Source: a virus
Lineage: Duplodnaviria > Heunggongvirae > Uroviricota > Caudoviricetes
DNA length: 19,746 nucleotides
IMG/VR virus record: IMGVR_UViG_2541047849_000002
Direction: 5' to 3' (one strand)
Position numbers and translations under genes: made by a program
In this document: positions 1 to 19,746 of the stretch, in pieces
How positions within the stretch are numbered: the first letter of the stretch is position 1
Layout of the letters: each line of letters starts with the position of its first letter
The notes under the pieces: generated by a model
Databases searched by the model: none
What the model was told of the DNA's origin: nothing
What the model saw: only the letters and a program-made list of their open reading frames with translations

Positions 1-1164
1 TTACGCCTTCTTTATATCCTCCATAATTCCAGAGTGGGACATATTTGGGACATTATCACCAAAAATGTCGTCTATTTTCCTCGCATGCTCTGTCAAATGA
101 TTAGGCGCAAGGTGAGCATACCTACGAACCATTTCTATGGACTCCCATCCGCCCATTTCCTGAAGCACTGATAATGGGACGCCTGACTGAATCAGCCAGC
201 TTGCCCAGGTGTGTCTGAGGTCATGGAAACGGAAATCTTCAATTCCTGCACGACGACAAGCTGATAGCCATGATGTCTTGCTGTCGATGCGCATCTTCCT
301 GACCGCAGGCGTTGATGTTCCATCTGCTCGCTTAGCCGCCTTGGTATGTACAAACACCCATTTGTGATGCTTGCCTATTTGATCACGCAACACTTTACAG
401 GCGGAATCGTTCAGCGCCACACCAATGGCGCGGTTTGATTTGCTCTCTTCTGGATTCACCCAGGCAACTCGTCGCTGCATGTCGATTTGTTGCCATTCCA
501 GATTTATGATGTTCGACTTTCTCAGACCAGTTGCCAGCGCAAACTTGACGACAGATTTCAGTGGTTCGGGGCACTCATCAATAAGGCGTTTTGCTTCCTC
601 CTTTTCCAGCCATCTGACTCGCTTGTTTCTGACCGCTGGTATCTTGATGACAGGCGCTTTTTCCAGCCACTTCCAGTCGCGTTCTGCAGCACGGAGAATG
701 GCCTTTATCATGGCAAGATGCTTTGCCTTTGTCTGAGTTGATACTGGCTTTGGTTCATAAACAGGCGGTTCTTTACCTTTCCTGATGGCGGCCTGAACTT
801 TCTGTTTCCATATTTCTTTCGTCTTTCTGTTATGCATTCTGCTTACAGCAGAGTAAATCTTTGCCTCCGAGATATCTTTAAGCCTTATACCCTCAAAATG
901 TTCAAGCCAGAACTCAATCCGGCTTTTATCTGAATCGAGAGATTTTTTATCAGCTTTTTCCTCAAGCCATCTTAGGCAGGCCTCTTCAAAAGTGACATCA
1001 GGTAAATCCCCTAGCTTTTCTACTCGCCAGAGTTCTGCTTTTCGCTTGTCGTGCAACTCCTGAGCTTGCCGCTTGTCCTTTGTGCCAAGAGATTCCTTAA
1101 TTCGTTTCCCGCCCGGGAGCGAATACGAGGCATACCATATTTCATTTCTGCGGAAGAGTGACAT
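1..1164 (-). CDS. intD: Phage tyrosine integrase (DLP12-type), 387 aa
   Basis: Complete minus-strand ORF, ATG at 1164-1162 and TAA at 3-1. C-terminal catalytic region [10 protein letters not shown] ... RRYAHL fits the tyrosine recombinase signature. Translation matches E. coli IntD as I recall it. Confidence 0.95.
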
Positions 1165-1391
1165 TTTCTTTCCTCTGTTATGCCATCACCCGCGCTCACC
1201 TGGACAGTATGCAGCGGAGACTGAAGCGCCGCAATGCAGGCTTGCCGTGTTGTGAGGTAAGGAGATTTTGGCTTGGTTGGATCTTTACGTGTTGCCTGTA
1301 GGCGGCCTGTTCGTATCCAGTTGGTGGCGGTTGGTCTGGATATCTTAAGAAACTGACAGGCCTCATCGAGTGTGAGGCTGTATGATTCCAT
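1020..1391 (-). CDS. xisD: Excisionase-like HTH protein (Xis/AlpA type), about 123 aa with an unusually long C-terminal tail overlapping int
   Basis: Minus-strand ORF directly upstream of int. ATG at 1391-1389 is preceded by a GAGGT Shine-Dalgarno. N-terminal [26 protein letters not shown] resembles the Xis/AlpA helix-turn-helix. The frame runs about 145 nt into int, so it may be frameshifted or degenerate. Confidence 0.5.
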
Positions 1392-1641
1392 GGTTACCTC
1401 TGCTTTTTGAACGCATGTCACGTAACTTCTTAATGTGTTCTGCCGTTTCGATCTCTTCTGCTATCCGATCTGCATCAGCTTTATTCACAGGTTCAAAGTC
1501 ATGATTAAAGCGGAACATGCTGGCGATACATGTTCTGCCTTTTCGGATGTAGTGAACTTTGTTGTGGGTAGAACGCAGGATTTTGCAGGGAGTGCCGTGG
1601 TGGTCGACGTACCAGGTGTTAGGCAAAATGATTCTGAACAT
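1363..1641 (-). pseudogene. exoD: C-terminal remnant of a lambda-type exonuclease (exo); 5' part deleted
   Basis: Minus-strand frame ending ...HYIRKGRTCIASMFRFNHDFEPVNKADADRIAEEIE aligns loosely with the C-terminal ~60 residues of lambda Exo (...[33 protein letters not shown], recalled). No N-terminal exo sequence is present, and the frame abuts the start of O. Confidence 0.4.
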
Positions 1642-2461
1642 TTTTACACCTCAGTTGGCCGGATTAACACAGCACCAGCTTCTGGTCTTTCTGGCTGTCA
1701 TGCGCAAAACATATGGCTTTAATAAAAAACTGGATTGGGTTAGCAACGAGCAACTTTCCGAATTAACCGGGATATTGCCGCACAAGTGTTCTGCTGCAAA
1801 AAGTGTTCTGGTAAAGCGTGGGATTTTTATTCAGAGCGGGCGGAATACCGGCATTAATAATGTGGTCAGTGAATGGTCAACATTACCCGAATCAGGTAAG
1901 AAAAATAAAGTTTACCTGAAAGAGGTAAATTTACCTGAATCAGGTAAAAAAAGTTTACCCAAATCAGGTAAAGGCGTTTACCCGAATCAGGTAAACACAA
2001 AAGACAAACTAACAAAAGACAATATAAAACCTTTTTCGTCCGAGAATTCTGGCGAATCCTCTGACCAACCAGAAAACGATCTTCCTGTGGTGAAACCGGA
2101 TGCTGCAATTCAGAGCGGCAGCAAGTGGGGGACAGCAGAAGACCTGACCGCCGCAGAGTGGATGTTTGACATGGTGAAGACCATCGCGCCATCAGCCAGA
2201 AAACCGAATTTTGCAGGGTGGGCTAACGATATCCGCCTGATGCGTGAACGTGACGGACGTAACCACCGCGACATGTGTGTGCTGTTCCGCTGGGCATGCC
2301 AGGTCAACTTCTGGTCCGGTAACGTGCTAAGTCCGGCCAAACTCCGCGACAAGTGGACCCAGCTCGAAATCAACCGAAACAAGCAACAGGCTGGCGTGAT
2401 AGCCGGCAAACCAAAACTCGACCTGACGAACACTGACTGGATTTACGGGGTGGAGCTATGA
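1628..2461 (+). CDS. O: Replication initiator protein O (lambdoid); divergent N-terminal iteron-binding domain, lambda-like C-terminal domain
   Basis: LAVMRKTYGFNKKLDWVSNEQLSELTGILPHKCSAAKSVLVKRGIF parallels the lambda O N-domain. The C-terminal ~110 aa (...WANDIRLMRERDGRNHRDMCVLFRWACQ...WIYGVEL) matches the lambda O C-domain as I recall it. Stop overlaps the P start (ATGA at 2458-2461). Start taken as ATG 1628; the ORF track's 1559 is a TTG. Confidence 0.8.
   Translation: MILNIFTPQLAGLTQHQLLVFLAVMRKTYGFNKKLDWVSNEQLSELTGILPHKCSAAKSVLVKRGIFIQSGRNTGINNVVSEWSTLPESGKKNKVYLKEVNLPESGKKSLPKSGKGVYPNQVNTKDKLTKDNIKPFSSENSGESSDQPENDLPVVKPDAAIQSGSKWGTAEDLTAAEWMFDMVKTIAPSARKPNFAGWANDIRLMRERDGRNHRDMCVLFRWACQVNFWSGNVLSPAKLRDKWTQLEINRNKQQAGVIAGKPKLDLTNTDWIYGVEL
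1883..1994. repeat. Replication origin iterons: five 17-bp dyad-symmetric repeats (TTACCYGAATCAGGTAA) inside O, followed by an AT-rich stretch to about 2035
   Basis: Copies at 1883-1899, 1912-1929 (variant centre), 1931-1947, 1955-1971 and 1978-1994, then an A/T-rich tract at 1995-2035. Same architecture as ori-lambda, which lies within O. Confidence 0.7.
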
Positions 2462-3159
2462 AAAACATCGCCGCACAGATGGTTAACTTTGACTGTGAGC
2501 AGATGCGCCGGATCGCCAACAACATGCCGGAACAGTACGACGAAAAGCCACAGGTACAGCAGGTAGCGCAGATCATCAACGGTGTGTTCAGCCAGTTACT
2601 GGCAACTTTCCCGGCGAGCCTGGCTAACCGTGACCAGAATGAACTGAACGAAATCCGCCGCCAGTGGGTTCTGGCTTTCCGGGAAAACGGGATCACCACA
2701 ATGGAACAGGTTAACGCTGGAATGCGCGTAGCCCGTCGGCAGAATCGACCATTCCTGCCATCACCCGGGCAGTTTGTCGCCTGGTGCCGGGAAGAAGCAT
2801 CTGTTAACGCCGGGCTGCCAAACGTCAGCGAGCTGGTTGATATGGTTTACGAGTATTGCCGGAAGCGTGGCCTGTATCCGGATGCAGAGTCTTATCCGTG
2901 GAAATCGAACGCGCATTACTGGTTGGTTACCAACTTGTACCAGAACATGCGGGCCAATGCGCTGACTGACGCGGAATTACGGCGCAAGGCTGCCGATGAA
3001 CTGACCTGTATGACAGCGCGAATTAACCGTGGTGAGACGATACCTGAACCAGTAAAACAACTTCCTGTTATGGGCGGTAGACCTCTAAATCGTGCACAGG
3101 CTCTGGCGAAGATCGCAGAAATTAAAGCTAAGTTCGGACTGAAAGGAGCAAGTGTATGA
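2458..3159 (+). CDS. P: Replication protein P (DnaB helicase loader), 233 aa
   Basis: Translation MKNIAAQMVNFD...AKIAEIKAKFGLKGASV is close to identical to lambda P over its full length as I recall it. Coupled to O and ren by overlapping stop/start codons. Confidence 0.95.
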   Translation: MKNIAAQMVNFDCEQMRRIANNMPEQYDEKPQVQQVAQIINGVFSQLLATFPASLANRDQNELNEIRRQWVLAFRENGITTMEQVNAGMRVARRQNRPFLPSPGQFVAWCREEASVNAGLPNVSELVDMVYEYCRKRGLYPDAESYPWKSNAHYWLVTNLYQNMRANALTDAELRRKAADELTCMTARINRGETIPEPVKQLPVMGGRPLNRAQALAKIAEIKAKFGLKGASV

Positions 3160-3458
3160 CGGGCAAAGAGGCAATTATTCATTACCTGGGGACGCATAAG
3201 AGCTTCTGTGCACAGGACGTTGCCGCGGTAACAGGCGCAACCGTAACCAGCATAAATCAGGCTGCGGCTAAAATGGCGCGGGCAGGAATCCTGGTCGTTG
3301 ATGGTAAGGTCTGGCGAACGGTGTATTACCGGTTCGCTACCAGAGAAGAACGGGAAGGAAAGGTGAGCACGAATCTGATTTTTAAGGAGTGTCGCCAGAG
3401 TGCCGCGATGAAACGCGTATTGAGGGTATATAAAAGAACATCAATGGGTACACAATGA
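3156..3458 (+). CDS. ren: Ren-like protein, 100 aa; last ~8 residues differ from lambda Ren
   Basis: MTGKEAIIHYLGTHKSFCAQDVAAVTGATVTSINQAAAKMARAGILV... matches lambda Ren until about codon 91 and then diverges (...KRVLRVYKRTSMGTQ). This marks the left edge of the inserted island. Confidence 0.8.
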   Translation: MTGKEAIIHYLGTHKSFCAQDVAAVTGATVTSINQAAAKMARAGILVVDGKVWRTVYYRFATREEREGKVSTNLIFKECRQSAAMKRVLRVYKRTSMGTQ

Positions 3459-3525
3459 TGAAACAGGTGAGTTGATTTCAAACTGTAGTACAATTCTCTC
3501 CAGTTTGAACAGGAAAGAATATGCT

Positions 3526-3858
3526 ATGAACCCTTATATTTATCTTGGTGGTGCAATACTTGCAGAGGTCATTGGTACAACCTTAATGAAGTTTTCAGAA
3601 GGTTTTACACGGTTATGGCCATCTGTTGGTACAATTATTTGTTATTGTGCATCATTCTGGTTATTAGCTCAGACGCTGGCTTATATTCCTACAGGGATTG
3701 CTTATGCTATCTGGTCAGGAGTCGGTATTGTCCTGATTAGCTTACTGTCATGGGGATTTTTCGGCCAACGGCTGGACCTGCCAGCCATTATAGGCATGAT
3801 GTTGATTTGTGCCGGTGTGTTGGTTATTAATTTATTGTCACGAAGCACACCACATTAA
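3526..3858 (+). CDS. emrE: Small multidrug resistance efflux transporter EmrE, 110 aa
   Basis: MNPYIYLGGAILAEVIGTTLMKFSEGFTRLWPS...LSRSTPH matches EmrE. AGGAAAG Shine-Dalgarno at 3511-3517. Four hydrophobic segments. Confidence 0.95.
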   Translation: MNPYIYLGGAILAEVIGTTLMKFSEGFTRLWPSVGTIICYCASFWLLAQTLAYIPTGIAYAIWSGVGIVLISLLSWGFFGQRLDLPAIIGMMLICAGVLVINLLSRSTPH

Positions 3859-3889
3859 AAATAATTTGTTTTTAAACGACTAAAATATG

Positions 3890-3930
3890 GAGGCTCTTAT
3901 ATTTATATGAGCCTCGTTTTATGCTTTTTG
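3890..3930 (+). terminator. Putative intrinsic terminator downstream of emrE
   Basis: Inverted repeat GAGGCTC (3890-3896) / GAGCCTC (3909-3915) followed by GTTTTATGCTTTTTG. Confidence 0.5.
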
Positions 3931-4113
3931 TTAATGTCTTTATTTTTTATGTATTCTTTTGTGCTTTCAAGATTATGGCGTGAGAAAATTGCAATACGAT
4001 TATTGTTGTATATTCAAGATAATGTGACCTTAATTGTCTTTTTAAATAAAAATTAAACAAAAGTTATATCCCACCACTAAGGTTTATAAAAGCATACGTT
4101 AGCAGGTGTCACC

Positions 4114-5640
4114 ATGAAAAAAGCCATAGCATATATGCGATTTTCATCACCAGGTCAGATGTCTGGCGACTCATTGAACCGACAGAGAAGACTTATTGCT
4201 GAATGGTTAAAGGTAAATAGTGATTATTATCTTGATACCATAACATATGAAGATTTAGGATTAAGTGCATTCAAAGGAAAGCATGCACAATCAGGAGCTT
4301 TTTCGGAATTTTTAGATGCTATAGAGCATGGTTATATATTGCCAGGAACTACATTGTTAGTTGAAAGTTTGGACAGACTTTCAAGAGAAAAAGTCGGTGA
4401 AGCGATTGAGCGTCTGAAATTGATTTTGAATCACGGTATTGATGTTATAACTCTTTGCGATAATACAGTCTATAATATTGACTCTTTGAATGATCCATAT
4501 TCATTAATAAAAGCCATACTTATAGCACAAAGGGCAAATGAAGAAAGCGAGATAAAGTCAAGTCGGGTTAAATTATCATGGAAGAAAAAACGGCAGGATG
4601 CACTGGAGTCAGGCACGATTATGACGGCGTCTTGTCCGAGATGGCTCTCATTGGATGACAAAAGAACAGCTTTTATTCCAGACCCCGACAGGGTGAAAAC
4701 GATTGAGCTAATTTTTAAACTCAGGATGGAAAGGCGATCATTGAATGCAATAGCCAAGTATTTAAATGATCATGCTGTAAAAAATTTCTCAGGCAAAGAA
4801 AGTGCATGGGGGCCTTCTGTAATTGAAAAATTATTAGCGAATAAAGCTCTGATAGGTATATGCGTACCTTCATATCGTGCAAGAGGTAAAGGAATAAGTG
4901 AAATCGCTGGCTATTATCCCAGAGTCATATCAGATGATTTGTTTTACGCTGTGCAGGAAATTCGGTTGGCACCTTTTGGTATTAGCAATAGTAGCAAAAA
5001 TCCTATGTTGATAAATCTACTTCGAACAGTTATGAAGTGCGAGGCTTGTGGTAATACCATGATTGTTCATGCGGTATCTGGAAGTTTGCATGGCTATTAT
5101 GTTTGTCCGATGAGAAGACTGCATCGATGTGACAGGCCATCAATAAAGAGAGATTTGGTTGATTATAATATCATTAATGAGTTGCTTTTTAATTGTAGTA
5201 AAATCCAACCAGTTGAAAACAAGAAAGATGCTAATGAAACTTTAGAGTTGAAAATTATTGAGCTCCAGATGAAAATTAATAATTTAATTGCTGCATTATC
5301 TGTTGCGCCTGAAGTTACCGCTATAGCAGAAAAAATCAGAGTATTAGATAAAGAATTACGAAGGGCTTCGGTATCATTAAAAACTTTGAAGAGTAAAGCG
5401 GTGAGTTCACTTGGTGATTTTCATGCTATTGACTTAACCAGTAAAAATGGGCGAGAGCTATGTCGTACACTTGCCTATAAAACATTCGAAAAAATCATAA
5501 TCAATACAGATAATAAAACCTGTGATATCTATTTTATGAATGGCATTGTTTTTAAACACTATCCTTTAATGAAAACAATATCCGCCCAGCAGGCGATAAG
5601 TACTCTCAAATATATGGTTGATGGTGAGGTTTATTTTTGA
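4114..5640 (+). CDS. ybcK: Large serine recombinase (YbcK type), 508 aa
   Basis: N-terminal resolvase-type catalytic domain (AIAYMRFSSPGQ ... LLVESLDRLSRE), a Cys-rich zinc-ribbon segment (CEACGNTMIVH...YYVCPMRRLHRCDRP) and a coiled-coil region. AGGTG Shine-Dalgarno. Visibly AT-rich coding sequence. Confidence 0.9.
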   Translation: MKKAIAYMRFSSPGQMSGDSLNRQRRLIAEWLKVNSDYYLDTITYEDLGLSAFKGKHAQSGAFSEFLDAIEHGYILPGTTLLVESLDRLSREKVGEAIERLKLILNHGIDVITLCDNTVYNIDSLNDPYSLIKAILIAQRANEESEIKSSRVKLSWKKKRQDALESGTIMTASCPRWLSLDDKRTAFIPDPDRVKTIELIFKLRMERRSLNAIAKYLNDHAVKNFSGKESAWGPSVIEKLLANKALIGICVPSYRARGKGISEIAGYYPRVISDDLFYAVQEIRLAPFGISNSSKNPMLINLLRTVMKCEACGNTMIVHAVSGSLHGYYVCPMRRLHRCDRPSIKRDLVDYNIINELLFNCSKIQPVENKKDANETLELKIIELQMKINNLIAALSVAPEVTAIAEKIRVLDKELRRASVSLKTLKSKAVSSLGDFHAIDLTSKNGRELCRTLAYKTFEKIIINTDNKTCDIYFMNGIVFKHYPLMKTISAQQAISTLKYMVDGEVYF

Positions 5641-5751
5641 GTAATAATCACTTTTCCAACCGTGCTATAGTAAGAAAGTTAGGTAAGTACAATAAAAGTA
5701 TCTATCCTGAACGAAGCGTCCTGAGCTATGGTTTTACTATAGGGACTGCCA

Positions 5752-6075
5752 ATGGATGCTGGCGTTCCCGTTCTAGCAGTTCAACAATTCCCAATCACAA
5801 AACAATTCACTGATAACGAACTTTGCACACTCGCCTGGTTATGGCGAGCAGGGAATGTGATGTTAATTGCCTACCAGAACGTTACTCATCTTCTTCAGGA
5901 TGCGGAGCATGGTGAGGCTGGTCACTTCACTTCCATCGAGCAAGAATATCCCCAGAGACTCAACAGAGCGCGAGCAATCCTCGCCCGAGAAACGGCACAT
6001 GTAAAACTTCAGCCGTGGCAGGATGATAAGTGGAGTCAAGTATTGCCGCATTTACCTCAGAATCTGTTTCAATAA
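5752..6075 (+). CDS. Hypothetical protein, 107 aa, no recognisable family
   Basis: ORF with ATG and a weak AGGGA Shine-Dalgarno. Base composition by eye is less AT-rich than the flanking ybcK and HNH genes. Could be a gene fragment. Confidence 0.3.
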   Translation: MDAGVPVLAVQQFPITKQFTDNELCTLAWLWRAGNVMLIAYQNVTHLLQDAEHGEAGHFTSIEQEYPQRLNRARAILARETAHVKLQPWQDDKWSQVLPHLPQNLFQ

Positions 6076-6093
6076 AGGCGCTAGTTAGTAAGG

Positions 6094-6119
6094 CTTCCGT
6101 CATTCTGCGATGACGGAAG
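6094..6119. other. Perfect 10-bp-stem hairpin (CTTCCGTCAT-tctgcg-ATGACGGAAG) with no U-tract
   Basis: Inverted repeat read directly, 19 nt downstream of the 107-aa ORF stop. May be a terminator, RNA stability element or recombination-site remnant. Confidence 0.3.
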
Positions 6120-6249
6120 TGCGGGCTGCGTACGGGAGAGCAATTGCATGAATAATATAAATATTCCGCTCACTCCATATAGCGATTTCTGATACAAACT
6201 TATCTATTGTGGTAAAATTATAGAAACAAACTTATAGCGTACTAACCAT

Positions 6250-7032
6250 ATGGACAATATTAATAAACACGGGCTCTCAAGAAGAATACCTGAGACAATA
6301 AAACGTCAGATAAGGCAAAGGTGCGGCTTTGGCTGTGTAATTTGTGGATTTGGATTTTATGATTATGAGCATTTTAAACCTGACTTCGTTGATGCCAAAA
6401 TACATGATCCGAATGGAATGACACTTCTTTGCTCCCAATGCAATCAAAAAAGAGCTCGTGGTAGACTTTCAGCACAGACAGTGGAAATAGCTGACAGAAA
6501 TCCCAAGTGCTTACAGGCTGGTTTTGCAAATGAAATGTTTGATTTTCATAATGAGCCTATAACAGTAAAATTTGCAGGAGTGACGTTTCATAACTGTCAA
6601 AATTTGATTGTAGTCAACGAACAACCCATTCTTTCTGTGAAACCTTCACCCATACCACATGGACCGATGCTTTTATCAGGAATTTTCTGTAATTCTATTG
6701 GTAAGGAGACTTTACTGATAGATGAAAATGAATGGAAAGCTAAATCAGACAATTGGGATGTGGAGTGTACCGGCCCGCGTATAACAATACGACGTGGGCC
6801 AGGAGAGTTTGCCCTCGTTCTAAAAATGGAACCTCCAACAGGATTGATTGTTGAGCGTCTTGATATGTTGTATGAAGGGGTCAGGATGAAAGGAGATAAA
6901 GATCTGCTGGAAGTTTCGATTAATGGAGGTCCCTTGCACAGATGGCAATCATGCTCAATGTCAAATTGCCATACAGGGCTTGCGATTCAGGGCGGTATTA
7001 GAGCTGCTAATGATCCTTTGTATTGCGCCTAA
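6250..7032 (+). CDS. HNH-nuclease-domain protein, 260 aa, with an uncharacterised ~185-aa C-terminal domain
   Basis: N-terminal CGFGCVICGF...YDYEHFKP...NGMTLLCSQCNQKRA fits the HNH motif (Cys pair, catalytic His, Asn, second Cys pair). The rest has no family I recognise. Possible extended -10 promoter (TGgTAAAAT) about 30 bp upstream. Confidence 0.6.
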   Translation: MDNINKHGLSRRIPETIKRQIRQRCGFGCVICGFGFYDYEHFKPDFVDAKIHDPNGMTLLCSQCNQKRARGRLSAQTVEIADRNPKCLQAGFANEMFDFHNEPITVKFAGVTFHNCQNLIVVNEQPILSVKPSPIPHGPMLLSGIFCNSIGKETLLIDENEWKAKSDNWDVECTGPRITIRRGPGEFALVLKMEPPTGLIVERLDMLYEGVRMKGDKDLLEVSINGGPLHRWQSCSMSNCHTGLAIQGGIRAANDPLYCA

Positions 7033-7074
7033 ATCCACTAAATTGATTTTCAACAATCAACTTGCCATAATTAA

Positions 7075-7103
7075 GTCACCGGAGTTTGAACTCCTCCGGT
7101 GAC
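7075..7103. terminator. Strong hairpin, putative terminator/insulator between the island and ninB
   Basis: GTCACCGGAG (7075-7084) pairs with CTCCGGTGAC (7094-7103), a perfect 10-bp stem, followed by TTCTG. Confidence 0.45.
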
Positions 7104-7224
7104 TTCTGCGCTAAACGGGGACGTTTATGCGCACATACAATCCAACCTCTCTTCTCCATTCACAGATGCAGAAATGCACCTGCGATATTTTGCATCCAGC
7201 GTTTGATCTCTGCGGAGGTGAAGC

Positions 7225-7680
7225 GTGAACCTCCCACAAGATGGTATCAAATTGCATCGCGGTAACTTCACCGCTATCGGTCGGCAGATCCAGCCTTATC
7301 TGGAGGACGGCAAATGCTTTCGCATGGTGCTTAAACCGTGGCGCGAGAGACGCAGTCTTTCCCAGAATGCACTCAGCCACATGTGGTACAGCGAAATCAG
7401 TGAATACCTCATCAGCAGGGGTAAAACGTTCGCCACTCCAGCTTGGGTAAAAGATGCTCTCAAACACACTTATCTCGGTTATGAAACCAAAGAACTGGTT
7501 GATGTCGTAACCGGTGAAATCACCACCATTCAGTCATTACGTCATACCTCCAATCTTGATACCGGAGAGATGTATGTCTTCCTGTGTAAGGTTGAAGCCT
7601 GGGCGATGAATATTGGCTGCCACCTGACTATTCCGCAGAGCTGCGAGTTCCAGCTGCTGCGCGACAAGCAGGAGGCGTAA
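7225..7680 (+). CDS. ybcN: NinB-family recombination protein (YbcN), 151 aa
   Basis: GTG start with GGAGG Shine-Dalgarno. [15 protein letters not shown]...[20 protein letters not shown] matches YbcN and the NinB core motif. Confidence 0.9.
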
Positions 7681-7850
7681 TGGCTACACCGCTTATTCGT
7701 GTCATGAACGGACACATCTACAGAGTACCAAATCGTCGTAAGCGTAAGCCTGAGCTGAAACCATCCGAAATACCAACACTGCTCGGATATACCGCCAGCC
7801 TGGTTGATAAAAAATGGTTGCGACTGGCAGCAAGGAGGAATCATGGCTGA
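7680..7850 (+). CDS. ninE: NinE protein, 56 aa
   Basis: ATG overlaps the ybcN stop (TAATG). Translation [56 protein letters not shown]. Below the ORF-track length cutoff; found by manual translation. Confidence 0.8.
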   Translation: MATPLIRVMNGHIYRVPNRRKRKPELKPSEIPTLLGYTASLVDKKWLRLAARRNHG

Positions 7851-8133
7851 TTTGAGAAAAGCAGCGCGTGGTCGGGAATGCCAGGTAAGAATCCCTGGCG
7901 TATGTAATGGCAACCCTGAAACGTCTGTACTGGCACATATCCGGCTGACTGGATTGTGCGGCACCGGTACCAAACCGCCAGACCTGATTGCCACCATTGC
8001 ATGTTCTGCCTGCCACGACGAAATCGACCGCCGCACACATTTTGTCGATGCTGCATATGCAAAAGAATGCGCGCTGGAAGGTATGGCGAGAACACAGGTT
8101 ATCTGGCTGAAAGAGGGGGTTATTAAGGCGTGA
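7843..8133 (+). CDS. ybcO: YbcO, putative Cys-rich metal-binding nuclease, 96 aa
   Basis: ATG at 7843 with AAGGAGG Shine-Dalgarno, overlapping the ninE 3' end. [23 protein letters not shown]...[13 protein letters not shown] matches YbcO. Confidence 0.85.
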
Positions 8134-8492
8134 ATACCTACAGCATCACATTACCCTGGCCTCCGAGCAATAATCGCTATTACCGCCATAATCGCGGGCG
8201 CACGCACGTCAGCGCAGAGGGGCAGGCATACCGCGATAACGTCGCCCGAATCATTAAAAACGCAATGCTGGATATCGGCCTGGCTATGCCTGTGAAAATC
8301 CGCATTGAGTGCCACATGCCGGATCGCCGTCGCCGTGACCTGGATAATCTGCAAAAAGCCGCTTTTGACGCACTCACTAAAGCAGGTTTCTGGCTGGATG
8401 ATGAGCTGGTCGTTGATTACCGCGTTGTGAAGATGCCTGTTACCAAAGGTGGGAAGCTGGAACTGACCATCACTGAACTGGGAGATGAATGA
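8130..8492 (+). CDS. rusA: Holliday junction resolvase RusA, 120 aa
   Basis: GTG start overlapping the ybcO stop. [31 protein letters not shown]...[11 protein letters not shown] matches RusA. Confidence 0.95.
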
Positions 8493-8629
8493 TGTTTGAG
8501 TCTTATATGGCAGAACGTCTTCGCCACCGCTGGATGCGCCTGCGCTTATATCGTTTCCCCGGTTCTGTTTTGACCGATTACCGAATACTGAGGAATTACG
8601 CCAAAACCCTGACAGGAGCAGGAGTATGA
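8489..8629 (+). CDS. ylcG: Small protein YlcG, 46 aa
   Basis: ATGATG start overlapping the rusA stop; translated manually as [46 protein letters not shown]. Confidence 0.55.
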
Positions 8630-8714
8630 AGTCAGAGATAACAATCAACTAATACTGTTTTATTGATTTTTGCTTGTAATTGGCGTTCTGGTCTGATTTT
8701 TGTGGAGTAAGTTG

Positions 8715-9098
8715 ATGCGTGATATTCAGATGGTTCTTGAGCGTTGGGGAGCGTGGGCGGCTAATAATCATGAAGATGTGACCTGGTCGTCCATTGCCGC
8801 CGGTTTTAAGGGATTAATTCCTTCAAAAGTAAAATCTCGCCCGCAATGTTGTGACGATGACGCGATGATCATTTGCGGGTGCATGGCCCGTCTGAAAAAG
8901 AACAACAGCGATTTGCACGATTTATTAGTAGATTATTATGTAGTCGGTATGACATTCATGTCACTGGCAGGTAAGCATTGCTGCTCTGATGGTTATATCG
9001 GGAAAAGGTTACAGAAGGCTGAGGGCATAATTGAAGGGATGTTAATGGCATTAGATATCCGGTTAGAGATGGATATCGTTGTTAATAACTCTAATTAA
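8715..9098 (+). CDS. quuD: Late-gene antiterminator Q homolog, 127 aa
   Basis: ATG at 8715 with GGAG Shine-Dalgarno. [24 protein letters not shown]... with a Cys-rich zinc-binding region; matches QuuD. Confidence 0.85.
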
Positions 9099-9131
9099 TA
9101 TGCCAATTGTTTACTAAAAATTATTAAAAAT

Positions 9132-9149
9132 GGGGCGTTGAGACGCCCC
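9132..9149 (-). terminator. Hairpin GGGGCG-ttgaga-CGCCCC with a U-tract on the minus strand; candidate nmpC terminator
   Basis: Perfect 6-bp stem; on the minus strand it is followed by ATTTTTAATAATTTTT. Lies about 140 nt downstream of the nmpC stop. Confidence 0.35.
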
Positions 9150-9241
9150 CAAAAATAAAGGGTAATATATAACAGAAGGTTTATATAGTTAGAAGCAAGG
9201 TTGTGCTTCTAAAGGAAGTGGCTTGAGGGAGCCACTTATAT

Positions 9242-9277
9242 GTTGGGGAGGCAAAGCCTCCCGCAACATATCTTTTT
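9242..9277 (+). terminator. Intrinsic terminator on the plus strand downstream of Q (tR-prime-like)
   Basis: GGGAGGC-aaa-GCCTCCC stem (extendable with one bulge) followed by ATATCTTTTTCG. Position relative to Q mirrors lambda pR-prime/6S RNA/tR-prime. Confidence 0.4.
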
Positions 9278-9287
9278 CGTAATCAGA

Positions 9288-10370
9288 TTAGAACTGATAC
9301 ACCAGACCTACAGCGACGATGTCGTCGGTATCAATACCAGCTGTTTTGGTAAACTTACTATCGTCAATTAAGTTGATTTTGTAATCAACAAAAGTGGACA
9401 TGTTTTTATTAAAGTAGTAAGTAGCACCGACATCGACATACTTGACTAAGTCTCGGTCACCATGAACACCAAGGTCTTTACCTTTTGACTGAAGGTAAGC
9501 AACAGATGGTCGCAGACCGAAGTCAAACTGATATTGTGCTACTGCTTCAAAGTTTTGTGCTTTGTTTGCAATATGGTTATTACCAAAAACGGTCATATTC
9601 TGAGTTTCAGAATATGTGGTAGCCAGATAGATATTGTTCGCATCATATTTCAGGCCTGCAGCCCATACTTCCGCATTTTTGCCGGAGGCATTGAATTTGC
9701 TCTTACCATAGGCGACCTGACCGTCAGTGCGATCTGATTTAGCATAGGTTGCACCCACGCCGAATCCTTCATACTCATAAGTAGTGGAGAAACCGAAACC
9801 ATCACCATTGGCTTCAGTTACGTCAGTGCGGTCATTTTTACCCTGATACTGAGCAGCAAAGTTCAGGCCATCGACCAGACCAAAGAAGTCGTTGTTACGA
9901 TAGGTTGCAACACCAGTGGTGCGACCAGTCATGAACACATCTGTTTGGGTCCAGGTATCGCCACCGAATTCTGGCAGAACGTCAGTCCACGCACCGATGT
10001 CGTATGCTACACCGTAGTTACGGCCGTAATCGATTGAGCCGTAGTCACCGAATTTCAGGCCTGCAAATGCAAGACGGGTTTTGTCTTTGGAGGAACCTTG
10101 AGATTCAGCGCGGTTGCCTTTGAATTCATATTCCCACTGACCGAAACCAGTCAGTTGATCGTTGATTTGGGTTTCACCTTTGAAGCCAAGACGGGCATAA
10201 GTAGTATCACCATCATCTGCATCGTTAGAGGAAAAGTAGTGCTTGGCATTAACTTTCCCGTACAGATCCAGCTTGTTACTGTCTTTATTATAAATTTCAG
10301 CTGCCTGAGCAGACATCGCCATCAGTACTGATGCAGCTACAGCAGAAATTGCCACTGTTAATTTTTTCAT
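9288..10370 (-). CDS. nmpC: Outer membrane general porin (NmpC/OmpD type), intact, 360 aa
   Basis: Signal peptide ending AQA, beta-barrel porin sequence throughout, C-terminal VYQF. AAGGG Shine-Dalgarno. Matches NmpC. Confidence 0.95.
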
Positions 10371-10958
10371 CGTGAGCCCTTTTTTTTGAACTATTATTAA
10401 AAAATGATGTCACTGCGCGATAAATATTCATCTAATCAATGTGATTATTTCAAGATGTAAGTTTTAGTTTCTCATTTAATTTGTGAAGTAGATCTCTATT
10501 TTTATCTGAACTTTTTCTATCGAAACCTATTTATGGCTCTTATTTGAACAAAAATAAACCTATTAGCTAATTTATATTAATGGCTGTTATTTATGGGGGT
10601 TCTATAATTCGGTGGTTTAATTTAAATCAACTAAAAATAACGCCGGAAATTATTTATTGGTTATTTGTTGAGGTTTTCTTATATATTTGTGGTGGTGTTT
10701 TGAACACTCGGTAGCATTCTCATAAATATCATTCAGTGGTTTACGTACGTAAAAAATTGGTTATGCTGTTAAGAGTGGTTACTTCGTCACACAGCTTAAA
10801 CCCGCCGTCGAGCTGGTTTTTCCATTTTTTGAGTCTCGATATTAGCTGATAACTCAATACCTGAGTTATTCACTGACTCCGAGTCTGTTACGTTTCTGCT
10901 TTTTTGCGATACGTTGTATTCCCTCAATTTACACCCGCTTTGTCTGCGAGGTGGGGTT

Positions 10959-11174
10959 ATGAAATCCATGGATAAGTTAACAACGGGTGTCGCCTATGGC
11001 ACCTCAGCAGGTAGTGCCGGTTACTGGTTTTTACAGCTGCTCGATAAAGTCACGCCCTCACAGTGGGCAGCAATAGGTGTGCTGGGTAGCCTGGTATTTG
11101 GCCTGCTGACGTACCTGACAAACCTTTATTTCAAGATTAAAGAAGATAAGCGCAAGGCTGCGAGAGGTGAATAA
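10959..11174 (+). CDS. essD: Class II holin (phage 21 S-type pinholin), 71 aa, with dual-start motif
   Basis: [25 protein letters not shown]... with two transmembrane segments and a charged C-terminus. GAGGTGGGG Shine-Dalgarno. Met1 and Met4 give the holin/antiholin dual start. Confidence 0.85.
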
Positions 11175-11671
11175 TGCCTCCATCATTACGAAAAGCCGTT
11201 GCTGCTGCTATTGGTGGCGGAGCAATTGCTATAGCATCAGTGTTAATCACTGGCCCAAGTGGTAACGATGGTCTGGAAGGTGTCAGCTACATACCATACA
11301 AAGATATTGTTGGTGTATGGACTGTATGTCACGGGCATACAGGAAAAGACATCATGCTCGGTAAAACGTATACCAAAGCAGAATGCAAAGCCCTCCTGAA
11401 TAAAGACCTTGCCACGGTCGCCAGACAAATTAACCCGTACATAAAAGTTGATATACCGGAAACAACGCGCGGCGCTCTTTACTCGTTCGTTTACAACGTG
11501 GGCGCTGGCAATTTCAGAACATCGACGCTTCTTCGCAAAATAAACCAGGGCGATATCAAAGGCGCATGTGATCAGCTACGTCGCTGGACATATGCTGGCG
11601 GTAAGCAATGGAAAGGTCTCATGACTCGTCGTGAGATTGAGCGTGAAATCTGTTTGTGGGGTCAGCAATGA
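11174..11671 (+). CDS. rrrD: SAR (signal-anchor-release) endolysin / lysozyme, 165 aa
   Basis: ATG overlaps the essD stop. N-terminal Gly/Ala-rich weakly hydrophobic segment ([18 protein letters not shown]) followed by a lysozyme fold; matches RrrD / R21. Confidence 0.95.
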
Positions 11672-12129
11672 ACAGAGTAACCGCGATTATCTCCGCTCTG
11701 GTTATCTGCATCATCGTCTGCCTGTCATGGGCTGTTAATCATTACCGTGATAACGCCATTACCTACAAAGCCCAGCGCGACAAAAATGCCAGAGAACTGA
11801 AGCTGGCGAACGCGGCAATTACTGACATGCAGATGCGCCAGCGTGATGTTGCTGCACTGGATGAAAAATACACGAAGGAGTTAGCTAATGCGAAAGCTGA
11901 AAATGATGCTCTGCGTGATGATGTTGCCGCTGGTCGTCGTCGGTTGCACATCAAAGCAGTCTGTCAGTCAGTGCGTGAAGCCACCACCGCCTCCGGCGTG
12001 GATAATGCAGCCTCCCCCCGACTGGCAGACACCGCTGAACGGGATTATTTCACCCTCAGAGAGAGGCTGATCACTATGCAAAAACAACTGGAAGGAACCC
12101 AGAAGTATATTAATGAGCAGTGCAGATAG
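11668..12129 (+). CDS. rzpD: Rz i-spanin, 153 aa
   Basis: ATGA overlap with rrrD. N-terminal transmembrane segment and coiled-coil periplasmic domain; matches RzpD. Confidence 0.9.
11888..12070 (+). CDS. rzoD: Rz1 o-spanin lipoprotein, 60 aa, embedded in the +1 frame of Rz
   Basis: [20 protein letters not shown] lipobox and a Pro-rich mature part ([15 protein letters not shown]). Entirely inside rzpD. Confidence 0.85.
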
Positions 12130-12160
12130 AGCTGCCCATATCGATGGGCAACTCATGCAA

Positions 12161-12454
12161 TTATTGTGAGCAATACACACGCGCTTCCAGCGGAGTATAA
12201 ATGCCTAAAGTAATAAAACCGAGCAATCCATTTACGAATGTTTGCTGGGTTTCTGTTTTAACAACATTTTCTGCGCCGCCACAAATTTTGGCTGCATCAA
12301 CAGTTTTCTCCTGTCCAATTCCCGAAACGAAGAAGTGATGGGTGATGGTTTCCTTTGGTGTTACTGCTGTCGGTTTGTTTCCAACAGTAAACGTCTGTTG
12401 AGCACATCCTGTAATAAGCATTGCCAGAGCGGCAGAAAACAACATTTTTTTCAT
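12161..12454 (-). CDS. borD: Bor-family outer membrane lipoprotein, 97 aa
   Basis: MKKMLFSAALAMLITGC lipoprotein signal with AGGA Shine-Dalgarno; matches Bor/BorD. Confidence 0.9.
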   Translation of the reverse strand: MKKMLFSAALAMLITGCAQQTFTVGNKPTAVTPKETITHHFFVSGIGQEKTVDAAKICGGAENVVKTETQQTFVNGLLGFITLGIYTPLEARVYCSQ

Positions 12455-12813
12455 CTTATTATCCTGCATTGTTAAAAACGGCAGAATCCTATGTGACAAC
12501 AATTAAACGATAGTTAAATGGATTGATGAAAATTAAAACTATATAGGTGGATGCTCAGCCTATTGGAGGAGGGGGGCACTCAGAATCCTGTGGAATGAAA
12601 TAAACCGCTCTTTCTGTCCATTACCCTTTTAGCTGCGCTGTATCGTCGCCGTATTCCCGCATTAACCATGACCGTAGCCCGACGGGGAATTCCTTCTGCG
12701 TGAGTGTGCGGGAATAATCAAAAACGATGCACACCGGGTTTTACTGTGCTGACAGACGCAGGGTTACCCTCATAGTCGCTTTTCCGGTGCGATGGTGGAA
12801 GAAACCGGGATGT

Positions 12814-13008
12814 TTATTCATCATCACTCTGGATTGATGTATATGCTCTCTTTTCTGACGTTAGTCTCCGACGGCAGGCTTCAATGACCCAGGCTGAGAA
12901 ATTCCCAGACCCTTTTTGCTCAAGAGCGATGTTAATTTGTTCAATCATTTGGTTAGGAAAGCGGATGTTGCGGGTTGTTGTTCTGCGGGTTCTGTTCTTA
13001 GTTGACAT
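12814..13008 (-). CDS. Small ribbon-helix-helix (Arc/Mnt-like) DNA-binding protein, 64 aa; possibly YlcI
   Basis: RNIRFPNQMIEQINIALEQKGSGNFSAWVIEACRRRL follows the Arc-type beta-strand plus two-helix pattern. Sits where lambda has small ORFs between bor and cos. Confidence 0.55.
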   Translation of the reverse strand: MSTKNRTRRTTTRNIRFPNQMIEQINIALEQKGSGNFSAWVIEACRRRLTSEKRAYTSIQSDDE

Positions 13009-13194
13009 GAGGTTGCCCCGTATTCAGTGTCGCTGATTTGTATTGTCTGAATTTGTTTTTACGTTAAGTTGATGCAGATCAATTAATACGATACCTGCGT
13101 CATAATTGATTATTTGACGTGGTTTGATGGCGTAGATGCACGTTGTGACATGTAGATGATAATTATTATCATTTTGCGGGTCCTTTCCGGCGAT

Positions 13195-13396
13195 CCGACA
13201 GGTTACGGGGCGGCGACCTCGCGGGTTTTCTCTATTTATGAAAATTTTCCGGTTTAAGGCATTTCCGTTCTTCTTCGTCGTAACTTAATGTTTTTATTTA
13301 AAATACCCCCTGAAAAGAAAGGAAACGACAGGTGCTGAAAACGAGCTTTTGGGCCTCTGTCGTTTCCTTTCTCTGTTTTTGGCCGTGGAATGAACA
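13195..13396 (+). other. Lambda-type cos site: right-end sequence, cosN 12-nt cohesive end GGGCGGCGACCT at 13208-13219, and cosB up to the Nu1 start
   Basis: ...GATCCGACAGGTTACG|GGGCGGCGACCT|CGCGGGTTTTC.CTATTTATGAAAATTTTCCGGTTTAAGGC... agrees almost base for base with the joined ends of the lambda genome as I recall them. Confidence 0.8.
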
Positions 13397-15823
13397 ATGG
13401 AAGTCAACAAAAAGCAGCTGGCTGACATTTTCGGTGCGAGTATCCGTACCATTCAGAACTGGCAGGAACAGGGAATGCCCGTTCTGCGAGGCGGTGGCAA
13501 GGGTAATGAGGTGCTTTATGACTCTGCCGCCGTTATAAGATGGTATGCCGAAAGGGATGCTGAAATTGAGAACGAAAAGCTGCGCCGGGAAGTTGAAGAA
13601 CTGCGGCAGGCCAGCGAGACAGATCTCCAGCCAGGGACTATTGAGTACGAACGCCATCGACTTACGCGTGCGCAGGCCGACGCACAGGAGCTGAAAAATG
13701 CCAGAGACTCCGCTGAAGTGGTGGAAACCGCATTCTGTACTTTCGTGCTGTCGCGGATCGCAGGTGAAATTGCCAGTATTCTCGACGGGATCCCCCTGTC
13801 GGTGCAGCGGCGTTTTCCGGAACTGGAAAACCGACATGTTGATTTCCTGAAACGGGATATCATCAAAGCCATGAACAAAGCAGCCGCGCTGGATGAACTG
13901 ATACCGGGGTTGCTGAGTGAATATAACAGCGCACAGGCGGCAGCGTCCTCGCAGACTGCATCGGCAAACTCCGCGACAGCAGCCAAAAAATCAGAAACCA
14001 ACGCGAAAAACAGCGAGACAGCCGCAAAGACGAGCGAAACCAACGCAAAGTCCAGCCAGACGGCAGCGAAAACCAGCGAAACGAATGCCAAAGCCAGTGA
14101 AACTGCGGCGAAAAATAGCCAGAATGCAGCAGCCGAAAGCGAGAGCGCGGCAGCCGGTTCTGCGACTGCAGCAGCTGGATCAGCAACTGCTGCGGCTAAC
14201 AGCCAGAAAGCAGCGAAGACGAGCGAAACTAACGCAAAGTCCAGCCAGACGGCAGCGAAGACCAGCGAAACAAATGCCAAAGCCAGCGAAACTGCGGCGA
14301 AAAGCAGTCAGGATGCAGCAGCCGAAAGCGAGAGTGCTGCAGCTGGTTCTGCAAGTGCGGCGGCTGCTTCTGCCACTGCATCAGCAAACAGTCAAAAAGC
14401 TGCAAAAACCAGTGAAACCAATGCAAAGACAAGCGAGACTGCAGCGGCGAACTCGGCGCAAGCATCGGCAGCAAGCCAGACAGCAGCTAAAGCAAGTGAG
14501 GATGCAGCCAGAGAGTATGCAAGCCAGGCAGCAGAGCCGTATAAATATGTCTTACAGCCACTGCCTGATGTGTGGATACCGTTTAACGATTCACTGGATA
14601 TGCTTGCTGGCTTTTCGCCTGGTTATAAGCAAATAACCGTAGGTGATGATGTTATTAAAATGCCATCCGATAAGGTTGTTAGCTTCAAACGCGCATCAGG
14701 TGCAACATACATTAATAAATCAGGTGTATTAACCGTTGCTGAAGTTGACGAACCGCGATTTGAACGAGAAGGTTTGCTGATTGAAGGACAGAGAACAAAC
14801 TATTTCAGAAATTCAAATACACCAGAAGCATGGAATAACACGGGTAGTGTGTCTGTTGAGTCGTTCGACAGTGATAAGGGGTTTAACTATGGAAGGATAA
14901 CTGTTATCAATGAAAATCCGACAGCACAAGGATATCAGGCAATTGCTGTAAACACGAATGATGCTTACACCTGCCCGGCAGGTTCTTATACGACGATATC
15001 GTGTCTGACGAAAAGTGATAATTCCCGGTGTCGTGCAAGGTTCGGAAAAATGTCTGATAATGGTGCGTTTGTTTTTCATTCAGATGCAGTTCTGGATCCT
15101 GTTACGGGAAATGTTGTTCATGGAAATAATGTGACGGTGACGGCAGAAAGAGTCGGTGAATGGTGGTTGTTTACCGCCACTCTTTTTGCAGATGCGGAAA
15201 TGATAATCAGCTCAAGATTTGAAATCCTGGCGATGCCTGGAATCAGTATTATCCCCAATGGCTCTACGTTAGATATTGCGATGCCTCAGGCGGAGATTGG
15301 GTCGTACAGGACGTCATTTATCATTACTGAAGGGGCTCCTGGCACTCGCTCCAGCGACATGGTGACAATACCTGTAAGAAACAATATTCACCGATTACCA
15401 TTCAGTGCTCTTGTTGAAGTTAATAAAAACTGGGATATCCCTCCCAGCAAATCACCATTAATCTTTAATGTTAAAGATTATCAGGAAAATGGTCTGTTCA
15501 CGCATGGATTCCGTGGTAATAATTTCTCTGATGCCGGTTCTCCTTTTATTTCTATGGGAGGGTGTAATAAATATGTGGCAACAACCCAGAGGAAAATCAT
15601 TTCAGGCTTCCGTTGTGGCGCTGATGGAGATGTTCAGGCCGTATGTAATGGTGAATTATCTGTTGCGGCAAAAACAACATGGACTTCAATTGTTCCACGG
15701 GCAGTATTGCGAATTGGAGGGCAGGGCACTAATGGGGAGTATCATCTTTTTGGTCATATCCGTAATCTGCGTATCTGGCATAAAGAATTAACTGATGCGC
15801 AAATGGGGGAGAGTATTAAATGA
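13397..15823 (+). CDS. Chimeric ORF, 808 aa: terminase small subunit Nu1 (residues 1-176) fused in frame to the shaft and C-terminal receptor-binding part of a side tail fibre
   Basis: Residues 1-176 (MEVNKKQLADIFGASIRTIQNWQEQGMPVLRGG...PGLLSEY) match lambda Nu1, which continues IEQSG-stop. Here the frame continues into Ala/Ser/Thr-rich SETNAK repeats and a C-terminal jelly-roll-like domain (...GEYHLFGHIRNLRIWHKELTDAQM). Junction at about 13922-13927. Confidence 0.8.
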   Translation: MEVNKKQLADIFGASIRTIQNWQEQGMPVLRGGGKGNEVLYDSAAVIRWYAERDAEIENEKLRREVEELRQASETDLQPGTIEYERHRLTRAQADAQELKNARDSAEVVETAFCTFVLSRIAGEIASILDGIPLSVQRRFPELENRHVDFLKRDIIKAMNKAAALDELIPGLLSEYNSAQAAASSQTASANSATAAKKSETNAKNSETAAKTSETNAKSSQTAAKTSETNAKASETAAKNSQNAAAESESAAAGSATAAAGSATAAANSQKAAKTSETNAKSSQTAAKTSETNAKASETAAKSSQDAAAESESAAAGSASAAAASATASANSQKAAKTSETNAKTSETAAANSAQASAASQTAAKASEDAAREYASQAAEPYKYVLQPLPDVWIPFNDSLDMLAGFSPGYKQITVGDDVIKMPSDKVVSFKRASGATYINKSGVLTVAEVDEPRFEREGLLIEGQRTNYFRNSNTPEAWNNTGSVSVESFDSDKGFNYGRITVINENPTAQGYQAIAVNTNDAYTCPAGSYTTISCLTKSDNSRCRARFGKMSDNGAFVFHSDAVLDPVTGNVVHGNNVTVTAERVGEWWLFTATLFADAEMIISSRFEILAMPGISIIPNGSTLDIAMPQAEIGSYRTSFIITEGAPGTRSSDMVTIPVRNNIHRLPFSALVEVNKNWDIPPSKSPLIFNVKDYQENGLFTHGFRGNNFSDAGSPFISMGGCNKYVATTQRKIISGFRCGADGDVQAVCNGELSVAAKTTWTSIVPRAVLRIGGQGTNGEYHLFGHIRNLRIWHKELTDAQMGESIK
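14030..14407 (+). repeat. Tandem duplication of a 189-bp (63-codon) unit within the tail-fibre shaft, with partial related units on both sides (about 13975-14480)
   Basis: Unit 1 at 14030-14218 and unit 2 at 14219-14407 are near-identical (TSETNAKSSQTAAKTSETNAKASETAAK...ANSQKAAK). Confidence 0.85.
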
Positions 15824-16101
15824 AAGATTTAACACTCAAATTTGCAGACAGGGCCGACTTTTCGGCCTTTATGGAGAGTATTGGCTATTATGATGACGAG
15901 TCGATGCAGGATGATATTCTTATTGACGTGATAGGTAACGTGTACAAAGAAACCGGAGAACTGACTGAAGATGGCGAACCGGTATGTGTTAAGGAAGACG
16001 GATATTTTGTAAACGTGCGCATCATTAATGATGTAAAAAAATCGTCAATATTCGATAAATACGCGGTTGTTGTTGAGCATCAACTTCGTGGCTGGATGTG
16101 A
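15820..16101 (+). CDS. Small acidic hypothetical protein, 93 aa, translationally coupled to the tail-fibre ORF
   Basis: ATGA start/stop overlap with the upstream ORF. About 20 Asp/Glu against about 10 Lys/Arg. No family recognised. Confidence 0.5.
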   Translation: MKDLTLKFADRADFSAFMESIGYYDDESMQDDILIDVIGNVYKETGELTEDGEPVCVKEDGYFVNVRIINDVKKSSIFDKYAVVVEHQLRGWM

Positions 16102-16110
16102 GGGAGACAA

Positions 16111-16815
16111 ATGGCTACATCGACAGTAATTCCAGGAGATATCACCACGCTAAAGGGAGATGTCAGTAAAACTAAGGAAGATATTTCCTCAATTAACGGA
16201 AAAGTATCAACGCTTCAGACTGGTATGACCAGTGCAAAGCAGGATATCAGCACCAGATACACAAAAACTGAAGTTGATAATAAGCTGAAAAACAAACTGG
16301 AAGTGAACGATCTGGAAAGCGGTCGTTATGGTGGAGATTTTTACCCGTTGACTGGCCGTGAAGCGTTTTATATGTGGGGATTGGGCACGACTACAGCGGC
16401 GGCAAACCTTTATCTTAATCCTGACCCTGCAATTTCGTCTGTACTGCGGTCAACATCGTCTATTCGCTATAAACATTCAGTAGAGACGATAGATTCAGAG
16501 CACGCCGATCTCATTTTCAGGATGCGCCCTGTGTGGTACAGGTCGCAATGCGAAAATGACAGGCGTGACTGGGGATTCTACGGATTGATTGCCGAGGAAG
16601 TAGGAGAAATTGCCCCTCAGTTTGTACACTGGCGACCAGCTAACGAAGATGATGCTCCTGAAGCTATTTCCAGCAATGGCCTTGTTGCCGAAGGTGTAAT
16701 GTACGAACGTCTGGTTGTTCCACTGATTCACCATATCCAGAAGCTGACTGAAAGAGTTGATGAACTTGAGTCAGAATTAAAGTTGTTATCCGTTTCCCGA
16801 AGCGATATCGGATAA
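16111..16815 (+). CDS. Tail-fibre-like protein, 234 aa: coiled N-terminal segment plus C-terminal intramolecular-chaperone (peptidase S74-type) domain
   Basis: GAGGGAGA Shine-Dalgarno. The C-terminal half (SSIRYKHSVETIDSEHADLIFRMRPVWYR...WGFYGLIAEEVGEIAPQFVHW...LVVPLIHHIQKLTERVDELESEL) follows the pattern of the self-cleaving chaperone domain of endosialidase/tail fibres, with Ser and Lys five residues apart. Confidence 0.55.
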   Translation: MATSTVIPGDITTLKGDVSKTKEDISSINGKVSTLQTGMTSAKQDISTRYTKTEVDNKLKNKLEVNDLESGRYGGDFYPLTGREAFYMWGLGTTTAAANLYLNPDPAISSVLRSTSSIRYKHSVETIDSEHADLIFRMRPVWYRSQCENDRRDWGFYGLIAEEVGEIAPQFVHWRPANEDDAPEAISSNGLVAEGVMYERLVVPLIHHIQKLTERVDELESELKLLSVSRSDIG

Positions 16816-16825
16816 AGGAGGAGTA

Positions 16826-19746: not shown

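What the first reader, a model, noticed from the sequence alone, without database searches (positions are those of the whole stretch)
3426..7224. About 3.8-kb AT-rich island inserted between ren and ninB, replacing the ren C-terminus
Lambda runs P-ren-ninB contiguously. Here Ren matches lambda until about codon 91 and then diverges, followed by emrE, ybcK, a 107-aa ORF and the HNH protein before ninB resumes. Most of the island looks markedly more AT-rich than the flanking replication and nin genes (by eye, not computed). It is bounded by a terminator after emrE (3890-3930) and a hairpin at 7075-7103. The content downstream of ybcK seems to differ from K-12, suggesting an exchangeable cargo hotspot.
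Basis: partly seen in the sequence, partly recalled or inferred. Interest (0 to 1): 0.55.

Follow-up and report, generated by a model that had tools for sequence, protein, structure and literature searches.

The report
Swappable cargo slot in lambdoid prophage
The AT-rich stretch between the ren and ybcN genes of this DLP12-like E. coli prophage is real, but it is a patchwork of at least three separately acquired gene modules sitting in a fixed-boundary slot where related phages carry dozens of other cargoes, including known anti-phage defence genes; this is an ordinary kind of prophage feature, mapped here in detail.

Summary
Window 3432-7042 (3611 bp) has 38.2% GC against 50.6% and 50.8% in the flanks. 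Lambda homology stops at 3431, inside ren after codon 92. The gene list is right: emrE, ybcK, a 107-aa ORF and an HNH-like 260-aa protein. K-12 carries ybcL-ybcM where the window has 5650-7042.

Three corrections. The island is not one insertion but at least three modules: emrE-ylcJ-ybcK, a 5'-truncated rha/antirepressor remnant, and the HNH-like gene. The emrE terminator is internal, not a boundary. The 7073-7105 hairpin lies inside the conserved right flank, which starts at 7043. 'ninB' is YbcN, only a distant NinB/Orf-family relative.

The hotspot reading is supported. All 10 individually mapped comparators break at 7043. Across 29 different cargo architectures, from 59 complete IMG/VR intervals, conservation steps up at 7041-7050. 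Left breakpoints cluster at the end of ren or of P. Alternative cargoes include PD-Lambda-1, AbiL, and SIR2, NACHT, HD and HEPN proteins.

The right anchor is a promoter-like palindrome, a hairpin with compensatory stem changes and a conserved loop, and the small ORF ylcH. Copies of it flank cassettes as direct repeats.

This is a known kind of feature (prophage moron/defence hotspot). Interest is modest. The HNH-like family and the hairpin leader are the parts worth testing.

The parts
3156..3458 (+). ren (100 aa). It holds the left anchor of the slot; the left breakpoint lies in its last ~10 codons (3421-3431).
   Evidence: PHROG 142 Ren-like, E = 6e-42. 90% identical to lambda Ren over residues 1-92, then divergent. 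DNA homology to lambda ends at 3431. 12 of 29 cargo architectures break at 3421-3431.
3432..5649 (+). Module A: emrE-ylcJ-ybcK, 35.8% GC.
   Evidence: 97% identical to K-12 DLP12. At least 80% of it is present in 1399 of 5426 complete E. coli genomes. Also carried by isolated phages such as 4A7 and Turner. In 78 IMG/VR loci with ybcK, ren-emrE is upstream wherever that DNA is held.
3526..3858 (+). emrE, an SMR multidrug efflux transporter (110 aa).
   Evidence: NCBIfam NF042984 EmrE, 240.6 bits against a cutoff of 226. Pfam Multi_Drug_Res, E = 3e-35. A 92%-identical copy without ybcK lies in the fliE-yedK prophage remnant of about 2266 genomes; homology spans window 3449-3865.
3890..3930 (+). 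Intrinsic-terminator-like hairpin plus U-rich tail after emrE. It is internal to the island and overlaps the ylcJ start codon.
   Evidence: Fold -14 kcal/mol, z = -3.4, tail GUUUUAUGCUUUUUG. The consensus scan missed it, probably because of its interrupted stem.
3907..4056 (+). ylcJ small ORF (49 aa).
   Evidence: Pfam PF23688 YlcJ-like, E = 1e-34. Annotated in RefSeq.
4114..5640 (+). ybcK, a large serine recombinase (508 aa); function in the phage unknown.
   Evidence: Pfam Resolvase + Recombinase + Zn_ribbon_recom. PHROG 95 integrase, E = 6e-120. N-terminal YMRFSSPGQ motif. In K-12 a Rho/NusG-dependent terminator upstream keeps it silent (PMC4150792). ylcJ-ybcK is an indel between emrE and ybcL relative to the fliE-yedK remnant.
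5650..6126 (+). Module B: 5'-truncated remnant of an rha/antirepressor-like gene (107-aa ORF 5752-6075) plus hairpin 6093-6119; 46.8% GC.
6127..7042 (+). Module C: the 260-aa HNH-like protein gene (6250-7032); 39.6% GC.
7043..7228 (+). Right anchor ('leader'): palindrome and promoter-like TTGATT-N6-AATCAA...CATAAT (7043-7071), hairpin 7073-7105, and the small ORF ylcH (7127-7228) whose stop overlaps the ybcN start.
   Evidence: The breakpoint is at 7043 in all 10 comparators. Across 29 architectures conservation steps from about 0.43 to at least 0.8 at 7041-7050. At least 5 compensatory stem families share the loop YYUGAACAM. The 25-mer and the promoter-like pattern each occur once in the window, with 0 expected by chance. 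No Rfam family. Second copies flank the rha cassette elsewhere.
   Evidence: PHROG 72 NinB/Orf, E = 8e-52. Pfam NinB is below threshold at 22 vs 23.8 bits. No significant pairwise similarity to lambda NinB. 96-97% identical DNA to K-12.

Best explanation
Window 3432-7042 fills a fixed-boundary cargo slot of DLP12/phage-82-type lambdoid (pro)phages. The slot lies between the replication module (P-ren) and the nin-like module (ylcH-ybcN-ninE-ybcO-rusA).

What is shown: the flanks are conserved at 93-98% among many phages, while the DNA between them is unrelated from phage to phage. The content here is a nested mosaic of three modules. Module A is emrE plus the ylcJ-ybcK segment. Module B is the dead 3' half of an rha/antirepressor gene whose 5' half and upstream leader were overwritten by module A. 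Module C is a 260-aa HNH-fold gene.

What is inferred: cargo is exchanged as cassettes by homologous or homeologous recombination (RecA, or phage Red/Orf/Rap type) between the conserved flanks of co-resident lambdoid phages and prophages. The ~100-235-bp leader that is sometimes duplicated on both sides of a cassette could serve the same purpose. New cargo would first enter by illegitimate recombination, which would explain its foreign, AT-rich composition.

The cargo is dispensable for phage growth, since lambda and ev243 have none. It is probably kept because it benefits the lysogen: EmrE gives efflux, and many alternative cargoes are anti-phage defence systems. By position, fold and its prophage-associated homologues, the HNH-like protein is most likely a nuclease acting in defence or superinfection exclusion. 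That role is inferred, not shown.

For: Variability. 59 complete intervals fall into 29 architectures of 1.0-5.5 kb. There are 10 different downstream contents among 78 ybcK-bearing loci.

Empty sites. Lambda and ev243 have ren directly followed by ninB, 73 bp apart.

Modules have independent distributions: 1399, about 840 and 80 of 5426 genomes. K-12-type ybcL-ybcM is in 3206 genomes at >=80% coverage.

Foreign composition.

Defence cargo in the same slot: PD-Lambda-1 E = 7.6e-197, AbiLi 1.8e-83 plus AbiLii, SIR2, NACHT, HD, HEPN. Deposited annotation in PhiR26_1 also names PD-lambda-1.

Recombination between lambda and DLP12 through shared homology has been demonstrated experimentally, for another region of the prophage (PMC3945230).

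HNH-like homologues sit directly after P in an Enterobacter Rac-like prophage, in a Pseudomonas prophage, and between the replication and Q modules of a Klebsiella phage.
Against: No exchange event was observed; recombination through the flanks is inferred from breakpoint patterns. Selection to keep ren and the leader promoter intact could produce sharp boundaries whatever the mechanism.

The IMG/VR sample is the first 120 matches to an exact 25-mer and is not random. It is biased to this leader type and contains near-duplicates.

None of the window's own cargo proteins matches a PADLOC defence model, so the defence role of the HNH-like gene is only positional and structural.

Promoters are consensus matches no more frequent than in shuffled sequence (16 found vs 12.2 expected).

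ybcK is a recombinase of unknown role, so a part for it in moving module A is not excluded.
Confidence: 0.78

Rival explanations
1. The island, or its emrE-ylcJ-ybcK part, is a discrete integrative element that the large serine recombinase YbcK inserted site-specifically at the end of ren.
For: YbcK has all three large-serine-recombinase domains and the catalytic-serine motif. ylcJ-ybcK (about 2.09 kb in K-12) behaves as an indel between emrE and ybcL when DLP12 is compared with the fliE-yedK remnant. A 60%-identical YbcK homologue sits without emrE in the same relative position in an Atlantibacter lambdoid prophage, with lower GC than its surroundings.
Against: No direct or inverted repeats of note flank the island or module A. 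The indel junctions show only a trivial AATAAT repeat in AT-rich DNA. Recombinase-free cargoes (PD-Lambda-1, acyltransferase plus lipoprotein and others) occupy the same boundaries. Close YbcK relatives (at least 97% identity) were found only in the ren-emrE-ybcK context in 78 IMG/VR loci. ybcK is transcriptionally silenced by Rho in K-12 (PMC4150792).
Confidence: 0.1
2. Nothing was inserted or exchanged. The content is the ancestral DLP12 backbone, and the differences between strains are only lineage-specific deletions and IS events.
For: Deletions and IS insertions are frequent here. K-12 lost O and part of P and has IS3 in ren. IS elements interrupt the slot in several genomes. The rha remnant shows that truncation occurs.
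Against: Alternative contents are mutually unrelated sequences, not nested subsets: 29 architectures and 50 protein families. The composition differs sharply from the flanks. Flanks are 93-98% identical while the interiors share no homology.
Confidence: 0.05
3. The AT-rich appearance is ordinary gene-to-gene compositional noise with no biological boundary.
For: The window has other low-GC stretches (10-11 kb and 17-19 kb). The island ranks only 58th lowest of 1614 windows of the same size.
Against: The composition change coincides with homology breakpoints mapped independently against 12 other sequences. GC3 drops from 0.53-0.59 to 0.29-0.35.
Confidence: 0.01

Closest known systems
E. coli K-12 cryptic prophage DLP12, renD-emrE-ylcJ-ybcK-ybcL-ybcM-ylcH-ybcN (NC_000913.3 566.7-572.9 kb)
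   Same: Same prophage type. Window 1-1259, 2848-5649 and 7043-9329 match K-12 at 97-99.7%. Same emrE-ylcJ-ybcK module, and the same left (ren) and right (7043) junctions.
   Different: K-12 has ybcL-ybcM (1846 bp) where the window has the rha remnant plus the HNH-like gene (1393 bp). K-12 has IS3 inside ren and has lost O and most of P. K-12's nmpC is split by IS5, whereas the window's porin gene is intact.
Phage lambda ren-tR2-ninB junction (NC_001416 40280-41084)
   Same: P and ren are 93.7% identical in DNA up to ren codon 92. Same gene order: replication module, ren, then nin-type recombination genes.
   Different: Lambda has no cargo: 73 bp between ren and ninB, which hold terminator tR2 (my own knowledge). 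The window has 3.6 kb there. Its nin region is phage-82/DLP12 type (my own knowledge) with no DNA homology to lambda, and YbcN is not detectably similar to lambda NinB pairwise.
[quoted passage not shown] 2022, PMC9122126; Vassallo et al. 2022, PMC9519451)
   Same: A variable locus between conserved phage genes whose contents differ between otherwise similar prophages and include validated defence systems. PD-Lambda-1 and AbiL occur in this slot.
   Different: A different phage family and different anchor genes. This slot also carries non-defence cargo (EmrE efflux pump, esterase, lipoproteins, an adhesin-like protein). Its right anchor is a promoter-like/hairpin/small-ORF leader that can be duplicated around cassettes. 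I found no description of this particular slot in the searchable literature. Brenes & Laub 2025 could not be read.
Morons of lambdoid phages (extra genes with their own promoter and terminator, of deviant composition, between conserved genes; concept from HK97/HK022 comparisons, my own knowledge)
   Same: Deviant GC, dispensability, and a terminator after emrE.
   Different: Own promoters are not demonstrated. The slot holds several modules in series rather than a single moron.
Isolated temperate phages 4A7, Perceval, 1W, 3W and Turner
   Same: They carry P-ren-emrE-ylcJ-ybcK at 94-96% identity in the same position, so module A also travels in phages deposited as isolates.
   Different: The downstream sub-slot holds a minus-strand esterase (4A7 group) or small ORFs (Turner) instead of the HNH-like gene.
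HNH effector nucleases of defence systems (CBASS Cap5, EcoKMcrA, TagI)
   Different: The HNH domain is N-terminal and is joined to an all-beta C-terminal domain with no match in the PDB or BFVD. There is no SAVED or DNA-modification-reader domain. The Pfam HNH score is below threshold.

Membership tests
Prophage cargo (moron/defence) hotspot | Lies between conserved phage genes with reproducible boundaries | tested here: met
   Right breakpoint at 7043 in 10 of 10 comparators, and a conservation step across 29 architectures. Left breakpoints clustered at 3421-3431, 3401 and 3147-3179.
Prophage cargo (moron/defence) hotspot | Content differs among otherwise closely related phages; empty sites exist | tested here: met
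   29 architectures among 59 intervals. 10 downstream variants among 78 ybcK loci. Lambda and ev243 are empty.
Prophage cargo (moron/defence) hotspot | Composition deviates from the phage backbone | tested here: met
   38.2% GC against 50.6% and 50.8%; GC3 0.29-0.35 against 0.53-0.59. The rha remnant, at 46.8%, is an exception.
Prophage cargo (moron/defence) hotspot | Cargo has its own promoter and terminator (classic moron definition) | tested here: inconclusive
   A terminator-like hairpin plus U-tract follows emrE. Promoter-like matches are no more frequent than in shuffles (16 vs 12.2 +/- 3.1). No transcript data.
Prophage cargo (moron/defence) hotspot | Slot holds recognised defence systems in relatives | tested here: met
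   PD-Lambda-1, AbiLi/AbiLii, SIR2 (PDC-S65/Aga-like), HEC-07-like and a HEPN PDC-M28A-like protein by PADLOC; NACHT, HD and DUF4145 by Pfam.
Prophage cargo (moron/defence) hotspot | The cargo of this window is itself a known defence system | tested here: not met
   No PADLOC hit for EmrE, YbcK, the 107-aa ORF, the 260-aa protein or YbcN.
Integrative element moved by a large serine recombinase | Encodes a recombinase with resolvase, recombinase and zinc-ribbon domains and a catalytic serine | tested here: met
   Pfam PF00239, PF07508 and PF13408. The YMRFSSPGQ motif is read from the sequence.
Integrative element moved by a large serine recombinase | Element ends carry att-type sites or repeats; precise empty sites exist | tested here: not met
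   No flanking repeats beyond chance-level 14-20-mers. The emrE|ybcL 'empty' junction shows no att-like symmetry. Other, recombinase-free cargoes use the same boundaries.
Integrative element moved by a large serine recombinase | Recombinase catalyses excision or integration of the element | not testable with these tools
   Needs in vivo or in vitro recombination assays.
HNH (beta-beta-alpha-Me) nucleases, for the 260-aa protein | Sequence match to the HNH family profile | tested here: not met
   Pfam PF01844 scores 14.4 bits against a 21.4 cutoff, E = 0.043. PHROG HNH families give E = 6e-4 and 3e-3.
HNH (beta-beta-alpha-Me) nucleases, for the 260-aa protein | HNH fold with zinc-binding cysteines and a catalytic His/Asn | tested here: met
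HNH (beta-beta-alpha-Me) nucleases, for the 260-aa protein | Nuclease activity | not testable with these tools
   Needs biochemistry.
SMR transporter EmrE | Passes the curated EmrE model | tested here: met
   NCBIfam NF042984, 240.6 bits against a cutoff of 226.
   Pfam NinB scores 22 bits against a 23.8 cutoff. PHROG 72 NinB/Orf, E = 8e-52. BLASTP against lambda NinB gives E = 0.73.

The most novel reading that the evidence does not exclude
The post-replication slot of DLP12/phage-82-type lambdoid prophages works as a cassette array without an integrase. Each cassette would be headed by a copy of a conserved leader: an operator-like palindrome with a -35/-10 match, a structured RNA hairpin with the conserved loop UGAAC, and the small ORF ylcH. 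The leader would both drive or regulate cassette expression and supply the homology for cassette gain and loss. Within this array, the 260-aa N-terminal-HNH, C-terminal-beta-domain family would be a previously unrecognised single-gene anti-phage nuclease.
Probability: 0.25. Interest if true: 0.6.

Novelty: new member of a known kind. Interest (0 to 1): 0.38.

Why it matters
The result turns a by-eye 'AT-rich island' into a mapped cargo slot with base-level boundaries that can be searched for in any lambdoid prophage.

Because validated defence systems (PD-Lambda-1, AbiL) occupy the same slot, its uncharacterised occupants become candidate defence genes found by position. The first is the widespread 260-aa HNH-fold family.

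It also shows that the drug-efflux gene emrE travels in isolated temperate phages, and that emrE survives in a heavily degraded prophage remnant in about 40% of complete E. coli genomes. This is a clear case of phage cargo outliving the phage.

The covarying hairpin leader is an undescribed cis-element, with no Rfam family, that could regulate the nin operon of this phage group.

None of this overturns current views. It extends the known idea of prophage hotspots to a specific lambdoid locus.

Tried and rejected
- Flanking repeats: searched for direct and inverted repeats as transposon or att signatures. Only chance-level 14-27-nt matches turned up. One pair (4216-4229 / 5642-5655) abuts the K-12 breakpoint but is AT-rich and was judged chance.
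- Rfam: nothing at gathering thresholds over the whole window. Only a spurious sub-threshold miRNA hit in 6980-7300.
- PADLOC on the window's cargo proteins: no hits.
- PDB sequence searches: no hit for YbcK, and only a chance hit for the HNH-like family profile.
- BFVD fold search: only weak HNH-domain matches and nothing for the C-terminal domain. The afdb50 library was unavailable.
- Genome-contig scan with YbcK: only E. coli and one Atlantibacter relative, so it gave little on wider contexts.
- MAFFT alignment of the leader hairpins (A2) put the stem families out of register. I therefore did not use the count of structure pairs and tabulated the stems from per-sequence folds instead.
- Literature: no paper describing a ren/P-ninB/ybcN hotspot, and none on ylcH or on YbcK function. 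Brenes & Laub 2025 is not held.
- Boxes and sites: I considered that the hairpin might be a nut/boxB-like site or an intrinsic terminator. It has no U-tract and no convincing boxA, so this is left open.
- Housekeeping: loci fetched in parallel calls did not appear as separate files in /data. They were inside multi-record files, found.

Full report
**What the window is.** The window is a DLP12-like defective lambdoid prophage of E. coli. A 4.7-kb sub-query around the finding (window 3000-7700) is 100% identical to strain B-JRPT-4119, where the prophage sits next to tRNA-Arg. Gene order:

- intD (1-1164, minus strand), a DUF4222 gene, O (annotated as frameshifted), P (2458-3159), ren (3156-3458)
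- emrE (3526-3858), ylcJ (3907-4056), ybcK (4114-5640)
- a 107-aa P22AR_C ORF (5752-6075) and a 260-aa protein (6250-7032)
- ylcH (7127-7228), ybcN (7225-7680), ninE, ybcO, rusA, ylcG, quuD
- an intact porin gene on the minus strand, then the lysis genes

**Checking the observation.** The compositional claim holds.

| Segment | GC |
|---|---|
| 3432-7042 (island as mapped) | 38.2% |
| 1559-3431 (O-P-ren) | 50.6% |
| 7043-8492 (right flank) | 50.8% |
| 5650-6126 (107-aa ORF region) | 46.8% |

GC3 falls to 0.29-0.35 in emrE, ybcK and the 260-aa gene, from 0.53-0.59 in P, ren, ybcN and rusA. The dip is not uniform.

Lambda DNA homology (93.7%) covers 1995-3431 and stops 15 nt before lambda's ren stop.

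- 3890-3915 is followed by a U-rich tail and looks like an intrinsic terminator.
- 7073-7105 has a 12-bp stem and no U-tract.

Against K-12, window 3245-5649 and 7043-9329 match at 97%. K-12 carries ybcL-ybcM where the window has 5650-7042.

- No lambda DNA homology returns after 3431 until the Rz region at 11668.
- The 'ninB' is YbcN. It belongs to the NinB/Orf PHROG family (E = 8e-52), but BLASTP against lambda NinB is not significant (E = 0.73).
- The emrE terminator is inside the island.
- The 7073-7105 hairpin lies inside the conserved right flank, 30 nt to the right of the true breakpoint at 7042/7043.

**The island is a mosaic.** Comparison with eleven other phages and prophages gives these internal breakpoints:

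| Breakpoint | Comparator(s) |
|---|---|
| 5649 | K-12 |
| 5925 | 4A7 group |
| 6068 | MRY15-117 |
| 6126 | 6EVA, P276M, PhiR26_1 |

*Module A* (3432-5649, emrE-ylcJ-ybcK) is present at 80% coverage or more in 1399 of 5426 complete E. coli genomes. It is also carried by phages deposited as isolates, such as 4A7 and Turner.

Module A is itself composite. About 2266 genomes carry a 92%-identical emrE without ybcK. In the one example examined (TUM9812) it sits in a degraded DLP12-like remnant between fliE and yedK, with the order emrE-ybcL-ybcM-ylcH'-quuD'. Relative to that remnant, ylcJ-ybcK (about 2.09 kb in K-12) is an indel between emrE and ybcL.

*Module C* is the 260-aa gene. The complete 5650-7042 cassette occurs in only 80 of 5426 genomes.

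**The slot is a hotspot with fixed boundaries.** An exact 25-mer from the right flank recovered 120 IMG/VR loci. Of these, 59 held a complete interval from P to the flank. They fall into 29 architectures of 1.0-5.5 kb and 34-51% GC, encoding 50 protein families.

Anchored on the 25-mer, which starts at window 7111, column conservation among the 29 representatives jumps from about 0.43 to at least 0.8 between 7031-7040 and 7041-7050. All 10 individually mapped comparators break at exactly 7043.

Left breakpoints cluster in three places:
- 3421-3431: 12 architectures
- 3401: 3 architectures
- the end of P, 3147-3179: 5 architectures that lack ren

At least four unrelated sequences follow the same ren junction. 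Lambda and ev243 are empty sites. Among 78 ybcK-bearing loci, ren-emrE is upstream wherever that DNA is held, while the segment between ybcK and the right flank has 10 different contents. The HNH-like version accounts for 13-14 of them.

**What else sits in the slot.** Alternative cargoes include:
- PD-Lambda-1 (PADLOC E = 7.6e-197; also named in the deposited annotation of PhiR26_1)
- AbiLi/AbiLii
- a SIR2 protein, a NACHT NTPase, an HD-domain protein, a HEPN protein, a HEC-07-like protein and a DUF4145 protein
- an esterase, lipoproteins and a 1302-aa repeat-rich, adhesin-like protein judged from its sequence only (it was not scanned against any family library)

The slot therefore holds defence systems along with other lysogen-benefit genes.

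**The 260-aa protein.** Pfam HNH is below threshold. The protein nevertheless belongs to a well-conserved family of 247-265 aa across Enterobacteria, Burkholderia, Comamonas, Pseudomonas and Vibrio, with 307 hits at 50-79% identity. C29, C32, E40-H41, H52, C61 and N65 are invariant and C64 is nearly invariant.

Homologues sit in comparable places:
- directly after a lambda-P gene in an Enterobacter Rac-like prophage
- as an opposite-strand gene in a Pseudomonas prophage
- between the replication and Q modules of Klebsiella phage ST846-OXA48phi9.2

The 'HNH protein' label is therefore supported at the fold level. A defence or exclusion role is an inference from position only. PADLOC has no model for it.

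**The right anchor.** Window 7043-7228 contains three elements.
- TTGATT-N6-AATCAA followed by CATAAT. This is both a palindrome and a -35/17-nt/-10 match. It occurs once in the window, with 0 expected by chance.
- The hairpin 7073-7105.
- ylcH, whose stop codon overlaps the ybcN GTG start.

Across 125 copies (47 unique sequences) the hairpin stem occurs in at least five mutually compensatory versions:
- GUCAYCGGAG / CUCCGGUGAC
- CCAUCGUCGG / CCGGCGAUGG
- UYACUGUCGG / CCGGCGGUGG
- UGCCGCCGG / CCGGCGGUA
- CGUCGACAGA / UCUGUUGGUG

The loop core UGAAC is kept in four of the five; the UGCCGCCGG version has loop AUUGAGCC. The G-U wobbles fit only the plus-strand RNA. No Rfam family matches.

**How it most likely works.**

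*Shown:* conserved flanks, unrelated interiors, discrete breakpoints, empty sites, foreign composition, and duplicated leaders.

*Inferred:* cassettes are swapped by homologous or homeologous recombination through the flanks, and through leader repeats, when lambdoid phages meet resident prophages. Such recombination between lambda and DLP12 has been measured experimentally for another shared region (PMC3945230).

The sharpness of the right boundary probably reflects selection to keep the promoter-like element and leader attached to the nin genes.

Cargo is dispensable to the phage and is presumably kept for the lysogen. EmrE is a characterised efflux pump (the K-12 annotation is; the curated model is passed). 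ybcK is kept silent in K-12 by a Rho/NusG-dependent terminator in its leader (PMC4150792).

**Rivals.**
- A YbcK-mobilised integrative element is not excluded for the ylcJ-ybcK segment. It lacks att-like ends, and it cannot explain recombinase-free cargoes at the same boundaries.
- A deletion-only history is contradicted by the unrelated contents.
- Compositional noise is contradicted by the coincidence of the composition change with the homology breakpoints.

**Novelty and score.** The sequence is already in RefSeq and annotated. DLP12, emrE and ybcK are known, and prophage morons and defence hotspots are an established concept (PMC9122126, PMC9519451). I found no description of this particular lambdoid slot, of its leader hairpin or of the HNH-like family in the searchable literature. 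One directly relevant paper, Brenes & Laub 2025, could not be read. I file the finding as a new member of a known kind, with modest interest (0.38).

Noticed in passing
window 7043-7228; also L016-L135: A conserved leader sits in front of ybcN. It has the palindrome TTGATT-N6-AATCAA with a -35/-10-like match, an RNA hairpin whose stem covaries in at least 5 families, four of them around the loop UGAAC, and the 33-aa ORF ylcH, which is translationally coupled to ybcN. No Rfam family matches and its function is unknown. It might be a regulatory 5' element of the nin operon of phage-82/DLP12-type phages.
   Followed up: partly
L146 (E. coli TUM9812, NZ_CP128926.1 1977-1981 kb): A heavily degraded DLP12-like remnant lies between fliE and yedK: emrE-ybcL-ybcM-ylcH'-quuD'-nmpC upstream region, about 92% identical to DLP12. 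The matching 90-95% identity bands hold roughly 2266 (emrE) and 2583 (ybcL-ybcM) of 5426 complete E. coli genomes. The cargo genes survive while the phage genes are gone. It lacks ylcJ-ybcK.
   Followed up: partly
L138 (Atlantibacter sp. RC6) 5956-7530: A 60%-identical YbcK homologue lies without emrE about 3.5 kb downstream of a lambda-P-like gene in another lambdoid prophage. Its GC is lower (42-47%) than its surroundings (51-66%). The recombinase may therefore be an independent cargo of the same region.
   Followed up: no
window 13397-15823: An 808-aa ORF whose first 164 residues are the terminase small subunit Nu1, fused to about 640 residues with no Pfam match, in a strongly A-rich stretch (AT skew up to 0.6 at 14.0-14.4 kb). 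Window 13926-17138 has no counterpart in K-12 DLP12. It is probably a deletion fusion between packaging and tail-fibre genes. The next ORFs include one with a Peptidase_S74 domain.
   Followed up: no
window 1165-1560: The immunity and early-left region is missing. Only an HTH gene fragment and a DUF4222 gene lie between intD and O, and O is annotated as frameshifted in the identical RefSeq record. The prophage is therefore defective, although it keeps intact P and ren genes, which K-12 DLP12 lost or had disrupted.
   Followed up: no
window 9288-10370 (minus strand): The porin gene (nmpC/ompC-like, 360 aa) is intact here. In K-12 it is split by IS5.
   Followed up: no
window 17200-18800: This is the most AT-rich part of the window (25-33% GC), around an AraC-family regulator ORF (17882-18544). 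It matches the appY region of K-12 DLP12 at 99.4%. It is a second cargo region at the prophage's right end.
   Followed up: no
L140-L143 (Enterobacter cloacae complex): In Rac-like prophage remnants next to the ttcA-type gene, the HNH-like homologue directly follows P and is followed by two small ORFs and a 459-aa RES-domain protein. This is another post-replication cargo cluster.
   Followed up: no
window 4216-4229 and 5642-5655: A 14-nt inverted repeat (93% complementary) brackets most of ybcK. Its right arm lies exactly on the K-12 breakpoint (5649/5650). I judged it a chance match in AT-rich DNA and did not test it.
   Followed up: no

What the first reader, a model, noticed from the sequence alone, without database searches (positions are those of the whole stretch)
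4114..5750. Orphan large serine recombinase inside a tyrosine-integrase prophage, with a 9-bp inverted repeat just downstream
The prophage already has Int/Xis at its left end, so a second, complete large serine recombinase is functionally unexplained. It could mobilise or invert the adjacent cargo or be a remnant of a nested element. Just downstream, CTATAGTAA (5666-5674) and TTACTATAG (5734-5742) form an inverted repeat about 60 bp apart that could be a recombination-site remnant.
Basis: partly seen in the sequence, partly recalled or inferred. Interest (0 to 1): 0.5.

Follow-up and report, generated by a model that had tools for sequence, protein, structure and literature searches.

The report
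ybcK: orphan serine recombinase in DLP12
The gene is ybcK, a known, intact and well-conserved large serine recombinase of unknown target, carried as an accessory gene by E. coli lambda-like (pro)phages; the 9-bp inverted repeat next to it is a chance match.

Summary
The ORF at 4114-5640 is real. It is ybcK of a DLP12-type defective lambdoid prophage at argU. It encodes a complete large serine recombinase (LSR): three Pfam domains, a fold matching full-length serine integrases, and the catalytic Ser11 conserved.

It is not decaying. It is uninterrupted in 79 of 80 surveyed proviruses, dN/dS is about 0.07, it occurs in about 26% of complete E. coli genomes, and it is in 12 sequenced phage genomes. 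The two of those phages that I checked also carry a tyrosine integrase.

In nearly all E. coli copies seen it follows ren-emrE-ylcJ, in the accessory slot between the replication and nin genes. The DNA downstream of it varies between strains (ybcL-ybcM, BstA, an esterase, unknown genes, or nothing). The left breakpoints are staggered at ten or more positions, and some are IS1 or microhomology junctions. I found no inversion and no single common site.

It is no more than chance gives. It is perfect in only 43 of 80 loci, and changes in one arm are never compensated in the other.

Relatives in other genera are the last phage gene at prophage-host junctions, or occupy the same internal slot, or lie on plasmid-like DNA. 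The target sites remain unknown.

This is a known gene with an open function. Interest is low to moderate.

The parts
1..1164 (-). intD: the prophage's own tyrosine integrase, next to argU in matching genomes
   Evidence: Pfam Phage_integrase 6.9e-47. Annotated intD beside tRNA-Arg in K-12 and WL164.
3526..3858 (+). emrE: SMR multidrug efflux gene, and the first gene of the low-GC accessory block
   Evidence: Pfam Multi_Drug_Res 3.4e-35. Annotated emrE. 163 of 169 classifiable emrE-bearing IMG/VR matches continue into ylcJ-ybcK.
3889..3922 (+). Hairpin plus T-run after emrE, read as a likely intrinsic terminator. The ylcJ start codon lies inside its descending arm.
   Evidence: Read from the sequence. 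Dyad score 14/22 centred at 3902. The simple terminator scan missed it because the loop is 12 nt.
3907..4056 (+). ylcJ: annotated 49-aa hydrophobic ORF in the ybcK leader. The leader 3859-4113 corresponds to the untranslated region reported to hold a Rho-dependent terminator in K-12.
   Evidence: Annotated ylcJ. Pfam PF23688 YlcJ on the called gene. Rho/NusG-dependent termination upstream of ybcK is reported in PMC4150792.
4114..5640 (+). ybcK: complete large serine recombinase, 508 aa. Ser11 is the predicted nucleophile.
   Evidence: Pfam domains. PHROG 95 'integrase' 5.6e-120. Family profile aligns to the A118 integrase C-terminal domain 4KIS, 189-477 against 36-322. Ser11 aligns with Ser12 of TP901-1 integrase. 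AF2 model has mean pLDDT 81, and its best PDB matches are full-length serine integrases on att DNA. dN/dS is 0.06-0.08.
5641..5720 (+). Sequence block just after the ybcK stop. It remains alignable, though diverged, even in K-12-type loci. Its function is unknown.
   Evidence: Alignment A2.
5665..5673 (.). Left arm of the 9-bp inverted repeat (CTATAGTAA): a chance match
5734..5742 (.). Right arm of the 9-bp inverted repeat (TTACTATAG): a chance match
5752..6075 (+). 5'-truncated rha/antirepressor remnant (the 'P22AR C-terminal' ORF). Not a YbcK-related feature.
   Evidence: Pfam P22_AR_C 1.5e-13. Window 5765-6126 is 84% identical to the 3' third of the full-length rha genes of phages PhiR26_1 and PhiR5_1 (Rha residues 105-202).
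6250..7032 (+). 260-aa cargo gene of unknown function, in the slot that holds other genes in other strains
   Evidence: No Pfam or PADLOC hit. PHROG 6544, function unknown. Replaced by ybcL-ybcM, BstA, an esterase, a 168/169-aa ORF, or nothing.
7043..7105 (+). Constant right-hand boundary of the variable slot (7043), followed by a perfect 12-bp hairpin (7073-7084 / 7094-7105) in front of the nin-region genes
   Evidence: Homology to every variant resumes at 7043. Hairpin I16.

Best explanation
What it is (shown). The ORF at 4114-5640 is ybcK. It encodes a catalytically intact large serine recombinase of the serine-integrase type. It belongs to a low-GC accessory block, emrE-ylcJ-ybcK. That block sits in the accessory slot between the replication genes (O, P, ren) and the nin genes of a lineage of E. 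coli lambdoid phages and prophages.

What it is not (shown). It is not this prophage's integrase; that is IntD at the argU end. It is not a decaying leftover either, because it is kept intact under strong purifying selection. It also occurs in sequenced phage genomes, and the two I checked have their own tyrosine integrase.

The repeat (shown). The 9-bp inverted repeat is a chance match in the spacer between ybcK and a truncated rha gene.

The neighbouring cargo (shown). It changes between strains by ordinary phage mosaicism: exchange anchored in conserved flanks, illegitimate junctions and IS1. It does not change by YbcK-type site-specific events.

How it most likely works (inferred).
- YbcK was acquired from another temperate-phage lineage, where relatives sit as the last phage gene at the prophage-host junction, the position of an integrase.
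- It would cut and exchange DNA through a Ser11-DNA intermediate at a pair of roughly 40-50-bp sites that are not among the sequences flanking it here. That means it acts in trans or on another replicon.
- In a lysogen it is kept quiet by the terminators in front of it.
- In intact phages it would be read through together with the early-right operon. In this window that route is lost, because the immunity region and the pR promoter are deleted.
For: Identity and architecture:
- Pfam Resolvase, Recombinase and Zn_ribbon_recom domains.
- The family profile covers the recombinase domain, zinc ribbon and coiled coil of the A118 integrase.
- The AF2 model's best PDB matches are full-length serine integrases on att DNA, E = 6e-19 over 552 columns.
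- R9, S11, D87, R88, R91 and four zinc-ribbon cysteines are invariant in 19 family members down to 28% identity.
- S11 aligns with S12 of TP901-1.

Maintenance:
- dN/dS is 0.06-0.08 at dS 0.12-0.18 between the diverged E. coli alleles.
- The gene is uninterrupted in 79 of 80 IMG/VR proviruses, and the S11 motif is present in 80 of 80.
- Its 5' region is present in 1406 of 5426 complete E. coli genomes.
- It is 97-98% identical in 12 phage genome records. Perceval has a tyrosine Int and Xis, and PhiR34_1 has an integrase.

Context:
- In nearly every locus examined it follows ren-emrE-ylcJ; the exceptions are IS-disrupted copies.
- GC is 33-39% here against 45-56% in the flanks.

Cargo turnover without YbcK:
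- The identical YbcK protein is found with four or more different downstream cargoes.
- Left breakpoints fall at 5649, 5691, 5706, 5912, 5925, 5966/5971, 6055, 6063, 6068, 6126 and 7013. The right breakpoint is always 7043.
- Partial copies are IS1 truncations.
- The junction at 5925 joins the rha remnant to the extreme 3' end of a second emrE allele.
- The slot is equally variable in phages without ybcK, for example PD-lambda-1, rha and an acyltransferase.

Relatives:
- They are the last phage gene before host DNA in Atlantibacter (540 bp from the 3' end of ssrA), Erwinia (before lepA) and Ewingella. In Yersinia the relative is the last gene of a lambda-like prophage, abutting a P2-like prophage.
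- They occupy the same internal slot in lambdoid prophages of Atlantibacter RC6 and Pantoea dispersa.

Silencing: Rho/NusG-dependent termination in the ybcK leader in K-12 is reported in PMC4150792.
Against: - No recombination sites were found, so the central mechanistic step is inference.
- Among more than 1400 E. coli genomes and 80 proviruses, no locus shows ybcK at a prophage edge or any junction attributable to it. Activity has therefore left no visible trace in this species.
- The 'integrase' role of the relatives at prophage edges rests on position only. The far ends of those prophages could not be fetched, so a tyrosine integrase there is not excluded.
- Strong purifying selection would also fit a non-recombination role.
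- The clean 2083-bp difference between K-12 DLP12 and the emrE-ybcL-ybcM relic near fliE could be a footprint of mobility of the gene itself.
Confidence: 0.5

Rival explanations
1. Nested-element reading. ylcJ-ybcK is what is left of, or is all of, a small integrative element whose only gene is the recombinase. It inserted just downstream of emrE in a lambdoid phage and has since been carried along passively.
For: - K-12 DLP12 differs from the widespread emrE-ybcL-ybcM relic next to fliE by one clean 2083-bp segment. That segment holds only ylcJ, ybcK and 309 bp.
- emrE-bearing proviruses exist without ybcK: four go from emrE straight to an esterase gene, and one goes from emrE to ybcL.
- The block is compositionally foreign.
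- Relatives sit at prophage ends and on plasmid- or ICE-like DNA.
- Two Atlantibacter homologues, 76% identical in DNA, share nothing beyond the gene plus 68 bp upstream, yet lie in different contexts.
Against: - The two ends of the 2083-bp segment show no inverted-repeat or att-like relation, and the empty site carries 4 extra bases (ATCC).
- In E. coli the gene was never seen at a second insertion site. It follows emrE in 163 of 169 classifiable emrE-bearing matches and in nearly all ybcK loci examined.
- dN/dS of about 0.07 and 79 of 80 intact copies are not what a passive relic shows.
- The 38-bp 'repeat' that seemed to bracket the gene in Perceval-type phages is the 3' UTR of a second emrE allele joined by an illegitimate junction.
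Confidence: 0.2
2. Second integration system. YbcK is a working alternative integrase for the phage that carries it, with its own attP next to the gene. This would let the phage lysogenise at a second chromosomal site.
For: - It has the complete serine-integrase architecture.
- Relatives occupy integrase-like positions.
- It is retained in sequenced phage genomes.
- A 46-bp imperfect dyad (14 of 22 positions) lies 70 bp upstream of the start codon, centred at 4045.
Against: - Integration through a site next to ybcK would place ybcK at a prophage end. This was not seen in any sampled locus of 1406 genomes or in 80 proviruses.
- The upstream region is contiguous in 1402 of 1406 genomes, and the few partial matches examined near ybcK were IS1 junctions.
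- The dyad is an A/T-run feature and is barely above the AT-rich background, whose 99th percentile is 12 of 22.
Confidence: 0.1
3. Cargo-handling recombinase. YbcK captures, swaps or inverts the neighbouring cargo genes, using sites such as the 9-bp inverted repeat, in the manner of an integron or an invertase.
For: - The most variable DNA of the region begins within 10-500 bp of the ybcK stop codon.
- One of the alternative cargoes is the BstA defence gene.
- Small serine recombinases are reported as markers of defence loci (PMC13552941).
- A prophage serine invertase has a defence role (PMC12529663).
Against: - The left breakpoints are staggered over about 1.4 kb rather than falling at one site.
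- Several junctions are IS1 or microhomology events.
- No inverted arrangement was seen in the sampled matches.
- The inverted repeat is at chance level and not conserved.
- The slot varies just as much in phages without ybcK.
Confidence: 0.05
4. Non-recombination role. The protein is kept for DNA binding, for example as a regulator or as an exclusion or defence factor, and no longer carries out productive recombination.
For: - Strong purifying selection with no visible recombination products in E. coli genomes.
- It lies among exclusion and defence-type genes (ren upstream; BstA in some strains).
Against: - All catalytic residues and the zinc-ribbon cysteines are invariant across a family down to 28% identity. 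That is not expected if chemistry were dispensable.
- There is no match to any PADLOC defence model.
Confidence: 0.1

Closest known systems
YbcK of the E. coli K-12 cryptic prophage DLP12 (RefSeq 'recombinase family protein', WP_000709082.1)
   Same: It is the same gene. The two proteins differ by about 13 amino acids out of 508 (97.6% identical), share the ren-emrE-ylcJ-ybcK synteny, and lie in the same prophage at argU.
   Different: In K-12 the downstream cargo is ybcL-ybcM, and homology to this window ends 9 bp after the stop codon. K-12 also has IS3 in ren and less of O and P. Neither copy has an assigned function.
Serine integrases of temperate phages (A118/LI integrase, TP901-1, phiC31, Bxb1)
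   Same: It has the same architecture: N-terminal catalytic domain with the nucleophilic serine, long helix E, recombinase domain, and zinc ribbon with an embedded coiled coil. The best structural matches are full-length integrase-att complexes.
   Different: Those enzymes sit beside their attP and end up at a prophage edge. YbcK lies about 3 kb inside a prophage that uses a tyrosine integrase. No attP/attB pair and no directionality factor could be identified. Sequence identity is only 14-20%.
Pin-type invertases of E. coli cryptic prophages (PinE, PinQ, PinR)
   Same: They are serine recombinases carried inside cryptic lambdoid prophages that are not the prophage's integrase. PinQ acts in trans on a segment of another prophage (PMC12529663).
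   Different: Pin enzymes are small (about 190 aa), have a C-terminal helix-turn-helix, and act on defined inverted sites bracketing an invertible segment. YbcK is 508 aa with a recombinase domain and a zinc ribbon, and no invertible segment exists here.
Serine-recombinase genes as neighbours of anti-phage defence genes (RADS survey, PMC13552941)
   Same: A serine recombinase lies next to a fast-changing slot that holds a defence gene (BstA) in some strains.
   Different: That association was described for small serine recombinases. Here the slot is variable whether or not ybcK is present.
ssrA-targeting serine-recombinase islands of Dehalococcoides (PMC3146451, title and abstract only)
   Same: The 60%-identical Atlantibacter homologue is the last gene of a prophage, 540 bp from the 3' end of ssrA.
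   Different: This is a different phylum and a different element type. The E. coli gene is not near ssrA or any prophage end.

Membership tests
Large serine recombinase (serine integrase type) | N-terminal resolvase-type catalytic domain with the nucleophilic serine and the conserved Arg/Asp residues | tested here: met
   Pfam Resolvase 5.3e-19, covering model positions 1-141 of 145. R9, S11, D87, R88 and R91 are invariant in alignment A1. S11 aligns with S12 of TP901-1 integrase.
Large serine recombinase (serine integrase type) | Recombinase domain followed by a zinc-ribbon domain with four cysteines | tested here: met
   Pfam PF07508 2.3e-14 and PF13408 8.2e-8. C309, C312, C331 and C339 are invariant.
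Large serine recombinase (serine integrase type) | Coiled-coil motif embedded in the zinc-ribbon domain | tested here: met
   The family profile aligns across the A118 integrase coiled coil. The AF2 model has long paired helices at 368-397 and 401-429, followed by the closing strands.
Large serine recombinase (serine integrase type) | Overall fold like solved full-length enzymes | tested here: met
   Foldseek top hits are 9DXD, 9DXF and 9DXH (serine integrase on att DNA, E = 6e-19 to 2e-17, about 550 aligned columns), followed by phiC31 and Bxb1.
Large serine recombinase (serine integrase type) | A cognate pair of roughly 40-50-bp att sites with a central dinucleotide | tested here: inconclusive
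   No conserved motif lies downstream of family members. No dyad stands clearly above the AT-rich background. The junctions of the 2083-bp indel are not att-like.
Large serine recombinase (serine integrase type) | Strand exchange activity | not testable with these tools
   This needs an in vivo or in vitro recombination assay.
Integrase of the resident prophage | Gene lies next to the prophage-host junction (attL or attR) | tested here: not met
   ybcK lies about 3 kb inside the prophage. The junction gene is intD beside argU. No E. coli locus examined shows ybcK at a prophage edge.
Site-specific DNA inversion system (Hin/Gin/Pin type) | Small recombinase (about 190 aa) with a C-terminal helix-turn-helix | tested here: not met
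   The protein is 508 aa with a recombinase domain and a zinc ribbon.
Site-specific DNA inversion system (Hin/Gin/Pin type) | Conserved inverted sites bracketing a segment found in both orientations | tested here: not met
   There is only a 9-bp inverted repeat. It is perfect in 43 of 80 loci, with uncompensated changes elsewhere. No inverted arrangement was found in the sampled matches.
Integron-like cassette platform | Cassettes joined at one fixed site next to the recombinase gene | tested here: not met
   Left cargo breakpoints fall at ten or more different positions between 5649 and 7013.
ybcK orthologue group of DLP12-type lambdoid phages | High identity plus ren-emrE-ylcJ-ybcK synteny | tested here: met
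   97-100% amino-acid identity and the same upstream genes in K-12, D2, O157, phage Perceval and 80 IMG/VR loci.

The most novel reading that the evidence does not exclude
YbcK-type large serine recombinases could be a recurrent, selected accessory function of enterobacterial lambdoid phages. The gene sits in the same slot in Escherichia, Atlantibacter and Pantoea at 42-60% identity. Such an enzyme might act in trans during infection or induction. It might join the phage to a second site or to another prophage. It might also drive exchange at the defence/moron slot beside it, through sites too short or too diverged to see by comparison.
Probability: 0.12. Interest if true: 0.65.

Novelty: already known. 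Interest (0 to 1): 0.3.

Why it matters
ybcK sits in E. coli K-12 and in about a quarter of complete E. coli genomes, yet nobody knows what it recombines.

If its sites were found, three things would follow:
- It would add an E. coli-native serine integrase and att pair to the genome-engineering toolbox.
- It would explain why phages that already have a tyrosine integrase keep a second, strongly conserved recombinase.
- It would test whether such enzymes contribute to the rapid turnover of the defence/moron slot next to them.

As it stands, the window shows a correctly spotted but already annotated gene, plus a repeat that means nothing.

Tried and rejected
1. The 9-bp inverted repeat as a site. 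Rejected on chance expectation, lack of extension, absence or imperfection in 37 of 80 loci with no compensatory change, and an unremarkable fold.

2. A common cassette junction next to ybcK. Rejected because the breakpoints are staggered.

3. A 38-bp motif (3850-3887) that seemed to bracket ylcJ-ybcK as a direct repeat in Perceval-type phages. It is the 3' UTR of a second emrE allele, fused to the truncated rha by an illegitimate junction.

4. The imperfect palindrome TTAAAAATAATTTGTTTTTAA at the emrE stop codon, close to the K-12/U13A breakpoint. It is an A/T run, the other junction has no matching arm, and the empty site has 4 extra bases (read by eye).

5. Att-like ends of the 2083-bp K-12 segment. 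No inverted-repeat relation was found.

6. A conserved motif downstream of homologues in other genera. None was found.

7. A dyad-symmetry scan of the flanks. The best score, at 4045 (14 of 22), is barely above the AT-rich background. The 3902 hit is the emrE terminator hairpin.

8. Partial matches in E. coli genomes that might have marked recombinant junctions. They are IS1 truncations.

9. ylcJ as a directionality factor. It is a hydrophobic 49-aa ORF starting inside the emrE terminator hairpin, which makes this unlikely. This was not tested further.

10. PADLOC: no defence model matches YbcK or the window's cargo.

11. A single-sequence search of PDB sequences found nothing. The family profile was needed.

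12. Walking to the far end of the prophages that carry edge-located homologues was not possible with the look-up rules.
Full report
WHAT IS THERE

The window is a DLP12-type defective lambdoid prophage of E. coli. Positions 3400-7200 are 100% identical to strain D2. Positions 3114-8113 are 100% identical to another assembly.

Gene order from the left:
- tyrosine integrase intD (1-1164, - strand)
- a 5'-truncated O gene, then P and ren
- emrE and ylcJ
- the ORF in question (4114-5640, 508 aa)
- a 107-aa 'P22AR C-terminal' ORF and a 260-aa ORF of unknown function
- ybcN, ninE, ybcO, rusA and quuD
- a porin gene, lysis genes and bor
- a Nu1-fusion ORF, an AraC-family gene, and ompT (annotated in matching genomes)

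Everything between the int region and codon 72 of O is missing. That includes the immunity region and the early promoters. I could not verify an excisionase.

THE OBSERVATION

The ORF is exactly as described. It has the three Pfam domains of a large serine recombinase.

The right arm is at 5734-5742.

It is not remarkable statistically:
- About 1.5 such 9-bp repeats with a loop of 100 nt or less are expected in the AT-rich stretch 3859-5751, and one is seen.
- For this 111-bp spacer alone the uncorrected probability is 0.025.
- It is one of 66 inverted pairs that the repeat finder lists in 3.9 kb.
- The region folds no better than shuffled sequence (z = +0.29), and the best fold does not use the pairing.

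THE PROTEIN

- A profile of 19 family members aligns end to end with the recombinase domain, zinc ribbon and coiled coil of the A118 integrase.
- Ser11 aligns with the catalytic Ser12 of TP901-1 integrase. That Ser12 is the nucleophile is established knowledge, not something tested here.
- R9, S11, D87, R88, R91 and the four zinc-ribbon cysteines are invariant down to 28% identity.
- An AlphaFold2 model (mean pLDDT 81) finds full-length serine integrases bound to att DNA as its best PDB matches, followed by phiC31 and Bxb1.

Membership of the large-serine-recombinase family is therefore met on every sequence and fold criterion. The att sites and the activity remain untested.

IS IT A DECAYING LEFTOVER? 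NO.

- Between the diverged E. coli alleles, dN/dS is 0.06-0.08 at dS 0.12-0.18.
- In 80 IMG/VR proviral loci the gene is uninterrupted in 79, and the Ser11 motif is present in all 80.
- Its 5' region occurs in 1406 of 5426 complete E. coli genomes.
- It is present at 97-98% identity in 12 phage genome records.
- Phage Perceval also has a tyrosine integrase and excisionase at the usual place, and PhiR34_1 has an IntD-like integrase.

The 'two recombinases' arrangement is therefore a stable feature of a phage lineage. It is not an accident of this cryptic prophage.

CONTEXT IN E. COLI

In nearly every locus examined, ybcK follows ren-emrE-ylcJ; the exceptions are IS-disrupted copies. The block has 33-39% GC, against 45-56% for the flanking phage modules.

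What follows ybcK varies:
- ybcL-ybcM (K-12 type)
- a truncated rha plus the 260-aa ORF (this window)
- a truncated rha plus a 168/169-aa ORF
- a truncated rha plus BstA, a known abortive-infection defence protein (PADLOC 3.6e-121)
- an esterase gene on the other strand
- nothing

The identical YbcK protein occurs with at least four of these.

The 107-aa ORF is the 3' third of a rha gene that is full-length in phages lacking ybcK.

DOES YBCK MOVE THE CARGO? THE COMPARATIVE RECORD SAYS NO.

- Homology to the window always resumes at 7043, where the conserved nin module starts. On the left it ends at 5649, 5691, 5706, 5912, 5925, 5966/5971, 6055, 6063, 6068, 6126 or 7013.
- The loci with no cargo gene are deletion derivatives.
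- Two partial copies near ybcK are IS1 junctions.
- The 5925 junction joins the rha remnant to the last bases of a second emrE allele. That allele's own arrangement, emrE followed directly by the esterase gene, exists in four proviruses.
- No inverted arrangement appeared in the sampled matches.
- Phages without ybcK have the same slot filled with other genes, such as PD-lambda-1 and an acyltransferase.

This is ordinary lambdoid mosaicism anchored in conserved flanks.

THE INVERTED REPEAT ACROSS STRAINS

- K-12-type loci diverge sharply 9 bp after the stop codon and lack the right arm.
- O157-type loci lose it to a deletion at 5706.
- Perceval-type loci have CTATGGTAT on the left against an unchanged right arm (7 of 9 positions complementary).
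- In 80 loci it is perfect in 43, absent in 20, imperfect in 16 (8/9, 7/9 or 6/9), and one-armed in 1. No change is ever compensated.

It is not a conserved feature of ybcK.

THE NESTED-ELEMENT IDEA

About 4000 E. coli genomes carry emrE-ybcL-ybcM next to fliE, in a degraded lambdoid relic without ybcK. K-12 DLP12 differs from it by one clean 2083-bp segment holding ylcJ, ybcK and 309 bp. This is the best evidence that ybcK once arrived or left as a unit.

However:
- The ends show no att-like relation.
- The empty site has four extra bases.
- The flanks are about 10% diverged.
- The gene was never seen elsewhere in E. coli.

I keep this as the main rival explanation.

RELATIVES ELSEWHERE

The family is spread through Enterobacterales at 36-61% identity.

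Last phage gene at a prophage end:
- In Atlantibacter it comes after tail-fibre genes, 540 bp from the 3' end of ssrA.
- In Erwinia rhapontici it comes after lambda-type tail genes, before lepA.
- In Ewingella it comes after myovirus baseplate and fibre genes, before host genes.
- In Yersinia it lies between a lambda-like prophage end and a P2-like prophage.

Same internal slot as in E. coli, in lambdoid prophages:
- In Atlantibacter sp. RC6 it lies between a cytosine methyltransferase gene and dinI/nin-type genes.
- In Pantoea dispersa it lies in a prophage with a tyrosine integrase.

Plasmid- or ICE-like DNA:
- Citrobacter koseri and Pantoea wallisii.

Two Atlantibacter homologues share only the gene and 68 bp upstream. 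No conserved flanking motif exists across genera. The edge positions look like integrase positions, but the far ends of those prophages could not be fetched, so this is inference.

EXPRESSION

In K-12 the untranslated region in front of ybcK terminates transcription in a Rho/NusG-dependent way (PMC4150792). A hairpin with a T-run follows emrE.

In intact phages the gene lies downstream of O-P-ren, and antiterminated early transcription would be expected to read through it. This is inferred from lambda biology. In this window the promoter region is deleted.

LITERATURE

I found no paper that assigns YbcK a recombination function. The nearest themes are:
- Small serine recombinases as markers of defence loci (PMC13552941).
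- PinQ, a small prophage invertase that acts in trans on another prophage (PMC12529663).

VERDICT

The gene was correctly spotted and is a real puzzle, but it is the already annotated ybcK. The repeat is noise, and the neighbouring variation does not implicate the enzyme.

The best-supported reading is an intact serine-integrase-type enzyme, captured into the accessory slot of lambdoid phages and kept by selection. It would act on sites not present next to it. The sites and the role remain to be found by experiment.

Noticed in passing
L005 5877-6806; L105 and L108 8162-9091 (same slot as window 6250-7032): In other strains the slot downstream of ybcK holds BstA, a known prophage abortive-infection defence gene (PADLOC 3.6e-121, PHROG 6287). 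It is preceded by the same truncated rha remnant.
   Followed up: partly
window 6250-7032 (+): A 260-aa cargo ORF with no Pfam or PADLOC hit (PHROG 6544, function unknown; weak HNH-like hit at 6e-4). It occupies a slot that elsewhere holds defence genes, so it is a candidate defence or exclusion gene.
   Followed up: partly
L006 (strain U13A) 6078-7937, and about 4000 E. coli genomes: Most E. coli carry emrE-ybcL-ybcM next to fliE, in a heavily degraded lambdoid relic. Short matches to the ybcN-upstream region and to the 3' end of quuD follow ybcM. There is no ybcK. K-12 has emrE only in DLP12.
   Followed up: partly
window 13397-15823 (+): An 808-aa ORF whose first 164 residues are the terminase small subunit Nu1 (Pfam 3.7e-100). 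The rest is something else, and matching genomes annotate tail-fibre or head-spike proteins here. It looks like a deletion fusing packaging and tail-fibre genes.
   Followed up: no
window 1164-1660: The prophage lacks everything between the int region and codon 72 of O: no recognisable xis, exo/bet/gam, N, cI, cro or cII. A DUF4222 ORF (1363-1641, - strand) abuts the truncated O.
   Followed up: partly
window 3889-3922 and 3907: The annotated small gene ylcJ starts inside the descending arm of the hairpin that follows emrE. It encodes a very hydrophobic 49-aa peptide. Whether it is a real gene is unclear.
   Followed up: no
window 3959-3977 and 4006-4024: Two 19-nt direct repeats (TTGTGCTTTCAAGATTATG and TTGTATATTCAAGATAATG, 79% identical, 47 nt apart) lie in the ybcK leader. 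They could be chance or a protein-binding pair.
   Followed up: no
window 7073-7105: A perfect 12-bp hairpin (AAGTCACCGGAG ... CTCCGGTGACTT, 9-nt loop) lies 30 bp after the constant right boundary of the variable slot, in front of the nin-type genes. It is at the position where lambda has terminator tR2; that placement is from my memory of lambda and was not tested.
   Followed up: no
L024 (Candidatus Pantoea alvi) 9256-12859: A 49%-identical YbcK homologue lies in the opposite orientation, between a complete replication gene P and a second, partial P copy (residues 77-223). It is next to an HTH gene and a thymidylate-kinase-like gene, which has weak PADLOC hits. This is an odd arrangement that might mark an insertion into P.
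   Followed up: partly
window 9288-10370 (-): The porin gene (nmpC/ompC-like) is intact here. In K-12 the corresponding gene is disrupted by IS5.
   Followed up: no
L092 7810-7847; L244, L261, L278 and L289: Two alleles of the emrE 3' UTR and terminator exist. In esterase-type phages a second, orphan copy of the 3' UTR sits downstream of ybcK. Four proviruses have emrE followed directly by the esterase gene, with no ybcK.
   Followed up: yes

Follow-up and report, generated by a model that had tools for sequence, protein, structure and literature searches.

A probable 3' remnant of an antirepressor-like gene with a remodelled terminator in a mosaic cassette slot of a DLP12-like prophage

The 107-codon open reading frame (ORF) that follows ybcK in a DLP12-like prophage, together with the perfect hairpin behind it, is very probably the 3' remnant of an antirepressor-type gene with a remodelled, probably non-functional terminator, both lying in a mosaic cassette slot. 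This explanation is built on homology to full-length relatives, on the positions of the junctions, on two discrete states of the 3' flank and on relaxed constraint in the truncated gene. The DNA analysed is IMG/VR record IMGVR_UViG_2541047849_000002, and "the window" denotes the whole stretch of 19,746 nucleotides, which is a DLP12-like defective lambdoid prophage of Escherichia coli. A preliminary description of positions 5641-6249, made from the letters of the sequence, had singled out the ORF as compositionally distinct and without a recognisable family, and the hairpin as lacking a U-tract.

Results

The locus and its cassette slot

Complete E. coli genomes with a locus 100% identical to 5641-6249 number at least 17, and the identical locus is carried by, for example, strains CFSAN029787, D2 and AW1.7; 839 of 5,426 complete E. 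coli genomes gave some match to this fragment region. At the identical loci the RefSeq gene order is replication protein, replication protein P, ren, emrE, ylcJ and ybcK, followed by a "P22AR C-terminal domain-containing protein" (WP_000338665.1) and a hypothetical protein, and then by ybcN, ninE, ybcO, rusA, ylcG, quuD, a porin and lysis genes. An IS2 element is also present near ren in a RefSeq-annotated strain with the identical locus. The gene to the left of the ORF, ybcK (4114-5640, + strand), encodes a large serine recombinase of 508 aa (Pfam Resolvase, Recombinase and Zn_ribbon_recom; RefSeq ybcK) and is 97% identical to its counterpart in K-12 DLP12 up to window position 5649. It belongs to an AT-rich emrE-ylcJ-ybcK module, the right side of which adjoins the gene remnant.

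In K-12 DLP12 the genes run intD ... emrE-ylcJ-ybcK-ybcL-ybcM-ylcH-ybcN-ninE-ybcO-rusA-ylcG-quuD ..., and the backbone is 97% identical to the window up to 5649 and again from 7043 on. Between these points the two prophages differ, ybcL-ybcM filling the slot in K-12 whereas the window has the remnant of a gene annotated rha and a 260-aa HNH-like gene. Since identity is confined to the sequences outside ~5650-7042, this interval, reaching from ybcK to the ninB/ybcN linker, is a variable cassette slot, in which different cassettes appear, from the alignments, to have been swapped. Directly after ybcK lies a spacer of 105 nt (5641-5745, + strand). In all copies with the remnant it comes next after ybcK; it shows no homology to full-length rha loci and gave no blastn-short match in loci without ybcK; spacer and remnant are both missing from K-12 DLP12 (beyond 5649).

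When the window was compared with loci L002-L084 and L167, the rha remnant was found to end on the right at five or more different points (5925, 6055, 6063, 6068 and 6126), each joined to another cassette, which marks the rha 3' end as a hot spot for illegitimate cassette exchange. The slot is occupied elsewhere by ybcL-ybcM (K-12, remnant absent), by an alpha/beta hydrolase gene (4C10) and by small ORFs (Turner). Homology among all relatives starts again in a conserved linker upstream of ninB/ybcN (7043-7204, + strand). Two hairpins lie in this linker, one a perfect stem of 12 bp at 7073-7105 (AAGTCACCGGAG...CTCCGGTGACTT) and the other imperfect (GCGCTAAACG...CGTTTATGCGC). In phages with full-length rha the linker occurs in two copies, upstream of rha and upstream of ninB. 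It looks like a recombination linker bordering exchangeable cassettes.

Other features were noted along the window. In an 808-aa ORF (13397-15823, + strand), residues 1-164 are the terminase small subunit Nu1 (Pfam E 4e-100), and a side-tail-fibre-like protein is fused to them in frame, which implies the loss by deletion of the whole virion-structural region. The side-tail-fibre-like part carries SETNAK-type repeats, and these account for an AT skew of up to 0.68 at 13800-14550. Shortly before the Nu1 start there is an inverted repeat of 26 nt (13316-13372; 85% complementary, 5-nt spacer), the position of which suggests a putative cos or terminase-binding region. Four TTACCTGAATCAGGTAA-like palindromic repeats at 1883-1972, inside the replication protein O gene (1559-2461), are presumably lambdoid ori iterons.

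Base composition

The ORF had been described as less AT-rich than both neighbours, and the measured values bear this out: its G+C content is 0.475 (47.5%), against 0.360 (36.0%) for ybcK on the left and 0.407 (40.7%) for the 260-aa ORF (6250-7032) on the right. The rha-homologous stretch 5746-6126 has a G+C content of 0.491, the sequence between ybcK and the ORF (5641-5751) 0.378, and that between the homologous stretch and the 260-aa ORF (6127-6249) 0.333; the composition profile along the window agrees with these per-segment values. The suggestion of a separate origin also holds, in that the ORF lies between AT-rich cassettes of other origin, emrE-ybcK and the 260-aa HNH-like gene. Its higher G+C content is ordinary lambdoid composition between two AT-rich cassettes.

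Identity of the 107-aa ORF

The ORF runs from an ATG at 5752 to a TAA at 6073-6075 and encodes 107 aa, as first described. The statement that it has no recognisable family is contradicted by a match to Pfam PF10548, P22_AR_C, the C-terminal domain of the P22 antirepressor (51.1 bits, E 1.5e-13; gathering cut-off 22.4 bits), in which ORF residues 15-85 cover positions 3-73 of the 73-position profile. Matches were also obtained to PHROG 7640, 245 and 377, among them PHROGs named "anti-repressor Ant", which the ORF matches at their C-termini. PHROG 7640 consists of just the 107-aa form, and the ORF spans its full 107-position profile. The protein is already present in RefSeq/PGAP as WP_000338665.1, called as a CDS and not as a pseudogene. 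WP_000338665.1 and PHROG 7640 are thus the same entity as the ORF, with identical DNA in the 17 or more complete E. coli genomes mentioned above, and its origin by truncation goes unmentioned in the databases.

That origin was evident from phages without ybcK. In PhiR5_1 and in many IMG/VR contigs the homologous sequence forms the 3' portion of a "Rha protein" gene of 202-249 codons, and the full-length PhiR5_1 protein has Bro-N and P22_AR_C domains and matches anti-repressor PHROGs. Homology to the full-length genes begins at window positions 5746-5765 at the DNA level, and when the 249-aa PhiR5_1 protein was searched against the window by tblastn, residues 152-249 alone aligned. The Bro-N half had no match in the ORF (Pfam) and none elsewhere in the window (tblastn). 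Pfam, PHROG, tblastn and alignments concur in marking 5746-6075 (+ strand) as the 3' remnant of a Bro-N + P22_AR_C antirepressor-like gene, and they indicate that the ORF is the 3' ~40% of such a gene, 202-249 aa long in relatives and annotated "Rha". Of the two origins considered at the outset, a fragment of a larger gene is therefore also upheld: by HMM and tblastn searches the ORF corresponds to the C-terminal, P22_AR_C-bearing portion of a larger protein that is already known, one of the two outcomes named beforehand as speaking against the finding. The names Rha and Ant of the full-length relatives come from annotation alone, and antirepressor activity is putative.

The closest comparison is with XSB41294.1 (249 aa) of Escherichia phage PhiR5_1, the residues 152-249 of which share 80% amino-acid identity with the ORF. 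The P22_AR_C domain is common to both, and both genes occupy the same place, between ren and ninB. Unlike XSB41294.1, the ORF is without the Bro-N half, has a new start codon and carries neutral-like substitutions. The ATG in the window lies out of the ancestral frame, and in the alignment with full-length genes a 1-nt deletion at about 5763/5764 restores that frame; the start codon is thus a by-product of the junction.

Further searches were negative. The overlapping ORF 5637-5813 (58 aa) had no family match, PADLOC and NCBIfam scans of the 107-aa, 260-aa and ybcK proteins gave no match, and neither did a PDB sequence search with a full-length relative. A protein-based scan of one genome per species found only two relatives, in Escherichia sp. 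E1V33 and Lonsdalea quercina.

Selective constraint on the truncated gene

Pairwise dN/dS was 0.07-0.19 among full-length copies, 0.19-0.33 between the window and full-length copies, and about 1.1-1.45, on small counts, among closely related truncated copies. Derived changes in the truncated copies, counted as distinct changes at sites invariant in all full-length copies, comprised 19 nonsynonymous and 7 synonymous ones; the nonsynonymous share of 73% compares with 78.6% expected under neutrality (p = 0.48, small counts). Polymorphism among the full-length copies (24 nonsynonymous, 39 synonymous) differs from this pattern (Fisher p = 0.005). The truncated copies have changed at residues that are invariant in the full-length ones, such as D35N, C41Y, P46H and R58H. 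One truncated lineage (L050-L053) has a premature stop (99 aa), and in 4C10-type phages the remnant is deleted beyond 5925. These patterns of substitution point to relaxed constraint on the truncated gene, with no constraint detectable at the protein level, and the ORF is most likely a non-functional relic, a probable pseudogene.

The hairpin as it stands

The hairpin CTTCCGTCAT-tctgcg-ATGACGGAAG occupies 6094-6119 (+ strand). Its arms (6094-6103 and 6110-6119) are 100% complementary over 10 bp, five of the pairs being G-C, and enclose a 6-nt loop, so that the stem is as perfect as had been described. It starts at the 19th nucleotide after the ORF stop, with 18 nt between stop codon and stem. 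With flanking G-U pairs the helix comprises 12 pairs over 6093-6120 (-16.7 kcal/mol), and the region 6076-6135 folds at -26.6 kcal/mol (z = -2.3). Perfect stems of 10 bp or more that enclose a loop of 3-10 nt occur three times in the window, and among 200 dinucleotide shuffles of the window the mean was 0.185 and none reached three.

A stable, G+C-containing stem with a short loop just 3' of a gene is what an intrinsic terminator has, and the hairpin has it too. A U-tract (at least 5 T in 8 nt) right after the stem is absent: no U-run occurs on either strand, the downstream sequence being TGCGGGCTGCGTACGGG on the + strand and CCTTACTAACTAGCG on the - strand. For want of this defining U-tract the hairpin does not qualify as an intrinsic terminator, and the terminator scan made no call, which agrees with the original view that it is not a canonical one.

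Rfam 15 covariance models, applied at gathering score to the whole window, gave no match. The hairpin is not a dispersed repeat of the REP/BIME type or another multicopy palindrome, since it occurs at a median of one place per genome (maximum 2) and always in this prophage context. An exact-pattern scan of one genome per species for the hairpin in either form, that of the window or that of its relatives (see below), returned 0 matches. The form seen in the window exists only in near-identical copies (at least 99%) and is absent from more distant relatives; this lack of conservation beyond near-identical copies is the other outcome named beforehand as speaking against the finding, and the two together remove most of its interest.

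Two roles suggested by its neighbours were considered and rejected. A recombination site of ybcK does not fit, as homologous sequence occurs in phages without ybcK. Membership of the 260-aa gene cassette does not fit either, because in other phages unrelated genes and ordinary terminators precede the homologues of that gene; the hairpin is thus not a piece of the cassette.

Descent from the rha terminator

At the position homologous to the hairpin, relatives have a canonical intrinsic terminator, TGCCAGCA...TGCTGGCA followed by T6-8. It reads ...TGCCAGCATTCTG-CGATGA-CGGAAGTGCTGGCA, again followed by T6-8, with a stem of 8-13 bp and a folding energy of -20.7 kcal/mol. After the stop codon, full-length genes and some truncated, ybcK-linked copies (L046-L053) read ...AGAAATAC TGCCAGCATTCTG CGATGA CGG A AGTGCTGGCA TTTTTTTT. 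The full-length Lonsdalea homologue, which is 53% identical, also ends in a canonical terminator. The stretch 6076-6126 of the window (+ strand) is homologous to this terminator region and differs from it at 9 of 51 positions: the window aligns with it base for base up to 6126 and is unrelated beyond. Blastn homology to full-length and class-D loci likewise stops at 6126, exactly where the T-tract should start.

The left arm of the hairpin is the old left arm with three substitutions relative to the terminator form (6096 G>T, 6099 A>G and 6100 G>T), and its right arm is the old terminator loop. At each of the three positions a base that was mismatched to the old loop ATGACGGAAG now forms a Watson-Crick pair with it, so that pairing between arm and loop rises from 7/10 to 10/10 and the stem forms in a new register. 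In the old right arm a single base has changed (TGCTGGC to TGCGGGC), and its pairing with the left arm is lost. The window hairpin thus shares with the rha terminator its position, 42 of 51 bases and a G+C-containing stem directly 3' of the stop codon, and differs from it in having no U-tract, a shifted register made of old left arm and old loop, and an altered right arm.

Only these two states were encountered. The terminator type and the window type were found in 37 and 18 IMG/VR contigs, in 11 and 5 metagenome contigs, and in 177 and 81 complete E. coli genomes (~5,400 scanned), respectively, and no intermediate state of the arm was seen in the IMG/VR or metagenome scans. Full-length and truncated genes from several mosaic backgrounds have the terminator type; the window type is limited to one shallow lineage and is always joined to the 260-aa gene cassette. 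From this base-for-base correspondence we infer that the Rho-independent terminator of the rha gene survives, remodelled, in the hairpin at 6094-6119, the terminator form being probably ancestral by parsimony, in a region that is highly mosaic. With a divergence of ~18-20% from all other flanks, the window-type 3' flank may come from an unsampled rha allele with its own downstream context.

Origin of the perfect stem

Three random substitutions in a 10-nt arm would hit all three mismatches with the complementary bases with a probability of 3e-4. When all eight left-side differences are considered, the minimum free energy moves from -12.8 to -26.6 kcal/mol, a gain matched by 0.1% of random sets. 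Both tests are post hoc, because the hairpin was picked for its perfection. The five changes outside the stem, tried on their own as compensatory changes for an extended helix, were unsupported (p = 0.11).

Quasipalindrome template-switching is an established E. coli mechanism by which imperfect inverted repeats become perfect (PMC7202029). The window resembles the mutations recovered with the reporters of the Lovett laboratory (PMC7202029) in that the changes are clustered in one arm, within a 5-nt tract, and each is the exact complement of the other arm, taking the pairing from 7/10 to 10/10; this is consistent with the mechanism and not proof of it. It differs from the reporters in being a retrospective reading of natural variants. 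The three arm changes would have arisen together by template-switching, or else through selection for a stem-loop once the U-tract had gone.

The neighbouring 260-aa HNH-like cassette

The U-tract of the terminator is replaced by an AT-rich cassette of 916 bp (6127-7042, + strand), the boundaries of which were set by comparison with other loci. It carries a promoter-like site of the extended -10 kind at 6189-6218 (+ strand; CTGATA, 18-nt spacer, TGgTAAAAT; promoter scan) and the 260-aa ORF (6250-7032, + strand), which PHROG 6544, a structure model and a PDB fold search describe as an N-terminal HNH-like fold followed by a C-terminal all-beta domain. PHROG 6544 is of unknown function, with a weak HNH match, and no family was found for the protein in Pfam, NCBIfam or PADLOC. 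Its 307 homologues (50-79% identity) occur in Enterobacteriaceae, Burkholderia, Comamonas, Pseudomonas and Vibrio. In the AlphaFold model (pLDDT 90.2) the N-terminal ~80 aa resemble HNH nucleases, with EcoKMcrA (6ghc_B) at probability 0.96 and also Cap5 and ScoMcrA, and the all-beta C-terminal domain (about residues 92-246) had no PDB match in the fold search. The protein may be a phage-borne nuclease with a role in exclusion or defence.

Discussion

The following course of events would account for the locus. A Bro-N + P22_AR_C gene would have lost its Bro-N half at a junction with the emrE-ybcK module, and the reading frame would have stayed open only because the junction ATG and the 1-nt deletion happen, by chance, to restore it. 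An illegitimate join at 6126/6127 would then have brought in the 260-aa gene cassette, removing the U-tract and sparing the right arm but for one substitution; the left arm would have gained perfect complementarity with the former loop through three substitutions. The present hairpin presumably no longer terminates efficiently and is probably non-functional; at most it might serve as a pause site or as a stem protecting the 3' ends of ybcK read-through transcripts, upstream of the cassette promoter.

It is improbable that the ORF encodes a functional stand-alone P22_AR_C protein, neo-functionalised from an antirepressor into a small regulator or decoy and co-transcribed with ybcK. The frame is intact (105-109 aa) in most ybcK-linked copies, across four downstream cassettes and in viable phages such as Turner, so some residual function could persist, and a weak AGGGA Shine-Dalgarno-like motif lies 6 nt upstream of the ATG; the 107-aa PHROG and the CDS call by PGAP are of the same tenor. 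Against this stand derived substitutions that fit neutrality, unlike the full-length pattern, and that strike invariant residues, as well as the premature stop in one lineage, the further deletion in 4C10-type phages, the complete loss from K-12 DLP12, a start codon in a shifted frame that is rescued by a deletion, and the lack of any promoter-like site in 5641-5752 (promoter scan). As regards the 3' flank, the polarity might be reversed, the window hairpin being ancestral and the terminator of the relatives derived from it by changes in the left arm and the gain of a right arm and T-tract. Both forms are internally perfect, so that the direction cannot be read from the two sequences by themselves, and the window-type flank is diverged in general (9 of 51 positions). 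The reversal is nevertheless highly improbable given the spread of the terminator form over full-length and truncated genes in several backgrounds against the single cassette of the hairpin form, the canonical terminator of the distant full-length homologue, and the homology break at the very point where a T-tract is expected to start. A chance inverted repeat with neither history nor function can hardly be entertained: a stem of only 10 bp is short, and ~0.19 such stems are expected per window, but its bases align one-to-one with the terminator of the relatives, and the three arm differences are exactly those that switch the pairing partner.

Selection may instead have kept the perfect hairpin as a functional RNA or DNA element, be it a 3'-end protecting stem-loop, a Rho-assisted or leaky terminator shielding the cassette promoter from read-through that arrives from upstream, or a palindromic protein-binding site. 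That all three arm substitutions make pairs, that perfect hairpins are enriched in the window over shuffles, and that the flanks extend the helix to -26.6 kcal/mol (z = -2.3) would agree with such a role, as would its place between two transcription units, where an insulator would be, and the terminator that always precedes homologues of the cassette gene elsewhere. We consider it somewhat unlikely, as the hairpin has no U-tract on either strand, no Rfam match and a single copy per genome, its stem is confined to one shallow lineage (at least 99% identity) and so offers no covariation evidence, the changes in the outer helix are not significant, and a one-step template-switch mutation accounts for the perfection without function. 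A more specific version, in which the U-tract was lost to the cassette, the left arm was converted in one templated event or by selection, and the new stem-loop was kept because it was still useful, is unlikely. If true, it would be a natural case of a terminator salvaged by a shift in pairing register, and the stem-loop might insulate the promoter of the HNH-like cassette as a factor-assisted terminator without a U-tract, or shield the 3' ends of transcripts that read through from ybcK.

On the preferred reading, that of a gene remnant with a remodelled terminator, the significance of the finding is mainly one of annotation, as the domain remnant was already known and annotated: the "P22AR C-terminal domain-containing protein" beside ybcK in DLP12-like prophages and in some viable lambdoid phages would be a truncation product and probable pseudogene. 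The three changes that made the hairpin perfect offer a neat candidate from nature for quasipalindrome template-switch mutagenesis. A more promising object than the remnant itself is the 260-aa protein, with its HNH fold and unmatched all-beta domain, which is widespread in Proteobacteria and has no assigned family. The locus as a whole shows how cassette exchange in the ren-ninB slot severs genes and terminators at illegitimate junctions.

Follow-up and report, generated by a model that had tools for sequence, protein, structure and literature searches.

The window, that is, the whole stretch of DNA analysed here (19,746 nucleotides; IMG/VR virus record IMGVR_UViG_2541047849_000002), extends from the stop codon of intD to a point inside ompT. 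Its gene order, intD ... emrE-ybcK ... rusA-quuD-nmpC-lysis-bor-ylcI-cos-nohD ... appY-ompT, is the synteny of the prophage DLP12, and block by block it is 97-99.9% identical to REL606 and 91-99.7% identical to the DLP12 of K-12; in both strains DLP12 occupies the same locus with deletion end-points other than those of the window. Judged by this synteny and identity, the element is a DLP12-type cryptic lambdoid prophage, an ordinary remnant of a class recognized by integration at argU with 47-bp att repeats. The attL and attR sites would lie beyond the window, as deduced from relatives: the 47-bp repeats of K-12 and REL606 are found about 60 bp and 424 bp beyond the equivalents of the window ends, which would make the element ~20.2 kb long here.

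The window is colinear with the intact phage PhiR34_1 (PV340559, 44.6 kb) except for two large deletions, both with simple junctions, and one substituted segment. PhiR34_1 carries int, xis, red genes, cI-cro-cII, O-P-ren, emrE, ylcJ, ybcK and the nin region, followed by Q, an nmpC-type porin, S-R-Rz, bor, ylcI, cos, Nu1-A and all head and tail genes. This plaque-forming phage is essentially an intact DLP12, with emrE, ylcJ, ybcK, ybcL, ybcM, rusA, the nmpC-type porin and bor as passengers among its lambdoid modules. The principal features of the window, from left to right, are as follows.

1..1164, minus strand: integrase gene intD, full length (387 aa), with two amino acid differences from PhiR34_1.
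1-1658: segment equivalent to PhiR34_1 18-1675.
1020..1391, minus strand: excisionase gene, full length (123 aa from ATG), with one amino acid difference from PhiR34_1.
1655..2461, plus strand: 5'-truncated O gene, residues 72-339 of 339, with the 71 N-terminal codons and the promoter lost.
About 1656-1658: junction of the left deletion (5.47 kb), with a 3-bp TGG microhomology.
1656-5649: segment equivalent to PhiR34_1 7146-11138.
1883..1994, plus strand: replication origin, five 17-bp iterons TTACCYRAATCAGGTAA inside the O remnant.
2458..3159, plus strand: replication protein P, full length (Pfam Phage_lambda_P; 233/233 residues, 97% identical to P of PhiR34_1).
5650-7042: block substituted relative to PhiR34_1.
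7043-13925: segment equivalent to PhiR34_1 12985-19868, followed by a jump into the tail-fibre gene.
13178-13372: complete lambda-type cos, with subsites in the order, orientation and spacing of lambda.
13397..15823, plus strand: in-frame Nu1(1-176)::tail-fibre fusion ORF of 808 aa, a deletion scar.
13397-13924: Nu1/NohD part of the fusion, residues 1-176 of 181, ending ...LLSEY.
13925/13926: fusion junction, continuing NSAQAAASS..., the tail-fibre protein from about residue 150.

The left deletion took the sequence from a TraR-like gene through cI, cro and cII together with the first 71 codons of O, and joined the region upstream of a DUF4222 gene to O codon 72, with loss of the immunity region. 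The right deletion removed A through J and the beginning of stf. When 30 proteins of PhiR34_1 were compared with the window by tblastn, the only matches were Nu1 residues 1-176, O residues 72-339, P residues 1-233 and a 36-residue fragment of Tfa; no A, W, B, C, D, E, FI, FII, Z-J, cI, cro, cII, exo, bet or gam was found in the window. The absence of the large terminase subunit and of capsid genes, claimed in the first-pass annotation, is thus borne out with the morphogenesis proteins of PhiR34_1 as queries. The small terminase subunit gene is nearly whole, in the form of the Nu1(1-176)::tail-fibre fusion, and Q, holin, lysozyme, Rz and tail-fibre fragments are still present.

Several segments of the window vary among DLP12 relatives. 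The substituted segment at 5650-7042 stands in place of the ybcL/ybcM genes of K-12, REL606 and PhiR34_1; one of its ORFs (5752-6075) encodes a P22 antirepressor C-terminal domain, and another, of 260 aa, has no assigned function (phrog_6544, with a weak HNH-like match). The nmpC-type porin gene (9288-10370, minus strand) is intact, encoding 360 aa with a full Porin_1 match, and is split by IS1 in REL606. The interval 12509-12796 has no match in the DLP12 of K-12, which has ybcV and ybcW in the corresponding interval; it has the arrangement of REL606 instead, in which bor/iss is followed directly by ylcI.

The cos site lies between ylcI and the Nu1 fusion, and base-by-base alignment with lambda located every one of its subsites.

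13178..13184, plus strand: cosQ, the packaging-termination subsite, GGGTCCT, identical to lambda 48473-48479.
13203..13224, plus strand: cosN, the 22-bp nicking site, partly symmetric (lambda 48498..17).
13208-13219, inside cosN: 12-nt 5' cohesive end GGGCGGCGACCT, an exact match to lambda.
13207/13208 on the top strand and 13219/13220 on the bottom strand: predicted cosN nicks.
13225..13257, plus strand: I2, the bent spacer (lambda bp 18-50), with a single change, G>T at 13231 (bp 24).
13257..13272, plus strand: R3, the critical TerS (Nu1) site (lambda bp 50-65), with a single change, G>A at 13261 (bp 54).
13286..13298, minus strand: core of the IHF site I1, AATAAAAACATTA (lambda bp 79-91), between R3 and R2.
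13316..13331, minus strand: R2, an inverted TerS site, AGAAAGGAAACGACAG, identical to lambda.
13357..13372, plus strand: R1, an accessory TerS site, CTGTCGTTTCCTTTCT, identical to lambda.

The subsites were defined as in papers of the Feiss laboratory (PMC9026076, PMC4856287, PMC4669245), in which R3 comprises bp 50-65, of which TerS contacts bp 55-63 (PMC9026076), I2 spans bp 18-50 with a critical segment at bp 30-35 (PMC4856287), cosQ is a highly conserved element of 7 bp (PMC4669245), and cosB has the order R3-I1-R2-R1 with R2 inverted (PMC4669245, PMC9026076). The cosB of the window is of this complex lambda type, with the same order, the same inversion and lambda-specific R sequences; R1 and R2 together form an inverted repeat, and the I1 core AATAAAAACATTA has one mismatch with WATCAANNNNTTR. 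The 7-bp segment GGGTCCT is taken to be cosQ after Wieczorek & Feiss, and it lies ~30 bp left of the nick, as a lambda-type cos requires. The spacing from cosN to R3 is that of lambda, with zero indels between them, and the cosN sequence is the same in lambda, DE3, the DLP12 of REL606 and four plaque-forming phages.

The cohesive-end sequence GGGCGGCGACCT has a single exact copy in the window, so there is only one cos. By itself the 12-mer is not significant (chance expectation 0.71 at up to 2 mismatches); its chance occurrence is ruled out by a 1.1-kb alignment with lambda that spans cos at 97% identity, in which 34 substitutions and a single-base gap separate window 12797-13925 (1,129 bp) from lambda 48092..48502/1..719. 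Between cosQ and Nu1, the window differs from lambda by 8 substitutions and by the deletion of a single base, the G at lambda 138, which phage DE3 lacks too and which accounts for the only gap. The first-pass annotation had described an intact lambda-type cos with a lambda-like cohesive end and a lambda-like cosB, and this description holds in all three respects: every subsite is present, the 12 nucleotides at 13208-13219 are identical, and in cosB the R2, R1 and I1 core sequences are identical and R3 has its one change outside the TerS contacts. As for point changes relative to lambda at the nicking positions and R sites, to which the same annotation had drawn attention, there are none in the nicking region of cosN, R1 or R2 and there is one in R3 (G54A). 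The interval that it gave for cos, 13195-13396, is essentially right but omits cosQ, which is 11-17 bp outside its left edge.

The two changes at bp 24 and bp 54 are the basis of an alternative reading in which cos is dead, the R3 change G54A or the I2 change G24T having abolished recognition by terminase or a step after recognition. Neither I2 nor R3 is dispensable, packaging is affected by single-base substitutions in R3 at bp 56, 58 and 59 (PMC9026076, PMC4856287), and bp 54 supplies the G in the CGTTTCC core that is common to R1, R2 and R3 of lambda. Against this, bp 54 lies just outside the segment contacted by TerS (bp 55-63), which is unchanged, and five phage records aligned with the window cos include one, PhiR42_1 (PV340562), that carries every difference between window and lambda from cosQ to Nu1 except that at bp 24, the G54A allele of R3 among them; G54A is taken as harmless because PhiR42_1 carries it. 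The cos region of PhiR42_1 differs from that of the window at bp 24 and by one change left of cosQ (lambda 48448). PhiR42_1 has at least the Nu1-A-W-B packaging genes and was deposited as a 'complete genome', and its plaque formation is read from the host field of the record, which lists E. coli ECOR13. Over residues 1-176, the Nu1 sequences of the window and of PhiR42_1 are 100% identical. The only departures from lambda Nu1 are K48R, A75T and L132I, none of which falls in the recognition helix (residues 17-24) or the wing (residues 31-39; limits from PMC9026076).

The G>T change at 13231 (lambda bp 24) is private to the window. An exact match to the 65-nt segment with T at bp 24 was found in none of 5,426 complete E. 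coli genomes, and in ERR439668, another sample that carries the fusion gene, the base is G; a polymorphism of the lineage was therefore ruled out. The changed base falls within the I2 block of bp 18-29, which can be replaced wholesale without effect on virus growth or yield (PMC4856287), and the critical I2 segment at bp 30-35 has no change; this assessment of G24T is drawn from block-replacement mutants and not from the exact base change. With its shared changes present in PhiR42_1, whose Nu1 matches, and its private change in a replaceable block, the cos of the window is very probably competent in cis, and its inactivation by either change is very unlikely.

Immediately to the right of cos, the fusion ORF matches Pfam Phage_Nu1 over positions 1-164 of 164, the PHROG TerS family over residues 1-183 and a PHROG tail protein over residues 177-807. 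The tail-fibre part has an internal, partly overlapping repeat of ~249 bp at 84% identity (14009-14257 and 14198-14446). The exact fusion protein is encoded also in GCA_000459575.1, to which the window is 100% identical over 8.4 kb, and in the Logan run ERR439668, and its exact junction is in none of the 5,426 complete genomes. EC6563 and WP4-S18-ESBL-08 have the junction of the window with a further deletion of 22 bp, which puts it out of frame, and their genes are annotated as pseudogenes. The REL606 junction is different, joining lambda bp 699 to a fragment of J; derivation of the window junction from the REL606 form was ruled out, since lambda homology ends at bp 699 in REL606 and at bp 719 in the window. 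The differing junctions of REL606, K-12 and the window indicate that copies of DLP12 have decayed independently at this spot. The private mutation of cos and the frame-breaking 22-bp deletion in relatives fit drift rather than selection; selection on cos may also have acted, there being few substitutions by which to judge.

The fusion together with cos might be imagined as a packaging decoy or anti-phage device, a protein that binds cosB or co-assembles with Nu1 and so poisons terminase. The reading frame continues across the junction, the DNA-binding domain is complete and, by the domain layout of Nu1, the oligomerisation domain should be retained as well; the ORF follows Q and the lysis genes in the late operon, and the exact protein recurs in two independent samples. 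Such a strategy is real in that the Rpp proteins of PICIs target TerS (PMC9026076). An in-frame junction, however, is expected one time in three, the close relatives with the 22-bp shorter version have a pseudogene, the exact junction occurs in 0 of 5,426 complete genomes, and expression of the fusion is hypothetical. The sole PADLOC match in the window, of the N-terminus of Nu1 to mad1, is to a generic helix-turn-helix (HTH), on which ground membership in a defence system was rejected. A role of the fusion as a decoy is thus extremely improbable.

Functions for excision and replication are preserved to different extents at the left end. Retention of int and xis, as stated in the first-pass annotation, was confirmed, both genes being intact and full length. 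The integrase is annotated as intD in REL606 and K-12, and the excisionase matches phrog_2907 over positions 2-117 of 117 (E = 4e-46) and is P22-like in size by our estimate. A xis pseudogene like those of K-12 and REL606 was ruled out in the window, where an ORF (1020-1421, minus strand) spans the whole excisionase PHROG; xis is the pseudogene xisD in K-12, and in REL606 PGAP calls only a fragment of 66 bp. The replication module with iterons that the same annotation listed as kept is present in part: the five iterons and P are there, and an A/T-rich stretch extends 3' of the iterons to about 2026, but O is truncated and promoterless. The 181-bp ori region (1870-2050) is 100% identical to that of PhiR34_1. 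An intact replication module was ruled out, because O is without its 71 N-terminal codons and the upstream control genes; cI, cro, cII and pR are all absent upstream of the O remnant.

The suggestion that this configuration is satellite-like is not supported. A scan of the ORFs with Pfam, PHROG and PADLOC (collections used without an Rpp- or AlpA-specific model) yielded no satellite hallmark, and the same three gave no redirection, interference or defence domain in the uncharacterised ORFs. Nor was a helper-independent initiator found, the sole initiator being O without its 71 N-terminal residues and promoter. A satellite would have a cosB distinct from that of its helper, no lysis or structural genes and no colinearity with a phage; the window has the helper-type cosB of lambda, a lysis cassette and colinearity with plaque-forming PhiR34_1. 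No Rfam match to a structured RNA was obtained anywhere in the window, and a scan of 12500-13500 for promoters and terminators gave counts near those expected from shuffled sequence.

The reading that best accommodates these results, with a probability of roughly 0.85, is that the site is the vestigial cos of a DLP12-type cryptic lambdoid prophage and should, by its sequence, still work. A single deletion would have fused Nu1 codon 176 to the middle of the tail-fibre gene, removing the large terminase subunit and the head and tail-shaft genes, and would have halted 528 bp right of cos, so that cos was presumably kept by its position and not by selection. The integrity of the subsites, the missing trans factors and the architecture of the deletions are observations, on which cleavage and its consequences are built here as conditional steps. 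Alone, the cos would be inert; its use would call for IHF and for Nu1/A terminase from a phage with the packaging specificity of lambda, either resident in the same cell or infecting it. With both available, terminase would occupy R3-I1-R2, introduce the nicks in cosN at 13207/13208 and 13219/13220, and be retained on the Nu1 side.

Three consequences may be envisaged, in order of decreasing support. The first is that the double-strand break made by terminase would boost recombination between the remnant and an incoming phage. In K-12, recombinants of lambda with DLP12 are ~100-fold commoner than those with Rac or Qin, 10 of 19 junctions adjoin cos, and recombinants that have acquired the R, Rz or nu1 gene of DLP12 are viable (PMC3945230). 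The second would be abortive packaging rightward into stf', appY, ompT and beyond, without termination. Cos terminases require a second cos to finish (PMC8575938), and since the window has only one, packaging from the chromosomal cos could not terminate; for the same reason, only an excised and replicated concatemer could yield transducing particles. Packaging from cos runs rightward, with the Nu1 side first, and in situ it would leave out emrE, which is ~9.4 kb to the left (upstream); emrE is thus a wrong-side marker for packaging in situ.

The third consequence, expected rarely, is that a related helper would provide Int/Xis and O, whereupon a circle of ~20.2 kb would be excised, replicated from the intact ori and packaged as dimers of ~40.5 kb. 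The limits of the lambda capsid are ~38-51 kb, within which such a dimer would fit. The iterons TTACCYRAATCAGGTAA of the window are probably unlike those of lambda, and this difference together with the truncation of O suggests that lambda itself should not replicate the element; a helper of the PhiR34_1 type, with its 100% identical ori, would be needed instead. Packaging in trans of DNA that bears cos, as in cosmids, is textbook knowledge, and that a matching helper could package this element in trans is a plausible prediction with precedents, and not a new one.

In a rival reading, which takes up the satellite- or cosmid-like idea of the first-pass annotation, the element is mobilisable with a helper: a related lambdoid phage would supply Int/Xis, O, terminase and virions, the element would excise, be copied from its own ori and enter the virions as a dimer, and emrE, nmpC, appY and ompT would thereby spread. 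Its cos, ori, int and xis are intact, att repeats are present in relatives, the dimer would fit the capsid limits of lambda, matching helpers exist in PhiR34_1 and PhiR42_1, and there are precedents in cosmids, in EcCICFT073 (PMC6092414) and in the O157 defective prophages (PMC2669165). On the other hand, there is no helper-sensing regulator, no initiator of its own and no gene for capsid size or packaging redirection; the element is a colinear deletion derivative of a normal phage, with signs of drift in cos and at the fusion junction. Any suitable helper would share extensive homology (97-99%) with the element, which makes marker rescue or recombination likelier than separate packaging (PMC3945230), and the PCR check of De Paepe et al. 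for excision of DLP12, Qin and Rac is understood to indicate no excision. Mobilisation of this kind is unlikely. It is distinctly unlikely that the element of ~20.2 kb would be a working 'natural cosmid' with a helper of the PhiR34_1/PhiR42_1 type, transferred as dimers above the frequency of generalised transduction; if it were, it would move emrE, intact nmpC, appY and ompT between E. coli strains and would represent a step between a decayed prophage and a satellite.

Under the preferred reading of a vestigial but probably competent cos, the window illustrates that a single deletion can spare all the cis sites of a lambdoid phage (att, ori, cos) and yet remove its trans functions. Such remnants remain reachable by related phages through terminase-stimulated recombination, which has been shown for DLP12 in K-12, and possibly through packaging in trans too. 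This bears on the movement of morons such as emrE, nmpC, bor/iss and ompT from strain to strain, and on why lambdoid phages are so mosaic. Both the principle and the DLP12 locus are already in the literature, and the present case is of little importance beyond book-keeping.

Among known systems, phage lambda has the same cos followed by the cognate A gene, which is not found downstream of cos in the window. PhiR34_1 and PhiR42_1, unlike the remnant in the window, are complete phages of 44.6-48.7 kb; PhiR34_1 shares with the window int, xis, O/P/ori, ren, emrE, ybcK, the nin region, Q, nmpC, the lysis genes, bor, ylcI, cos and Nu1. The cos-PICI EcCICFT073 and cosmids resemble the element in being cos-bearing DNA of less than phage size without terminase or capsid genes, and are packaged only by a helper, as multimers in full-size capsids (PMC6092414); EcCICFT073 itself is a 15-kb cos-PICI that is packaged in full-size capsids (PMC6092414). 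PICIs, however, carry a cosB of their own that is recognized through Rpp-TerS, together with an AlpA-type regulator and a separate replicon, and are devoid of phage lysis and tail genes (PMC9026076); none of these PICI features was found among the window ORFs scanned, which include a lysis cassette. The defective lambdoid prophages of O157 Sakai (Sp4 and Sp7 among them) are degraded, with defects in packaging or morphogenesis, like that of the window. O157 defective prophages are excised, packaged and sometimes transferred with the help of co-resident prophages (PMC2669165); packaging in trans is thus a measured property of the Sakai prophages and only a predicted one of the element described here.

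A close counterpart is the DLP12 of K-12, in which, as in the window, cos is kept but neither a working large terminase subunit nor head genes are. Its cos-nohD segment is 97.8% identical to window 12797-13925, and its genes from lysis to cos are in the same order (essD-rrrD-rzpD-bor-ylcI-cos-nohD). PMC3945230 and PMC545071 document the DLP12 cos and functional R, Rz and nu1 in K-12, as well as experimental use of the DLP12 cos region. A lambda cos beside nohD in DLP12, without the large terminase subunit or head genes, is thus already known and belongs to the standard description of K-12. The two remnants differ in that K-12 keeps a full-length nohD and a fragment of A (aaaD), whereas in the window a tail-fibre sequence takes over after Nu1 residue 176; O and ori are missing and xisD is a pseudogene in K-12, whereas xis, P and ori are intact in the window; nmpC is disrupted by IS5 in K-12 and intact in the window; and the segment 5650-7042 differs between them. 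What is specific to the window is a deletion variant of DLP12 with a Nu1(1-176)::Stf fusion, intact xis, ori, P and nmpC, and a private substitution in I2.

Follow-up and report, generated by a model that had tools for sequence, protein, structure and literature searches.

The open reading frame (ORF) at 13397-15823 on the plus strand of the window (the whole stretch of DNA analysed, 19,746 nucleotides) encodes an 808-aa product in which the terminase small subunit Nu1 continues into the side tail fibre Stf. This feature is very probably a decay scar of a DLP12-type prophage, with the ORF a by-product without selected function. It looks like ordinary prophage decay, a new allele within a known kind of scar. 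The fusion and its surroundings are composed of the following features:

13208..13219, plus strand: cosN cohesive-end sequence GGGCGGCGACCT, read directly in the sequence; cosB lies between cosN and nu1
13397..13925, plus strand: nu1 (nohD)-derived part of the fusion, Nu1 residues 1-176, with the final 5 codons and stop gone
13900..13903, plus strand: GATA ending nu1 codon 169, the most frequent site at which deletions end in other prophages of E. coli
13917..13925, plus strand: remnant of gene A (terminase large subunit), GTG start, first 3 codons (V N I)
13924..13925, no strand assigned: junction, TA common to both parents, or ATA (13923-13925) if the parental stf read GCGGATA
13926..15823, plus strand: stf-derived part of the fusion, from about Stf residue 153 through the natural stop
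13975..14527, plus strand: Ala/Ser/Thr-rich fibre shaft repeats with periods of 21, 42 and 189 nt (Tandem Repeats Finder and translation)
14777..15352, plus strand: distal fibre domain, residues 461-652, NCBIfam "phage head spike fiber domain" (NF048003, E 3.7e-18)
15820..17119, plus strand: three small genes after stf, of 93, 234 and 97 aa (PHROGs 1361, 3299 and 1443)

In the nu1-derived half, the Pfam profile Phage_Nu1 (PF07471) spans residues 1-164 of the ORF over its full 164 positions (E 3.7e-100), and PHROG 57 (terminase small subunit) is aligned to residues 1-183. Structures of gpNu1 match residues 1-98 (6hn7, E 6e-57) and 1-68 (1j9i, E 7e-38). The Pfam and PDB matches predict that the N-terminal winged helix-turn-helix DNA-binding domain of gpNu1 is present in the fusion. 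The native C-terminus is missing, IEQSG being swapped for fibre sequence after residue 176; the C-terminal region of Nu1 is the one that contacts gpA in lambda terminase. Upstream of nu1 the packaging site (cos) is intact, with a spacing of 189 nt from cosN to the nu1 ATG, as in lambda. Of gene A, which would overlap nu1 downstream and encode the terminase large subunit, just the remnant is left. Annotation of the A fragment in an intact locus (L002) begins at the position equivalent to 13917, while in the window the same GTG opens a 239-aa out-of-frame ORF (13917-14636) running over the fibre repeats. Compared with lambda gpNu1, the fusion retains the DNA-binding winged helix along with most of the remaining protein, downstream of an intact cos, and differs in the replacement of the last 5 residues, the lack of an adjacent gene A and the addition of 632 fibre residues.

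In the other half of the ORF, residues 177-807 are aligned to positions 150-793 of the 793 in PHROG 1419 (tail protein; E 2.9e-276). Intact Stf proteins of 782-845 aa which carry the N-terminal domain PF08400 (P0002 and P0003 among them) match at 97-98% identity and 78% query coverage. The 808-aa ORF itself has no Pfam match to PF08400, the N-terminal prophage tail fibre domain involved in tail attachment. The C-terminal 427 fibre codons carry one synonymous difference from intact phage alleles (L020 and L022), and in an attempted dN/dS analysis of the fibre half the differences from intact phage alleles were too few to show relaxed selection. The trio of small genes is also located downstream of intact stf in L014-L016, and its 234-aa product bears an S74 chaperone-type domain (Pfam PF13884). 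No head or tail genes, J included, occur between nu1 and stf in the window.

The two parts meet between nt 13925 and 13926 and, read base by base, show no foreign insert between them. Up to nt 13925 (...GAGTGAATATA) the window follows intact nohD, which then reads TCGAACAG, and it is colinear as far as this point with the intact nohD of two loci (L002 and L217). From 13926 (ACAGCGCACAGG...) it follows intact stf, in which the preceding bases are ...GCAGCTA or ...GCGGATA. The native contexts are ...GAATATA^TCG for nu1, and ...GCAGCTA^ACAGCG (in more than 100 IMG/VR loci) or ...GCGGATA^ACAGCG for stf. The last native Nu1 codon is 176 (TAT, Y), the first altered one is 177 (AAC, 13925-13927), and the junction peptide reads ...LLSEYNSAQAAASSQ.... 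Comparison with intact nohD and stf showed that the preliminary description had been exact in giving 176 of 181 Nu1 residues with a switch at codon 177, near 13925. The alignment to nu1 and stf which it had proposed places the breakpoint at 13925/13926, with TA (or ATA) common to both.

Gene order and identity mark the window as an E. coli cryptic prophage, lambdoid and of the DLP12 type, located between the end of intD and appY-ompT; its source is very probably strain KOEGE 7 (16a) or a close relative. The order intD ... quuD-nmpC-lysis-iss-ylcI-cos-nohD ... appY-ompT matches that of DLP12 (intD ... ybcK ... rusA-quuD-nmpC-essD-rrrD-rzpD-bor/iss-ylcI-nohD ... appY-ompT), and annotated DLP12 loci run colinearly with the window and are 97-99.9% identical to it. 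An undeleted allele occupies this chromosomal locus in strain 442/2, where a complete DLP12-type prophage is ordered nohD-A-W-B-C-D-E-FI-FII-Z-U-V-G-T-H-M-L-K-I-J-lom-stf and has about 19.8 kb between the breakpoint equivalents. Relative to 442/2, the window lacks the 3' end of nu1, the genes from A to J, lom and the 5' part of stf. In the undeleted relative L217, the left flank stops at 21029 and the right site lies at 40871, with co-oriented and colinear flanks. The colinearity with 442/2 bears out the earlier proposal of a deletion scar that fuses nu1 to stf in frame and lacks the morphogenesis region; its further statement that one deletion was responsible is the most economical reading, although it cannot be proven.

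A sister allele found in two complete genomes (WP4-S18-ESBL-08 and EC6563) is 99.9% identical to the window over 10.7 kb, from position 9000 to 19746. Its right breakpoint is the same, and a secondary deletion has removed 22 bp at the join, with the left end after codon 169, at the GATA of 13900..13903. As a consequence of these 22 bp, the fusion is out of frame. The gene after the fusion carries an additional frameshift, and the NCBI pipeline PGAP calls the fusion region two pseudogenes.

Other alleles at this locus are joined differently: gpA codon 62 to stf codon ~476 in the common DLP12 allele, and gpA to tfa in K-12. The K-12 allele (nohD followed by fragments of A and tfa) and the common one share with the window the prophage, the locus, flanks of 99.6-99.8% identity and the deletion of the morphogenesis region between terminase and fibre genes. 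They differ in their right ends and are devoid of any Nu1-fibre fusion; their left ends lie inside gene A, and nohD is therefore complete (181 aa).

Similar joins exist in other prophages. The nohA-stfQ region of Qin in E. coli K-12 has the same left breakpoint nucleotide, after nu1 codon 176 (...GAGTGAATATA^), a truncated side tail fibre gene on the right and no morphogenesis region. Its right breakpoint, however, is much deeper in stf, and what is left of the fibre gene is read in phase with the gene A start codon instead of with nu1, so that Qin Nu1 ends after 189 aa. The 320-aa fibre ORF of Qin begins with VNI (the gene A start codon and two A codons), followed by T from an ACC that spans the join. 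A tape-measure::Stf protein (P0093, 976 aa) of a defective prophage by the bio genes starts its fibre part, in frame, at the same nucleotide as the window (TA^ACAGCGCACAGG). Its left partner is the tape-measure gene at about codon 338, in another prophage and at another locus.

In the scenario we favour, illegitimate recombination at 2-3 nt of microhomology (TA or ATA) would have linked the end of nu1 codon 176 to stf near codon 153. The same event would have taken out ~19.8 kb, from the end of nu1 through A, the complete set of head and tail genes and lom into the beginning of stf. An in-frame join arising by chance would then have left a single 808-aa ORF, Nu1(1-176)::Stf(153-end). By chance, one deletion in three preserves the frame; each half is then read in its native phase, and so the length of the open frame is no additional coincidence. 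The product would be functionless, since there is no terminase large subunit, no virion, and the fibre half is without the tail-attachment domain. Loss of packaging and structural genes with retention or enrichment of tail-fibre genes has been described for incomplete prophages (PMC7744054). Against this scenario, the ORF is intact and identical in three independent assemblies, two from Logan (other runs) and one from NCBI, which lists it as "terminase small subunit [E. coli KOEGE 7 (16a)]", and the fibre half is nearly the same as alleles of intact phages.

The 3' end of nu1 collects breakpoints in a markedly non-random way, and "random decay" is thus an incomplete description of such joins. 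In a survey of Nu1-containing proteins, which covers breakpoints in codons 144-181 and sees none before about codon 144, 39 of ~65 clusters diverge at Nu1 residue 169, or 48 with two adjacent positions included. The residue-169 clusters bear about 20 different tails (lom, U, E, B, FI, int, tfa, J and others). On the DNA level, 20 different right-hand sequences (19 sites, stf153 being present in two alleles) were found exactly after GAACTGATA; together with two further right-hand sites (L215 and the SARKVNGK fibre site), the total is at least 21 different partners. Orientation was direct in all 10 partners checked, and all joins are deletions, with no inversions. The library that yielded 10 rightward junctions contained no leftward junction ending at the codon-169 site. 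In 17 of the 17 partners with known native context TA is located at the join, compared with 3.3% of positions in an intact relative. Two right-hand partners were seen with both left ends, 176 and 169, namely stf153 (window vs L001) and the Qin partner (K-12 vs L204). The site at stf ~codon 153 is reused by the tape-measure gene (P0093, 14 contigs) and by gene L (L145).

These regularities lend some weight to the possibility, which we hold only tentatively, that the join is the output of a directed or strongly biased process which cuts lambdoid prophages at the nu1 3' end, immediately before or at the gene A start, and deletes rightward. The codon-176 join of the window would in that case be an early product, trimmed afterwards to codon 169. 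Such an origin of the scar is compatible with its being functionless. In a more specific and slightly more doubtful form, a polar, site-preferring process would act from codon 169 (GAACTGATA^), less often from 176, and delete rightward to a TA site, leaving cos and a clipped Nu1. Nu1::Stf of the window would represent the first step, and the sister allele the final, trimmed form. The process could be driven by a nuclease of host or phage that nicks or breaks the DNA at a specific site, or by selection favouring a clipped Nu1 able to disturb the packaging of incoming phages.

Against a directed process, the choice of right-hand partner tracks microhomology to GATA, which resembles ordinary illegitimate recombination. 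Some junctions lie away from TA; a universal "TA rule" is refuted by three of them, at ACA, TG or TGG. In addition, the protein survey is blind to breakpoints before about codon 144. TA is scarce, and the only one from about codon 155 to the gene A start is that at codon 169, so that a TA preference combined with selection for cos and most of Nu1 could give the same picture.

Neither an enzyme nor a structure that would direct such cutting was found among the candidates considered. Chi-limited RecBCD resection was rejected, as no Chi, even at one mismatch, is present near 13903. Secondary structure at the end of nu1, such as a hairpin, was likewise discarded, the DNA fold being no better than in shuffled sequences (z -0.56). 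Likeness to the left half of cosN (GGTTA^CGGGG) is suggestive at R2, at the gpA site and at nu1 codon 169, but the cuts are misaligned and most sites are unlike it. Pseudo-sites of serine or tyrosine recombinases, IS ends, restriction sites and HUH nick sites, compared by eye, gave no convincing match. Inspection by eye disclosed no dyad symmetry around the TA of joins, and the exclusive occurrence of deletions speaks against a recombinase whose core would be a palindromic TA. Strong columns of a position-specific motif appeared in a first count; aligned sites kept only the pattern "G-rich, (A)TA, G-rich". Among other nu1 allele families in species-representative genomes one chance match was obtained, and an earlier genome scan gave no junction. 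A literature search for a nu1 deletion hot spot returned nothing, which does not prove that none has been described.

It is unlikely, and less probable than a directed process, that the present join did not arise from one deletion in this prophage. Successive deletions could have overwritten earlier joins, or the join could have been made in another lambdoid prophage and moved by homologous recombination through the nu1 and stf flanks. In favour of such a history, E. coli genomes contain a median of 2 and a maximum of 8 nu1 copies, lambda and cryptic prophages swap these regions (PMC3945230), and two-step histories are observed at other loci (L145; L199 and L177). Furthermore, neither the commonest DLP12 allele nor that of the window, in spite of their nearly identical flanks, can be derived from the other through deletion alone. 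On the other hand, one join with both flanks colinear with an intact prophage of the same locus requires just one event, and an intermediate has left no trace.

The sequence offers nothing that points to selection for the chimera. We consider it very improbable that the fusion is a domesticated functional protein, acting as a cosB-binding packaging decoy through the Nu1 winged helix or as a receptor block through the fibre tip. The frame open in all three assemblies would agree with such a role, as would the intact cos and Nu1 DNA-binding domain, the functionality of DLP12 nu1 in lambda (PMC3945230) and the enrichment of incomplete prophages for tail-fibre genes (PMC7744054). A precedent is StfE2 of e14, also a chimeric tail-fibre protein from an E. 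coli cryptic prophage, which has anti-phage function: it is produced when PinQ carries out a site-specific, reversible inversion involving segments of fibre genes, and experiments showed that it blocks T2 adsorption (PMC12529663). The chimera of the window differs from StfE2 in that it comes from an irreversible deletion and has a terminase subunit as partner. Domestication is contradicted by the nearest allele, which is frame-broken with almost no further change, and by the exact nu1-stf join being found in 0 of 5,426 complete genomes. Tails of other Nu1 fusions are arbitrary and often out of frame. PADLOC gives no tail-fibre defence model, its sole match being the helix-turn-helix at the Nu1 N-terminus, and no export signal came up in passing. 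A consensus scan for promoter-like sites found 7, against 10.3 expected from shuffles, and hence no excess.

DNA binding or envelope targeting, suggested for the product in the preliminary description, found no support: the Stf part has no tail-attachment domain, and the sister allele no longer keeps the frame. Nu1 fusions to diverse phage gene fragments are common in E. coli, and the fusion in the window is therefore no odd singleton.

An assembly error at the junction, also raised beforehand, is ruled out: assemblers can be misled by repeats and the fibre half is repetitive, but the repeats begin ~50 nt away from the join, the same ORF is present in the NCBI and the two independent Logan assemblies, and the right-hand breakpoint recurs in two finished genomes.

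The fusion alone is of little weight, as one more allele of a decaying prophage whose closest relative is already frame-broken. With the undeleted allele, the in-frame scar and a frameshifted derivative all at one locus, it makes a clean and datable example. The context is weightier, with left ends at a single nu1 nucleotide, more than 20 partners and one direction. Should this pattern stem from breakage at a specific site or from selection that favours a clipped small terminase, it would bear on how bacteria disarm prophages with cos, lysis and fibre genes retained.

The window is a cryptic lambdoid prophage of E. coli, of the DLP12 type; its gene order comes from BLAST searches of complete E. 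coli genomes and from the annotation of those genomes.

Gene order in the window (BLAST and annotation).
1-1164, minus strand: intD
after intD: replication gene remnants, ren, emrE
4114-5640: ybcK
after ybcK: ybcN-ninE-ybcO-rusA-ylcG-quuD
9288-10370, minus strand: nmpC/ompC
after nmpC/ompC: essD-rrrD-rzpD
after rzpD, minus strand: iss/bor, ylcI
between ylcI and the 808-aa ORF: cos, intact
13397-15823, plus strand: 808-aa fusion ORF
after the 808-aa ORF: three small fibre-associated genes, then a tfa remnant
after the tfa remnant: appY, ompT

The segment 5650-7042 stands in place of ybcL-ybcM of other DLP12 alleles and contains two ORFs, one resembling an anti-repressor C-terminus (5752-6075, PHROG 7640) and one of an unknown family with faint HNH similarity (6250-7032, PHROG 6544); neither matched defence models. 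The appY gene (17795-18544) is interrupted at codon 24 by a stop in frame (17864-17866) and is therefore probably a pseudogene in this strain, while it is intact in the closely similar sister allele of WP4-S18-ESBL-08 and EC6563.

Base-level comparison shows that the window is identical to intact nohD, the nu1-type terminase small subunit gene of DLP12, up to 13925 (...GAGTGAATATA), where native nohD goes on TCGAACAG, and to the intact side tail fibre gene stf from 13926 (ACAGCGCACAGG). The bases before this site in native stf are ...GCAGCTA in over 100 viral contigs and ...GCGGATA in a second allele, and TA, or ATA, is common to both parents at the join. The alignment to nu1 and stf proposed in the preliminary description thus located both the breakpoint (13925/13926) and its microhomology, and the 176 Nu1 residues with a switch at codon 177 near 13925 described there proved exact. 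The fusion can be regarded as one of a general class of microhomology deletion scars.

The undeleted state of the DLP12 locus is represented by the apparently complete prophage of strain 442/2 (NZ_CP076282.1, 575334-618334), a useful reference which carries all head and tail genes. It shares with the window the early and Q genes, nmpC, the lysis genes, iss and ylcI, and continues beyond ylcI with nohD, A, W, B, C, D, E, FI, FII, Z, U, V, G, T, H, M, L, K, I, J, lom and stf. In this locus 19.8 kb separate the positions that correspond to the two breakpoints, and the window is consequently without the 5 final nu1 codons, every gene from A to lom, and ~152 codons at the start of stf, in agreement with the earlier view that the entire morphogenesis region is missing. 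A second deletion relative to 442/2, at 1656-1658 with TGG microhomology, removed ~7.3 kb of early genes (exo, bet, gam, the repressor region and part of replication).

The frame was said to stay open for 808 codons across Nu1 and fibre, and ORF 13397-15823 indeed encodes 808 aa. Pfam Phage_Nu1 matches end to end on fusion residues 1-164 (E 3.7e-100), and solved gpNu1 fragments match residues 1-98 and 1-68. The tail-protein profile PHROG 1419 aligns by positions 150-793 (of 793) with residues 177-807 (E 2.9e-276), a distal fibre domain covers residues 461-652, and intact Stf proteins (782-845 aa) that bear a PF08400 N-terminal domain show 97-98% identity to the fibre part. The fusion is neither a complete Nu1, being without the Nu1 C-terminus and partner gene, nor a complete Stf, being without the attachment domain. 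The identical protein is listed under the name 'terminase small subunit [Escherichia coli KOEGE 7 (16a)]'; it is encoded in GCA_000459575.1 and also in SRR958539 and ERR439668, two independent Logan assemblies. The PADLOC model 'mad1' matches the Nu1 N-terminus (13397-13561, residues 1-55, E 1e-10), probably through common helix-turn-helix similarity. Gene A (terminase large subunit) is reduced in the window to its GTG and three codons, and its start codon opens an Arg/Gln/Pro-rich nonsense ORF of 239 aa (13917-14636) in the wrong frame of the fibre repeats.

The finding is real and its first reading correct, and the fusion is ordinary. There is no sign of selection for the chimera. The sister allele, from finished genomes, differs from window 9000-19746 at only about a dozen positions; 22 bp of authentic nu1 (CCGGGGTTGCTGAGTGAATATA) are deleted at its join, so that the left end falls at codon 169 and the frame is lost, and the gene after the fusion ORF is also frameshifted. 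Since this deletion took out native nu1 sequence, the window form is the older, and the sister form derives from it. PGAP calls the sister allele two pseudogene fragments, and the exact in-frame join is absent among 5,426 complete genomes. The fibre half is so similar to alleles of intact phages (one synonymous difference in 427 codons) that selection on it is not measurable. A consensus promoter scan gave nothing above chance, and the prior chance of an in-frame outcome is one in three. If made at all, the chimera would keep the Nu1 DNA-binding domain, but would lack a large subunit to recruit, a tail, and an attachment domain on its fibre. StfE2 is the only functional precedent for a fibre chimera of a cryptic prophage (PMC12529663); it originates by reversible inversion and, unlike the Nu1::Stf chimera, has experimental support. 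A by-product of decay is the best reading.

The fusion belongs to the DLP12 family of decay alleles. DLP12 is known in several deletion forms, including a common allele joining gpA codon 62 to stf codon ~476 and the K-12 allele joining gpA to tfa. The closest analogue is the nohA-stfQ join in Qin of K-12, where the left breakpoint also follows codon 176. In Qin of MG1655, unlike in the window, this join brings what is left of the fibre gene into frame with the gene A start, so that the first three codons of a 320-aa fibre ORF (5072-6037 of that locus) are the GTG start and the two following codons of A. Published surveys of incomplete prophages describe packaging and structural genes as lost and fibre genes as kept (PMC7744054). 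The nu1 and stf regions are exchanged between lambda and DLP12, Qin and Rac, and DLP12 nu1 works in lambda (PMC3945230). Searching with native Nu1 revealed dozens of Nu1 fusions, with partners including fragments of lom, U, E, B, FI, tfa, J and even an integrase. The portal gene (about 1990-2010 in locus L214; native gpB in L162 and L163) carries GATGCTGATAG, a sequence very similar to nu1 GATGAACTGATAC, at which one Nu1::portal fusion appears to have formed, with 3 nt lost afterwards.

Left ends of Nu1 fusions are not spread out, and concentrate in a single-nucleotide hot spot at the end of nu1 codon 169 (GAACTGATA^CCGGGG, window 13900-13903). In 39 of ~65 protein clusters whose breakpoint falls within codons 144-181, the divergence point is residue 169 (48 with the two adjacent positions included), with ~20 different tails; the protein survey does not register breakpoints upstream of about codon 144 or inside gene A. 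At the DNA level, 20 different right-hand sequences (19 sites, the stf codon ~153 site counted in two alleles) are joined exactly after window 13903, and two further sites, in L215 and at the SARKVNGK fibre site, bring the total to at least 21 (loci L001, L004, L005, L149-L179, L198-L210, L215). All 10 partners checked are in direct orientation and rightward, hence these joins are deletions; the library that yielded ten rightward junctions contained no leftward one. Upstream regions of these prophages are only 93-97% identical, so the joins are not of one clone, and a spread sample of complete genomes has the same endpoint (query ends 1007-1009) with differing partners. Two right-hand partners are known with both left ends, 176 and 169, so the 22-bp trimming has happened more than once.

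TA is present at the join in 17/17 partners with known native context, while it occupies 3.3% of positions in an intact relative; among TA sites, GATA is used ~3.4 times above expectation. Most late-region deletion joins lie at TA, often GGATA or GGGTA, with G-rich sequence following. This preference is not universal, since three junctions occur at ACA, TG or TGG, including the early-region deletion of the window at 1656-1658. Several sites recur with different partners, serving again on the left or the right side of a join. One gpA, one lom and one fibre site each take part in two or three different joins, and the window's stf site (TA^ACAGCGCACAGG, Stf codon ~153, window 13924-13931) is also the right-hand breakpoint of three other joins.

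Other joins at the stf codon ~153 site.
L001, 15105: joined to nu1 codon 169
L009-L012, about 9016: joined to the tape-measure gene (976-aa protein, 14 contigs)
L145, 9937: joined to gene L codon 3

Two explanations of the hot spot remain. One is a site-specific nick or break at GATA^CC, after which resection would act on the right end, with the left end protected. The other is a joining mechanism that prefers TA, acting together with selection for the retention of cos and most of Nu1; the only TA between about nu1 codon 155 and the gene A start is that at codon 169. Neither a Chi site nor a special DNA fold was found near codon 169, and comparison of hot-spot sites with cosN, recombinase sites and IS ends disclosed no convincing similarity. 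The part worth following up is this hot spot, rather than the fusion.
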